DNA of 64,000 nt, from contig NW_021836294.1 of assembly GCF_006345805.1 (NCBI RefSeq), positions 11,208 through 75,207 on the forward strand, written 5' to 3'. Of this stretch, positions 1 through 64,000 are shown piece after piece (within the stretch, counting starts at the first letter, position 1; the number at the start of each line of letters is the position of its first letter). Position numbers and translations under genes: made by a program. This DNA is from Octopus sinensis (lineage: Eukaryota). The notes beneath the pieces were generated by a model. The model did not search any database. It worked only from the letters and a program-made list of their open reading frames with translations, and was not told where the DNA came from.

Positions 1-8
1 GAATATTG

Positions 9-1049
9 GGAGCTTTTCTGATTGGCTCCACTTTTTGAAATTTTAAAATTAAGTAAAATTTTTGAAATTGGGTGTACTGATGTAATTTTTCATGCTGAAT
101 CTCAGGGTCTAATTCACTTGTTCCAGGAAATTTTTTTTAAATGTGACAAAGGTTTAAAGTTTGATTATTTTTACCCAGTCAGAAAACAAGATTTGGAAGA
201 TGTCATTTTGTACGTGGCTGCAGTCGTAAGACGACAAAGAATTGCAACGATAACAGGTGTTTTAAGCATTTAATGGGCGAAAATGACCGAAAAAAAAACA
301 GACGCAGGAGTGGCTGTGCGCTAAGTAGCTTGCTTACCAATCACAAGGTTCCGGATTCATTCCCTCTGCGTGTCTTCTACTATAGCCTCGGGCCGACCAA
401 AGCCATGTGAATGGATTTGGTAGACGGAAACTGAAAGAAGCCCGTCGTATATATATGTATGTGTGTGTGTGTTTGTCCCCCACCAATATCGCTTGACAAC
501 TGATGGTGGTGTGTTCAAGTCCCCGTCACTTAACGGTTCGACAAAAGAGACCGATAGAATAAGCACTAGGCTTCCAAAGAAATACTCCTGGGGTCGATTT
601 GCTCGACTAAAGGCGGTGCTCCAGCATGGCCACAGTCAAATGACTGAAACAAGTAAAAGAGTAACCCCTACTTTGTAGTTTAAGCATTCAATATGCATTC
701 AGTGCGAAGAGAAAGAGTAAGCAACACATCTTGTAGCTTTAAGAGCAGAAAAAAATTTGTAAACAAATGAAATATTTCGTAATCATGCATTTTTTGTTTG
801 TTTTATGCCAGCGCTTGGTTTGCTACTATGGAAACAGGCACCTACCTATATGTCTGAGGCTCCCGATTGACAAAAATGACAATAAAATTTTTCAACTTAA
901 AAAAATTTTTATTCTATTTATTGGTTTGTAGCAAAAATGAATTTCGTGTCAATAATTACCATACAAAACTACATCAGTACACCAAAATTTGAAATCAGTT
1001 GAAGCAAAACTGAAGAAATTAAAAAGTAGCAGTCAAACAGCAAAGATCC
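9..1049. mobile_element. Non-autonomous DNA transposon with GGAKC termini and 8-bp TSD; contains a nested SINE
   Basis: Imperfect TIRs (ggagcttttctgattggc.../...gcagtcaaacagcaaagatcc; internal ggtgtactgatgta vs tacatcagtacacc). TSD gaatattg at 1-8 and 1050-1057. Confidence 0.7.
301..665 (+). mobile_element. tRNA-derived SINE, family A
   Basis: Head gcaggagtggctgtg..taag, internal (TA)/(TG) tract, tail gactgaaacaagtaaaagagtaa. More than 12 copies in the window. Confidence 0.85.
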
Positions 1050-1707
1050 GAATATTGGGACCTCGATTACGTCTATACCCTGGAAAATGACCTTGTGAGT
1101 CAGAGGGCACGAGAAGAAAAAAAGACTAACAGCAAACATGTATCATGCAAAATTTTTTTTAAAGTACCTAATTACTAGTGTGTACTATGGGGTAATTACT
1201 CCTTATTTAGCTTTAATCAGGGACCAAGTAAATTTAGTAATATATTCATGTAACATCAGCGATAAGGTGTACTTAACTGTAAATATGTTCCGTGGGGAGA
1301 CGCAGTTTATTGCTGCAGTGAAAGGAGGGAAAACTTTATTTAACTTAACATGCTGAGCTCTTAGTCCTTACATTAACATGACAGACAAAAAGAAAATTCC
1401 CCACCACCCAAAGAAATCTAGAAACCGGAGGGACCAAAATAATCTAATTTTAACGTTCTATTATAGGCAAAACCGATGACAACAACAACGACGACGACGA
1501 TGATGATGATGGTGGTGGTGTTGGTGGTGGTGATGATAATTACTGCAGCAGAGACAACAACATATGTTTAGCATGCTAGTATTGTGCTGTAGACGAACAC
1601 AATCTTTTAACTTCAAACCAACCCCGCTGATTCACCAGTTGCAAGCTACACCGTATAGGTGTGCATCGTTAACAACGCGTGTGTACGTCTTTACACACCT
1701 ACACTCT

Positions 1708-2103
1708 CTCTTTACTCTTTTACTCTTTTACTTGTTTCAGTCATTTGACTGCGGCCATGCTGGAGCACCGCCTTTAGTCGAACAAATCGACCCCGGGACT
1801 TATTCTTTGTAAACCCAGTACTTATTCTATCGGTCTCTTTTGCCGAACCGCTAAGTGACGGGGACGTAAACACACCAGCATCAGTTGTCAAGCAATGCTA
1901 GGGGGACAAACACACACACACAGATATATATACATATATACGACGGGCTTCTTTCAGTTTCCGTCTACCAAATCCACTCACAAGGCTTTGGTCGGCCCGG
2001 GGCTATAGTAGAAGACACTTGCCCAAGGTGCCACGCAGTGGGACTGAACCCGGAACCATGTGGTTGGTTAGCAAGCTACTTACCACACAGCCACTCCTGC
2101 GCC
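1708..2103 (-). mobile_element. SINE family A, full length
   Basis: Reverse complement of the family A consensus, including the (gtaaaaga)n tail. Confidence 0.9.
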
Positions 2104-2754
2104 TTACACGTGTGTAAGTTCTTACTAAATTTACCACCAGGTGTGGAAGGTTCCGCCAATGCAACTCAGTTTCGTCTCTGTTACACACATGCGTAATTAA
2201 GAGCCCTTCATAATGAAATCACTTAATCCCTGCCTGAAGTGTACGATTTCTTCAGTTGGGACTGTCCGCTTTACTATGGGTAATTTTATCACCCAATTAA
2301 TGATAATTTTTTAATCACCATAATGACAATGTCATGTCACTAACTTCAAAATTCTTGATGCTTTTAGGCCTAGGTAACAACTGTACAACTCGGATATTAC
2401 AGAGTTCGTTTCAGAATCGAATACTTTCATTCAGTAAGTACTACATGAAGATGCTTGCTTGATGGCGGGCTTCTTAACAGACCACTGATAATCTACGTTA
2501 ACGAAAGAATTCTTAACTAAAGGCTTCTTTCTACGATAGGCCCGAGGCCAGAAGTTTTTCAGAGTGGGGTAAGTCAATTACTTCAACCTTAGTGTTCAAC
2601 TGGTATTAATTTTATCGACTCCGAAAGAATGAAAAGCAAAGGGTTGAGAAATAGACAGATAGAAAGCCAGGCAGACAGAGACCGACCGACAGACAGACAC
2701 ACAGAGATACACATATATACATAAATACGTACATGTATTCATACTTATAAAGTC

Positions 2755-3190
2755 AGTGAGTGAAGGAACGAGTGAGCGAGTGAGTAATGAGCGAGCGAGC
2801 AAGTGAGTGACTGAGCGAGTGAGTGACTGAGCAAGTGATGAGTGAGCGAGCGAGTGATAAGTAAGCGAGTGAGTGATGAGTAAGCGAGCGAGTGAGTGAT
2901 GAGTAAGCGAGTGAGTGATGAGTGAGCGAGTGAGTGATGAGTGAGCGAGTGAGTGATGAGTGAGCGAGTGAGTGATGAGTGAGCGAGTGAGTGATGAGTG
3001 AGCGATGAGTGAACAAGTGTGTGAGTGATGAGCGAGCAAGTGTGTGAGCGATGAGTGAGCAAGTGTGTGAGCGATGAGTGAGCAAGTGTGTGAGCGATGA
3101 GTGAGCAAGTGTGTGAGCGATGAGTGAGCAAGTGTGTGAGCGATGAGTGAGCAAGTGTGTGAGCAATGAGTGAGCAAGTGTGTGAGTGAG
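2755..3190. repeat. Minisatellite (gagcaagtgtgtgagcgatgagt and shorter variants)
   Basis: Visible tandem units; reverse complement of the array at 4794-5509. Confidence 0.9.
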
Positions 3191-3806
3191 AGTAGTAAAA
3201 TGAAAAAACAGAGACCTAGAAAATGGTGCGCAACCTATTTCGTGAAATACGAAAGTTTTGATCGAATGCTGGAAATGCAACTCCTCTGAGAGTGAACGCG
3301 GCTCTTGTAACAAAAGCCTTACTGTGACGGAAGCGAGGTTTAGACTGTTAATCAATCATGTGATCGATCTCGTTCTCATTAAACTTCAAGTTCCTCCAAT
3401 TCGAATCTGGAAACAAAAATACTTTACACACAAATGGCTTCGGTGTTATCGTTCAGTAACCAACGTTCAGACAAGTATTGTGAAACACGATAGTCTTATT
3501 GTAGACCAAATTAACGAAATTCTGTTCAGAATTTCTTCAAGTACAAAATTTCAAAAGTAAATCTAAACAAATAATTCTTAAAATTTTCATTTAATGAACT
3601 GCAATGTTTAGAGAATATGGAATCATAATTGGTTATCCATCACCATTATGAAGGAGAGTTTGGTGTCAAAACTCAGCGGTGGCTTTAAAAACTGTCGTCT
3701 GCGTATATAATACAGTGTAAGGATTCAGGGAGTTTGTCTTATGTGTCTGTTACAAAGTTCTTCCAGCACCTACAGTTACCAAAATTAGAACCGAGACTGA
3801 TTAGAC

Positions 3807-4785
3807 TAGGATTCTCAGCCATTTTAAAAATATTTATCAACGGACCCCCTTTGATTACTATCTTATTCTGGCGGGTCCCCATAGCCATTCGATGTTTAAA
3901 AACGGTTTTTATAGAAATGTCTTTTAAAATTCCTCTTTTATTTTCGACACATTAACTTGTGTAGGTTGAACAACGTAAAGTGTTAGAGAAAGAAACCCAG
4001 CTGTTTCTTGCAATACATAACCAATATATATTTTATTTTTTATGCACCCTTTTCAAGCCTAGCCAGGCTCATGGGCCCGGTTTCCCAGTTTCTGTGGCGT
4101 AAGTGTTCCCCCCAGCTGGACGGGACGCCAGTCCATCGCAGCATTACTCAAGAAACAGGGAGAGTGAGAGAAAGTTGGGGCGAAAGAGTATAACAGGGGT
4201 GGCCACCACCCTGTCGGAGCCTCGTGGAGCTTTAGGTGTTTTCGCTCAATAAACACACACAACGCCCGGTCTGGGAATCGAAACCGCGATCCTCCGACCG
4301 CGAGTCCGCTGCTCTAACCACTGGGCCATTACGTCTCCACAACTAATACATACATCTAAAGCAAAATTTTTCAGGGGCCCTTAAAATGCTATTGTGGATC
4401 CTCAATTTGCCATCTTGTTGCATAAACACCCCATCCCCACCAAATCTTATATGGTCCTTCAAGGGGCCATATGTATCCCGATTGAGAACTACTGCTCTGG
4501 ACCAAGGATCCTTAACCATTTTTCATCTGTGGACACCTTTGATTACTAAGAAGCTTCTTTCAAAATTCCTTTATTTTTTTTTTCACACATTCACTGTGTA
4601 AAGTTGAACTATGGAAAATGTTAGAGATAGAAACCCAGCTGTTTCTTGCAATACATACCAATGCATACATCGAAAGCAAAACTTTTTCAGGAACCCTTAA
4701 AATACCATTGTGGATCCCTGTCGCAATGGACCCTCAAAAATCATGAATCCTCAGGAGCAATATGGACCCCGGTTGAGAACCACTC
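3807..4785. mobile_element. Tandem dimer of a hAT-like MITE; first copy carries a nested SINE
   Basis: Two related units (3807-4494, 4503-4785) ending ttgagaac(t/c)act(g/c). 8-bp gattagac at 3799-3806 and 4786-4793; 8-bp spacer ctctggac between units. Confidence 0.7.
4033..4340 (-). mobile_element. tRNA(Arg)-like SINE, family C
   Basis: tRNA-like head (tggcccagtggttagagcagcggactcgcgg..ggtttcgattccc). Imperfect TSD aac(c/t)aata(t/c)ata. Confidence 0.85.
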
Positions 4786-4793
4786 GATTAGAC

Positions 4794-5509
4794 TCACTCA
4801 TCGCTCACACACCTGCTCACTCATCGCTCACACACTTGTTCAATCATCGCTCACACACTTGCTCACTCATCGCTCACACACTTGCTCACTCATCGCTCAC
4901 ACACTTGCTCATCATCGCTCACACACTTGCTCACTCATCGCTCACACACTGCTCACTCATCGCTCACACTCACTCATCGCTCACACACTTGCTCACTCAT
5001 CGCTCACACACTTGTTCACTCATCGCTCACACACTTGCTCACTCATCGCTCACACACTTGCTCACTCATCGCTCACACACTCGCTCACTCATCGCTCACA
5101 CACTCGCTCACTCATCGCTCACACACTTGCTCACTCATCGCTCACACACTCGCTCACTCATCGCTCACACACTCGCTCACTCATCGCTCACACACTTGTT
5201 CAATCATCGCTCACACACTTGCTCACTCATCGCTCACACACTTGCTCACTCATCGCTCACACACTCGCTCACTCATCGCTCACACACTCGCTCACTCATC
5301 GCTCACACACTCGCTCACTCATCGCTCACACACTCGCTCACTCATCGCTCACACACTCGCTCACTCATCGCTCACACACTCGCTCACACACTTGCTCAAT
5401 CATCGCTCACACATTCGCTTACTCATCGCTCACACACTCGATCACTCATCGCTCACACACTCGATCACTCATCGCTCACACACTTGCTCACTCATCGCTC
5501 ACACACTCG
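4794..5509. repeat. 23-bp minisatellite (ctcactcatcgctcacacacttg)n
   Basis: About 30 near-identical tandem units. Confidence 0.95.
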
Positions 5510-5901
5510 AAGGTCATTAAGAATTGATACTCCAGAGTTTGAGTTCAAATTCCGCCGAAGACGATTTTGCCTTTCACCCTTTCGGAATAAATGAAATAAG
5601 TCCCAACTGAGAACCGGGATCGATATAATCCGCTGGCCCCTTTTCTTCCCCCAAAGTTTCAGGTCTTGAGCCTATAGTAGAAAGGATATTATTCCCAGTG
5701 CTAATATCCTCAGTAATCACTTTTTCTTGTCTCCCCTAAATTGGTCTGATTTCAAAATATTTTTCCTGGGGACCTTGTTGGGGGTTACCTCAACCACGGG
5801 TGTACAGGATCGTTAGCACATACCCCAGCATCTGAGTAATATTTCCAAAAGGCGTACTCCCAACATTTTTGAAGTACTACACCACTTCACTCACACCCGC
5901 A

Positions 5902-5945
<44 letters not shown>

Positions 5946-6117
5946 ATAAAGGAGTCGGGGTGGGGGTTCGTGAGTTAAAGGACTGGCTTGTTTGTCTTTC
6001 ATATTACATTTCTGGTGTGTGTTGTTTTAGTGTAGTTGAGTAATGAGCGGGTGGATAGGAAGAACGCTGTACAAAAGATGTACCCCTATCTGATATGAAA
6101 TTTGTAATAACAGCTAT

Positions 6118-6700
6118 GCGTGTGTGTGTGTGTGTGTGTGTGCGTGTGTGTATGTGTGTGTGTAGGTGTGTGTGTAGGTGTGTGTGTGTGTGCATGTGCG
6201 TGTGTGCATGCATGTGTGTGTAGGTGTGTGTGTGTGTAGGTGTGTAGGTGCATGTGTGTGTGTGCATGTGTGTGTGTGCATGCGTGTGTGTGTAGGTGCG
6301 TGTGTGTAGGTGTGTGTGTATGTGCGTGTGTATGTGCGTATGTGTGTGTATGTGCGTATTTGTGTGTGTGCGCATGTGTGTGTGTGTGTGCATGTGTGTG
6401 TGTGCATGTGTGCTTGTAGGTGTGTGTGTGTAGGTGTGTGTGTGTGAGCATATGTGTGTGTGCATATGTGTGTGCATGTGTGTGTGTGCATGTGTGTTTG
6501 TAGGTGTGTGTGTGTAGGTGTGTGTGTGTAGGTGTGTGTGTTTGTGCATGTGTGCGTGTGTGCATGTGTGCGTGTGTGCATGTGTGCGTGTGTGCATGTA
6601 TGCGTGTGTGCATGTGTGCGTGTGTGCATGTGTGTGTGCATGCATATGTGTGTGTGCATGCATATGTGTGTGTGTAGGCGTGTGTGTGTGTGTGTGTGCG
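6118..6700. repeat. Complex (TG)n microsatellite
   Basis: TG runs interrupted by gcat/tagg. Confidence 0.95.
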
Positions 6701-6911
6701 ATTTTAGGGCTCGCAGGGAGTGAAGCAGCAAGTGATAAATAAATTAAATAAATGCGAAAAAAAATGATAATTACCGATAGAATTATACATATGATATTTT
6801 ATAGTTTATGTATGTATGTATGCATGAATATGTATGTACATATGAAAATATGTGAATGTAAGTTCCTGTATGTAATGTAAGTATTTATGTATGCATGAAT
6901 GCATATGAGCG

Positions 6912-6947
<36 letters not shown>

Positions 6948-7917
6948 TATATACACATATTATATGTGGTGTGTGTGTATACCTTAGTATTAATGTGCTC
7001 ATGTATAAATATGTAAATATATATATATACATACATATATATTATAAATATGTGGTGTGTGGATGTGTATAGTTTAGTATTAATGTGTATGTATATATAT
7101 ATATATATATATGTGCTTAGTTTCGTATTTGCATTTATGTATATGTATGAGAGGAAAAGGAGTCCGTGTGTGTATATATTAGCTTCTGTTTTTGTGTATA
7201 TGTTAGCCTCTGTTTGTGTTTGTGTGTGTGTGTGTGTGTATGTGTGTGTGTGTGTGTGTGTGTATGTTAGCCTCTGCGTGTGTGTGTGTGTGTGTGTAGG
7301 CGTACGTATGCATATTTATTGCATGACTTCGCCCATCGTTCAGGGAAGTATCGTTGCGCACACAGCCGGAGTTTATTTCAAGAACACTTCATTATTTTCT
7401 TTTCAGAGTTAATGCTTTTTACATGTACACAGAACAATATCATCTTTATTGTCAATTATTCCACAATATTCCACTTAATTCATGCTAACTGCGATGTACA
7501 CAGTTTAAGAAGAAATTCTGAATGAACGATACTCAAAAGAAATGGCTTGTTATTGTACACAGAAAACAAACCCTCAGTTTTGGTAACAAATATTCTTGCA
7601 TTTAGAATATACAGACGAATGTCCCACGACACTGGCTGCAATATTTTGTCTATCGAAAACTTCTGAAAAATATTCGTGTGTAAAAGCTAACAAACAATTT
7701 ACGGTCTTAAAAAAAGGGAAAGTAAGTTTTGCTAAAAATGTGAAAGTAAATTGCGGTAAATAGAGGACAGTGGTTGCCAAAAATTTCGTAAGAACATAAA
7801 GAACTTCCTTTATGTCTTGTCCATAGATACCGACATGGGTTGTGCCGTCCAATGCTACGTTGAGTATTCCTAGCAACGAACACCACTGAGAACTGTAATT
7901 GTTTTCGTTTCATATAA

Positions 7918-8476
7918 AAGGGGCTAAACACAGAGAGGACAAACAAGGACAGACAAACGGATTAAGTCGATTACATCGACCCCAGTGCGTAACTAGTACT
8001 TAATTTTATCGACCCCGATAGGATGAAAGGCAATGTTAACCTCGGCGGAATTTGAACTCAGAACGTAGAGACAGTCGAAATACCCATTTCATTACTGCCC
8101 AGAAGGGGCTATACACAGAGGGGACAAACAAGGACAGACAAACGGATTAAGTCGATTACATCGACCCCAGTGCATAACTGGATGAAAGGCAAAGTTGACC
8201 TCGGCGGAATTTGAACTCAGAACGTAACGGCAGCCGAAATACCCATTTCTTTACTGCACAGAAGGGGCTAAACACAGAGAGGACAAACAAGGACAGACAA
8301 ACAGATTAAGTCGATTACATCGACCCTAGTGCGTAACTGGTACTTAATTTTATCGACCTCGAAAGGATTAAAGGCAAAGTCGACCTCGGCGGAATTTGAA
8401 CTCAGAACGTAACGGCAGACGAAATACGGCTACGCATTTCACCCGGCGTGCTAACGGTTCTGCCAGCTCGCCGCCT
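7918..8476 (-). mobile_element. SINE family B, head + 3 tandem bodies
   Basis: Single head ggcggcgagctggcagaaccgttagcacgccg at the right end; repeated body with B-box-like gagttcaaattcc. Confidence 0.9.
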
Positions 8477-8650
8477 TAAATATGTCTAAGATATATGCAT
8501 GAAAATATTGGATATCACTGTCGTTACTTCTGGTTTCTATCGCAATTGACTGATTATTTTCAGGATAATTCATTTTAGCTATTTTACAGCCATAAACTGC
8601 ATGTTAACCTGTGTAAATAACAGAGAGCCTCGCGCAAAACGCCGAAGGAT

Positions 8651-8694
8651 AACCAGACACTGTGTTTCGATTTAATTTACTCTCTTCAGTGACT
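8651..8694 (-). ncRNA. Minimal type I hammerhead ribozyme motif (Penelope pLTR-type)
   Basis: Minus strand reads agtca-CTGAAGA-gagtaaattaaatc-GAAA-cacagtg-TC-tggtt: complete core, stem I, ACACaGTGT stem III, GUC cleavage triplet. Confidence 0.7.
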
Positions 8695-8894
8695 AATTAT
8701 TCAGACGCATCGAACTAATTCAGAAAGGCTTGTCTCGATATCAAAATCGGCAAGCAAAACATTTCCTGATTGTGACAAAACCTAGTCTTGTTATATTACA
8801 GCGAAACAGCTGTAGTGGTTATATTACAGCGAAATAGCCACACACGCACACACACACACTGGTATTTTCATCTAAGGCGGTTTCTTCTATCTTT

Positions 8895-9123
8895 TATCCA
8901 TTACTTGTTTCAGTCATTTGACTGTGTCCATGCTGGGGCACATCTTCAAAGGTTTTAGTCGAACAAATCAACGCCGGGACTTTCTTTCAAAGCCTAGTAC
9001 TTATTTTATCGTTTCGCTTTTGCCGAATCGCTCAGTTATGGAGACATAAGCACACAAACACCAGTTCTCAAGCGGTGGTGGGGACAAGCACAAAGATACA
9101 CACAGATGCCTACATACATGCGC

Positions 9124-9169
<46 letters not shown>

Positions 9170-9352
9170 GTTAATCCAAACAAGAAAGCACAAAAAAAAA
9201 CACAACGACGCGAGGACGTGGAACAAATATAGTATTATTGGACGCTCAGGAAAGAAGGAGGGTTTAACGTTTCGAGCGGAGCTCTTCGTCGGAAACATAA
9301 GAGAAGGAAAGATCCAGAGAAGGGAAGACAGAGGAAAAAAATCGCCAACGGT

Positions 9353-9383
<31 letters not shown>

Positions 9384-9481
9384 CGGCGGGCTTCTTTCAG
9401 TTTCTGTACCAAATCCACCCAGAAAGCTTTGGTCTTCCGAGGCTGAAGTAGAACACACTTACCGAAGGTGCCAAGCAGCGA
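8895..9481 (-). mobile_element. Diverged SINE family A interrupted in its internal microsatellite
   Basis: 3' half at 8895-9120, 5' part at 9383-9481. Confidence 0.7.
9168..9352 (-). mobile_element. ~190-bp Penelope pLTR-like mini-element with hammerhead-like core
   Basis: Homologous to 11775-11933 and 61983-62170; ccgacga-agagctccgctc-gaaacgtt motif at 9263-9295. Confidence 0.65.
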
Positions 9482-9867
9482 ATTTAAATAGTTTAACCAT
9501 TTAGCCTTAAATACCAGAAAAAGTATGCAGCTCTAAGAGTTATGCGAAGCCAACATTTCATACCCAAAAATATAATGTATAAATCTCTCCCTCCTTCTCT
9601 CTCTCTAAAGTCAAATAAGCAGTAAAATATCAACGGTTTTAAAATGCCGTCGCAGATCAGAAAGATTTGATCTTCACCCACGGCATTTATACGGCAATAA
9701 TTCGGAAAATATTTTTACAACTTTATGTATTTATTTGAAATTCTCCAATAAAAAAGACCGTCGGCTACTTTTAGAGAAAGGTTGAAAAGGAAGGAAGGAG
9801 TGAAAGAGAATGATACTAAAACTGTACATACATTCATACACACACACACACACACACACATATATAT

Positions 9868-10077
9868 GTCAGTCATTTGACTGCGGCCATGCACCGTCTT
9901 TAGTCGAGCAAGTCGACCTCAGGACTTATTCTTTGTAAGCCTACTACTTATTCTGTTGATCAATTTTGCCGAACTGCTAAGTTACGGGGACGTAAGCTCA
10001 CCAACGTCGGTTGTCAAGCGATGTTGAGAGGATAAACACAGACATGCAAACATATACACACACATATATGTATGTAC

Positions 10078-10111
<34 letters not shown>

Positions 10112-10236
10112 GTCGGGCTTTGGTTATGCCCGTGGTTATAGTAGAAGACACTTGCCCAAGGTGCCACGCAGTGGGACTGGACCCGTAACCATGTGGTTGG
10201 TAAGCAAGCTACTTACCACACAGCCACTCCTGCGCC
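9868..10236 (-). mobile_element. SINE family A
   Basis: Matches family consensus. Confidence 0.85.
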
Positions 10237-10365
10237 AATACATATATACACACACACATATACACATTTAAATGCATATATATAAATATACTTATACACA
10301 CACACACAATGAATTTACATCTACATATGCATGTATACATATACATACAAATGCATACATAGAAA

Positions 10366-10432
<67 letters not shown>

Positions 10433-10823
10433 TATTCATATGTATATTTAAAATAGCAAATAAAAGTTGGTAGTAAAATAATTGATAAAACATTTGAATG
10501 AAATATGTTGGTAGGATATTGTAATAAAAAGACCGATAAAGGAATTTGAAGATAATAAAACCCATAAATAGGAGCGATAATAAAGAGGTAATTAAAGGAG
10601 CAATTAAACAGTGCGGTAATAAAAGAACCGAAATGTTAAATATTATATGGAGGGAAATCGTTAATATTAGGAATTGCACTCGCCGACCCTTAGGAAGATC
10701 AAGGTCATAGTCTGGAGGAAAATAATGAGGTAAGACAGTTCGTTACACAGTCCGGCTGATCTCCGGTATATAGTGCGGGGCTCTTCACGTTTCTTCATGG
10801 ACATACATACATGTATACATACA

Positions 10824-11189
10824 AATACCTATTTCTTTACTACCCACAAGGGGCTAAACACAGAGGAGAGAAACAAGGACAGGCAGACGGATTAAGTCGA
10901 TTATATTGACCCCAGTGAGTAACTGGTACTTAATTTATCGACCCCGAAAGGATGAAAGGCAAAGTCGACCTCGGCGGAATTTGAACTCAGAACGTAACGG
11001 CTGACGAAATACCTATTTCTTTACTACCCACAAGGGGCTAAACACAGAGGAGACAAACAAGGACAGACAGACGGATTAAGTCGATTATATTGACCTCAGT
11101 GCGTAACTGGTTCTTAATTTATTGACCCCGAAGGGAGGAAAGGCAAAGTCGACCTCGGCGGAATTTGAGCTCAGAACGTAACGGCAGAC
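10824..11189 (-). mobile_element. SINE family B, two tandem bodies
   Basis: Two ~185-bp units joined at gaaataggtatttc. Confidence 0.9.
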
Positions 11190-11307
11190 AGGTGTGCATG
11201 TGTGCGTATATGTCTATGTTTTGTGTGTGTATGTATGTATGTATACATAAATACATACATACATGCATGCATACATATTATAAACATATGAAGAACTATG
11301 TGAAGGC

Positions 11308-11480
11308 AATGAAAAATCCAACCACCCACCATCTACCATGAAAGGCATTATAAATATATTTAATCGAATATCTAAACTTTTGGCATGTGAAATGATATTT
11401 AATTCACGTGCACTCTATTACAATGTAGCATTACCTAGGACCGGATATGCTGCGAAACTCAAATACATGCCTAACAACAA
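11308..11480 (+). pseudogene. Penelope-like element RT C-terminal fragment
   Basis: Translation SNHPPSTMKGII..NRISKLLACEMIFNSRALYYNVALPRTGY..KLKY resembles the Penelope SNHPP...RLS.LS....F......Y..AL...GY motif. Confidence 0.75.
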
Positions 11481-11774
11481 TCTTAATTTGTACAGCAACA
11501 ACAGTCTTATTAACGTATACATCAACAATGGTTAATTTTGTTCTTCGTGGTATTCTTCATTCCGTTTAGCACTTATTTCCTTGCTTTATGATTAAGACAG
11601 AATGGTAATTTATTGTCAGCCTGGCTCTTTTCTTCATTTCTTTTTGTATTTCGATTGTAATTTAAATGTATATAAATACACACGCACATATATATATATA
11701 TGCATTTACATCTACATTAGCATGCATACATACATACAACTGCATATATATGTGTGTGTGTGTGACCTCGTGTG

Positions 11775-11933
11775 TATCGTTGGCGATTTTCTTTCTCCGA
11801 CCTTGGATCTTTCCTTTTTCTATGTTTCTGACGAAGAGCTCCGCTCGAAACGTTAAATCCAATAACACTATACTTGTTCCACGTCCTCGCGTTGTTGTGT
11901 TTTCTCTTTGTATTTTCACGTTTGGATTAATTA
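11775..11933 (+). mobile_element. Penelope pLTR-like mini-element with hammerhead core
   Basis: ttt-CTGACGA-agagctccgctc-GAAA-cgtt-aaa at 11825-11857. Confidence 0.65.
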
Positions 11934-11944
11934 TATATATATTA

Positions 11945-12075
11945 CTGTTGTGTCTGGGGAGAGCCATTTTCTTTTTGCGCCTTATAATGTAACACAATCA
12001 CCGGTAAAATTTCCACATATTTCTTATTTTTATTTTCCAAAAAAATTTTCGTTTCGCCTTGCGACCTTTTCAATT
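11945..12075. repeat. Dispersed repeat; second copy at about 44180-44310
   Basis: ctgttgtgtctggggagag..ccggtaaaatttccac..ttcttatttttattttcc shared between the two loci. Confidence 0.7.
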
Positions 12076-12248
12076 GCTTTCGGTGCGAATGGTCTTTTAT
12101 ACGGTGCCATTTTTACAATCCTGCAAATAATAAAAATGGTATTTTATATAAACTTTAAGCTTATATAAAAATACCATACACACACACACACAAACACATT
12201 TATATTTATGTGCATATTTAAAATAGCAAATAAAAGTTGGTAGTAAAA

Positions 12249-12642
12249 TTTTTATATATAAAAGTAAGGTTGTGTTCTGTCTGTCTCCTACAATTTAGAT
12301 TCCTAACTACTCCCACATTTTGCGGTGCAGTTTAACCAAAACCGGGTATCTTATAGTCGTGATTCATATCGAGCCCTTCTGGGTATTAGCGCGCGTCTAC
12401 GATGAGTCTACGATTTAAAAAAGAATTTACCATCAATTTTTCCCATTTTTAATGTATTTTTGGCATATATAAGGGAAGTAACTCTCTAAAAATTTATTAT
12501 TAAATCTCAGAACGTAAAAAGCTACAGTAACACCCCCCTTGTGGTTAGCCATATTGAGATGGCTATTATACTTTACATCTCTAAAAATGCTTATATAGTT
12601 ATTTCCCTTACAAACCCGAGCAACACCGGGCGATACTGCTAG
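12249..12642 (+). mobile_element. Non-autonomous Helitron
   Basis: Ends CTAG with subterminal GC hairpin (cccgagcaacaccggg). Inserted between A and T with no TSD; empty-site paralog at 10478/10479. Confidence 0.85.
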
Positions 12643-13109
12643 TAATTGATAAAACATTTGAATGAAATATGTTGATAGGATATTGTAATTAAAAGACCGG
12701 TAAAGGAATTTGTTTATCACTATATCTGTGGATTTAGTTTTGTCTGTAAACTGCTGAAAATGGCATCACATTGGGTGTACATTCTCACACTGAGTAGAAT
12801 GGGGAGAGAATGAAGCGAAGACGTTATTCAAACCATCATCTGAGGAGGCGCATATTACACCTTGGGTTTATTATAATTATTACACAACATCTCACCCAAC
12901 AGGTGTAGATATGCATCGAAACACTTGCAGTGAATATAAATAAAGAATGTCGCTCATTCTATTTTCTATTAGTTATTGATTTATGTAAATTTTACGGATA
13001 CTTTGGAATTTCTGGTGTCAGTCTAGTAACAAGAGCGTTTCGACTGTATGATGACATCAGGTAGCCAATAATTGTGGACGTGCTTTGCATAGCGTTCTAC
13101 AAGGTTTTT

Positions 13110-13406
13110 GCTTGTTCCTTCCCGAGCCATGCCTGGCTCATAAGGGCCGGTTCCCGGTTTCCTTGGCGTATAGTTTCCCCACCTGGAGACGCCGGTCCGT
13201 TACAGGTGAGCTGCTAGATACAGGAGAAAAGAGTGAGAGAAAGTTGTGGCGAAAGAGTCAGTAGAAGTTCGCCATTACCTTCTGCCACAGCCGCGTGGTG
13301 CTTAGGTGTTTCGCTCATAAACACACACATTTGCTCGGTCTGAGATTCGAACCCGCGATCCCTCGACCGCGAGTCCGCTGCTCTAACCACTAGGCCATGT
13401 GCCTCC
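13110..13406 (-). mobile_element. tRNA(Arg)-like SINE, family C
   Basis: Head ggaggcacatggcctagtggttagagcagcggactcgcgg; flanked by acaag(g/c)ttttt. Confidence 0.9.
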
Positions 13407-14420
13407 CACAAGCTTTTTACCTATATCTTATTTAACTATATTATAAACGTACACATAATATGTTTTCATTAATTTTGTTTCTATTTCAGTTCGACGTTTC
13501 GCAAGTTGAATTTTCGTTCATCAGATAACATAAATAAAGGAAGTGTATACATGTTTTCCAGGGGAATGTCATCGATTTCGACCACATCTATATTAGTGAC
13601 ATTGTCTGTTTGTCATAAGGTGTCGAACTGGCAGGTCTTTAGCGCGTCGTACCAAATGCTTAAAGACATTCCCTCTGGCTTTATACATTCCGAGTTCAAA
13701 TTCGACCCCAGTCGACTTTATCTCATCTTTACGGGGTCGATGTAATCGACTAGTAACTTCCTTTCATATTTCATGCCTTGACCCTAAATTGTTTGTCTTC
13801 AGGCCACCATTTGACAAATGCTTCAGCGTGTCGGACAAAATGCATCATGGCACTTCTTCCGACTCTAAGTTCTCAGTTCAAACTCCGCTGGGGTCAACTT
13901 TGCCTTTAATCCTTTCCAGATCGATAAAATAAGTATCGGTTGAGCACTGGGGTTGATCTAATCAGCTGTCCATTAAAACTGATCGTTGTTGTTGTTGTTT
14001 AACCCCGAGATACCTCTGGACGAACATTTATATGAACGAAGGTGTTCCAACTGCGACAAATTCTATTTTTGTTTTTTTTTCCATTAAAACCAATTTCTTT
14101 CGACTCAATAAACACCTATTGCTACATTGTCAAAAATGTTGTCTCTTAGAGAGAAATTTTGCTGCTCTTTCTAGCGGATCGAGCGACCGTGTAAAGGCAT
14201 CCGCCATACCATGTCCAAAAAATTAGTTGGTTTGATCAGATTGACTAACTCTAATTAATAATTGTTTGCTTAGAACAGATACGCATCAACTGGTCGCTCA
14301 ATCTATTCAATCAGGGAGAACAATCGTTATTTGAACATTGGGTTATTTTTGTTCCAAGAACCGATAAAAAAAAATATCCTACAGATGACGCTAGCTATGT
14401 CCATGGGTTCTACACACGCA

Positions 14421-14483
<63 letters not shown>

Positions 14484-14564
14484 CTCATGGCATTATCATT
14501 GTTTTATTCCGAATCATTGTTTGTCTTTCATTTTGCTATAATAACGGTGTAAAGTCAATTTGAG

Positions 14565-14599
<35 letters not shown>

Positions 14600-14784
14600 G
14601 AGAGGTTGAGTAAGAGAGAAGGCAGAGGGAATGTGACAGGATATTTATTTAGAGTTTTTTCTCAAGAGCTGTGCGTTGTATAAATCAGACCATTTAACTA
14701 ATCTCCTACCAAACAACACCGTCGTTTCTCTGTTGCTATTTGTTCTTTGGATGTATATAGCTGGTATATCATATACTCTAAGCG

Positions 14785-14840
<56 letters not shown>

Positions 14841-14843
<3 letters not shown>

Positions 14844-15218
14844 CCCGGCGTTGCTCGGGTTTTGTTTTCTTTTCGATCCTTTAGAATTGGAATTTTTGAA
14901 AAGTAAAAATTTTGCAATATTCTTTGTTATTTGTTATTCTCTTTAAGTGAACATTTTTCTGGTTGAAATACACCGAAAAATGGCGACACAGCAGTCAAAA
15001 ATTCGTAAAAAAATAGGTATTTTTATAGAAAAAAAAGCACCTTTTTGATGTAAATAATTTTTGGTCCGATTTGAAGTTTTTCTTCTAAGAAAAGAAGAGC
15101 AAGCCGCCTTCTATCATACTCTCAATTTTGGTCAACTTGCGCCGCAGGGTCTCGGAGGAGACAGTGTTAGTTGAAGGCTATCAAACCTGAAATACACAGA
15201 CAACTTCAGCTTTATATA
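14841..15218 (-). mobile_element. Non-autonomous Helitron (second subfamily) in a (TA)n tract
   Basis: Homologous to 26512-26903 and 59023-59412; retains the cccgagcaacgccggg hairpin. Confidence 0.75.
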
Positions 15219-15419
15219 TATATATATATATATATATATGTTTATATATATATATTTCACTGATACTTAATTTATCGACACCGAAAGGATGAAAGGCAAA
15301 GTCGACCTCGGCGGAATTTGAACTCAGAACGTTGCGGCAGAGGATATACTGTTAAGCATTTCGCCCGGAGTGCAAACGGTTCTGCCAGCTGGCAGCCTTT
15401 ATGTATATCAATTCCGATC

Positions 15420-16165
15420 ACGAATAGCCAACGAGAGAAAAGAAACTCTACTCCGCATGGAATTAGATGGTCGGTTCCAGCGTGAAACTAACAACTTAAA
15501 AGGCCAGGAAGCTTCATGGAGGCGGCACAGCAAGGGTAACCTAAAATGAAGACTGAAAGCTTAATCATCGCTGCCTAGGATCAGGCATTATTAACAAATC
15601 AGTGAAAAGAGATAGATATACCACACAAGTGCAACGAACCTCTGCAGAATGTATTGGAAGAGGGTCGAAAGCGTGACTCACATTGCCAGTGCTTGTGAAA
15701 GTCTTGTGCAATAAGAGTACACGTACAGACACAACAAGGTACCCCAAAACCTTCACTTGTAACGGGTGCATGGTACCAACATGCACCATAAAAGGTAATG
15801 GACGAAAAGAAGATGGCAAAATCCTTTGGAACTTTGACTTCGAGACAGACAAGGTGCTAGAACATCGAAGGCTGAGTATAGTAACCTTTAGGAGGGACAA
15901 ACAAGTGTACCTAATAATCGACATGGTTGTACCAGGAGATCAATGTATTATCATGAAAGAAAGAGAAAAGGTTGATATATATGGAGACCCGAGAAATGAG
16001 ATCGCTAAGATGTGGCAACTACGAGAGTAAAACTATGTTTGTCCCTATTGTCGTATAGTTCAATACCACCCAATTTGAGAAATATCTGAATACCTTAGAA
16101 ATACGCTACAATCTAGATTTATTGAAAAACTCGGCATTACTTGGAACTGCATTAGATGTCTTTTA
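15420..16165 (+). pseudogene. R4/Dong-like (RLE) non-LTR retrotransposon 3' fragment
   Basis: KILWNFDFETDKVLEHRRLSIV..LIIDMVVPGDQCIIMKEREKVDIYGDPRNEIAKMW resembles the PD-(D/E)xK restriction-like endonuclease (RPD..D..K..KY) region of R4-clade elements. Degenerate. Confidence 0.8.
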
Positions 16166-16351
16166 CTACAGCCAGGGCGGTTGATTGCCTTGTGAATGAA
16201 TTTAGTAGACGGAAGATGTGTGGGATCCCGTAGCACATAAATGTGTATGTGTGTGCGCGCGTGTGTCTGTGTGTCCATAATAATTGGTGCACTTGGTTTG
16301 TGAGTAGCTACTGAAGTGACAGTCTGGATAAGCTAGGGTCTTTTTTTATTA

Positions 16352-16710
16352 TTCTTTTTACTTGTTTCAGTCATTTGACTGTGGCCATGCTGGAGCACCG
16401 CCTTTAGTCGAGCAAATCGACCCCAGGACTTATTCTTTGTAAGCCTAGTACTTATTCTATCAGTCTCTTTTGCCGAACCGCTAAGTTACTGGAACGTGAA
16501 CCACGCGCATCGGTTATCAAGTGATATTGGGGTGACAAACACAGACACACAAACGTATACACACACACATACATACATACATATTTACGACAGGCTTCTT
16601 TTAGTTTCCGTCAACCAAATCCACTGACAAGGCTTTGGTCGGCTCGAGGCTATAGAAGACACTTGCTCAAGGTGCCACGCAGTGGGACTGAACCCAGAAC
16701 CACGTGGTCT
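16352..16710 (-). mobile_element. SINE family A, 5' truncated
   Basis: Matches family consensus. Confidence 0.85.
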
Positions 16711-16879
16711 TCAAGAAAAAACCCCATCAACCAGCTAATTCACATATTACAAATATAAACTGTTAGTGGAACAGTAAAAATATGCAAGCGTTTTCTCAAG
16801 CTTAGGGCCTCCCTTTGCTTGGGATGAAGGTTTGTATCTTTGTTAGAAATTGATTCCATTACAGCAAAACATTAAATAA

Positions 16880-17400
16880 CCGTAAATCCTCGACTATAGT
16901 CCGCCCTTGAGTATAATACGCAGGGGATTTTTAGGGGGCTGTACCTCTGAAAACTCTAAACCTTTTGGATAATACGCACCCCTTCTCTAACATGAGTCGT
17001 GCGTAATTAAGCCAGCAGCTCCTAGTCGAACAAACACTTCCGTGCATGCGTAATACAATAATGGTGATGTTCTTAACTGCTATATGGGAGTGTAAATATG
17101 TTTGCAAATTGTTTTTTTTACATGTTATTCTGTTTTCTGAATACTTTTATTTTAATAAATGTTGTTTACTGCAAGTTATGGATGATTCTTTTATGATTTC
17201 ATTGCTTTCAGGCTTAGCTTAAGGTATTTTCGCGCCCGACATCATAAAATGCATCTGAATAAACATTGCCGGGCAGCAAATAGAGACTCGGACATTGCTT
17301 AGAAAATATTTTTCATTTTTAACCTCGTATATAGTACGCACTTGGGATTTTGACCTTTAAATTTTAGGGGGAAATGCGGATTATACTCGAGGATTTACAG
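16880..17400. mobile_element. MITE, pogo/Tc2-like (Tc1/mariner superfamily)
   Basis: TIRs ccgtaaatcctcgactata / tatactcgaggatttacag; AT-rich flanks. Confidence 0.7.
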
Positions 17401-17429
17401 TTAACAGAGAAGTCACATACTTACATAAA

Positions 17430-18650
17430 TGTATACATACATACAGACTTGCATGTATACAAACATACACTCACTCACACACACACATACATACATATAT
17501 GTATTCATACATACACTTAGCAGCGTAGCCACAATGCATTTGTATATTTCCGTTCACGTGGACAAAAACATACGCGCGCGCGAGCATACATACCTACACA
17601 CACAAGAAAGTGGCATACACATATATGTGAGTACGTATATACATAGAAACAGTCACACACACAAGCACACACACATATGAAAGTGTACATACCTAGATGC
17701 AAATATTCACACACACACACATACCTGCATACATACATACACAAGAAACTGGCATACACACACACACACATATATGTGAATGAGTACATAGATAGACGCA
17801 AACAGTCACAGACACACAAACCCATACAGACGCGCACACACATACCTACACACAAAAGAAAATGGCACACACACATATGTGAGTGCGTACATACATAGAT
17901 ACAAACATTCACACACGCACACATACATACATACAGAAGAAAATGGCACACACACACACATATGTATATGTGAATGAATATATACATAGACGCAGTCACA
18001 GACATACAAACACATACAAACGTACACATACCTACACACAAGAAAATGACACACACACACATATATGTGAGTGCGTACATACATAGATGCAAACATTCAC
18101 ACACACACAGACACACAGTCACACTTACACACACAAAGTGGAATACACACATGTAAGTGCATACATGCATAGATGCAATGAGTCTCACTCTGTCTCACAC
18201 ACACACACACACACACACAAGAATATGGCACACACACACAAGAATATGGCACACACACACACACGCACACACGAAGAAAATAGCACACACACACACACAA
18301 GAAAATGGCACACACACACAAAGAAAATGGCACACGCACACACAAGAAAATGACACACACACGAAGAAAATGGCACACATACACACACAAGAAAATGGCA
18401 CACACACACACAAAAAAATGTCACACACACACACACACACACACACACAAGAAAATGGCACACACCCACACACAAGAAAATGGCACTCACACACACACAC
18501 ACTGGCACACACACAAAGAAAATGACACACACACACACACAAGAAAATGGCACACATACACACACCACACACACAAGAAAATGGCACACACACACACACA
18601 CACACGTGAGTGCGTACATACATAGAAACACACACACACACACAACACAT
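17430..18650. repeat. CA-rich compound minisatellite (agaaaatggcacacac...)n
   Basis: Repeated gaaaatggca anchor with variable (CA)n. Confidence 0.9.
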
Positions 18651-18894
18651 GCATAACGCATTCTACAACCATATACATTACGCTGCGTTGCAGGAAATGG
18701 ACATAAAGAGGTAATTAAAACAGCAGCATCACCACCATCAGCATCATCACCCCCACCACCACCACCACCACCATTGCCGACGACAACACAGCACATTTAC
18801 GACAATTAAAGCTACCATCCTTACCCTACCCCACCACCACTACGTCTACTGTTGCTGCTACTACTACTACTACTAGTAACACAATTATGGTAAT

Positions 18895-20120
18895 AATCCT
18901 TTCTACTGGAGACACAAGGCCCCTAATTTGTAGAGAAGGGATGAGTAGATTACATCGGCCCCAGTGTTTCACTGGTACTTATTTTATCGACCCCCGAAAG
19001 GATGAAAGACGAAGTCGACCTTGGCGGAATTTGAACTCAGAACGTAAAGAGCCGCAAGAAATACTCCTGAGTATAACATTGTCTGACCGTCTGACAATTC
19101 TGCCAGCTCGCTGCCTAAAGAAGAACAATAGCAATCCTTTCTACTAAAAGCTGAAGGCCTTGAAATTTGGCGGGAGGGGACAAGTCGATTACATCGACCC
19201 CAGTGCGTAACTGGTACTTAATTTATCGACCCCCGAAAAAGATGAAAGGCAATGTCGACCTCGGTGGAATTTTAACCCAGAACGTAGCGGTAGCTAAACA
19301 TTTCGCCCGGCGTGCTAACGATTCTGCCAGCAACAACAAGAAGAACAATACTCCTTTCTACTATAGGCACAAGGCCTGAAATTTTGGGGGAGGTGATAAG
19401 TCGATTACATTGACCCCATTGCGTAACTGGTACATAATTTATCAACACTAAAAGGATGAAAGGCAAAGTCGACTTCGGCGGAATTTGAACTCAGAACGTA
19501 GCGGCAGACGAAATACCTATTTCTTTACTAACCCTAACCAACAAGGGGCTAAACACAGAAGGGACAAACAAGGGCAGACAACGGATTAAGTCGATTCTAT
19601 CGCCCCCCAGTGCGTAACTGGTACTATTTAATTATCGACCCCGAAAGGATGAAAGGCAAAGTCGACCTCGACGGAATTTGAACTCAGAACGTAGCGGCAG
19701 ACAAATACCTATTTCTTTACTAACCACAAGGGGCTAACACAGAAGGGACCACAAGGGCAGACAAACGGATTATCGATTCTAATCGACCCCAGTGCGTAAC
19801 TGGTACTTATTTAATCGACCCCGAAAGGATGAAAGGCAAGTCGACCTCGACGGAATTTGAACTCAGACGTAGCGGCAGACGAAATACCTATTTCTTTACT
19901 AACCACAAGGGGCTAAACACAGAAGGGACAAACAAGGGCAGACAAACGGATTAAGTCGATTCTATCGACCCCAGTGCGTAACTGGTACTTATTTAATCGA
20001 CCCCGAAAGGATGAAAGGCAAAGTCGACCTCGACGGAATTTGAAATCAGAACGTAGCGGCAGACGAAATACGGCTACGCATTTCGCCCGTCGTGCTAACG
20101 ATTCTGCCTGCTCGCCGCCT
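18895..20120 (-). mobile_element. Cluster of SINE family B and alternative-tail variants; ends in head + 4 bodies
   Basis: Repeated gaccccgaaaggatgaaaggcaaagtcgacctcg; head at about 20075-20120. Confidence 0.85.
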
Positions 20121-20499
20121 TAGCAACAACAACTGCAATAAAAACAACAACAATAACAACAACAGCTTACAGCACTGCTAACACCACCGCAATAATAGTA
20201 ACAGAGGCAAGATAAAACATCTGCTGACTCGATAAGAGAAAGAAGGAAAATCCAAAAGATTGAAATATGTGTTAAAAGTATTGGGTTACAGTTGTTTTGT
20301 AACAGGAAGTAGTTTACAATATGCCGGACATTGTAGCAGTAGTGGGGTTGGCGTATAAAGTCACAGGTAACAAATGAAGAGACAATCACGGTTTCGAATT
20401 CCGATGTATATGCTATATCCCAAACGTTTTTATTTAATCTGTTGTTGGCTGGTTTACGGTGAAAGATGGCTCAGTTCTTGTGTAGGGTGTATATTGTAA

Positions 20500-21015
20500 C
20501 GATGACGGTATAGGATGACGGTGTAAGACGACGGTAGAGGATGACGGTGTAAGACGACGGTAGAGGATGACGGTGTAAGACGACGGTATAGGATGACGGT
20601 GTAAGACGACGGTAGAGGATGACGGTGTAAGACGACGGTAGAGGATGACGGTGTAAGACGACGGTAGAGGATGACGGTGTAAGACGACGGTAGAGGATGA
20701 CGGTGTAAGACGACGGTAGATATGACGGTGTAAGACGACGGTAGAGGATGACGGTGTAAGACGACGGTAGATGATGACGGTGTAAGACGACGGTAGAGGA
20801 TGACGGTGTAAGACGACGGTAGAGGATGACGGTGTAAGACGACGGTAGAGGATGACGGTGTAAGACGACGGTAGAGGATGACGGTGTAAGACGACGGTAG
20901 AGGATGACGGTGTAAGACGACGGTAGAGGATGACGGTGTAAGACGACGGTATAGGATGACGGTGTAAGACGACGGTATAGGATGACGGTATACGATGACA
21001 GGGTAAGACGACGGT
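20500..21015. repeat. 26-bp minisatellite (acggtagaggatgacggtgtaagacg)n made of two 13-bp subunits
   Basis: About 19 near-perfect units. Confidence 0.95.
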
Positions 21016-21824
21016 GTATAGTACATGTTTCTCATCGTAACAATGACCGTATAAAATGACTGTATAAGACGGTCGTATAAGGTATATATTACTCAAACGC
21101 TTTTACTTAAGGTGGTTTTATTGGCTGGTTTGCGGTGAAAGATGGTTCAGTTCATGTAACTCGTGTATAAGGTGGATATTGTAACCATGATGGTATCGAG
21201 CGAGCAAACTAGTGACAATAGAAGAGCACTGGAATTTGTCTCTTTGGTTGAGAGCGTGAAACACGCATGCACTACGAATTGGACCTTATCCATCAAGTGA
21301 AGCAACGGGTGATGGTATCATGAGAGTATCCCATCTGCTAAAACCTGTTCCCCGGTGGATTAGTGCGAATTAATGAGGAACTCGTTGAGTCTGTTCTTTT
21401 AGAACTGAACAGTTCGACCGGAAAGCTAAGAGCAATATCGAATTTCTCCATCTTGAAACATGGAAACCATTTTTACGCATTTCTTTCAGTAACACCATCT
21501 TCTCCGTACACAACACGGATACCTCGATCGCTTTCGGTATCTTTGGAATTTCGATGGAAAGCAAGGAGACGCAGGCGTAGTAAATGATTAATTTTTCTTT
21601 TTATTTAGCTTTCTATCAAAATTTATTTGAAAGTGATAAAATTTATTCAAATTTCAAAAGCGATAAAAAGTTGTAGAGAAAGAATAGGGCTACAAAAAAA
21701 TAAAATAAAATAAAATAAAATAAAAATAAGCATGAAACTTTAACATAAGAGTAATTTTAGTATTAATTCGAATAACATTTGAAAGAAACGGACGAATTTA
21801 TCTGATGCCCCCCACCCCGTGTAT

Positions 21825-22440
21825 TGATTTCAAATATTGGCATAAGGACAGTAATTACGGGGGAAGTGGGTGAAATCGGTTACAACGACCCCAATAATCA
21901 ACTGGTACTTACTTTATCGTTCCTGAAAGGGTGAAGAATAAAGTCGACCTCGGGGGAATTTGAACTCAGAACAAAAGTGGGCGAAATTGCGTTATGCATT
22001 AATGGCCGACGTGCTAACGATTCTTATTTCTTTATTGCCCACGAGGGGCTAAACATAGAGGGGACAAACAAAGACAGACAAATGGATTAAGTCGATTATA
22101 TCGACCCCAGTGTGTAACTGGTACTTATTTAATCGACCCCGAAAGGATGAAAGGCAAAGTTGACCTCAGCGGAATTTGAACTCAGAACGTAGCGACAGAC
22201 GAAATACCTATTTCTTTATTACCCACAAGGGGCTAAACATAGAGGGGACAAACAAGGACAGACAAACGGATTAAGTCGATTATATCGACCCCAGTGTGTA
22301 ACTGGTACTTAATTTATCGACCCCGAAAGGATGAAAGGCAAAGTCGACCTCGGCGGAATTTGAACTCAGAACGTAACGATAGACGAAATACCGCTAAGGA
22401 TTTCGCCCAGCGTGCTAACGTTTCTGCAAGCTTGTCGTCT
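21825..22440 (-). mobile_element. SINE family B dimer adjacent to an older alternative-tail copy
   Basis: Family B consensus. Confidence 0.85.
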
Positions 22441-23579
22441 TCACGGCCGCAAATATCAATCATGAAATTTAAGCTGGACAAGCTGAAAATCAATCAGCAC
22501 GTTCATACTGAAATACAATATATACATATTTTTGGCCCTTTTTCTAATTATGCCTCGGGAAAATAAATATATATATGTACATGTACACACACATCCCTGG
22601 CCCTTACCAGCTGAAGAGAGGCTCAGAGAGTTAGTGGCAGTTGTTGGGAACAAAGTCTTTGATATTCAATCGCAACCAAAGTAAATACAAACACGATGAA
22701 AACCGTAAACAAAGCCTCAATGTCTTACATTTCTAAACAATAAATCCCGGAGGGTTACATTCTTGAAATATGAATGCTGATGATGTCTGGCTTAAAATCT
22801 AAAACACAGAGCTTGTTCATCGTAGTCAGCTGCACTAGGAATGTATTTTCATAAATATATATGCATGCATGTATGTATATATGTATGGAATAGATTTATA
22901 TACGCATGCGTGCATGTGCATTATATTGGTGAGTATGATATATATATGTGTGTGTGCGTGTGTGTGTGTATGGATGTATAGATGAATGAATGTATACACA
23001 TACACACGCACGTACATAATATATATATCTATGTATATATATATATCTATAATTGTTTATGTGACCATATATATAGGGAGAATTCACAAAAAAAACAACA
23101 AAAGATGAAGACAGGCGGTGTAGACAACAAACAGATGTATTAGTATAACGCTCGGGAAGTGAAAAAAGTCTTTAAAGTTTCGAGCCTACGCTCTTCCACA
23201 GAAAGGAACACAGTTTAGAAAGTATTAAAAGAAGTTGAGATGTATGTATAAATGGGTAGCAAAGATGTACAAGTGTCAATTCATTACGGCCGTTTGAAGC
23301 GACACCTTTGAATAATGAAAACATTACATCATTGCAAAGATACCGTTTTCGTCAATGACCGCATAGACTTCAAGCACACAGGAGAAACAAACTGCTTTAA
23401 CATATTCACATGTGTGTGTATGTATGTATGTATGCATATATAGGTATATATATCTATGATTGTGTATGTATGTATAACTGTGCGTGTGTGTGTTAGTTTC
23501 TTTATAGAAAATATTTACTGCTAAAACGTTATCTCGTACCATCCTCAAAGAACATAAAATTCTTTATGATGACAACTGT

Positions 23580-24110
23580 GCCGTATGTTATATAATTTCG
23601 AAACTTAATTCATAAGGGACCTCAATATAAATATTTAATATCTACTTAGTTGCAATGAAGCCTTGAATTATATAATATAGTATATATGCAGGAAATACAT
23701 ACATTGTTTATAATTTAAATTTATATATAAATTGTATAAACAAGAGGCACCTAGTTGATCGCCTCGTGTTTTATATATTTAATCTAAGGTGTTCCTGTTG
23801 AGGAAGATTTCACCTAGCGAGTAAATATTATTTATTTGCTAAACTAAAATCAGAAGCCAATTGGTCCAGGAAACTAGATGGTAAAATGTTTTTATTTTTT
23901 CATTTCGTTCCTGTCGAATTTTATCCCTAATATTGTGGTTATAGAACCTAGCTGTTCTTTCTAGCGTGTTGAATCACACGAGTGGATTCCTTATGTGTTT
24001 GAATGTATACTGTATATATACCTAATGTAGGATAAAAATTTTTCGAAAAAAATGTTATCAATGGCCAGCATATCAAAAAATACCTTTAAAGGTTAAATTT
24101 ATAAATAACT
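23580..24110 (-). pseudogene. Highly degenerate Penelope-like RT fragment
   Basis: Minus-strand peptides KNFYPTL and IQHARK..FYN resemble Penelope FYPSI and I.HARKSLLF motifs; many stops. Confidence 0.45.
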
Positions 24111-24727
24111 TATAAAATAATATAATATATATAAAATAAAATAACTTGTAAAATAAAATAAAAAATATATATATATATATATATATATATGACAGGCTTC
24201 TTTCAGTTTCCGTCTACCAAATCCACTCACAAGGCTTTGGTCGTTCCGAGGTTATAGAGAGCATGTGGTTGGGAAGCAAGCTTCTTACCACACAGCCAGT
24301 TCTACACACACACACACACGACGAGCTTCTTTCAGCTTCCATCAAACTAATCCACTCACAAGGTTTAGGTCGGCCCGAGATTATAGTAGGAAACATTTGC
24401 CTAGGGTGCGAACCAGAAACGTGTAACTGGGAAGTAAAGTAGAACGAACAACATTATCTGACAACCCAATACAAAATGTCGGCTTTCTTTGTGTTTTAAC
24501 ATTACCGTTGTAGAGTTTTTGTGAGTTCGTTTTGTTTTGTTTTATCTTTTTTTCTTCCACTGGTCCACGCTTCTATTTAGACAGCAGAGACTGTTTGCTG
24601 TAAGCAAAATATCACTTCGATTGAGGAAAGGTAGAGAGAGAGAAATATTTTTTAATTCATGCTGGGCTAATGTGCGTAAAATATGTATGAACAGAGGCAA
24701 GCAAATATAGAAGACCGTGTCTATCTA

Positions 24728-24768
<41 letters not shown>

Positions 24769-25094
24769 GTGTGTGTGTATGTGTGTGTGTGTGTATGTGT
24801 GTGTGTGTGTATGTGTGTGTGTAGGAGTGGAAGGAGATACAGGGAGGGGTGGGGAGAGAGAGAATGATGGAATTCCGTTCGTTTATTGTTGACTACTAAA
24901 ATATTTTCCCACAAAAGACTTTAATAGATTATATCCGGTATTTTCGGTATATGTGTGTGTATGTCTGTGTATGTGTGTGCGTGCGTGCATTCGTAAGTAT
25001 CTATGTGTATACGTGTGTACGTGTATGTTTGTGCGTAGTGTAATTGTATAAATGCATGTGTATGCGTGCATGTAGGTATGTATGTACCGCTCAT

Positions 25095-25830
25095 TCCCTC
25101 TCTCTCCTCTATACACACACACGTCTTTCTAATCTATTTATATAGATATGTATGTCTCTATCTATCTATCTGTCTATCTCTGTTTCTGTCTCTCCCTCCC
25201 GCCTTCTCTGTCTCTCTCGTACTCTCTCTCTCACTCTCTAGCTGTCTATCTCGCTGTCTCTGTTTCTTTCTCTCCCTCCCTCCTTCCCTCCCTCTTTCTG
25301 TCTGTCTGTCTGTCTCTCTCGTACTCTCTCTCTCTCTCCAGCTATTTATCTCGCTATCTCTATTTCTGTCTCTCCCTCCCTCCTTTCCTCTCTCTTTCTC
25401 CGTCTCTCCCCCTCTCTCTCCAGCTATCTATTTATTTATCTATCTCTGTCTCTCCCTCCTTCTCTGTCTGTCTGTCTCTCTCTCTCGTATTCTCTCTCCA
25501 GCTGTCTATCTATCTCGCTGTCTCTGTTTCTTTCTCTCCCTCCCTCCTTCCCTCCCTCGTTCTCTATCTGTCTGTCTCTCCCTCCCTCCTTTCCTCTCTC
25601 TTTCTCCGTCTCTCCCCCTCTCTCTCTCCAGCTATCTATCTATCTATCTATCTATTTCTGTTTCTGTCTCTCCCTCCTTCTCTGTCTGTCTCTCTCTCTC
25701 TCTACTCTCTCTCTCTCTCTCCTGCTGCTATTTATCTCGCTGTCTCTGTTTCTGTCTCTCCCTCCCTCTTTTCCTATCTCTTTCTCCGCTCCTCTCTCTC
25801 TCTCTCTCCAGCTATCTATCTATCTACCTA
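25095..25830. repeat. Polypyrimidine CT-rich compound repeat with higher-order units
   Basis: Recurring ctccagctatctatc / tctcgctgtctctgtttc blocks. Confidence 0.9.
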
Positions 25831-26511
25831 TCAACAACATCGGTGAACTGAACTTTTGATGAAAATTGCTCCGTTGACAATACTTCAATGTGCCACACTT
25901 GATCGTACTGTATGCGTGTGTACATGGAGGGTGTGTGCATGCGTGTGTGTGTGTGTGTGTGTTCGTGCATATGTGTGTATGTGTGCGAGTGTGCGTACAT
26001 GCATGTACATACTCATGTGTATGTCTATTAAAGACTAAACAGGTTTCACCGTATAATTCTAAACTGTCAGCCCCTAAAACTATGGTGACACACACATATA
26101 GACTTAAATCCCTACCTTACGACTCGTCAAAAATGTCTGCCTATCTTCTTGACTGCATACGTGCCTACCTTCATCCACCCATCCATGCATACATATTTAT
26201 ATACATACATGTATCCTTATGTGTGTGTGTGTGCGCAAATGTATGTCTGGAATTCACAAAATTCTTTATTAAACTCAACGATCGTTTCCATCAACGATAC
26301 TACGCAATTGATTATGATGCCTTCTTCGGTACAGATGTCCCTCGTCAGGTAACATTTCAAAAGTGACCGATAGAATAAGTACTAGGCTTACAAAGAATAA
26401 GTCCTTGGGTCGATTTGTTCGACTAAAGGCGGTGCTCCAGCATGACTACAGTAAAATAAATGAAATAAGTAAAAGAGTGAAAGAACATGTCTGTCTGTCT
26501 GTGTGTATATA

Positions 26512-26903
26512 TCTCTCTATATATAAAGCTAAAGTTGTCTGTGTATGGCAGGTTTGGTAGCCTTCAACTAACACTATTTCCTCCGAGACCCTGCGGCGTA
26601 AGTTGACCAAAATTGAGAGTATGATAGAAGAAGGCTTGCTCTTCATTCCGTAGAAGATAAAATTCAAATCAGACCATGTTAACACCAAAAATTATTCACC
26701 TCAAAAAGGTGCTTTTTTCTATGAAAATCCCTATTTTTTACGATTTTTTTTACTGCTGTGTTGCCATTTTTCTGTGTATTTCAACCAGAAAAATGTTCAC
26801 TTAAAGAGAATAACAAGCTAGATAATGCAAAATTTTTACTTTTCGAAAATTCCAATTCTAAAGGGTCGAAACAAACCCGAGCAAAGCCGGGCGATACTGC
26901 TAG
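26512..26903 (+). mobile_element. Non-autonomous Helitron
   Basis: 5' TC after A; 3' hairpin then ctgCTAG. Confidence 0.85.
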
Positions 26904-26946
<43 letters not shown>

Positions 26947-27124
26947 ATATAATATATATATATATATATAAGTGCCAGCGCACGAAACTCTCAGCCCTTG
27001 AGTCTCTCTGTTACTCCTGCTAAATATTAATAAAAATATCCATATACTCATATTTTGACTTCAATTTTTCCTGTTTGCATTACAATGCGCGCGCGCGCGC
27101 ACATAAACACACACACACACACAT

Positions 27125-27160
<36 letters not shown>

Positions 27161-28678
27161 TATATAATGCGTAATCTTCCGTGCCGGAAGCGAACATCTC
27201 AAGAAATACTCAATCCTGGATAATGCTTCCTAGCATATCTGAACGTAAAGCTAAAGAAAGAAAAAATTTGCTTCCTCAAAAGATTTAAGATGTGTATGTT
27301 CTGTGACGTATCTAGTTGGGAGAAGGGTTGGGGGCGATCTGATTGCTCCATGCAACGCATGTACGGAACAGGTCTTGGTGTCCGTGAGGAAGAGGTCAAA
27401 AATCAAAGGTCTGTCCCGGGTGCCGCACCCTCTAGCTACGTGGGAGAATAAGTTTACGTATGGCGAGTATCTTCGCTCAGTTTTCAGTTTGAGGATATCT
27501 TGTCCTTCTGTCCCTCCTTTCCATTGTATTCAGAGACCCTGAAAGGGGTCACAGACATTGCCCTCTCCGTTGACGAAGTGATTGGATAATGAGGCTTTTT
27601 GGGTTCATTGCGGAACCGCTACCGTCTCGCTTTCTCTCTCGCTCTCTCTTCCCTTCTCTCGCTCTCTTCCACTCTCTCGCTCTCTTACACACACACACAC
27701 ATACGCACACACCTTTCGAGTCACACACTTTGGTCTCAAAGGGGGACGGACACATTAGATAATATTGTCCTACACATACTATGTTTCAATAAGAGACAAG
27801 ATGGCCACCGTTGGAATGTCTTTATCATAACTTAATCAGGAATACCTTGTAATCAGTCAACTATTAAGATTCTGCTAATCCCAAACTAATTACAGTGGCC
27901 GTAATGGCGATGAGCCGGCAGAATCGTTAGCGCGATGGACGAAATGTGCGGCGGCATTTCGTCCAGTTCCTTACGTTCTGAGTTCAAATTCCGCCATGGT
28001 CGATTCTACCTTCATAAAATAATATACTAGTCAAGTAGTGGTGAGAGGAGGGACACACATACGATCTAATCACTTAACTCCTACCCTCAAAACTGCTGGC
28101 CTTGTGCCAAAATTTGAAATAATTACGATGGTTATAAATTGCAATTACCAGAAAGAATTTTCATGTGAATGCTCAAGCTGGAATTGATCCCTTATCGCTG
28201 ATTCGTCTTACCGGTAGTTTAGCTTAGCCTTACCCGCTATTCTTTTAAACACAGTACAAAAGAAAAAGGAAAAAAAATACAAAATAACTGTCTAAATTAG
28301 CTGTTAAATGATACGATAAAAAAGTTATACATAACATTTATCTCTTTACAAATCCCCTAACCTTATTTTCCCTCGCCCCCATATCATACGAACCCTATTC
28401 TTAGCCATAATAAGATCCTTATTTTAGAGACTTGATTACTTTGTATGTTTAAACAAGATAAGGAAACTACGGGACACACATATTTCCCTTGATAGGAGAG
28501 GTTTTCTGCTGTTATCTTTCTCCACTTAAAAACCTTTGTTGTGTCCCTTTGTCATGTTATCTCACGAATATAAACACAATATAAACATTTATTTCGCCGT
28601 CGTGTATTATCAGGAACTGAAAAGTAGAGTTGTTCGTGCGAGTGGCAGAGACAGAAGGGAAGTTGGATAAAAATTCTA

Positions 28679-29099
28679 GGATTTTTTCGGTTTGAACGGC
28701 AGTTTTTCCTAGCGGTGTCATATGAAATTGTCACCCATAATTATGACCCTAGTATCGATCTATTGCATTTCAATCTGTTTTAGGGTTAGAGTTAGGGTTA
28801 GGGGTGGGGGAAGGGTATCTTTTTTTTTCAGAAATGTAAATAAACCCAATCTGTTTCTTAAACGAGGGACATATTCATACGGCACAGAATGCTTTTTAAC
28901 TCAATAGACGTCACTGATTGGTTGAAATTGCAGAAATTGAAGAAAAAGACAACAAATATCTTACAAACTATAGAATTTTCTCAATAAAGCTAAGAGAAAA
29001 AGATGTTTTATAAACACATTCTACCAGTATACGAAGTTTAAAAGTGTTTAATTAACTAGAAATTGTGTTAAAAAACTGCCGTTCAAACCAAAAAGATCC
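28679..29099. mobile_element. MITE with GGAT termini and 8-bp TSD (possibly Merlin-like)
   Basis: ~28-bp TIRs ggattttttcggtttgaacggcagttttt / aaaaactgccgttcaaaccaaaaagatcc. TSD aaattcta at 28671-28678 and 29100-29107. Internal ttaggg repeats. Confidence 0.85.
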
Positions 29100-29819
29100 A
29101 AATTCTATACAGTTGATGTTGCTTGAGAAGTCGAATAATAATAATTAAGGACCAACCATGAAATATATACTGGAGTGGATTCGATGACTGAGATGTAAAA
29201 AATTAAATAAACGAGGTCCGTCTTTTGCTAATTTTACAAATCGATATTGTAGTTAATAAGACCAATGGTGGTGGTGGTATGGAATAAGGAGCAGGGGGAG
29301 GATAATAATAGTGGTTTCAAATTGTACCACAAAGGCAGCAATTTTGGGGGAGGAAGATAGTCGATGACATAGACCCCAATAGGTTGAAAGGCAAAGTCGA
29401 CCTCGGCGGAATTTGAACTCAGAACATACAGACGGTCGAAATGCCGCTAAGTATTTGCGCTAGCGTCCTAATAATAAGATCCATGTCAACTTGATAACGT
29501 CTAGGATTCTTTTAATAAATTCCAGAGCTTCTTTGGTCAAAAGTTAGGATCAAAACACTTAGGTATACTGGTGATTAGTATTAATCATATCTGGCAAGGT
29601 TCTATTTCTGATGACCTCATATGTTAAGTTAGAGGTTAGAGACCAAAACAGGAGATTCTTGTGAAAATGTCGAGTGTTCATGAGATAATCTCTTATTTTA
29701 AAATCTACTTATACTTTATTTTCTAACATTTTCCTGTACAAAATATTTTCTAGTTTAAGTTCTAAACACAATTTCGTGTGATTCATACTTATATATTCAT
29801 ACTTATATATTCATACATA

Positions 29820-30220
29820 GGCGCTGGAGTGGCTGTGTGGTAAGTAGCTTGCTTACCAACCACATGGTTCCGGGTTCAGTCCCACTGCGCGGCTTCTTGG
29901 GCAAGTGTCTTCTGCTATAGCCCCGGGCCGACCAATGCCTTGTGAGTGGATTTGGTAGACGGAAACTGAAAGAAGCCTGTCGTATATATGTATATATTTA
30001 TATGTATGTGTGTGTGCCTGTCTTTGTACCCCTAGCATTGCTTGACAACCGATACTGGTGTGTTTACGTCCCCGTCACTTAGCGGTTCGGCAAAAAGAGA
30101 CCGATAGAATAAGTACTGGGCTTACAAAGAATAAGTCCCGGGGTCGAGTTGCTCGATTAAAGGCGGTGCTCCAGCATGGCCGCAGTCAAATGACTGAAAC
30201 AAGTAAGAGAGTAAGAGAGA
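29820..30220 (+). mobile_element. SINE family A, full length
   Basis: Matches consensus from head to tail. Confidence 0.9.
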
Positions 30221-31009
30221 ATATATTGTCGAATAGCCCTGATATTAATATTCGACTAGCATTTAAAATATGGGTGAATTTAGGGATTTAAATTCAAGAC
30301 GTAAAATAGAAAAATGCAACTAAAAACTGAAAGACAGTTTGTCCGGATCTCTGTCGATTCTTCCATTAACCAGCCTCAATTTTCTATGAAGAAAATATAT
30401 CCGTTTCCTTGCTGTGCAGCAATAAAGCCAGCTGGTCTTGATCAGATATCAGCTGATGTTCACAAGAGAAAGAGAGAGCACTTTACATTCACACATTCAT
30501 TACCAAGATATGACAGGAAGTTTAATTATCCTCTGAACTTAGATGTATTCGTTGTCAACTTTCGGGAAGAAGAGTGGCAGATTTGCATTCAGAAACGACT
30601 TGCGTTTCACTCTGAACAGGAGGAGGAGGGGCGAGGGACAGAGCAAAGATGAGCTGCAATCAATCTTGTGAAAAACTAGGATTCTTTCTGTAGTTCTCCA
30701 TTTACACTTTATGTAAAGTTATCTATCCCACAAGTTCTGAAATTTGCAAATAACTGTCCCCTCTCCACACAAGGGATTTTTAAACCCCTTCTTCTTTATT
30801 AATGGGATCATAGAACAGGTTCTGCTTCCATATATATAGGCGCAGGAGTGGCTGTGTGGTAAGTAGCTTGTCTACCAACCACATGGTTCCGGGTTCAGTC
30901 CCACTGCGTGGCACCTTGGGCAAGTATCTTCTACTATAGCCTCGGGCCGACCAAAACCTTGTGAGTGGATTTGGTAGACGGAAACTGAAAGAAGCCAGTC
31001 GTATATATG

Positions 31010-31042
<33 letters not shown>

Positions 31043-31046
<4 letters not shown>

Positions 31047-31425
31047 CAGTATCGCCCGGCGTTGCTCGGGTTTGTAAGGGACTAATATAAGCAGAGTAGA
31101 GAGTTAAAACAAAAAATGCATTAAAAATGGAAAAAAAATGATGGTAATTTTTTTTTAAATCGTTGACTCATCGTAGACATTTTTAGAGAGTTACTTCCCT
31201 TATATAATAGCGAAAAAATGCATCAAAATGGAAAAAAATGATGGTAAATTATTTTTAAAATCGTAGACTCATCGTAGACGCGCGCTAATACCCAGAAGGG
31301 CTCGATATGAATCACGACTATAAGATACCCGCTTTTGGTTACACTGCACCGCAAAATGTGGGAGTAGTTAGGAATCTAAATCGTAGGAGACAGACATCAC
31401 ACAACCTCTCTTTTATATATAAAGA
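31043..31425 (-). mobile_element. Non-autonomous Helitron (same family as 12249-12642)
   Basis: Minus strand starts TCtttatatataaaag and ends hairpin + ctgcta. Confidence 0.85.
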
Positions 31426-31599
31426 TTAAGCCAAATGAATGTAGTTCATACTGCTTATAGTTTTATTGTTACTCACTATATAGGCTTGATGAACCCTCTT
31501 CATGTTCATACTTTCTATATTGGCTGCGACTTTTTGTATTTTTTACGTATCAGTTTGTATTTTCTCTGGATATATGCCCGTATTTACTTGTAGCGTATA

Positions 31600-31963
31600 C
31601 TAGCAGTATCGCCCGGCGTTGCTCAGGTTTGTAAGGGAATAACTATAAAGCATTTTTAGAGTTATAGCCAAAAATAGCAAAAAATGGAAAAAATGATGTA
31701 AATTTTTTTTTGAGTAAAAAAGTTTGAGTTGCGTCCCCTATACAGTCTGTGGTTTATTTTTTTTTGATTCTCGACCCCATGTCGAATTTATCGATTTTTT
31801 TCAGAACTGGGGGAACTTTTCAAAATTTTCGCTGCGTTAGTTTTGAATTATGACATTGGGCTATGTGTTGTCAAGTTTCATCAGAATCGGTTGACAGCCG
31901 TGGTCAGGTGAGGGTACGAGAAAACAGACACACAGAAACACGCACAGACAAACTGCCGTTTAT

Positions 31964-31968
<5 letters not shown>
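31600..31968 (-). mobile_element. Non-autonomous Helitron (different body, same 3' end)
   Basis: ctagcagtatcgcccggcgttgctc terminus. Confidence 0.8.
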
Positions 31969-32000
<32 letters not shown>

Positions 32001-32278
32001 TGTGTGTGTTTGTCTGTGTTTGTCCCCTAGCATTGCTTGACAACCGATGCTGGTGTGTTTATGTCCCCGTTACTTAGCGGTTCGGCAAAAGAGACCGATA
32101 GAATAAGTACTGGGCTTACAAAAAGAATAAGTCCCGGGGTCGAGTTGCTCGATTAAAGGCGGTGCTCCAGCATGGCCGCAGTCAAATGACTGAAACAAGT
32201 AAAAGAGTAAAAGAGTATATAATTCTTTCTTCACCATGTTTTAAAACCAAGTTAAAAACCATCCAACATTATTATATA

Positions 32279-32631
32279 CAAGCACTATGACCCGGCAAAG
32301 CTAGTGCATGCATATACAGCTGCGTGCGTGCGCACATACACGCGAGTACTGTCCAAATCTCCGACCAATCACATACAGCTAGCTGACATTCAATTGGCGT
32401 ATCAAGTTTTGGGCATTTTGATTGGGTTTTGGATAGAAAATTCACAAAAAAGTCACTTCTATTGATTTTTTTTCATGGCTTTGCGGGGTGACTGGCGAAA
32501 TGTAAAGATGTGCACGACCACCCTTGGATGGTTTTGAATGACCATAGAAAGTGCGAGCCCTCTAACTGAAAAATTGTGGATTTGTATAAAGGATACACAC
32601 ACTGACATTTTGCCGTTTATATATCTAGAGA
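32279..32631 (-). mobile_element. Helitron-like element, diverged
   Basis: 5' end (minus strand) TCtctagatatataaacggca resembles the 31600-31968 element; degenerate 3' end. Confidence 0.5.
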
Positions 32632-33335
32632 TAATTTTCTATTCTCCAACTTCAGCTTTCGATTAAGTAAACCAAGAAACCAAATATACTTCTTAATCAC
32701 CAAGGAAACAAATTGGATAAGAAGATGGTGGTGAAAAACTCTTTTCTTGATAAAAGACTTAGATTAGTATTTAGGGATTTCAAAGTAGGATTTAGATGGT
32801 CCCAAAGACAGAAGTCGATCTGGAGAAGGAGAACATGGAAGAGAGTTTTCAACTTGCAATGCGTTGAAACAAATATTAAAACAGCTAGCTATGTATCATA
32901 CTTAACGTGAATACGTCATTACAAGGCAAGTTACCGTGGTATTCGTCCAGAAATAACATCTTTTACGGGTCTGTTGTGCTTTAAAATACTATATATATCA
33001 GAGAGAAACGAAAATAGTCTCAGCAGCGGTCAGTGAGTATACTCGATGTATTCTGCTTTTGTGGCGTCGTCAATGGCGTATATTCTCAGCCATTCATATG
33101 CCTAGGTAAGATATGTAGTCTCCGATATAATGGGAAGCACTGCTTGAATATAAATTATGAGGAATTATGTTTCTCAAAACCATAAAGGAGAAAGCTGATT
33201 CGAAGACTACAGATCCAAACCATCACTGGAATTGTACAAATCTGTAAAACTTGCCAGAAGTTTATCGTTTAAGTATTATAATTGCGAATAAGCCCCAGCT
33301 GAATAAAAGTGTCACAGAAGCAGTATTAGATTAAA

Positions 33336-33566
33336 GGCGGCGAGCTGGCAGAACCGTTAGCACGCCGGGCGAAATGCTTAGCGGTATTTCGTCTGTCGCT
33401 AAGTTCTGAGTTCAAATTCCGCCGAGGTCGACTTTGCCTTTCATCCTTTCGGGGTCGATAAATTAAGTACCAGTTACGCACTGGGGTCGATATAATCGAC
33501 TTAATACCTATGTCTGTCCTTGTTTGTCCCCTCTGTGTTTAGCCCCTTGTGGGTAATAAAGAAATA
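33336..33566 (+). mobile_element. SINE family B, full-length monomer with TSD
   Basis: tRNA-like A box (tggcagaaccgttag) and B box (gagttcaaattcc). TSD agtattagattaaa at 33322-33335 and 33567-33580. Confidence 0.92.
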
Positions 33567-33806
33567 AGTATTAGATTAAAGGTATTAGTTGATGCCTTTG
33601 AGGAAATAGGATAGAAGATAGAAACCTATTGCGCAGGGGATAACTAGAAGGTCCTGCAAAATAAGTTTGCTTGTAGTGACTGACCAGACATGGCGAAGTA
33701 AACGTGAGGTAACCTCCTCGAATCACATCGACTCATAAGGGCCGGTTTCCTGATTCCACGGCGTATATATTACCCACCTGGATAGGACGCCAGTCCGTCG
33801 CAGGTT

Positions 33807-33845
<39 letters not shown>

Positions 33846-33846
<1 letters not shown>

Positions 33847-34201
33847 TATTTGTTTCAGTCATTTAACTGTGGCCATGCTGGAGCACCACCTTTAGTCGAG
33901 CAAATCGACCCAGAACTTATTCATTTTAAACGTAGTACTTATTCTATCGGTCTCTTTTGCAGAACCACTAAGTTACGGAGACGTAAACATACCAGCATCG
34001 GGTGGGGGGCGGTGTAGAGGGAAAGTCGATAAGATCGAACCCAGTGTTCATCGGTCCTCGAAAGGATGAAAAGTTTCCGTCTGCCAAATCTACTCACAAG
34101 GCTTCGGTCACTCCGAGGCAGTAGTAGAAGACACTTGCCCATAGTGCCGCGCAGTAGGATTGAACCCAGAACAATGTGGTTGGGAAGCAAGCATATATAT
34201 A

Positions 34202-34251
<50 letters not shown>

Positions 34252-34430
34252 ACACACACACACACATACACACGACGGGGTTCTTTCTGTTTCTGTCTAC
34301 GAAATCCACTGACAAGATTTTGTCAGCTCTGGGCTATAGTAAAACACATTTGACCAAGGTACCTTCCAAGGTGCAGTGCAGTTGGACCGAACCCAAAACT
34401 ACGTGGTTGAGAAGTAAGTTTCTTATAAAA
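33846..34430 (-). mobile_element. Rearranged and diverged SINE family A pieces
   Basis: Family A blocks with internal deletions. Confidence 0.7.
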
Positions 34431-35054
34431 CAACCATATATATATATGTACACGTGCTTAACACACATGTATGTGTATGTATGAATGCGTATGTATGCAT
34501 GAATGCGTATGTTGTGTTTGTATATCACAACGATGTGTGGATCATCTAACAAGAATTGATCGCATATCTAGTGTCCTTTTTTTTTTAATTTCATCAAATA
34601 TTGAAAAATCTTATGAAATGATCATTATTTTATTATTTTATTGATATTGAAATCGACGCGGAATTTTTTCATCGTATGTCTACTGCCAGAAAAACAATCT
34701 TTAATCCAGAAGTGATATACTCTACAGTACATCATTCACTGAAAGATACAAGGATATTCTTAAAACCTATCACAGGATGAGCGATATATAAAGAAAAATA
34801 CGGACGCTGACTGTGGAGCTTGAAGATCAATATGTCGGAGTGACATCGAGAAGACAGAGCCGGAACTCGATTTACGTTACCAAGACAAAACACAAAGGCA
34901 GCTGGCAGGTAATCGATGACAAATCAGGTGATACAAAATACAAACCTGCTCTCGATAAAACAATATGATCGAAAATTTAATTACTCATCAGGAGAGATAA
35001 ATTGGGATTTGACATTAAAGAAACTGGTTAACTTCTATTTAAACTATATGTACG

Positions 35055-35326
35055 ATAATGGTTTCCAATTTTGCCACAAGGGCAGCCATTCTTTGGGTGG
35101 TGGGGAGAGGAGTAGTCATTTAATAATGGTTTCCAATTTTGCCACAAGGGCAACCATTCTTTGGGTGGTGGGGAGAGGAGTAGTCGTTTAATAATGGTTT
35201 CCAATTTTGCCACAAGGGCAACCATTCTTTGGGTGGTGGGGAGAGGAGTAGTCGTTTAATAATGGTTTCCAATTTTGCCACAAGGGCAACCATTCTTTGG
35301 GTGGTGGAGAGAGGAGTAGTCGTTTA
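35055..35326. repeat. 68-bp tandem repeat x4 derived from a SINE tail
   Basis: Units start at 35055, 35123, 35191 and 35259; the array runs into family B sequence at about 35327. Confidence 0.9.
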
Positions 35327-35494
35327 AATCGACGCCAGTGCGTAACTGGTACTTAATTTATCGGGACCGCGATCCTACGTCCGCGAGTCCGTTGCCCTAA
35401 CCACGGGGCCATTGCGCCTCCACACGACTTACATAGAATACAAGTACCAGTATATATACACGTACGTACATATATATTACATATGTGTGCAGGT

Positions 35495-36130
35495 GTATGT
35501 GTGTTTTTGTGTCTGTGTCTCCCTATCGCCACTTGACAACCGGTGCTGGTGTGTTTACGTCCCCATAATCTAGCGGTTCGAGAAAATACATCGATAGAAT
35601 AAGTACTAGGCCTCTTTAAAAAAATAGGTCCTAGGGTCGATTTATTCGACAAAAAAAAAACCTTCAAGGTGGTGCTCCAGCATGGCCGCAGTCAAATGAT
35701 TGAAACAAGTAAAAGAATAAAAATATATACACACAGGCGCAGGAGTGGCTGTGTGGTAAGTAGCTTGCTAACCAACCACATGGTTCTGGGTTCAGTCCCA
35801 CTGCGTGACACCTTGGGCAAATATCTTCTACTATAGCTTCGGGCCGACCAAAGCCTTGTGAGTGGATTTGGTAGACGGAAACTGAAAGAAGCCCGTCGTA
35901 TATATGTATATATATATATGTGCGTGTATGTTTGTGTGCCTGTGTTTGTCCCACTAGCATTGCTTGACAACCGATGCTGGTGTGTTTATGTCCCCGTCAC
36001 TTAGCGGTTCGGCAAAAGAGACCGATAGAATAAGTACTGGGCTTACAAAAAAGAATAAGTCCCGGGGTTGAGTTGCTCGATTAAAAGGCGGTGCTCCAGC
36101 ATGGCCGCAGTCAAATGACTGAAACAAGAA
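35495..36130 (+). mobile_element. SINE family A: partial copy followed by a full copy (35736-36130)
   Basis: Family consensus. Confidence 0.85.
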
Positions 36131-36189
36131 AAAAGAAAAAGAAAAGGAAAAACAGAAAGACAAACTTACAAATATGTACGCACACTGCA

Positions 36190-36426
36190 TGTGTGTGTGT
36201 GTGTACCTGTGTGTGTGTGTGTTTGTGTGTACCTCTGTGTGTGTGTGTGTGTGTGTTTGTGTGTGTGTATCTGTGTGTGTGTGTTTGTGTGTGTGTACCT
36301 GTGTGTGTGTGTGTGTGTGTTTGTGTGTGTGTATCTGTGTGTGTGTGTTTGTGTGTGTGTACCTGTGTGTGTGTGTGTGTGTGTGCCTGTGTGTGTGTAC
36401 CTGTATGTGTGTACCTGTGTGTGTGT
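36190..36426. repeat. (TG)n compound microsatellite
   Basis: Direct observation. Confidence 0.95.
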
Positions 36427-36943
36427 AATGTTATAGAGCAAAACATGCGAAGTGCATATTGCATGCGTCCTCTGCCTGTCAAACAAATGTACAGTAATAT
36501 AAGTATTGGTGACATGTGTCACATGCTGTGAACCTAAAAATCGCAGTTGCAACATTTTAGAATAGAAAGGGCAAACGTTTATCCAGACGAGCAATTTTCT
36601 TGCCACGAATGGCTAAAACAATTCTTCCAGCATTCAACGAGTGTCACCAACATTCAGTCTGCAGGGCCAAATGTCGTTAAACAAAACCTTAGTGAGAGTC
36701 TCGACTGATTCACATTAAAACCAGGCAACAATATGTCGCGTAATTTGACATCCGAGATGCAAGAGATAACAGAACGTTCGGTTTAGGAGATAATTAACAG
36801 TTACGAAAACTTGTCATCAAGAGAAAAAAAAATGCATAGATTGGAGATAACAAAATAACTAGATGCAATATGGTGAGTCTACACACACGCACACACTTGA
36901 GCGAACTTGACTACTCAGTCAAACTTCCGTGCATATAAATATA

Positions 36944-37370
36944 TATTTCTTTACGACCCACAAGGGGCTAAGCATAGAGGGGACAAACAAGGTCAGACAA
37001 AGGGATTAAGTCGATTACATCGACCCCAGTGCGAAACTGGTACTTTATTTATCGGCCCCAAGAGGATGAAAGGCAGAGTCGACCTCGGTGGAATTTGAAC
37101 TCAGAACGTAACGACAGACGAAATACCTATTTCTTTATTACCCACAAGGGGCTAAACATATAGGGGACAAACGGATTAAGTCTATTATATCGATATAAGG
37201 ATTAAGTCGATTACATCGACCCCAGTGCGAAACTGGTACTTTATTTATCGGCCCCCAAGAGGATGAAAGGCAAAGTCGACCTCGGCGGTATTTGAACTCA
37301 GAACGTAACGACAGACGAAATACCGCTAAGCATTTCGCCCGGCGTGCTAACGTTTCTGCCAGCTCGCCGC
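36944..37370 (-). mobile_element. SINE family B, head + 2 bodies
   Basis: Family consensus. Confidence 0.9.
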
Positions 37371-37483
37371 CTCGTGCATATAAATATATATACATACATA
37401 TATAAATGCCAACGCATGAAACTTGCGGACCCTGAGTCTTCTATATATGTGTGTGCGTGTCTGTGTGTGTGACAAGAAATAAT

Positions 37484-38282
37484 GGATCTTTTCCTTTTGA
37501 ACGGCACTTTGTAACACAATTTCTAGTTAACTAAACACTTTTAAACTTCGTATACTGGTAGAATGTGTTTATAAAACATCATTTTTTCTTGACTTTATTG
37601 AGAAAATTCTATAGTTTGTAAGATATTTCGTCTTTAATTTCGAGCATTTCGGCAATTTTAACCAATCGCTGACCTCCATTTAGGTAAACAACATTCCGTG
37701 CTGTCCCTCCTTTAAGAAACAGATTGGGTTTATTTACATTTGCGAAGAAAAAAGATACCCTAACCCTAACTCACCCTAACTCTAACCCTAAATCTAAAAT
37801 AGATTGAAATGCAATGGATCGATACTAGGGTTATAATTATGGGTGACAATTTCATACGACACCGCAACGGAAAATGGGATTTTTTTCTATTGGTGTCAAA
37901 TGAAAATGTCACCCATAATTATAACCCTAGTATCGATCTATTGCATTTCAATCTATTTTTAGATTTAGGGTTAGAGTTAGGGTGAGTTAGGGTTAGGGTA
38001 TCTTTTTTCTTCACAAATGTAAATAAACCCAATCTGTTTCTTAAAGGAGGGACATATTCATACAGCACGGAATGTTGTTTACCTAAATGGAGGTCAGCGA
38101 TTGGTTAAAATTGCCGAAATGCTCGAAATTAAAGATGAAATATCTTACAAACTATAGAATTTTCTCAATAAAGTCAAGAAAAAATGATGTTTTATAAACA
38201 CATTCTACCAGTATACGAAGTTTAAAAGTGTTTAGTTAACAAGAAATTGTGTTGAAAAGTGCCGTTCAAAAGGAAAAGATCC
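37484..38282. mobile_element. ~800-bp palindromic (foldback) MITE
   Basis: ~380-bp near-perfect inverted arms starting ggatcttttccttttgaacggc. TSD gaaataat at 37476-37483 and 38283-38290. Confidence 0.9.
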
Positions 38283-38455
38283 GAAATAATTTTTGTCTCT
38301 TTTTATGGAAACAAAAGGGTTTATAGGACTACGAAAAAAGAAGTGCTCAAATGTAATTGAGATAAAGAAACATTGATCATAGAACAAACATCAAATTCGA
38401 GTCAACTACTTTATATATAACATCGTCCCTTATGAAACATTTCATCAAACATTTG

Positions 38456-38750
38456 CTTGTTCCTTCTCGAGCCATGCCTGGCTCATAAGGGCCGGTTTCC
38501 CGGTTTCCTTGGCGTATAGATTCTCCACCTGGACAGGACGCCAGTCCATTGCAGGTAAGCTGCAAGATGCAGGAGGAAAGAGTGAGAGAAAGTTGTGGCC
38601 AAAGAGTCAGCAGAAGTTCGCCATTACCTTCTGCCGGAGCCGCGTGGAGCTAAGGTGTTTCGCTCATAAACACACACATCGCCCGGTCTGAGATTCGAAC
38701 CCACGATCCCTCGACCGCTGCTCTAACCACTAGGCCATGTGCCTCCACTG
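38456..38750 (-). mobile_element. SINE family C with TSD
   Basis: TSD atcaaacatttg at 38444-38455 and 38751-38762. Confidence 0.9.
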
Positions 38751-39447
38751 ATCAAACATTTGATCATATATAAATATGACCATGGTTCTTAAACATAAAA
38801 TATAATCATACAAAAACACAGAAGATAAAAAATATCCATGCGAATAAAATACAAATATATAGAACGGCCCATCAAAAATTTAATACAATCGACTAAAAAT
38901 TCTAAAGCGTATCATGCAACTAAAAATCTAAAAATAAAATAAAATATCAATCGACTAAAAAAAATTATTTCACACAAAAGAGAACGTTCAAAAAGTTCAA
39001 TTCATAAAACGATGGTTGGTTAGAGTCCAGGAGCAAAAAGAGTTCCACAAAATCAAATCAAACACACCTCTGGCCATTTCAGGAGTTCATTGACGCAGTT
39101 CGATCACAAAATGTATCTTGGCAATGACCCCTTCATTATGATGAACAGGAAACACACACAAAACAAAACCAAAAATGAGTTGTTTTTTTTTATTGCCCAC
39201 TAGGGGGCCAACATAGAGGGGACAACACAATCTGATTTTAGGGGTCAGATGAAGCATTATGACATAACATTGAAATGCAATTAAAAATTTAATACAAGAC
39301 ATATAAACGTATGATAAACGAAAGACAAAACGAATGGAGGGGTGAGGTGGGTTCAGCTCCGACCCCACGAGTCCCAATCCACCACTCATATCAGCAATGT
39401 ACTCCTGACATGTTCACATGGCTTACATCCACTCGCAACACTTGTGC

Positions 39448-39643
39448 GGTACTACAAGCGAACAGTGGTCCCGGTGCGCGCACTTGCGCGTCCTCGCTAG
39501 CTAGTTGTAAGTAGTCGATCCTACAATTTTTTTAACTAAGTAAATAAATTATTTTTATAAACAAACTAGGGTTAGGGTTAAAAAATTAGGGTTAGGTTTA
39601 GGGTTAAAAAGTCGTAGGATCGACTACTTACGATAGTAGTACC
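39448..39643. mobile_element. MITE with GGTAC termini and 9-bp TSD
   Basis: TSD cacttgtgc at 39439-39447 and 39644-39652. Internal IR gtaagtagtcgatcctac; ttaggg repeats. Confidence 0.85.
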
Positions 39644-39995
39644 CACTTGTGCCACGTACTTCCGGTACAAGCATCATAGACTGGACCCGGTTTGCGCACA
39701 CGCGCGTCCGTGCTAGCCAGACGTAGGCAGTCGATCCTACGAGCTGACTGGCGCATGCACGATATATACGATATATATACTTGTATCGATATATACGATA
39801 TATACTTGTATACGATATATACAATTCTGCAACAAAAATTGGATGGCGCTCACGACGGAAGATTAGCCCAAGCTATACGTGTTGTTATCTGTGATTAGAC
39901 GTTGAAATTTTGTTGTGTAAAGTGATTAATATCGCGCGAGGCGTTTGCCTCCACGTGTGGAAACCTTCCGAAGAAGGTGAATTGACCCTCTAGTC

Positions 39996-41098
39996 ATGGC
40001 GACTTACGCGGGGGTCACGGGAAAGAAAAATAATGATTCGTCGATAATCGTGAAGGATGTTTTCTTTGAGAAGAGTAAACTCAAAGAATATGAAAAACTA
40101 TTCAAAAGGGAGGGTGATAGCGTGAAGCTAATCCCCCCCCCCCCGCGAAAGCAAAAGAGGACAAAGAAAACAAGACTGTAACATATAGAACCCAAGACAA
40201 AAATACAAAGAAACTGGCAAGAGTGGAGATAGCAGAAATCGAAAAATGTCTGGGAGACATAATGGGGAAATCGACCTACGTGAGTAGAGGCAAGAAATTT
40301 GGTACGGTGGAGGTGAGATGTGCAACGGAAGAAATTGCAGCCTCACTGGCTACCACTGTACTAAGAGCGGAAACATTTATAATGTGGCCCTCATACAAGG
40401 GAAGAAGAGGGGTCCGGGTTAAAATCCCGAATATACCCCCAGAAGTGAAAACAGAATGGCTGGCAACAGCTATTCTAGGAGCAGCAGAAGAGGAAGTGGA
40501 GGTGGAATCCTTTAAGGAGTCCAACGCGATAAACTGGAGAGGATATGGGGTAGAACTGTGTTTGATGGCCACAAAAGAGGACATTGAAAGGTTCCCCTAC
40601 AGAATAGAAATTGAAGATGAGAAAACCCTCAGTGTAATTGTAGAGGGAAGAAAGCCAAACTGCTACTTGTGCGGGACAAGGGGGCACATTAAAAAAGAGT
40701 GCCCGTTATACGAATTCGTAGCGGAGTACGAGCAGGAACTTGAAGAAAAGAAGAATACTGTAAATGAAAAAGAAAACATAGAAAAGGAAACAAAACAACA
40801 AGAGAAAGGAAATAATAAGTCAATGAAGGAAAAAGAAATAAAAGAAAAGAAAGAAATAGAACCAAAACAGAGTCAGGAAAAAAAAAGGAAAAAGAAACAA
40901 CAGGAAAAAAACAAGAGAGAGATCAGAATCAAACGAAAAGAAAAGATGGCACACAAAAAGAAAAAGAAAAGGAACATAAAACACGAGAGAAAGAGAGAAC
41001 AGACAAAGAACCAAAAAGACAAGAGAAGGAAGAAGAAAGAAAAGAAGGCAAAAAGAGAGAAAGAGAGAAACAAAGAGAGGAGAACAAGGAAGAAATAA
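39996..41098 (+). CDS. LINE ORF1/gag-like nucleic-acid-binding protein with CCHC zinc knuckle and K/E/R-rich tail (frameshift in a C12 run)
   Basis: Start MATYAGVT; frames join across C12 at 40133-40144; RVKIPNIPPEV and V.VEGRKPNCYLCGTRGHIKKECP (Cx2Cx4Hx4C at 40661-40702) are typical of L1/Tx1-group ORF1. Confidence 0.75.
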
Positions 41099-41102
41099 GC
41101 CC

Positions 41103-41405
41103 GAAAAGAAAAACGAGGAAAACGTAGGACGGAAACAAGATTACCGCTTCTACAAGTTAGTAACCTTCCATTTCTGCCCTGAAATGAAAGAATTGACATG
41201 TAATACGGAGGGACATATATGGGTCAACAGGATGACCGATCAGTGGCAGGAGACTGCTCTAATCCCCGAAGAAAGAGTCGCTGAGTTCCTCAGAGCTGCC
41301 GGAGAGAGTGTAATATTTTACACGAGTGTTCGAGTGAGAGAGCGGCTGCCTGAGGGCTCAGTGATTGACTTTAGAGAATTGAAAGCTATTATGGAATACG
41401 TATAG
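41103..41405 (+). CDS. Open frame of ~100 codons, probably the frameshifted C-terminal domain of ORF1; function unknown
   Basis: Non-repetitive, globular-looking sequence YRFYKLVTFHFCPEMKELTCNTEGHIWVNRM...DFRELKAIMEYV inside the TSD-bounded element. Confidence 0.5.
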   Translation, partial: EKKNEENVGRKQDYRFYKLVTFHFCPEMKELTCNTEGHIWVNRMTDQWQETALIPEERVAEFLRAAGESVIFYTSVRVRERLPEGSVIDFRELKAIMEYV

Positions 41406-42087
41406 AAGTGTGAGAAGAGAGAGAAGAAAGAAGAAAAAGAAAAAGAAAATTTTGTGAAATATATGACGAAAATGTAACCTCTCGATTCCGGGGATCGAGT
41501 GGGCATTTACATCTCATTGTAAATATTCTTTCATATGTCATTTTTTACTTTTATTTTTTCCTTTTCTTGTCATTCGCTTTCTTATTTTAAGTTCCCCGAT
41601 TGTATTGTCCCCTCTATGTTCGCCCCTTGTGGGTAATAATAAAATCACGATATATACAAGTATATATCGTATATATCGTGCATGCGCCAGTCAGCTCGTA
41701 GGATCGACTGCCTACGTCTGGCTAGCACGGACGCGCGTCTGCGCGTGTGCACAAACCGGGTCCAGTCTACGATACTAGTACCCGTACTTCCATCTATCAT
41801 TGAGCATTTTCTCCGACAGGCACCTCCTCTCCAGCCACACGAAGTATCTCTGAAGACCGAGGCCAGAGACGAAGCTGCCTGTCGTTATTCCTTTCATTCT
41901 CATCTTTTATACAGTCTCTTTCGCGATTTCTACTACTATGAGAAAACAATTCTTACCTTCGTTCGACAGGAAACCAGGTGGGTCAATTTTTTTAATTGAT
42001 TCTGACGATAGCTGTACTCTTTCTGCACAAGACAACAGATGTTCCGCATAAGCCTCCGGCACCTCATAGCACTGAACGGTTTTGTTT

Positions 42088-43160
42088 CATTATTGCCCTT
42101 AAAGGCGCACAAAGAGGGGGACAACACAATATGAACGGGGTCATATACAATCGTATGGGTTTAAAAATTTATGACAAATGATTAACGAATGGAACGCAAA
42201 AAAAAAAAACATTTACATATACGAAAATAATACAATGAGGTATTAAAAACAGGTCAGCTTCGGCCCCACGAGCCCTGTCTTTAAAACCTATTTCTTTACT
42301 ACCCACAACGGGCTAAACACAGAGGGGACAAACAAGGACAGACATAGGTATTAAGTCGATTATATCGACTCCAGTGCGTAACTGGTACTTAATTTATCGA
42401 CCCTGAAAGGATGAAAGGCAAAGTCGACCTCGGCGGAATTTGAACTCAGAACGTAGCGGCAGACGAAATACCTATTTCTTTACTACACACAAGGGGCTAA
42501 ACACAGAGAGGACAAACAAGGACAGACAAACGGATTAAGTCGATTACATCGACCTCAGTGCGTAACTGGTACTTAATTTATCGACCCCGAAAGGATGAAA
42601 GGCAAAGTCGACCTCGGCGGAATTTGAACTCACAACGTAACGACAGACGAATTACGGCTACGCATTTCGCCCGGCGTGCTAACGTTTCTGCCAGCTTGCC
42701 CTGTCTTTAATACCGACACCTTGATAATCTTTCTGGCGTATTCACGCAGGGCCTTTCACTCTCAGCATACGTGCCACACGCGTCCATTTTTTTTTTAACG
42801 CACGCTTTGACAGGCACCTCCTTTCCAGACCCACCTTCATTTTAAGGTGAAAGGTAAAAACATTCACCAGGGCGAGGCCGGAGACGAAGCTGTCTGTCAC
42901 AATCCCTTTTATCCTTGACTTCCATATCACCTCTAACGCAATTGCTATTACTACGAGAAAACAATTCCTTACCTTCTTCCGTAAGGAAATCCGTCGGGTT
43001 AATGTTTAGAATTGACTCGGGCGATAGCTGTACTCTTCTTCCATCTGACAACAGGTGTTCTGCGTAAACCCACACTTCTGAAATTCCCGGACACTGAACA
43101 CTAGCGTGCGGGACGGTTTCCCTATCCCGTCCGCATCATAGACAGATAGGTGACACACTC
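42088..43160 (-). mobile_element. Second Tx1/L1-like LINE 3' fragment (ORF2 CCHC finger to tail)
   Basis: PICL*CGRDRETVPHASVQCPGISEVWVYAEHLL..IWKSRIKG..LERRCLS..KWTRVARMLRV; tail at 42088-42130. Confidence 0.8.
42285..42697 (-). mobile_element. SINE family B, head + 2 bodies, with TSD
   Basis: TSD gccctgtctttaa at 42272-42284 and 42698-42710. Confidence 0.92.
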
Positions 43161-43617
43161 AAACAAAACCAAATAGTTCATTCCGCACAGGACGAGTCCA
43201 AATTTTCTAACACACTAAAGAAACAAAATACGAATTATTTCATTGTTAAACATGCAGGTGGCTGTTGTTAATAGAAATTTTAACTCTCCGGTTTCGAATC
43301 CCCGTAAAACTAAATATTATTTACCACATTTGATTTTACTTATGTTTGCAAAAAGGGATCACTCCAATAAATTTATTTAAAGTTTTAGGGCCCAAACTAT
43401 TTAAGGATAGCAATGCTTAGTCTTGACTATTAATTCTGCCATGAAGGGAAATCATTATATATATATATAATTTAAATAATGAGGGTGATAAATTGAATAT
43501 TAATTCAATTAACATCAGTTTAAAACCAGTAGCCTAGTATATAGAAAAATCTGAAGATTAAGAAAAATTGTAATACATGCGTATAATTATTATACACATG
43601 TATATATATATATATAT

Positions 43618-43648
<31 letters not shown>

Positions 43649-43740
43649 TACATACATACATACGTACATATATATGTATATATATGTGTGTATGTATGTA
43701 TAATTATATAGAGAATCAAAACAATATATATATATATATA

Positions 43741-44120
43741 TACTCTTTTACTTGTTTCAGTCCTTTGACTGCGGCCATGCTGGAGCACTGCCTTTAGTCG
43801 AGCAAATCGACCTCAGGACTTATTCTTTGTAAGCCCAGTACTTATTCTATTGGTCTCTTTTGCCGAACCGCTAAGTGACGGCGACGTAAACACACCAGCA
43901 TCGGTTGTCAAGCAATGCTAGGGGGACAAACACACACACACACACATATATACATATACATATATACGACGGGCTTCTTTTCAGTTTCCGTCTACCAAAT
44001 CCACTCACAAGGCTTTGGTCGGCCTGAGGCTATAGCAGAAGACACTTGCCCAAGGTGCCACGCAATGGGACTGAACCTGGAACTATGTGGCTGGTAAGCA
44101 AGCTACTTACCACACAGCCA
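43741..44120 (-). mobile_element. SINE family A
   Basis: Family consensus. Confidence 0.9.
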
Positions 44121-44646
44121 CATATTTCGTTTTTGGATTTGGTTTGCAAGATTCTTTATATGAGTTCGTGTGTTGAAGCATATTCTGTTGTGTCTGGGGA
44201 GAGTCATTTTCTTTTTGTGCCTTATGATTTAACACACTCGCCGGTAAAATTTCCACTTATTTCTTATTTTTATTTTCCTAAAATTTTGGTTGCGTCTTGC
44301 AACCTTTTCAATAGTCTTGACTCTGTCCCTTATTTACACTGCGTTCCCTTTTGTTTGTTTGTGCGCATGTGTGTGGGTTAGTGTGTGTGTGTGCCTATGC
44401 ATGCATGCACGTACGTATGTATGTATGTGTTGATGTGTGTATTTATGTATCCATGTGTGTGTATGTATATATGTATGCATATGTATGTATGTATTCTGCA
44501 TATTCATGTTCTTGTATGTCCGTATTTGTGTATTTGTTATGTGTGGTGTGTGTGTTAGCGTGTGTTTGTATATATGTGCACCTCTGTCTCCTTGTGTGTG
44601 CATGTGTGTTGTGCAACTATTATTATTATTATTATTATTATTATTA

Positions 44647-46487
44647 CAAACAAGGACAGACAGACGGATCAAGTTGACTATATCGACCCGAGTGCGTAAC
44701 TGGTACTTTTTTAATCGACCCCGAAAGGATGATAGGCAAAGTCGACCTCGGCGGAATTTGAACTCAGAACGTAGCGGCAGACGAAATACCTATTTCTTTA
44801 CTACCCAGAAGGGGCTAAATATAGAGAGGACAGACAAGGACAGACAAAGGGATTAAGTCGATTATATCGACTCCAGTGCTAAACTGGTACTTTTTAAATC
44901 GACCCCGAAAGGATGATAGGCAAAGTCGACCTCGGCGGAATTTGAACTCAGAACGTAGCGGCAGACGAAATACCTATTTCTTTACTACCCAGAAGGGGCT
45001 AAATATAGAGAGGACAGACAAGGACAGACAAAGGGATTAAGTCGATTATATCGACTCCAGTGTGTAACTGGTACTTTTTAAATCGACCCCGAAGGGATAG
45101 GCAAAGTCGACCTCGGCGGAATTTGAACTCAGAACGTAGCGGCAGACGAAATACCTATTTCTTTACTACCCAGAAGGGGCTAAATATAGAGAGGACAGAC
45201 AGGACAGACAAAGGGTTAAGTCGATTATATCGACTCCAGTGTGTAACTGGTACTTTTTAAATCGACCCCGAAAGGATGATAGGCAAAGTCGACCTCGGCC
45301 GGAATTGAACTCAGAACGTAGCGGCAGACGAAATACCTATTTCTTTACTACCCAGAAGGGGCTAAATATAGAGAGGACAGACAAGGACAGACAAAGGGAT
45401 TAAGTCGATTATATCGACTCCAGTGCTAAACTGGTACTTTTTAAATCGACCCCGAAAGGATGATAGGCAAGTCGACCTCGGCGGAATTTGAACTCAGAAC
45501 GTAGCGGCAGACGAAATACCTATTTCTTTACTACCCAGAAGGGGCTAAATATAGAGAGGACAGACAAGGACAGACAAAGGGATTAAGTCGATTATATCGA
45601 CTCCAGTGCTAAACTGGTACTTTTTAATCGACCCCGAAAGGATGATAGGCAAAGTCGACCTCGGCGGAATTTGAACTCAGAACGTAGCGGCAGATGAAAT
45701 ACCTATTTCTTTACTACCCACAAGGGGCTAAATATAGAGAGGACAGACAAGGACAGACAAAGGGATTAAGTCGATTATATCGACTCCAGTGCTAAACTGG
45801 TACTTTTTAAATCGACCCCGAAAGGATGATAGGCAAAGTCGACCTCGGCGGAATTTGAACTCAGAACGTAGCGGCAGATGAAATACCTATTTCTTTACTA
45901 CCCACAAGGGGCTAAATATAGAGAGGACAGACAAGGACAGACAAAGGGATTAAGTCGATTATATCGACTCCAGTGCTAAACTGGTACTTTTTAAATCGAC
46001 CCCGAAAGGATGATAGGCAAAGTCGACCTCGGCGGAATTTGAACTCAGAACGTAGCGGCAGATGAAATACCTATTTCTTTACTACCCAGAAGGGGCTAAA
46101 TATAGAGAGGACAGACAAGGACAGACAAAGGGATTAAGTCGATTATATCGACTCCAGTGCTAAACTGGTACTTTTTAAATCGACCCCGAAAGGATGATAG
46201 GCAAAGTCGACCTCGGCGGAATTTGAACTCAGAACGTAGCGGCAGATGAAATACCTATTTCTTTACTACCCACAAGGGGCTAAATACAGAGAGGACAAAC
46301 AAGGACAGACAAAGGGATTAAGTCGATTATATCGACCTCAGTGCGTAACTGGTACTTTTTTAATCGACCCCGAAAGGATGAAAGGCAAAGTCGACCTCGG
46401 CGGAATTTGAACGCAGAACGTAACGGCAGACAAAATACTGCTAAGTATTTCGCCTGGCGTGCTAACGTTTCTGCCAGCTCGCCGCCT
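44647..46487 (-). repeat. SINE B-derived tandem array, head + ~10 units of ~184 bp
   Basis: Units share the variants gatgatagg and gactccagtg; single head at 46432-46487. Confidence 0.95.
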
Positions 46488-46686
46488 TGGAGTGCATTAT
46501 TAATGTTTACAGTCCCTACCTATTATTGCCATTTCCCTTAATATGCCAATGCCAAGCTTTTGGTAATCCGTCATTCTGTTTGTGCAAATAATAAACAGAA
46601 TAACAGACTCATTTCTCACCTACCATTACGTTTTCAGTTCAACATTTAGGACGATGTCATTTTTGTTTTCTTTTAATTTTACTACT

Positions 46687-47101
46687 ACTACTACTACTAC
46701 TACTACTATGGCAATCCCTCAAGGTCGAGGATGATGGTCTTCGCGCAAATTCATTGGTGAGTCCGCAGGTGACTGATAAGACCAATTCTTGCTCGAAAAG
46801 ATCGGTCACAGTGCGGACATCTAGTGCCGAAAGGGAGAGTCGTACGTGGTGGTTGTTGGCGCTCCTTACGTCGTCGTCTTTTCTCCTCCAGCTCTGCAGA
46901 CCTTTTCGACTCGAAATTCGCCGTTCCCTCATGGATGGTGGTCTTCCAGAGTGGTCTGTGTTTTGCCGTTTCCTCCCAGTTAGTGAAATCGATGTCACAC
47001 TTTTTGAGGTTCGTTTTCAGGGAGTCCTTGTAGCGTTTCTTCTGGCCTCTTTTTGTACGCTCGCCGTCTTTGAGTTGGGAGTAGAAGATCTGTTTGGGAA
47101 C
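46687..47101 (-). mobile_element. RTE-clade (BovB-like) LINE, 5'-truncated, with TSD
   Basis: PKQIFYSQL..G.R..GQKKRYKDSLK..WEETA..R..W..C2H2 finger (CPHCDRSFRARIGLISHLRTH); (TAG)n tail; TSD taattttactact at 46674-46686 and 47102-47114. Confidence 0.92.
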
Positions 47102-47225
47102 TAATTTTACTACTCGCTTGTACACAACGTTATAATCATTTGGTATTTTTAAGTTATCAATTAGTGCGTTCTTGTCATTTATTGCCATGGAGACTGATAC
47201 CAATCTTACTAATTAGTACTTCGTG

Positions 47226-47559
47226 TGAGGGCGCGTGGCTAAGTGGTTAGGGGCATTCGTCTCATGATCGTAAGGTTGTGAGTTCGATTCCCAGCGACGA
47301 CGCGTTGTGTCCTTGAACAAAACACTTTATTTAACGTTGCTCCAGTCCACTCAGCTGCCAAAAAGGAGTAGTACCTGTATTTCAAAAGGGCCCAACCTTG
47401 TCACACTCTGCTTCACGCTGAATCTCCCTGAGAACTACGTTAAGGGTACACGTGTCTGTGGAGTGCTCAGCCACTTGCATGTTAATTTCACGAGCAAGCT
47501 GTTCCGTTGATCGTATCAGCTGGGATCCTCGTCGTCGTAGTCGACGGAGTGCTTCTATA
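47226..47559 (+). mobile_element. tRNA-derived SINE, family D (head with ctcatga loop), with TSD
   Basis: A box tggctaagtgg, B box gagttcgattccc. TSD tagtacttcgtg at 47214-47225 and 47560-47571. Confidence 0.88.
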
Positions 47560-47612
47560 TAGTACTTCGTGCTCTATCTATATATTAAAGTTTCATAATA
47601 CTGTTACATTGT

Positions 47613-47940
47613 AAAGCAGTGAGTTGACAGAACCGTTAGCATCCTTTCGGGGTCGATTAAAAAAGTACCATTTACGCACTGGGGTCGATGTAATCGACTT
47701 AATTCGTTTGTCTGTTCTTGTTTTTCCTCACTGTGTTTAGCCCCTTGTGGGTAGTAAAGAAATAGAAATAGGTATTTCGTCCGTCTTGGCTTTCTGAATT
47801 GAAAATCCGTCGAGGTTGACTTTGCCTTTAATTCTCTGAAGTCGATAAAACAAGTACCAGTTGAGTTCTGAGGTCGACGTAATCGATTTTTCACCTCCCC
47901 AGAAATTCGTAACCCTGGGCCAAAATTTGAAACCAATATT
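47613..47940 (+). mobile_element. Deleted SINE B joined to an alternative-tail body
   Basis: Family B blocks; tail gggccaaaatttgaaacc. Confidence 0.75.
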
Positions 47941-48150
47941 GTCATATGGTCATTTTTTGAAAAGCATTTTTTCTCGAATTTATTGAAATTTGCAGACGAT
48001 GACTATACTGTGCAGTTATGCTTAGGTAACTTTGTTTCCAAGTAAATCTGTCCCAACTACTTATGAAATATTCTGATGCTCTGTAGTGTTTTGTCTCTAG
48101 AAATACTCCAAATGGACGATATTAGTTACTTAAACTGTCGGAAATGTAGA

Positions 48151-48476
48151 TATAGCCGCGGGCCGACCAAAGCCTTGTGAGTGGATTTGGTAGACGGAAA
48201 CTGAAAGAAGCTCGTCGTATATATGTATGTATATATAATATATATGTGTGCGTGTGTGTTTGTGTGTCTGTGTTTGTCCCCCTAGCATTGCTTGACGACC
48301 GATGCTGGTGTGTTTATGTCCCCGTTACTTAGCGGTTCGGCAAAAGAGACCGATAGAATAAGTACTGGGCTTATAAAAAAGAATAAGTCCCGGGGTCGAG
48401 TTGCTCGGCTAAAGGCGGTGCTCCAGCATGGCCGCAGTCAAATGACTGAAACAAGTAAAAGAGTAAAGAGTAAAGA
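48151..48476 (+). mobile_element. SINE family A, 5' truncated
   Basis: Family consensus and tail. Confidence 0.88.
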
Positions 48477-48735
48477 GATATCTTTCAATATTTCCGCGGA
48501 TTATAGACTGTTTCTAAATCAAGTATGTTGGCCTTCTTACTTCTCCATTCACCCTGGATTTTTGTATCCACAACAGATTTTTTTCTATATAAATACAGGG
48601 TACCTAATTCAATGAAATATAGGGCCTTGTAATGGTATACCTATATGGTTGTTCATTTTTGTTGCTAATTTAGTTTCCAGTTTCAAAATTTCTGATCCTT
48701 TAATCTTTCTCATATTCTGACATATTATAACTTTT

Positions 48736-49408
48736 TGTCCCTTCTCATAAGGGCCGGTTTCCCAGTTTCCTTGGCGTATAGGTTCCCCAACTGGACGGGA
48801 CACCGGTCCTTCGCATGTGAGCTGCAAGATGTAGATGTAAAGAGTGAGAGAAAGTTGTGGCGAGAGTCAGCAGAAGTTTCGCCATTACCTTCTGCCGGAG
48901 CCGCGTGGAGCTTAGGAGTTTCGCTCATAAACCCACACATCGCCCAGTCTCAGATTCGAACCCGCGATCCCTCAACCGCTGTTCTAACCACTGATGGAAG
49001 CACTCCGTCGGTTACGACGATGAGGGTTCCGGTTGATCCGAATCAACGGAACAGCCTGCTCGTGAAATTAACGTGTAAGTGGCTGAACACTCCACAGACA
49101 CGTGTACCCTTAACGTAGTTCTCGGGGATATTCAGCGTGACACAGAGAGTGACAAGTCCGGCCCCTTGAAATACAGGTACAACAGAAACAGGAAGTAAGA
49201 GTGAGAGAAAGTTGTGGTGAAAGAGTACAGCAGTGATCACCACCATCCCCTGCCGGAGCCTCGTGGAGCTTTAGGTGTTTTCGCTCAATAAACACTCACA
49301 ACGCCCGATCTGGGAATCGAAACCGCGATCCTATGACGGCGAGTCCGCTGCCCTAACCACTGGGCCATTGCGCCTCCTTGTTCTAACCACTAGGCCATGT
49401 GCCTCCAC
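48736..49408 (-). mobile_element. SINE family C containing a nested SINE (48993-49378)
   Basis: Inner TSD tgttctaaccact at 48980-48992 and 49379-49391; outer flanks tattat(a/g)actt. Confidence 0.88.
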
Positions 49409-49485
49409 TATATTATGACTTGAATATACTAAATAATTATTAGATTCTTGTCAAAGAGTAAGATCTTGCGAGCGTTACTAATTTC

Positions 49486-49862
49486 TTAAGCTATTTCGTG
49501 TCTTCTGTGAATTTTGTTTGGGGGTTTGTATCCAATATTTTGAACCAACTGATAACGATTGTTGCTCCCATTTCGAGGCCTAATTCCAGCTCTGATGTAA
49601 ACGTTGATATTTCGTAAGATATTGCTTATCAACCTCATTTCTATTTTCGCTGGGTTTATTAATCTACATTTAGGGTTAGTTGCGAAGTCTACCTTGTGAT
49701 CCTTTAAAGTGAGATAAGCCACATATTCAAACCTCTTATCTAAGTTAATCAACTCAGTTATGTGCTTGTCCTCCTCATAAGTTATTTCTGTGATTATTAG
49801 TTGTTTTCTGAAGAAGAAGTTGTTATGTTTATTCTCCTCTGTTTCATAGAGGTTATTGGTCT

Positions 49863-49870
<8 letters not shown>
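49486..49870 (-). pseudogene. Penelope-like element RT N-terminal fragment
   Basis: AYLTLKDHKVDFATNPKCRLINPAK matches the Penelope AF.TLKDHK.NF...P.CRLINPAK motif. Confidence 0.85.
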
Positions 49871-49901
<31 letters not shown>

Positions 49902-50045
49902 ACGCATTATTCGAAGACCTAAACTTCATTACATCAACGTTACACTTACGAAAGATAATGTTTACTGTTAAGTAGAAGAGAATGGCTTTGGAGACACGAG
50001 TTCCTATAATATTGTTCAGTGGCAAGGTATGGTTCTCGGTTTATA

Positions 50046-53000
50046 GGCGGCGAGCTGTCAGAGACGTTAGCACGCCGGGCGAAATGCTAAGCGGTATTTC
50101 GTCTGCCGTTACGTTCTGAGTTCAAATTCCGCCGAGGTCGACTTTGCCTTTCATCCTTTCGGGGTCGATAAACAAAGTACCAGTTACTAACTGGGGTCGA
50201 TGTAATCGACTTAATCCGTTTGTCTGTCCTTGTTTGTCCTCTCTGTATTTAACCCCTTCTGGGTAGTAAAGAAATAAGAAACGTTAGCACGCCGGGCGAA
50301 ATGCTTAGCGGTATTTCGTCTGCTGTTACGTTCTGAGTTCAAATTCCGCCGAGGTCGACTTTGCCTTTCATCCTTTCGGGGTCGATTAAATAAGTACCAG
50401 TTACGCACTGGGATCGATATAATCGATTTAATCCCTTTGTCTGTCCTTGTTTGTCTCCTCTATGTTTAGCCCCTTGTGGGTAGTAAAGAAATAAGTATTT
50501 CGTCTGCCGCTACGTTCTGAGTTCAAATTCCGCCGAGGTCGACTTTGCCTTTCATCCTTTTAGGGTCGATTAAATAAGTACCAGTTACTCACTGGGGTCG
50601 ATGTAATCGACTTAATCCATTTGTCTGTCCTTGATTGTCCCCTCTGTGTGTAGCCCCTTGTGGGTAGTAAAGAAATAGGTATTTCGTCTGCCGCTACGTT
50701 CTGAGTTCAAATTCCACTGAGGTCGACTTTGCCTTTCATCTTTTCAGGGTCGATTAAATAAGTACCAGTTACTCACTGGGGTCGATATAATCGACTCAAT
50801 CCGTTTGTCTGTCCTTGTTTGTCCTCTCTGTGTGTAGCCCCTTGTGGGTAGTAAAGAAATAGGTATTTCGTCTGCCGCTACGTTCTGAGTTCAAATTCCA
50901 CTGAGTTGACTTTGCCTTTCATCTTTTCAGGGTCGATTAAATAAGTACCAGTTACTCACTGGGGTCGATATAATCGACTCAATCCGTTTGTCTGTCCTTG
51001 TTTGTCCTCTCTGTGTGTAGCCCCTTGTGGTAGTAAAGAAATAGGTATTTCGTCTGCCGCTACGTTCTGAGTTCAAATTCCACTGAGGTTGACTTTGCCT
51101 TTCATCTTTTCAGGGTCGATTAAATAAGTACCAGTTACTCACTGGGGTCGATGTAATCGACTCAATCCGTTTGTCTGTCTTGTTTGTCCTCTCTGTGTGT
51201 AGCCCCTTGTGGTAGTAAAGAAATAGGTATTTCGTCTGCCGCTACGTTCTGAGTTCAAATTCCACTGAGGTTGACTTTGCCTTTCATCTTTTCAGGGTCG
51301 ATTAAATAAGTACCAGTACTAGTTACTCACTGGGGTCGATATAATCGACTCAATCCGTTTGTCTGTCCTTGTTTGTCCTCTCTGTGTGTAGCCCCTTGTG
51401 GGTAGTAAAGAAATAGGTATTTCGTCTGCCGCTACGTTCTGAGTTCAAATTCCACTGAGGTTGACTTTGCCTTTCATCTTTTCAGGTCGATTAAATAAGT
51501 ACCAGTTACTCACTGGGGTCGATATAATCGACTCAATCCGTTTGTCTGTCCTTGTTTGTCCTCCTGTGTGTACCCCTTGTGGGTAGTAAAGAAATAGGTA
51601 TTTCGTCTGCCGCTACGTTCTGAGTTCAAATTCCACTGAGGTTGACTTTGCCTTTCATCTTTTCAGGGTCGATTAAATAAGTACCAGTTACTCACTGGGG
51701 TCGATATAATCGACTCAATCCGTTTGTCTGTCCTTGTTTGTCCTCTCTGTGTGTAGCCCCTTGTGGGTAGTAAAGAAATAGGTATTTCGTCTGCCGCTAC
51801 GTTCTGAGTTCAAATTCCACTGAGGTTGACTTTGCCTTTCATCTTTTCAGGGTCGATTAAATAAGTACCAGTTACTCACTGGGGTCGATATAATCGACTC
51901 AATCCGTTTGTCTGTCCTTGTTTGTCCTCTCTGTGTGTAGCCCCTTGTGGGTAGTAAAGAAATAGGTATTTCGTCTGCCGCTACGTTCTGAGTTCAAATT
52001 CCACTGAGGTTGACTTTGCCTTTCATCTTTTCAGGGTCGATAAATAAGTACCAGTTACTCACTGGGGTCGATATAATCGACTCAATCCGTTTGTCTGTCC
52101 TTGTTTGTCCTCTCTGTGTGTAGCCCCTTGTGGGTAGTAAAGAAATAGGTATTTCGTCTGCCGCTACGTTCTGAGTTCAAATTCCACTGAGGTTGACTTT
52201 GCCTTTCATCTTTTCAGGTCGATTAAATAAGAGTTACCAGTTACTCACTGGGGTCGATATAATCGACTCAATCCGTTTGTCTGTCCTTGTTTGTCTCTCT
52301 GTGTGTAGCCCCTTGTGGGTAGTAAAGAAATAGGTATTTCGTCTGCCGCTACGTTCTGAGTTCAAATTCCACTGAGGTTGACTTTGCCTTTCATCTTTTC
52401 AGGGTCGATTAAATAAGTACCAGTTACTCACTGGGGTCGATATAATCGACTCAATCCGTTTGTCTGTCCTTGTTTGTCCTCTCTGTGTGTAGCCCCTTGT
52501 GGGTAGTAAAGAAATAGTATTTCGTCTGCCGCTACGTTCTGTGAGTTCAAATTCCCTGAGGTTGACTTTGCCTTTCATCTTTTCAGGGTCGATTAAATAA
52601 GTACCAGTTACTCACTGGGGTCGATGTAATCGACTCAATCCGTTTGTCTGTCCTTGTTTGTCCTCTCTGTGTGTAGCCCCTTGTGGGTAGTAAAGAAATA
52701 GGTATTTCGTCTGCCGCTACGTTCTGAGTTCAAATTCCACTGAGGTTGACTTTGCCTTTCATCTTTTCAGGGTCGATTAAATAAGTACCAGTTACTCACT
52801 GGGGTCGATATAATCGACTCAATCCGTTTGTCTGTCCTTGTTTGTCCTCTCTGTGTGTAGCCCCTTGTGGGTAGTAAAGAAATAGGTATTTCGTCTGCCG
52901 CTACGTTCTGAGTTCAAATTCCACTGAGGTTGACTTTGCCTTTCATCTTTTCAGGATCGATTAAATAAGTACCAGTTACTCACTGGGGTCGATATAATCG

Positions 53001-55275
53001 ACTCAATCCGTTTGTCTGTCCTTGTTTGTCCTCTCTGTGTGTAGCCCCTTGTGGGTAGTAAAGAAATAGGTATTTCGTCTGCCGCTACGTTCTGAGTTCA
53101 AATTCCACTGAGGTTGACTTTGCCTTTCATCTTTTCAGGGTCGATTAAATAAGTACCAGTTACTCACTGGGGTCGATATAATCGACTCAATCCGTTTGTC
53201 TGTCCTTGTTTGTCCTCTCTGTGTGTAGCCCCTTGTGGGTAGTAAGAAATAGGTATTTCGTCTGCCGCTACGTTCTGAGTTCAAATTCCACTGAGGTTGA
53301 CTTTGCCTTTCATCTTTTCAGGGTCGATTAAATAAGTACCAGTTACTCACTGGGGTCGATATAATCGACTCAATCCGTTTGTCTGTCCTTGTTTGTCCTC
53401 TCTGTGTGTAGCCCCTTGTGGGTAGTAAAGAAATAGGTATTTCGTCTGCCGCTACGTTCTGAGTTCAAATTCCACTGAGGTTGACTTTGCCTTTCATCTT
53501 TTCAGGGTCGATTAAATAAGTACCAGTTACTCACTGGGGTCGATATAATCGACTCAATCCGTTTGTCTGTCCTTGTTTGTCCTCTCTGTGTGTAGCCCCT
53601 TGTGGGTAGTAAAGAAATAGGTATTTCGTCTGCCGCTACGTTCTGAGTTCAAATTCCACTGAGGTTGACTTTGCCTTTCATCTTTTCAGGGTCGATTAAA
53701 TAAGTACCAGTTACTCACTGGGGTCGATGTAATCGACTCAATCCGTTTGTCTGTCCTTGTTTGTCCTCTCTGTGTGTAGCCCCTTGTGGGTAGTAAAGAA
53801 ATAGGTATTTCGTCTGCCGCTACGTTCTGAGTTCAAATTCCACTGAGGTTGACTTTGCCTTTCATCTTTTCAGGGTCGATTAAATAAGTACCAGTTACTC
53901 ACTGGGGTCGATATAATCGACTCAATCCGTTTGTCTGTCCTTGTTTGTCCTCTCTGTGTGTAGCCCCTTGTGGTAGTAAAGAAATAGGTATTTCGTCTGC
54001 CGCTACGTTCTGAGTTCAAATTCCACTGAGGTTGACTTTGCCTTTCATCTTTTCAGGGTCGATTAAATAAGTACCAGTTACTCACTGGGGTCGATATAAT
54101 CGACTCAATCCGTTTGTCTGTCCTTGTTTGTCCTCTCTGTGTGTAGCCCCTTGTGGGTAGTAAAGAAATAGGTATTTCGTCTGCCGCTACGTTCTGAGTT
54201 CAAATTCCACTGAGGTTGACTTTGCCTTTCATCTTTCAGGGTCGATTAAATAAGTACCAGTTACTCACTGGGGTCGATATAATCGACTCAATCCGTTTGT
54301 CTGTCCTTGTTTGTCCTCTCTGTGTGTAGCCCCTTGTGGTAGTAAAGAAATAGTATTTCGTCTGCCGCTACGTTCTGAGTTCAAATTCCACTGAGGTTGA
54401 CTTTGCCTTTCATCTTTTCAGGGTCGATTAAATAAGTACCAGTTACTCACTGGGGTCGATATAATCGACTCAATCCGTTTGTCTGTCCTTGTTTGTCCTC
54501 TCTGTGTGTAGCCCCTTGTGGGTAGTAAAGAAATAGGTATTTCGTAAGCCGCTACGTTCTGAGTTCAAATTCCACTGAGGTCGACTTTGCCTTTCATCTT
54601 TTCAGGGTCGATTAAATAAGTACCAGTTACTCACTGGGGTCGATGTAATCGACTTAATCCGTTTGTCTGTCCTTGTTTGTCCTCTCTGTGTGTAGCCCCT
54701 TGTGGGTAGTAAAGAAATAGGTATTTCGTCTGCCGCTACGTTCTGAGTTCAAATTCCACTGAGGTCGACTTTGCCTTTCATCTTTTCAGGGTCGATTAAA
54801 TAAGTACCAGTTACTCACTGGGGTCGATATAATCGACTCAATCCGTTTTGTCTGTCCTTGTTTGTCCTCTCTGTGTGTAGCCCCTGTGGTAGTAAAGAAA
54901 TAGGTATTTCGTCTGCCGCTACGTTCTGAGTTCAAATTCCACTGAGGTTGACTTTGCCTTTCATCTTTTCAGGGTCGATTAAATAAGTACCAGTTACTCA
55001 CTGGGGTCGATATAATCGACTCAATCCGTTTGTCTGTCCTTGTTTGTCCTCTTCTGTGTGTAGCCCCTTGTGGGTAGTAAAGAAATAGGTATTTCGTCTG
55101 CCGCTACGTTTCTGAGTTCAAATTCCACTGAGGTTGACTTTGCCTTTCATCTTTTCAGGGTCGATTAAATAAGTACCAGTTACTCACTGGGGTCGATATA
55201 ATCGACTCAATCCGTTTGTCTGTCCTTGTTTGTCCTCTCTGTGTGTACCCCCTTGTGGGTAGTAAAGAAATAGGT
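50046..55275 (+). repeat. SINE B-derived satellite: one full head followed by about 28 units of ~183 bp
   Basis: Homogeneous units with diagnostic ccactgaggttgac, catcttttcagg, gactcaatcc. Confidence 0.97.
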
Positions 55276-55530
55276 ATTCACGTGGCTAACATGAACCTTA
55301 TGCTAAATATCTGTATTTCACAAGAACAGCGTAGAGATATATTTAACGCTGTGTTTCAATCACAATATATGTGTGTGTGTGTGTAATAATCTTTTATATG
55401 TTTCATAAGGTGTGACTATATATGGTATATATGTGTATGAGTGCTTTGTATGGATGTATATGTTTGAGCGCGTGTGCTTTTGTGTGTATGGCATGTGCAT
55501 ACGTCGCTCAAAAGCCCAAATGCGAGCAAG

Positions 55531-56522
55531 TGAGAGAGAGAGAGAGAGAGAGGAGAGAAATGGAGAGAAGGAGAGAAGGAGAGAGAGAAAAGGAGAGAGA
55601 GGGACATAGAGAAAGGGAGAGAAGAGAGAAAGGAGAGAAGGGTGAGAGAGAGGCGAGAGAGAGAGAGAGAAAGGGAGAGAAGGAAAAGAGAAGAGAGCGG
55701 AGAGAGAGAAGAAAGGGAGAGAAGGAAAGAGAGAGAGCGAGAGAGAGAGAGAGAAGAGGGAGAACGAGAGAGAGAGAGCGAGAAGGAGAGAGAGAGAAAG
55801 GGAGAGAAGGAGAGAGAGAGAGAAAGGGAGAGAAGGAGAGAGAGAGAGAGAGAGAGAGAAAGGGAGAGAAGGAGAGAGAGAGGCGAGAGAAGAGAAGAAA
55901 GGGAGAGAAAGGAGAGAAGAAGAAAAGGGAGAGGAGGAGAGAGAAGAGAAGGGGAGAGAAGGAGAGAGAGAGAGAGAAAGGAGAGAGAAGGAGAGAGAGA
56001 GAGAAGGGAGAAGGAGAAGAGAGAGAGAGAAAGGAGAGAAGGAGAGGAGAGAAGGAAAAGAGAGAGAGAAAGGGAGAGAAGGAGAGAGAGAGAAAGGGAG
56101 AGAGAGAGAGAAAGGAGAGAAAGGAGAGAGAGGCGAGAGAGAGAGAGATAAAAGGGAGAGAAGGAAAGAGAGAGAGCGGGAGAGAGGAGAGGAGGATAGG
56201 AAGGGAGATAAGGAGAGAAGAGAGAAAGAGAGAAAGGAGAGAGAGAGAGAGAGAGAAAGGGAGAGAAGGAAGAGATAGTCGCGAGAGAGAAGAGAGAAGG
56301 GAGCGAAGAGAGAGAGAGGAAGGGAGAGAGAGGAAGAGAGAGAGAGAAGGAGAGTAGGAGATAGAGAGAAAGGGAGAGAAGGAGAGAGAGAGAGAGAAAG
56401 GGAGAGAAGGAGAGAGAGAGAGAGAAAGGGAGAGAAGGAGAGAGAGAGAAAGGGAGAGAAGGAGAGAGAGAGAAAGGGAGAGAAGGAGAGAGAGAGAGAA
56501 AGGGAGAGAAGGAGAGAGAGAG
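55531..56522. repeat. ~1-kb polypurine (GA-rich) tract
   Basis: Almost exclusively A/G; recurring aaagggagagaaggagagag. Confidence 0.95.
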
Positions 56523-57171
56523 GATGGAGTAGCGTACATGTATAGGTACGTATGCTATCTTTCTTTGTCAAATATTTAAATTCTTCCTATCATAAAGAAT
56601 CGGGTTTCTTACAAAGAAACAGAGTTCCGTGACTGGCACATAGATAACATAAAATGATAAATGGTACTTGTTGAAATTTAGAAAAGTCTTAAATAATTTT
56701 ACTAGTCTGCTTAAAGAATGTGTTGGCTTCGTGCATATTACCTGGTTGCTTTCTTAATCTGAAATCTGGAGTTTTTCAAAATTTTCATCACTTAGCCATT
56801 GGCTGACATGGCCGAGATCGTCAGTAATTATTAGATATAAATGTGTTCGCTATGTGAAACACAAGTACCAGTAGTTTAAGACAGTAGCAGTTTAAATTAG
56901 TAGTAGTTTCAAATAGCAATCTCAGCTTCATACTTAAAGTAGATATGTCATGAGAGGTTTTGTATGCGGATACAAAAGCAGTTATATCATGAAAATTTTT
57001 TTTAAGCATGATATGCTGATTGATATTTTAAACTAAAACTGCGCTTTTGTTGCACACAAAGAATTTTTATTCAGCCCAACAGCTAATTTGCAAGATCAGG
57101 GATTGTTAATCGTTGTTTTGCCACATCATTAACAACGGATTTTGTCTTATCATGCGGTTGCAAGTGAGTAC

Positions 57172-57216
57172 TTGCTACTGACGAAGCCCGAAGACGTTGA
57201 AATGTGCATTCAGCAA
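57172..57216 (+). ncRNA. Type I hammerhead ribozyme motif
   Basis: ttgcta-CTGACGA-agcccgaagacgtt-GAAA-tgtgca-TT-cagcaa: stem I ttgct/agcaa and near-palindromic stem III. Confidence 0.6.
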
Positions 57217-57379
57217 TGCCAACACAGCCGCTGAGCAGTTTCCGTCTGCTACTGATATATCTTTATGCTTTCTAACACTGTACTATCTCAGGACAAATAC
57301 CACAGTGAATTAGTCTTCCGATAACGTATATGCATTAAGTATGATACGCAGATCACTCGTTTAAAATAATACTGCTTCT

Positions 57380-57976
57380 TATTTTTTTATTACCCACAAG
57401 GGGCTAAACATAGAGAGGACAAACAAGGACAAGCAAACGGATTAAGTCGATTACATCGACCCCAGTGCGTAACGGGTACTTAATTTATCGATCCCGAAAG
57501 GATGAAAGGCAAAGTCGACCTCGGCGGAGTTTGAACTCAGAACGTAAAGTCAGACGAAATACTCATTTCTTTACAACCCACAAGGGGATAAACACAAAAG
57601 GGACAAACAAGGACAGACAAACGGATTAAGTCGATTATATCGACCTTAGTGCGTAACTGGACCTTAATTTATCGACCCCGAAAGGATGAAAGGCAAAGTC
57701 GACCTCGGTGGAATTTGAACTCAGAACGTAAAGTCTGACGAAATACTCATTTCTTTACTACCCACAAGGGGCTAAACACAAAAGGGACAAACAAGGACAG
57801 ACAAACGGATTAAGTCGATTATATCGACCCCAGTGCGTAACTGGTACTTAATTTATCGATCCCGAAATGATGAAACGCAAAGTCGACCTCGGCGGAATTT
57901 GAACTCAGAACGTAACAGGAGACAAAATACCGCTAAGCATTTCGCCCGGCGTGCTAACGTTTCTGCCAGCTCGCCG
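57380..57976 (-). mobile_element. SINE family B, head + 3 bodies
   Basis: Flanked by taatactg(c/a)ttct. Confidence 0.9.
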
Positions 57977-58480
57977 TGCAACTAATACTGATTCTGTTAC
58001 ACACAACGAATTTTTATTCAAACAACTGCCTAATTGTAACGTAAGTGACTTTTCCATTACTGCTTTTCTTTATCAGAAGTGACTGATTCCGTCTTAGCAT
58101 GCTGTCATCAGAAGATACTTGCTACTGACGAAACTCAAACAAGAAATGTACATTTCACAATGACACCACAGGACGATTTTAGTCTACTACTTCTATACTT
58201 TTGAGTTATTTAGCATTGTATGTTGCATAAGAGATACTACCTCGAGACGAATACCGCCGTTAATTTAGGCTTTGTATGATGTATCTGCTTTAAGTAACCA
58301 TCACCGATTGCTCTGTAAATAAGCTTTTGAAATCTGGGTAGAAGTGTGGCTGGTTTTTAAGTAGGCGACCCTAAAGATTCACTCTCTCTTTGTATTTTAA
58401 AAACGTGTTCACATCTGTACGGCAGCTGATCTCTAAAATACTGCAGAGGAATAAGTGTATCTGCGTGCAAGTGTATACGC

Positions 58481-58579
58481 ATGTATGTATGTATGCATGT
58501 ATGTATGCATGTATGTATGTATGTATGTATGTATGTATGTATGTATGTATGTATGTATGTATGTATGAAAGTTTGTATG

Positions 58580-58610
<31 letters not shown>

Positions 58611-58780
58611 GTATGTATGTATGTATGTATGTATGTATGTATGTATGTTTGTATGTATGTATGTATGTATGTATGTATGTATGCATTTATGTATGTATGT
58701 ATGTATGTATGTTGTTTGTATGTATGTATGTATGTATGTATGTATGTATTATGGTTGCGTGTATGTATGTATGTATTATG
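58481..58780. repeat. (TATG)n microsatellite
   Basis: Direct observation. Confidence 0.95.
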
Positions 58781-59022
58781 GTTGCGTGTGTGTTTGTATA
58801 TATATGTTTGTGTGTATATATACATATATCTTAATACATGCACATATAATTGTATCTGCGTGCATATGTATACCTATGTATGTATTTACGTACGTATGCA
58901 TGTATGTATGTATTATGTTTGTATGTATGTGTTCGTATGCATATGTTTGTGTGCATATATACATGTATGCATTGTTTCTGTGCATGTTAGCGCGTATATG
59001 TGCACGTATGTATATATGCATA

Positions 59023-59412
59023 CTAGCAGTATCGCCCGGCGTTGCTCGGATTTGTTTCGACCCTTTAAAATTGGAATTTTTGAAAAGTAAAAATTTTGCA
59101 TTATGTAGCTTGTTATTCTCTTTAAGTGAACATTTTTCTGGTTGAAATACACCGAAAAATGGCGACACAGCTGTCAAAAAATCGTTAAAAATAGGGATTT
59201 TCATAGAAAAAAAAGCACCTTTTTTATGTAAATAATTTTTGGTGTTAACATGGTCTGATTTCAATTTTTTCTTCTACGGAAAGAAGAGCAAGCCGTCTTC
59301 TATCATAATCTCAATTTTGGTCAACTTGTGCCGCAGGGTCTCGGACGAGATAGTGTTTCTTGAAGGCTACCAAATCTGCCATAAACAGACAACTTCAGCT
59401 TTATATATATAT
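59023..59412 (-). mobile_element. Non-autonomous Helitron
   Basis: CTAG terminus at 59023-59026 with hairpin; homologous to 26512-26903. Confidence 0.85.
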
Positions 59413-59641
59413 ACAAATATATATATATATATATACATTATATAAAAGGGCTTAGTAAAAAATTACTTTGCCGCATACTGAACTCATTAGAAATAGCCCT
59501 TTTATATAATGTAATAATTTTGAATTCGCCTTGAATGGTCCCTTGCATACTGACACTTGGTGAAATTGATTAAAATAATTAATTTTGCCCTCAATTGTTG
59601 AATATATATATATATATATATTATCTATATATATATATATA

Positions 59642-59776
59642 AGGTGCAGGAGTGGCTGTGTGGTAAGTAGCTTGCTTACCAACCACAAGGTTCTGGGTTC
59701 AGTACCACGGCGTATAGTATCTTCTACTATAGCCTCGAGCCGACCAAAGCCTTGTGAGTGGATTTGGTAGACGGAA
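59642..59776 (+). mobile_element. SINE family A 5' fragment
   Basis: Head consensus. Confidence 0.8.
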
Positions 59777-60157
59777 CCCAACCAAATTCACAGAAATATC
59801 AATGTAAAAAGAGAAAACAGAGTAGTTTTATCCGTGAAAAGAAAAGCCTACGGAAACACCACGGTAACCTTGGGCAAGAATGTCATACAAAAAGCACATT
59901 ACAGTAAATGTCTCTCTTTTTCCTTTCTTTTTTTCGTTCATAGGATCATGCTCAAGGTGGCTTCGTCATTCATACGTGCCATCCTTGCTACATTCACCCA
60001 TCTTTTCTTTAAAACATTCGCTAGACAAATCTTGCCTCTTTACTCTCACTTTCCTCTTCAAGTGATACTTGAAGAAGTTGATGAGAGGTTGACCAGAGAG
60101 GGAAGTGTTTGTCTCCAATCCTTTCAGATGCGTCCACCAGATACATTCTTTCGCCAT
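59777..60157 (-). pseudogene. Tx1/L1-like ORF2 C-terminus and 3' UTR fragment
   Basis: MAKECIWWTHLKGLETNTSLSGQPLINFFKYHLKRKVRVKRQDLSSECF is homologous to 42742-42930. Confidence 0.8.
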
Positions 60158-60159
60158 AG

Positions 60160-61607
60160 TTGGTGGTGGTCGTGGCAGAGTTGTCCGTAGTATACGTTGA
60201 CTGTGAAGGTGTGGTCTGGGTTCTTCCAATTCTTCGTGTGTCGGCGTCCATGCTCGCACCTGCACCTGTCTCACTCCTCCCCTTCTTTCCCTCCCTCGTG
60301 AAGCAGTGGGGAAGGGGAGGGAAATCAACGTCGTAAGCGTTGTCAAGGAGACCACCGTTCTTCTCGAAGAACGACTTCATGGCTTTGAAGTCGCCATGCT
60401 CAAAGCAGAAAATGGCTAGGAAAGCCGAAGACGAATTTTAAAAAATGGGGAAACACGCCACACAAAGGCAGGTTTCCCGTGCAAAGAATTTGCACAACTG
60501 AATGTATTTTGTATTTATTAGTTGTTGCACAATAGACGTCATTGATTAGTTGAAATTGCAGAAGAAAAACCAGCAAATATCTTACAAACTCTAGAATTTT
60601 CTGAATAAAGCCAAGAGAAAAAAATGTTTTATTTTGACAGATTCTACGAGGATACGAAGTTTAAAATTATTTTGAGAAGAACGGTGGTCTCCATGACAAC
60701 GCTTCACAGTTGCATGTGTGAGCCTGGACGCCGACACACGGAAAATTGGTGGTGTTGGTTGTGGTGGTGGTGGTGGTGGTGATGATGGTGGTGGTGATGA
60801 TGGTGGTGATGGTGATGGTGGTGGTGGTGGCGGTGGTGATGATGATGGTGGTGGTGGAGTTGGTGATGTTGGTGGTAGTGGAGTTCGTGGTGGTGGTGGT
60901 GGTGATGGTGGTGGTGGTGGTGCGATGGTGGTGGTGGTGGTGGTGGTGATGGTGGTGGTGGTGGTGGTGGTGGCGATGGTGGTGGTGGTGGTGATGGTGG
61001 TGGTGATGGTGGCGGTGATGGTGGTGATGGTGGTGGTGAAGGTGGTGGTGGTGGTGGTGGTTGTGGTGGCGTTGATGGTGGTGTTGATTGTGGCGGCGAT
61101 GGTGGTGGTGATGGTGGTGGCGGCGATGGTGGTGGCGGCGATGGTGGTGGTGATGGTGGCGGCGATGGTGGTGGTGATGGTGGTGGTGGTGGTGATGGTG
61201 GTGGTGGTGGTGATGGTGGTGGTCGTCGTGCTGGTGGTCGTCGTGGCAGACTTGTCCGTAGTAGTCCTTGACTGTGAAGCTGTCGTCTGGGTTCTTCCAA
61301 TTCTTCGTGTGTCGGCGTCCATTCTCGCACGTGCACCTGTGTTGCTCCTCCCCTTCTTTCCCTCCCTCGTGAAGCAGTGGGGAAGGGGAGGGGAGGGAAA
61401 TCAACGTCGTAAGCGTTGTCAAGGAGACCACCGTTCTTCTCGAAGAACGACTTCATGGCTTTGAAGTCGCCATGCCCAAAGCAGAAAATGGCTAGGAAAG
61501 CCGAAGACGAATTTACAAAATGGGGAAACACGCCACACAAAGGCAGGTTTCCCGTGCAAAGAATTTGCACAACCGAATGTATTTTGTATTTATTAGTTGT
61601 TGCACAA
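60160..61607. repeat. Direct duplication (60160-60532 / 61232-61607) enclosing a MITE fragment, an inverted piece and a (GGT/GAT)n tract
   Basis: Shared ccaattcttcgtgtgtcggcgtcca...ggtttcccgtgcaaagaatttgcac; (GGT)n at 60748-61240. Confidence 0.85.
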
Positions 61608-61896
61608 CTTTTACATAAAAAATATTATCCAAACACAAACGTTTGAAGACAATAAAAAGGCAAACTTACTACTATATAGTAGTCCTTTGGCTGCTATTTC
61701 TAAAATTTTCGGTATGTGGTCAAGCAACTTGTTGCAAAAACCCTTATTATTATAATTATATAAGTTTTTCACCGAATATGGTCTTTTTCCATACCGAAAT
61801 ACTATTAGGTGAAATTTGTTGATTTTATTAAAGTAATTATATTTCACCCAATATCTGTAATTATATATATATAATATTAATAATATATATATATAT

Positions 61897-61982
<86 letters not shown>

Positions 61983-61983
<1 letters not shown>

Positions 61984-62170
61984 GTTAATCCAATCAGGAA
62001 AGCACAAAAAAAACACAACAACGCAAGGACGTGGAACAAATATAGTATTATTGGACGCTTAGGAAAGAAGGAAAGAAGGAGGGTTTAACGTTTCGAGCGG
62101 AGATCTTCGTCGGAAACATAGGAGAAGGAAAGATCCAGAGAAGACGGAGGGAAAAATCGCCAACCATACA
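61983..62170 (-). mobile_element. Penelope pLTR-like mini-element in a (TA)n tract
   Basis: Homologous to 9168-9352; hammerhead-like core at 62084-62116. Confidence 0.65.
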
Positions 62171-62218
62171 CCCGAGGTCATATTTTGATATATATATATA
62201 TATATACGAGGTCACATT

Positions 62219-62267
<49 letters not shown>

Positions 62268-62268
<1 letters not shown>

Positions 62269-62328
62269 GAGGGGCGTTCAATAAGTAATGCCCCTGACCC
62301 ACTTCCCATAGCAGTAGAGCAACGAAAC
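62268..62328 (+). mobile_element. mariner-like terminal fragment
   Basis: TA + cgaggggcgttcaataagtaatgc resembles mariner TIRs; no second end found. Confidence 0.55.
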
Positions 62329-64000
62329 TCGGCGGAGTTTGAACTCAGAACGTAAAGTCAGACGAAATACTCATTTCTTTACTACCCACAAGGGGATAAA
62401 CACAAAAGGGACAAACAAGGACAGACAAACGGATTAAGTCGATTATATCGACCCCAGTGCGTAACTAGTACTTAATTCATCGACCCCGAAAGGATGAAAG
62501 GCAAAGTCGACCTCGGTGGAATTTGAACTCAGAACGTAACGGCAGATGAAATACCGCTAAGCATTTCGCCCGGCGTGCTAACGGTTCTGCCAGCTCGCCG
62601 TGCAACTAATACTGATTCTGTTACACACAACGAATTTTTATTGAAACGGCCGCCTAATTGTAACGTCAGTGACTTTTCCATTACTGCTTTTCTTTATCAG
62701 AAGTGACTGATTCCGTCTTAGCATGCTGTCATCAGAAGATACTTGCTACTGACGAAAATCAAAGAAGAAATGTACATTTCACAATGCCGCCACAGGACGA
62801 TTTTAATCTACTACTTCTATACTTTTGAGTTATTTAGCATTGTATGTTACATAAGAGATACTACCTCGAGACGAATACCGTTGTTAATTTAGGCTTTGTA
62901 TGATGTATCTGCTTTAAGTAACCATCACCGATTGCTCTGTAAATAAGCTTTTGAAATCTGGGTAGAAGTGTGGCTGGTTTTTAAGTAGGCGACCCTAAAG
63001 ATTCACTCTCTCTTTGTATTTTAAAAACGTGTTCACATCTGTACGGCAGCTGATCTCTAAAATACTGCAGAGGAATAAGTGTATCTGCGTGCAAGTGTAT
63101 ACGCATGTATGTATGTATGTATGTATGTATGTATGTATGTATGTATGTATGTATGTATGTATGTATGTATGTATGTATGTATGTATGTATGTATGTATGT
63201 ATGTATGTATGTATGTGTATGTATGTATGTATGTATGTATGTATGTATGTATGTATGTATGTATGTATGTATGTAGTATTATGTATGTATGTAGTATGTA
63301 TGTATGATGTATGTCTGTATGTATGTATGTATGTATGTATGTTATGTATGTATGTATGTATGTATGTATGTATGTATGTATGTATGTATGTATGTATGTA
63401 TGATGTATGTATGTATGTATGTATGTATGTATGTATGTATGTATGTATGTATGTATGTATGTATGTATGTATGTATGTATGTATGTATGTATGTATGTAT
63501 GTATGTATGTATGTATGTATGTATGTATGTATGTATGTATGTATGTATGTATGTATGTATGTATGTATGTATGTATGTATGTATGTAGTATGTATGTATG
63601 TATGTATGTATGTATGTATGTATGTATGTATGTATGTAGGTATGTATGTATGTATGTATGTATGTATGAGTATGTATGTATGTAGTATGTATGTATGTAT
63701 GATGTATGTATGTATGTATGTATGTATGTATGTATGTATGTATGTTGTATGTAGTATGTAGTATGTATGTATGTATGTATGTATGTATGTATGTATGTAT
63801 GTATGTATGTATGTATTATGTATGTATGTATGTATGTATGTATGTATGTATGTATGTATGTATTATGTTGCGTGTATGTATGTATGTATTATGGTTGCGT
63901 GTGTGTATGTATATATATGTTTGTGTGTATATATACATATATCTTAATACATGCACATATAATTGTATCTGCGTGCATATGTATACCTATGTATGTATTT
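62328..64000 (+). repeat. Local segmental duplication of about 57520-58890
   Basis: Same SINE B variants (cggagtttg, cgtaaagtcag, aatactcatttc), same unique flank and (TATG)n tract, in the same order. Confidence 0.9.

Follow-up and report, generated by a model that had tools for sequence, protein, structure and literature searches.

Structure of the locus

Positions 39825-41646 of the window (the whole 64-kb stretch of octopus DNA analysed in this study) hold a complete retroposon copy that is flanked by a target-site duplication (TSD) and codes only for the ORF1 protein of a LINE. It is the innermost part of a nested stack of about 4 kb (window 39185-43144), which comprises a split LINE, two MITE-like elements, the ORF1-only unit, a second LINE and a SINE dimer:

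39185..39447, minus strand: 3' end of an L1/Tx1-like LINE (end of ORF2, 3' UTR and tail), whose upstream part lies at 41792-42075
39448..39643, no strand: inverted-repeat element related to the next one, with a 9-bp TSD (39439-39447 / 39644-39652)
39664..41782, no strand: host inverted-repeat element, MITE-like, 284 bp when empty, with a 9-bp TSD (39655-39663 / 41783-41791) and the unit at its hairpin tip
39812..39824, plus strand: left 13-bp TSD of the unit (exact repeat, chance control)
41647..41659, plus strand: right 13-bp TSD of the unit (exact repeat)
41792..42075, minus strand: upstream ORF2 C-terminal piece of the split LINE (tblastn with P0184, E=4e-14)
42076..43144, minus strand: second L1/Tx1-like LINE 3' fragment (tblastn with P0184, E=1e-14)
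42285-42697: SINE dimer in the 3' UTR of the second LINE fragment, with a 13-bp TSD

The original prediction had described a 1.82-kb unit with a perfect 13-bp TSD. The unit measures 1,822 bp, and both copies of the TSD, ACGATATATACAA, were found at 39812-39824 and 41647-41659, with no third occurrence on either strand of the 64-kb window. As a chance control, a 13-mer repeat 1.2-2.5 kb upstream was seen at 38 of 13,765 random low-copy positions; when repeats were kept in, 439 of 5,000 positions showed a comparable 13-mer repeat. The flanks of the unit are two inverted-repeat arms of 84 nt that are 99% complementary, and excision of the unit with one TSD restored a single long DNA hairpin of 284 bp with the 13-mer at its tip. 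Because such a TSD is rare by chance and the empty hairpin is restored, the insertion and the ends of the unit are secure, and retrotransposition of the unit as a whole without ORF2 is supported.

The LINE came first, the two MITE-like elements next and the ORF1-only unit last, and the ORF2 end of the split LINE reads in frame once both inverted-repeat elements are removed. The second LINE copy sits in or beside the first, and the SINE dimer lies within the second. The two related MITE-like elements, which we take to be Mutator-like, were inserted 11 bp apart, each with a TSD of 9 bp, and split one LINE between them. A telomeric, HeT-A-like role for the ORF1-only copy was also considered and was rejected, because a MITE-like element accounts for the TTAGGG repeats near 39570-39606. 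TTAGGG repeats also occur in a near-perfect foldback of about 800 bp at 37484-38282 (arms 94-99% complementary). Elsewhere in the window, 46751-47212 (minus strand), 15677-16030 (plus strand) and 49486-50040 (minus strand) are fragments that resemble RTE-, R4/NeSL- and Penelope-type retroelement proteins.

Anatomy of the ORF1-only unit

The unit itself contains the following parts, all on the plus strand:

39825..39995: 5' UTR, 171 nt, 11 CpG; the ORF1 ATG is at 39996
39996..40144: ORF1 N-terminal segment, ending in a C12 run where the frame changes (N-terminal homology to relatives)
40145..40654: ORF1 core, two predicted RRM-fold domains (AF2, Foldseek, VIA-align, Atlas)
40658..40705: CCHC zinc knuckle (Pfam PF00098, E=4e-5 to 7e-5, above the Pfam cut-off)
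40721..41129: ORF1 linker, A-rich (62% A), rich in K, E and R, with two one-base frame breaks
41130..41405: ORF1 C-terminal domain of about 90 aa and stop codon (41403-41405); C-terminus common to 18 proteins labelled O. vulgaris
41406..41646: 3' UTR, 241 nt, colinear over its final ~165 nt with the 3' UTRs of the LINEs
41600..41646: conserved tail common to the LINE remnants and a SINE (46-nt alignments)

The lengths of about 170 nt for the 5' UTR and about 240 nt for the 3' UTR that had been proposed earlier agreed with these measurements. An ATGGCG motif at +19 of the 5' UTR resembles, in our opinion, the YY1 core of L1 internal promoters. The absence of endonuclease (EN) and reverse transcriptase (RT) was borne out as well: no Pfam EN or RT family was present in the five frame pieces of the unit, where the zinc knuckle was the sole Pfam family above cut-off, and tblastx of the unit against the neighbouring ORF2 pieces gave no match at E<=0.1. 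The longest minus-strand frame of the unit has 116 aa, and Rfam reported nothing in 39400-41400. As for the A-rich tail that had been claimed, the unit does finish in a short A-rich stretch, as do the local LINEs and SINEs; it has no poly(A). In a sequencing-run index, 20 of the 24 listed rows, from 10 studies and with three organism codes, contained at least half of the sampled words of the unit; there was no RNA run among these listed holders, which says nothing on expression.

The ORF1 protein and its frame breaks

ORF1 is one gene of about 470 codons that is broken three times in the window copy, each time by one base at a base run. The first frameshift had been placed in a C12 homopolymer, and the run at 40133-40144 indeed separates the first two frames; the two further one-base breaks lie in an A9 run (40878-40886) and near 41116-41122. 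The N-terminal segment (39996-40144) is homologous to the N-termini of P0090 (E=6e-8), P0051, P0050, P0055 and P0003. The first four read through the C-run point, as do the O. bimaculoides protein P0003 and more distant relatives. The second and third breaks are read through by 14 copies labelled O. vulgaris, the middle piece being identical at 71-73 of 73 residues. Since relatives read through the break points, the ORF1 pieces belong to one gene. The upstream ATG is used by none of the 14 near-identical copies, three of which begin with the first Met downstream of the C run. The C-run break may reflect an assembly error, slippage or a feature that is fixed in the copies. With three breaks in the window copy and no start at the upstream ATG among the 14, an intact full-length ORF1 of this subfamily is not on record.

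The AF2 model of the 192-residue core had a pLDDT of 92.6. With this model, Foldseek gave 38 matches at E<=0.001, among them RRM12 of IMP3 (E=3e-6) and HuD, and the VIA-align matches were mostly RRMs (best Z 9.5). The Atlas neighbours of P0003 were RNA-binding domains of ZCCHC3 and RRM/CCHC clusters (0.90-0.92). The predicted fold of the core is a pair of RRMs, with the CCHC knuckle after it, as in a type I LINE ORF1. The gag-like ORF1 with a CCHC knuckle of the original prediction can accordingly be recognised, by its Pfam zf-CCHC match and its predicted tandem RRM fold, as a real LINE ORF1. Type I architecture has been linked to L1/Tx1 elements and is also found in other LINE clades (PMC5203782). 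No match of ORF1 to Transposase_22 was obtained in Pfam at E<=5.

The C-terminal domain of about 90 aa had no significant Pfam, PDB-sequence or Atlas match. It is related to P0012 (z=7.2). Homology to the C-termini of distant relatives or to P0024 was tried and was not significant (z<=2.3), and a profile of other C-terminal domains ranked the window domain no higher than shuffles. Among the copies, this domain (41130-41402) is more variable than the ORF1 core and linker: it agrees with the window at 83-92 of 93-96 residues.

Copies and relatives of ORF1

The ORF1 copies elsewhere are known from their proteins alone. Eighteen distinct proteins labelled O. vulgaris, corresponding to 22 accessions on at least seven contigs (1.3-226 Mb), stop at exactly the residue where the window ORF1 stops. 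Fourteen of them share 91.7-100% pairwise identity over about 280 aa (91 pairs, median 94.9). The suggestion that the copy may be young gained ground, and its ORF1 is not single-copy. At the protein level, the variants among the 14 copies were 35 shared and 6 private, with mostly conservative changes; this ratio points to several source elements. Judged by its proteins, the ORF1 repeat is multi-copy and young, with subfamilies, and not a single gene.

The nearest O. bimaculoides protein (P0003) has 53% identity in the core. The wider ORF1 family has 464 representatives at E<=0.001; among ten relatives looked up, the named members came from Octopus and Argonauta. No EN or RT domain was present in 24 selected ORF1 relatives, mostly the longest ones, and no ORF1-ORF2 fusion was seen among four matches of 337-2000 aa, which is weak evidence. 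Scans of metagenome contigs with P0001 and with a distant ORF1 subgroup yielded no relatives among 594 and 135 pattern matches, respectively, and a scan of viral contigs yielded none among 28. The ORF1 tree covers 53 of the 171 matching proteins; it assigns no clade, because it is a quick, midpoint-rooted tree built without Repbase reference ORF1s.

Some accessions are consecutive. CAI9715245-49 and CAI9715251 comprise five distinct ORF1 sequences on one contig of 225.7 Mb, and CAI9739099-101 are three identical ORF1 sequences on another contig; local clusters or tandem arrays are a possible explanation of such runs. A second repeat, an 89-aa ORF (P0024-P0034, P0004), is identical on nine contigs. 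Gene models join it, seemingly through a predicted splice, to the 3' half of a window-type ORF1 (three loci) or to a related ORF1 (a fourth locus), and it seems to lie repeatedly upstream of ORF1 copies. The 89-aa ORF was absent from the 64-kb window, and homology between it and ORF1 was not demonstrable.

The 3' end shared with neighbouring LINEs and a SINE

The tail of the unit had been described as common to the neighbouring Tx1-like LINEs, and this held: its last 46 nt matched the two adjoining LINE remnants at 40/46 and 36/46 positions. The same 46 nt matched the abundant 184-bp SINE of the window at 42/46 positions in two copies. The accompanying claim that the rest of the 3' UTR is unrelated did not hold, as the unit and the LINE UTRs are colinear over about 165 nt (a G-rich motif, a T-rich tract and the tail) and weakly similar over about 140 nt. 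With the tail removed, the 3' UTR aligned with LINE copy B at a score of 49 (reached by 2 of 500 shuffles) and with LINE copy A at 33 (18 of 500), and the tail-less UTRs of copies A and B aligned with each other at 51 (0 of 500). The tail-less similarity to the LINE UTRs is, in these alignments, borderline to significant. An unrelated UTR had been put forward as an argument against a simple deletion, and this argument is weakened by the colinearity. A hairpin in the tail was no better than in shuffles for five tails (z -1.5 to +0.2).

The sole database relative of the LINE remnants is a fragment of 173 aa that matches zf-RVT weakly, and for this reason the cautious name 'L1/Tx1-like' is used for these neighbours. 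The ORF2 ends are short and decayed, and zf-RVT in them or in their relative stayed below cut-off (E=0.002-0.13). No full octopus ORF2 was retrieved, and there was one partial match among 242 candidates. Thirteen recently active L1-Tx1 families, with 421 insertions, 2.29 Mb and about 5.4 kb each, have been reported (PMC13282606); therefore, working ORF2 donors are probably present in octopus.

In the 64-kb window, the 184-bp SINE has 23 matching loci that cover 12.4 kb. Many copies are head-to-tail arrays of its 3' 184 bp, with up to 27 units (for example, 44646-46479 and 50053-55278). Rfam found nothing in one SINE pair and ARAGORN found no tRNA. The TSDs of three SINE loci (13, 16 and 17 bp) are AT-rich and mutually unlike, as is that of the unit, a pattern that fits one shared endonuclease of low specificity. 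When elements have a 3' end in common, this usually indicates stringent tail recognition by an ORF2 protein (PMC4176376, PMC3747384).

Origin and mobilisation of the unit

By its sequence the unit looks bipartite, with the 5' end and ORF1 of a LINE followed by a LINE 3' UTR and with ORF2 cleanly gone. Given the colinear UTRs, the unit probably goes back to a related LINE that underwent an internal deletion, which is the route proposed for HAL1-type families. The young L1-Tx1 families of 5.4 kb are further candidates for the parent. We believe that the unit is probably a protein-coding non-autonomous LINE of the HAL1/HeT-A/Ag-Sponge kind, which spreads as a family and is mobilised in trans by a tail-recognising ORF2 of L1/Tx1 type. 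A family is favoured because all of ORF2 is cleanly lost and because of the number of ORF1 gene models. The family would have arisen when a relative of the neighbouring LINEs cleanly lost ORF2 from its interior, and the other ORF1 copies would be ORF1-only too. The unit would be transcribed from an internal promoter in its own 5' UTR, and the ORF1 protein would coat its own RNA in cis. The ORF2 protein of a full LINE would then bind the tail, nick AT-rich DNA and carry out target-primed reverse transcription, leaving the 13-bp TSD.

The multi-copy ORF1s could instead belong to full LINEs, because the other copies are known from proteins only. The window copy would then be a one-off, in which a young autonomous L1/Tx1 LINE lost its ORF2 in a single insertion, through a template jump in reverse transcription, splicing of the LINE RNA or a later deletion. 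The colinear 3' UTR agrees with such an event, and young L1-Tx1 insertions of about 5.4 kb have been reported (PMC13282606). Because full-size young LINEs exist, a single loss has to be taken seriously. We nevertheless consider it unlikely, as both breakpoints must fall between the ORF1 stop and the UTR start with no ORF2 remnant left, and we infer that such remnant-free removal is rare for random deletion. The consecutive accessions, which are distinct ORF1 copies with mostly no other gene model between them, speak weakly against it as well. RT gene models are often filtered from annotations, which weakens this last argument.

A family that is ORF1-only and non-coding in practice was also weighed. 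Its masters would carry the C-run break, and it would spread like a long SINE by means of its promoter and tail while ORF1 decays. None of the 14 near-identical proteins has the N-terminal segment, the window copy has its three breaks, and other frame breaks occur in P0002, P0008 and P0016. On the other hand, frames of 278-380 codons are open in the 14 copies and their shared changes are mostly conservative, and all breaks of the window copy lie in base runs. Base-run errors are plausible, because the O. vulgaris assembly behind the 2026 annotation was built from Nanopore and 10x reads. We hold a non-coding family to be very improbable. A processed retrocopy of a domesticated host gene (ZCCHC3- or L1TD1-like) would explain the Atlas similarity to ZCCHC3 RNA-binding domains and the annotation of ORF1 copies as genes. 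It is scarcely credible for a sequence with a LINE/SINE-type tail and no poly(A), with many dispersed near-identical copies and 464 relatives at E<=0.001, hundreds of them divergent, and with a nearest O. bimaculoides protein that is merely 53% identical.

The tail allows a further speculation. The LINE, the ORF1-only element and the most abundant SINE of the genome might form a three-part system on one tail, in which a stringent LINE of L1/Tx1 type gives ORF2 protein, the ORF1-only element amplifies independently and gives ORF1 protein, in trans as well, and the SINE uses both. Given the sister ORF1 in O. bimaculoides, the ORF1-only form might then go back a long way in octopods. We regard this scheme as improbable.

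Novelty and comparison with known systems

The concept of an ORF1-only non-autonomous LINE is already known. No description of an ORF1-only element from a mollusc or cephalopod was found in the literature, and a search by terms found no cephalopod one in the supplement of PMC13282606 or in PMC9115989, PMC8967140, PMC11203168 and PMC4758252. The Repbase and Dfam libraries, like the Zenodo library of PMC13282606, may hold the unit as an 'L1-Tx1' or 'unknown' consensus. If the family is true, it represents an independent origin of an ORF1-only LINE in a new phylum, on the L1/Tx1-like side. Because the family seems recent and has several subfamilies, it would allow a direct test of why a LINE parasite retains ORF1 when a SINE that carries the same tail needs none. 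In addition, no fewer than 22 protein accessions of O. vulgaris stand for copies of this mobile ORF1 and not for host genes. The more unusual aspect is the SINE tail that is shared with an L1-clade LINE and with an ORF1-only unit; in the L1 clade, few SINEs are known to share a tail with a LINE (PMC3747384).

Non-autonomous LINEs that code for ORF1 include HeT-A (Jockey), HAL1 (L1) and Ag-Sponge (CR1) (PMC5786205). A LINE ORF1-type protein, the lack of ORF2 and a TSD with a LINE-type 3' end, which mark this kind, were all found in the window copy. Regarding Tx1 itself, a clade that is defined by RT phylogeny, the ORF1 type fits and the zf-RVT of the putative partner is below cut-off. Many Tx1 members have a sequence-specific target, and for the unit there is one insertion site only. 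HAL1 of mammals, where it arose several times (PMC5753468), is similar in being non-autonomous, ORF1-only, of L1-clade origin and moved in trans (PMC5753468, PMC13756887, PMC5786205). In contrast to HAL1, whose ORF1 is of the Transposase_22 type, the octopus unit has a type I ORF1 by prediction (two RRMs and CCHC), and in place of poly(A) it has the conserved 46-nt tail common to LINE and SINE and then a short A-rich end; its host is an octopus, and its family appears very young. HAL1 in the strict sense was ruled out by the lack of a Transposase_22 match and of poly(A).

Similarly, Ag-Sponge of Anopheles gambiae is an ORF1-coding internal-deletion derivative of a LINE (PMC5786205, PMC3414825). 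It belongs to the CR1 clade, whereas the octopus unit stands on the L1/Tx1-like side. HeT-A of Drosophila, a telomere-specific member of the Jockey clade, forms head-to-tail arrays at telomeres, and its ORF1 carries zinc knuckles. It has a gag-like ORF1 only and depends on the RT of a partner (PMC5786205). In contrast, the octopus copy is dispersed, single and TSD-flanked, and it lies inside a MITE-like element.

Studies have shown experimentally that TRE5-A.2 of Dictyostelium, which has no ORF2, is mobilised in trans by the ORF2 protein of TRE5-A.1 (PMC5633606). The octopus unit resembles it in lacking ORF2 and in its presumed mobilisation in trans. TRE5-A.2 has tRNA genes as its target and a partner almost identical to itself (PMC5633606), and no such partner or target was identified for the octopus unit. 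Stringent pairs of an L1-clade LINE and SINEs have been described in maize (ZmSINE2/3 with LINE1-1_ZM) and Chlamydomonas (SINEX-3_CR with L1-1_CR), and the available text of these sources counts three SINEs with L1-clade tails, no animal one among them (PMC3747384, PMC3472496). As in these pairs, about 45 nt of the 3' end are kept between an L1-clade LINE and its dependants. In octopus, unlike in these pairs, one tail is common to a LINE, a SINE and an ORF1-only unit.

Follow-up and report, generated by a model that had tools for sequence, protein, structure and literature searches.

The window, the whole 64-kb stretch of Octopus DNA analysed here, contains a 231-nt SINE of the Pol III type (family A), whose layout comprises a head with a B box at nt 75-84, a central core and a LINE-derived tail at nt 185-231. 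At 10 of the 11 independent tail-bearing loci this SINE is multimeric or nested. A sequence-only reading had listed ten multimeric loci, and all were found to be multimers of this one unit; 62328 and the 57380 region are related by segmental duplication (90.8% identity over 1,324 bp), so 62328 is not an independent locus. The SINE loci are as follows (positions in nt refer to the unit; a slash marks the junction within a target):

50046-55272, + strand: array of 28 units, 5,227 bp, consisting of the head unit, nt 15-231 and 26 copies of nt 48-231
50046..50276, +: unit 1 of the 28-mer, a full 231-nt family A SINE
50277..50493, +: unit 2 of the 28-mer, nt 15-231, with the minor junction from tail to nt 15
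50494..55272, +: bodies of the 28-mer, 26 copies of nt 48-231, period 184 nt
55273..55278, +: GGTATT, outer 3' flank of the 28-mer, with no upstream TSD match
44646..46486, -: array of 10 units, the last truncated at nt 192
7918..8475, -: trimer with its last unit truncated at nt 213
10823..11189, - (locus 10830): headless dimer starting at nt 56, flanked outside by GGTATTT and with no detectable TSD
42275..42714, - (locus 42289): heterodimer with TSD, target C/GGTATT
36928..37388, - (locus 36944): dimer with TSD, AT-rich target T/ATATAT, off motif
57364..57995, - (locus 57380): trimer with TSD, target C/AGAATC
62328..62602, -: dimer with its second unit truncated at nt 91 and without the hybrid unit of its duplicate at 57380
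19345..20119, - (locus 19397): three family A units, then a final unit that starts at nt 48 and has a sister-family tail
33336-33566, + (region 33322..33580): intact monomer, the only one in the window, 14-16 bp TSD, target C/AGTATT
47616..47935, + (locus 47640): insertion nested at nt 48
21822..22440, - (locus 21873): old sister-family copy with two family A units inside, the join lying at nt 15

As had been proposed, TSDs enclose whole multimers, namely at 42289 (14-17 bp, 1 mismatch), 36944 (16-19 bp) and 57380 (16 bp, 2 mismatches); none was detectable at the 28-mer (50046), 10830, 44646 or 7918. The architecture of one head followed by n bodies is less fixed than had been claimed: the 28-mer includes a unit of nt 15-231, 10830 is headless, and at 19397, 21873 and 47640 the final part belongs to a sister family with a different tail.

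The SINE unit and its junction

Family A shows traits of a tRNA-type SINE, with both an A box (nt 11-21) and a B box (nt 75-84) in the 33336 monomer, and with a LINE-shared 3' tail and TSDs at four loci. By the known patterns of these boxes, one of three scanned heads carries both, one the B box alone and one, mutated, neither. ARAGORN predicted no tRNA gene, Rfam gave no tRNA match for its head at E-values up to 10, and further tRNA likeness is limited to the GGCGG/CCGCC ends. Copies diverge by 4-8%, and the family may resemble the CORE-SINEs OR1 and OR2.

The junction scan caught 55 of the 56 SINE tails visible in the window. These tails are followed by nt 48 in 47 cases, by nt 15 in two (50276 and 22025), by nt 1 in none and by outside DNA in six, so that 47 of the 49 detected tail-to-SINE junctions lie at nt 48 and 2 of 49 at nt 15, and the near-constant junction about 48 nt into the element noted earlier is borne out. 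Beyond the window, the tail joined to nt 48 was found in 522 and 475 contigs of two runs (X9 and X10) bearing two organism labels. Run X10 consists of contigs whose RNA origin is a guess, and it therefore says nothing on SINE transcription. The raw-read runs X23 and X24 yielded 15 and 228 reads of 12.9 million each and were left out of the frequencies because these counts are much too low for the published SINE content. Viral, prokaryote-genome and metagenome contigs were scanned for patterns of the SINE tail and core; there were no matches, and so no flanked loci were added to those of the window.

Target-site preference

Four SINE targets are defined by TSDs (33336, 42289, 57380 and 36944), and three of them read C/RGWATY. 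When all 448 7-mers of the 33336 monomer were scored against these four targets, the sense-strand site at nt 48 ranked first, tied with the minus-strand site at nt 85, and random sets of four sites ranked nt 48 likewise in 0.36% of 20,000 trials. The nt 85 site, equally good, is yet without insertion in the window. The site at nt 15 ranked 4-18 in three of four monomers tested, and first in the T19 copy only. The narrower motif RGTATT, with a background of 5e-4 per site, matches 2 of the 4 TSD starts (p 1.5e-6), and the resemblance of outer flanks to the internal site was confirmed at 33567 (agtatt), 55273 (ggtatt) and 10829-10823 (ggtattt).

The earlier suggestion of an endonuclease preferring RGTATT, combined with homology-guided 5' joining, is supported. 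Outside targets predict nt 48, copies nested in older sister copies are seen, and the partner LINE family lies in the window. The motif is looser than stated: one of the four SINE targets (36944) lies off it, as do all three partner-family LINE 3' ends, none of which (0/3) is followed by RGTATT, which makes the specificity loose. C/RGWATY would be at most a loose preference of the partner machinery, judged from four target sites, and the fixed target of target-specific Tx1 elements was not found for this SINE/LINE pair. For the mechanism, a sample of four target sites is small.

The same motif would open a route by DNA alone: in a monomer inserted at an RGTATT site, nt 48 and the 3' flank share 6-7 bp of microhomology, by which slippage or unequal exchange would duplicate exactly nt 48-231. 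RGTATT starts four of six outer 3' flanks or their TSD partners, and the geometry yields the observed unit. The multimers at 36944 and 57380, however, have flanks without microhomology, and a target preference would still be required as the start.

The partner LINE family

Remains of a LINE family with tails similar to that of the SINE were found at the following positions:

39824..41646, +: ORF1-only element of the partner family, 13-bp TSD
40121-41406, +: its zinc-knuckle ORF1 (zf-CCHC), with one frameshift
42085..43130, -: 3' part of a partner-family LINE, with a broken ORF2 C-terminus, 3' UTR and related tail
39185..39380, -: 3' UTR and tail of the partner family, in a third copy

The last 47 nt of the ORF1-only element are 87% identical to SINE nt 185-230, and similar tails occur at the two other LINE ends; the 42289 heterodimer itself lies in a partner-family 3' UTR. 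The ORF2 fragment at 42085..43130 shows 46% identity over 71 aa to the end of P0063, a relative with Exo_endo_phos, RVT_1 and zf-RVT domains. Such relatives came from a HMMER search, with none found by a word-indexed search and none in viral contigs. ZCCHC3-like RNA-binding domains in ORF1, which stay below 0.9, serve as a lead only. The SINE tail derives from an endonuclease-RT LINE family with remains in the window. Through its relatives, this family has the APE endonuclease, RT, C-terminal zinc motif and CCHC ORF1 of a Tx1-like element. None of the 42 homologues is named Tx1 (four carry a name, none a clade); the domain layout fits a putative Tx1 membership of the partner.

Two other neighbours were considered and set aside. 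An RTE-like fragment at 46751-47212, beside the 10-mer, is absent among the SINE tail matches, and a Penelope-like stretch beside the 28-mer gave no Pfam match and has no link to the array.

Nested and heterologous units

At 47640, an old sister-family head (nt 1-26) is followed by a young family A fragment (nt 107-231) and then by the old body from nt 48, which ends with the sister family's other tail. Differences amount to 5/25 in the head, 10/125 in the young insert and 26/119 in the old body, the last lying 19% from the sister-family majority. The junction carries an extra GAAATA, similar to the tail slippage at the initiation of reverse transcription known from work on L2 and the I factor. 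At 21873, the counts are 4/14 for head nt 1-14, 7/217 for A unit 1 and 33/151 for the old body. Both loci show a young copy inside an old sister SINE, at nt 48 or nt 15.

Heterologous units were also found within family A. At 42289, where they lie within one TSD, unit 2 differs by 3.3% from the 33336 monomer versus 8.2% from its own unit 1, and units 1 and 2 of the 28-mer have no variants in common. Self-duplication can yield neither such units nor the A-inside-B chimeras, which makes an origin by DNA alone unlikely, even though array growth looks DNA-like in any case. In favour of nesting, the head-proximal unit is nearer the family majority than the last unit at 7 of 8 untied loci (p 0.07, a trend that is not significant). 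Against nesting, the 42289 units show no age gap (7 vs 7 differences), and they differ at nt 48, 52 and 61, so that unit 1 lacks a copy of the target overhang. Private variants are likewise common to the units at 36944 (two in both units) and 19397 (four in its three family A units); a single nested insertion from another source would therefore need later exchange.

Inheritance of the junction from one or a few multimeric source genes, transcribed by Pol III read-through and retrotransposed whole, was weighed against the same units. The monomer and four short multimers have no T4 run, making read-through possible, multimers are enclosed by TSDs, and at 5 of 5 discordant loci the first unit has T at nt 64 where those after it have C (p 0.06), which a dimeric master also fits. 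Distances across loci nevertheless show no position-specific likeness (first-first 0.099, last-last 0.106, first-last 0.105), exclusive variants shared by cross-locus pairs number at most one (88 pairs), and there are two junction types and chimeras with sister families. Descent of all multimers from one multimeric master, the outcome that would have spoken against the sequence-only reading, is thus not supported by the unit comparisons. Source genes of this kind are rather improbable as the general explanation, while several secondary multimeric masters may have contributed.

Growth and homogenisation of the arrays

Each of the 25 interior units of the 28-mer (units 4-28) carries on average 0.76 substitutions relative to a consensus of these units. 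At 12 sites this consensus departs from the family majority, and the sense strand of the array carries 26 T4 runs. In the 10-mer, interior units 2-9 are homogenised, those compared having four private variants, and the end units differ. Within-locus distance decreases with array length, from 0.054-0.136 in loci of 2-4 units to 0.042 in the 10-mer and 0.022 in the 28-mer. Furthermore, the paralogues 57380 and 62328 differ by one hybrid unit, in register. Near-identical interiors with private variants, together with the Pol III stops within the 28-mer, make growth by DNA exchange probable; the long arrays were, on this pattern, probably lengthened at the DNA level. The "programmed" SINE-to-satellite route that had been postulated is accordingly an overstatement, as the long arrays look DNA-amplified.

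Proposed origin of the arrays

The preferred reading, to which a probability of roughly 60% is assigned, is that arrays are seeded by insertion of a new copy into an older self or sister copy and are then lengthened by unequal exchange. The junction would be near-constant at nt 48 likely because this position matches the partner's preferred insertion site. The partner machinery would prefer sites like C/RGWATY, the best sense-strand one being nt 47/48 in the SINE head, and the T19 variant would offer a second at 14/15. Reverse transcription primed at nt 47/48 would copy the tail first, creating the tail-to-48 junction, and the new cDNA would be homologous to the old head and to a target overhang of 14-17 nt. 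Such homology would permit a seamless 5' join, so that a single head remains visible. The resulting 184-nt direct repeat could then expand and homogenise through unequal exchange, and by a side route multimers free of T4 may be re-transposed whole.

A stronger variant, that the SINE traps itself, with most new copies landing in old ones and arrays extending by repeated retrotransposition immediately after the head, perhaps with the transcript of the locus itself as source, is held tentatively and seems less probable. The middle unit of 57380 is a hybrid, like the last unit at nt 48-63 and like the first from nt 82 onward, which is what insertion of the locus's own transcript with a 16-nt TSD would leave.

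Alternatively, the reverse transcriptase might jump from nt 48 to the 3' end of a SINE RNA, either its current template or a different one, or roll on a 184-nt circle or panhandle, producing head and bodies at once. The junction GAAATA-GG-TATTTC is, as previously noted, a genuine inverted repeat, and nt 47/48 forms the apex of a 13-bp hairpin in the head. The tail can pair with nt 50-55, with a panhandle probability of 0.63-0.88 in body-only RNA of the 28-mer. Whole multimers within TSDs at three loci would fit, copying of one template would explain the private variants shared at 36944 and 19397, and jumps between RNAs would explain 42289. In full-length RNA, however, nt 50-55 pair with head nt 36-41 at a probability of 0.999 and with the tail at 0.0; the pairing of tatttcg with the head described earlier is thus confirmed, and it locks this segment in the head hairpin. 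The panhandle probability falls to 0.002 in body-only RNA of 33336, the circular fold is no more stable than shuffled sequences (z 0.02), the hammerhead core CTGANGA was not found on either strand of two adjacent units, and Rfam gave no match over head, body and junction. Jumping or rolling also leaves unexplained the outside targets resembling nt 48, the old heads upstream at 47640 and 21873, and the nt 15 junction. It is therefore considered unlikely, and a rolling or circular RNA origin, which had been offered as the second option, is weakly supported.

A monomer, a heterodimer, a nested chimera, a hybrid trimer, a 10-mer and a 28-mer stand side by side in the window as intermediates, with one candidate cause. 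Self-targeting, if true, would let a SINE multiply while sparing host DNA, and self-trapping, if true, would mean that retrotransposition recurrently seeds and extends satellites across octopus genomes. In O. vulgaris, 11.6% of the genome consists of SINEs (PMC13282606); a predominance of nested copies in family A, if true, would distort copy counts, age landscapes and consensus libraries.

Comparison with known systems

Octopus SINEs of the tRNA-CORE type have been described as OR1 (Ohshima and Okada 1994, as cited in PMC4824008) and as a tRNA-Core class (PMC8967140). Like family A, they are abundant and tRNA-type and have a core common to families with different tails. The divergence of family A fits a burst of SINEs and LINEs at JC 0.065 (PMC13282606). 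In the parts of PMC4824008 and PMC8967140 consulted, and in PMC13282606, multimers are unmentioned. No papers on SINE self-insertion or multimer hot spots were found, with most subscription papers out of reach. For RTE-related SINEs, Nishiyama and Ohshima (2018, PMC6007223) describe an insertion signature in which a TSD that begins with T is preceded, about 10 nt upstream, by a T stretch. By inspection, this signature is absent at the octopus sites, and the RTE-like fragment of the window gave no match to the family A tail. Their proposal that site choice depends jointly on the 3' end of the RNA and on the endonuclease fits the present case. Non-LTR retrozymes (bioRxiv 10.64898/2026.07.22.740005) are likewise short non-autonomous retroelements in tandem arrays, and they are described as bearing hammerhead ribozymes and relying on Penelope-like elements, whereas the octopus SINE lacks a hammerhead core and its tail matches an endonuclease-RT LINE.

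SINE-derived satellites are already known from squamate reptiles, without a self-targeting mechanism (sSat1-3; Vassetzky et al. 2023, PMC10702118). Both these and the octopus arrays have repeat units that fall short of the full SINE, a terminal unit that is longer and runs to the SINE end, periods in the 150-180-nt range, higher homogeneity in longer arrays and a few favoured variants. In the 28-mer and the 10-mer alike, four or more middle monomers are shorter than the SINE, and a terminal unit is longer. The sSat account appeals in general terms to unequal recombination and to insertion at the same locus; its main text contains "target site", "template", "rolling" and "microhomolog" 0 times, and its discussion states that the factor favouring the change from SINE to satellite is still to be found. 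The octopus, a mollusc, shows TSDs, nested intermediates and a specific target site within the SINE.

A further parallel is SINEU of crocodilians, which, according to the portions consulted (Kojima 2015, PMC4494074), is trans-mobilised by the Tx1 element Tx1-Mar with a target preference and forms tandem copies by sequential insertion, with TSDs and target truncations. The SINEU target is another repeat, Mariner-N4_AMi, and its tandem copies sandwich a TSD. In the octopus, by contrast, the preferred site appears to lie inside the SINE's own head, so that homologous 5' joining would hide the second head and leave a ready tandem repeat.

The SINE and its partner LINE

The multimers are built from a 231-nt SINE (family A; nt numbers below are positions within it), with an A box at nt 11-21, a B box at nt 75-84 and a tail at nt 185-231. 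ARAGORN and Rfam matched no tRNA model to its head. The core is common to at least three other tail types within the window, while the tail is family A's own; the 3' terminus of an ORF1-only element matches its 47 nt with 87% identity. Two further LINE ends, at 39185 and 42085, also resemble the tail, and the 3' UTRs of the LINE-family ends align mutually. One of these ends is preceded by a broken ORF2 C-terminus, which shares 46% identity with the terminal part of an endonuclease-RT-zf-RVT protein of 1,111 aa, and a CCHC knuckle is present in partner-family ORF1; we take this domain layout to be consistent with the L1/Tx1 group. The surrounding features are as follows.

39824-41646, forward: LINE derivative with ORF1 alone, without ORF2
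39664-39777 and 41661-41782: 122-bp inverted repeat pair, 90% identical, bracketing the ORF1-only element
37760-37996 and 39558-39606: TTAGGG-like short repeats, some lying within the termini of the palindromic element region
33546, 19373, 18918, 28101, 35284 (SINEs) and 41626 (LINE end): hairpin with loop CTTGT and differing stems, found in all tail types

Near-identical ORF1 proteins are borne by several octopus chromosomes, which suggests that the ORF1-only element is a multiplied non-autonomous family. It sits in a ACGATATAT minisatellite at the centre of the inverted repeat pair, probably a non-autonomous DNA transposon that served as target. The hairpin is likely a recognition signal for the LINE protein.

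Position of the junction

The A tail occurs at 12 window loci. Those at 57380 and 62328 form one segmental duplication, so that the roughly ten multimeric loci of the sequence-only reading, all multimers of this SINE, are not all independent. Of the resulting 11 independent loci, 10 are multimeric or nested, each with at least one nt-48 junction, and the single monomer lies at 33336. A junction scan picked up 55 of 56 SINE tails: 47 run into nt 48, two into nt 15, none into nt 1 and six into outside DNA. The claim that the junction falls nearly always at one site about 48 nt in is thus borne out, and the architecture of one head followed by repeated bodies is real but not fixed, the dimer at 10830 having no head.

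Mechanistic evidence comes from this 64-kb window, in which microsatellites are abundant and an ORF with 97% identity to proteins of the Octopus vulgaris group marks the DNA as octopus, and from summary tables of four sequencing runs. Contigs whose match starts at nt 48 with the tail before it number at least 522 in run X9 (label D, agreement 0.64) and at least 475 in run X10 (organism label A, agreement 0.87). Among the joints listed, tails lead to nt 48-50 (four rows) in at least 22 X9 and at least 21 X10 contigs, to nt 15 in at least 7 and at least 9, to nt 21 in at least 6 and at least 1, and to nt 68 in at least 14 and at least 3, the last probably being bodies of a sister family with the same core and another tail. 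The counts are lower bounds, read from 15 joint rows out of 406 and 20 loose-end rows out of 773, and a contig does not stand for a copy, so they show recurrence rather than frequency. Pattern scans with SINE tail and core yielded no further copies in viral, prokaryote-genome and metagenome contigs.

Target sites

TSDs of 14-19 bp flank the loci at 33336, 36944, 42289 and 57380; none was found at 50046, 10830, 44646 or 7918. Since upstream TSD copies derive from the target, target sequences were read from them (a slash marks the cut): C/AGTATT, C/GGTATT, C/AGAATC and T/ATATAT. With a profile built from all four and 448 positions scored per monomer, nt 48 shared the top score with minus-strand nt 85 in two heads (33336 and 50046), ranked first by itself in the 44646 head (A48) and came third in that of 19397 (C48). 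Random target sets placed nt 48 first in 0.36% of 20,000 trials (33336 copy). The rank of nt 15 was first in the T19 copy only and 4-18 in others. An RGTATT-like preference with its site in the SINE itself, as earlier proposed, is therefore upheld insofar as outside targets single out nt 48, whereas 36944 and three LINE-family ends do not fit and speak against strict specificity.

RNA annealing cannot explain the conserved C ahead of the cut, and this base points to the endonuclease; either factor could explain the bases that follow. In the window, 50 kb of DNA outside SINEs holds 32 matches to the loose motif C/RGWATY. The number of SINE heads is similar in order of magnitude, so that much of the supply of good targets could lie in these heads. 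Upstream, the two unrelated targets at 33336 (33305-33335) and 57380 (57977-58010) have a stretch in common, cagaa-cagtattag (14/15), that exceeds the 7-nt motif; either a wider preferred context or an ancient repeat may account for it.

Nested intermediates and probable seeding

Three loci preserve composite structures.

47616-47935: head of an old sister-family copy, nt 1-26 (differing from the A majority at 5/25), then young A sequence, nt 107-231 (10/125), one additional GAAATA, and the old body starting at nt 48 (26/119)
21873: young-in-old insertion at nt 15 (differences: head 4/14, A unit 7/217, old body 33/151)
19397: three A units, then a sister-tailed body from nt 48

The first, whose old body lies 19% from the sister majority, is an insertion into the genome at nt 48 that cost the target 21 nt. 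At the 42289 dimer a single TSD surrounds two units of different subfamilies, and the first two units of the 28-mer at 50046 have no variants in common. DNA-only duplication through microhomology fails at 36944, 57380, 42289 and the chimeras, and is the least likely of the three alternatives weighed here. Separately, sister-family SINEs at 18880-19345 (reverse) stand in head-to-tail tandem, each within the previous one's simple-repeat tail; run X9 also shows these tail-to-head joints.

Insertion of a new copy into an older SINE is the probable seeding event, based on few sites. A nick at nt 47/48 would prime reverse transcription from the tail and so fix the tail-to-48 junction. The cDNA, being homologous to the old head plus target overhang, could then join without a scar anywhere within the overlap, leaving one head and the old TSD around everything; where homology is poor, as at 47640, joining would proceed through 2-3 nt and the event would stay visible. 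The first unit is nearer the family majority than the last at 7 of 8 untied loci (nine compared, p 0.07), a trend that fits new units entering behind the head.

Reverse transcriptase rolling or jumping on SINE RNA during insertion would account for the private variants shared at 36944 and 19397, which under nesting must be ascribed to later exchange. The junction inverted repeat GAAATA-gg-TATTTC, pointed out earlier, is also real. In the full-length RNA fold, however, nt 50-55 have a pairing probability of 0.999 with the head and 0.0 with the tail, the circular fold is not unusually stable and no hammerhead core was found in the circle, which makes this route unlikely. In body-only RNA the panhandle has a probability of 0.63-0.88 when the body is an array unit, against 0.002 when it is that of the 33336 monomer.

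Descent of all multimers from a single multimeric master, copied whole, is not supported by unit distances across loci (first-first 0.099, last-last 0.106, first-last 0.105) and is rated slightly less likely still. Nevertheless, nt 64 differs by unit position in 5/5 discordant loci (p 0.06) and T4 stops are missing from short multimers, so that secondary multimeric sources are possible.

Array growth

After nested seeding, growth would proceed by DNA-level exchange. Units 4-28 of the 28-mer, counted from assembly sequence, differ on average by 0.76 substitutions from their own consensus, itself 12 sites from the family majority; for the interior of the 10-mer at 44646 the values are 2.1 and 16. 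Many interior differences are single-base deletions and may be long-read errors. The 28-mer holds 26 T4 runs, the earliest in unit 3, so Pol III transcription starting at the head would not traverse it. The duplicates 57380 and 62328 differ by one hybrid unit with a crossover between nt 63 and 82, which fits unequal exchange but also the nested insertion of a second copy with a 16-nt TSD. Other repeats in the window include the following.

35055-35420, reverse: third SINE family with another head and the same core, its 3' 68 nt in four tandem copies
46680-47212, reverse: LINE 3' fragment, presumably RTE clade, with C2H2 finger and a tail of (GTA)n, upstream of the 10-mer by 200 bp
49486-50040, reverse: broken frame directly beside the 28-mer head
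60325-60532 and 61401-61607: 208-bp direct repeat, 98% identity, flanking a (TGG)n tract

The first is a SINE-to-tandem conversion at another junction; the broken frame had no Pfam match and, we assume, resembles a Penelope-like RT. Raw reads of run X24 (aligned to 33276-33635) contain a second-generation repeat, tail to nt 48-60 to nt 166-231, with a unit of ~79 nt (45 and 28 reads). It predominates among that run's few matching reads and is absent from the window and from the 15 reads of run X23.

Comparison with known systems

Self-targeting at an internal site as a satellite seed was not found in the literature searched, largely papers outside subscription journals, and the parts consulted of two octopus repeat papers do not mention multimers (PMC13282606; PMC8967140). 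A Tx1-mobilised SINE with target preference and tandem insertions has already been described (PMC4494074). The outcome here is like that of the squamate SINE-derived satellites (PMC10702118).
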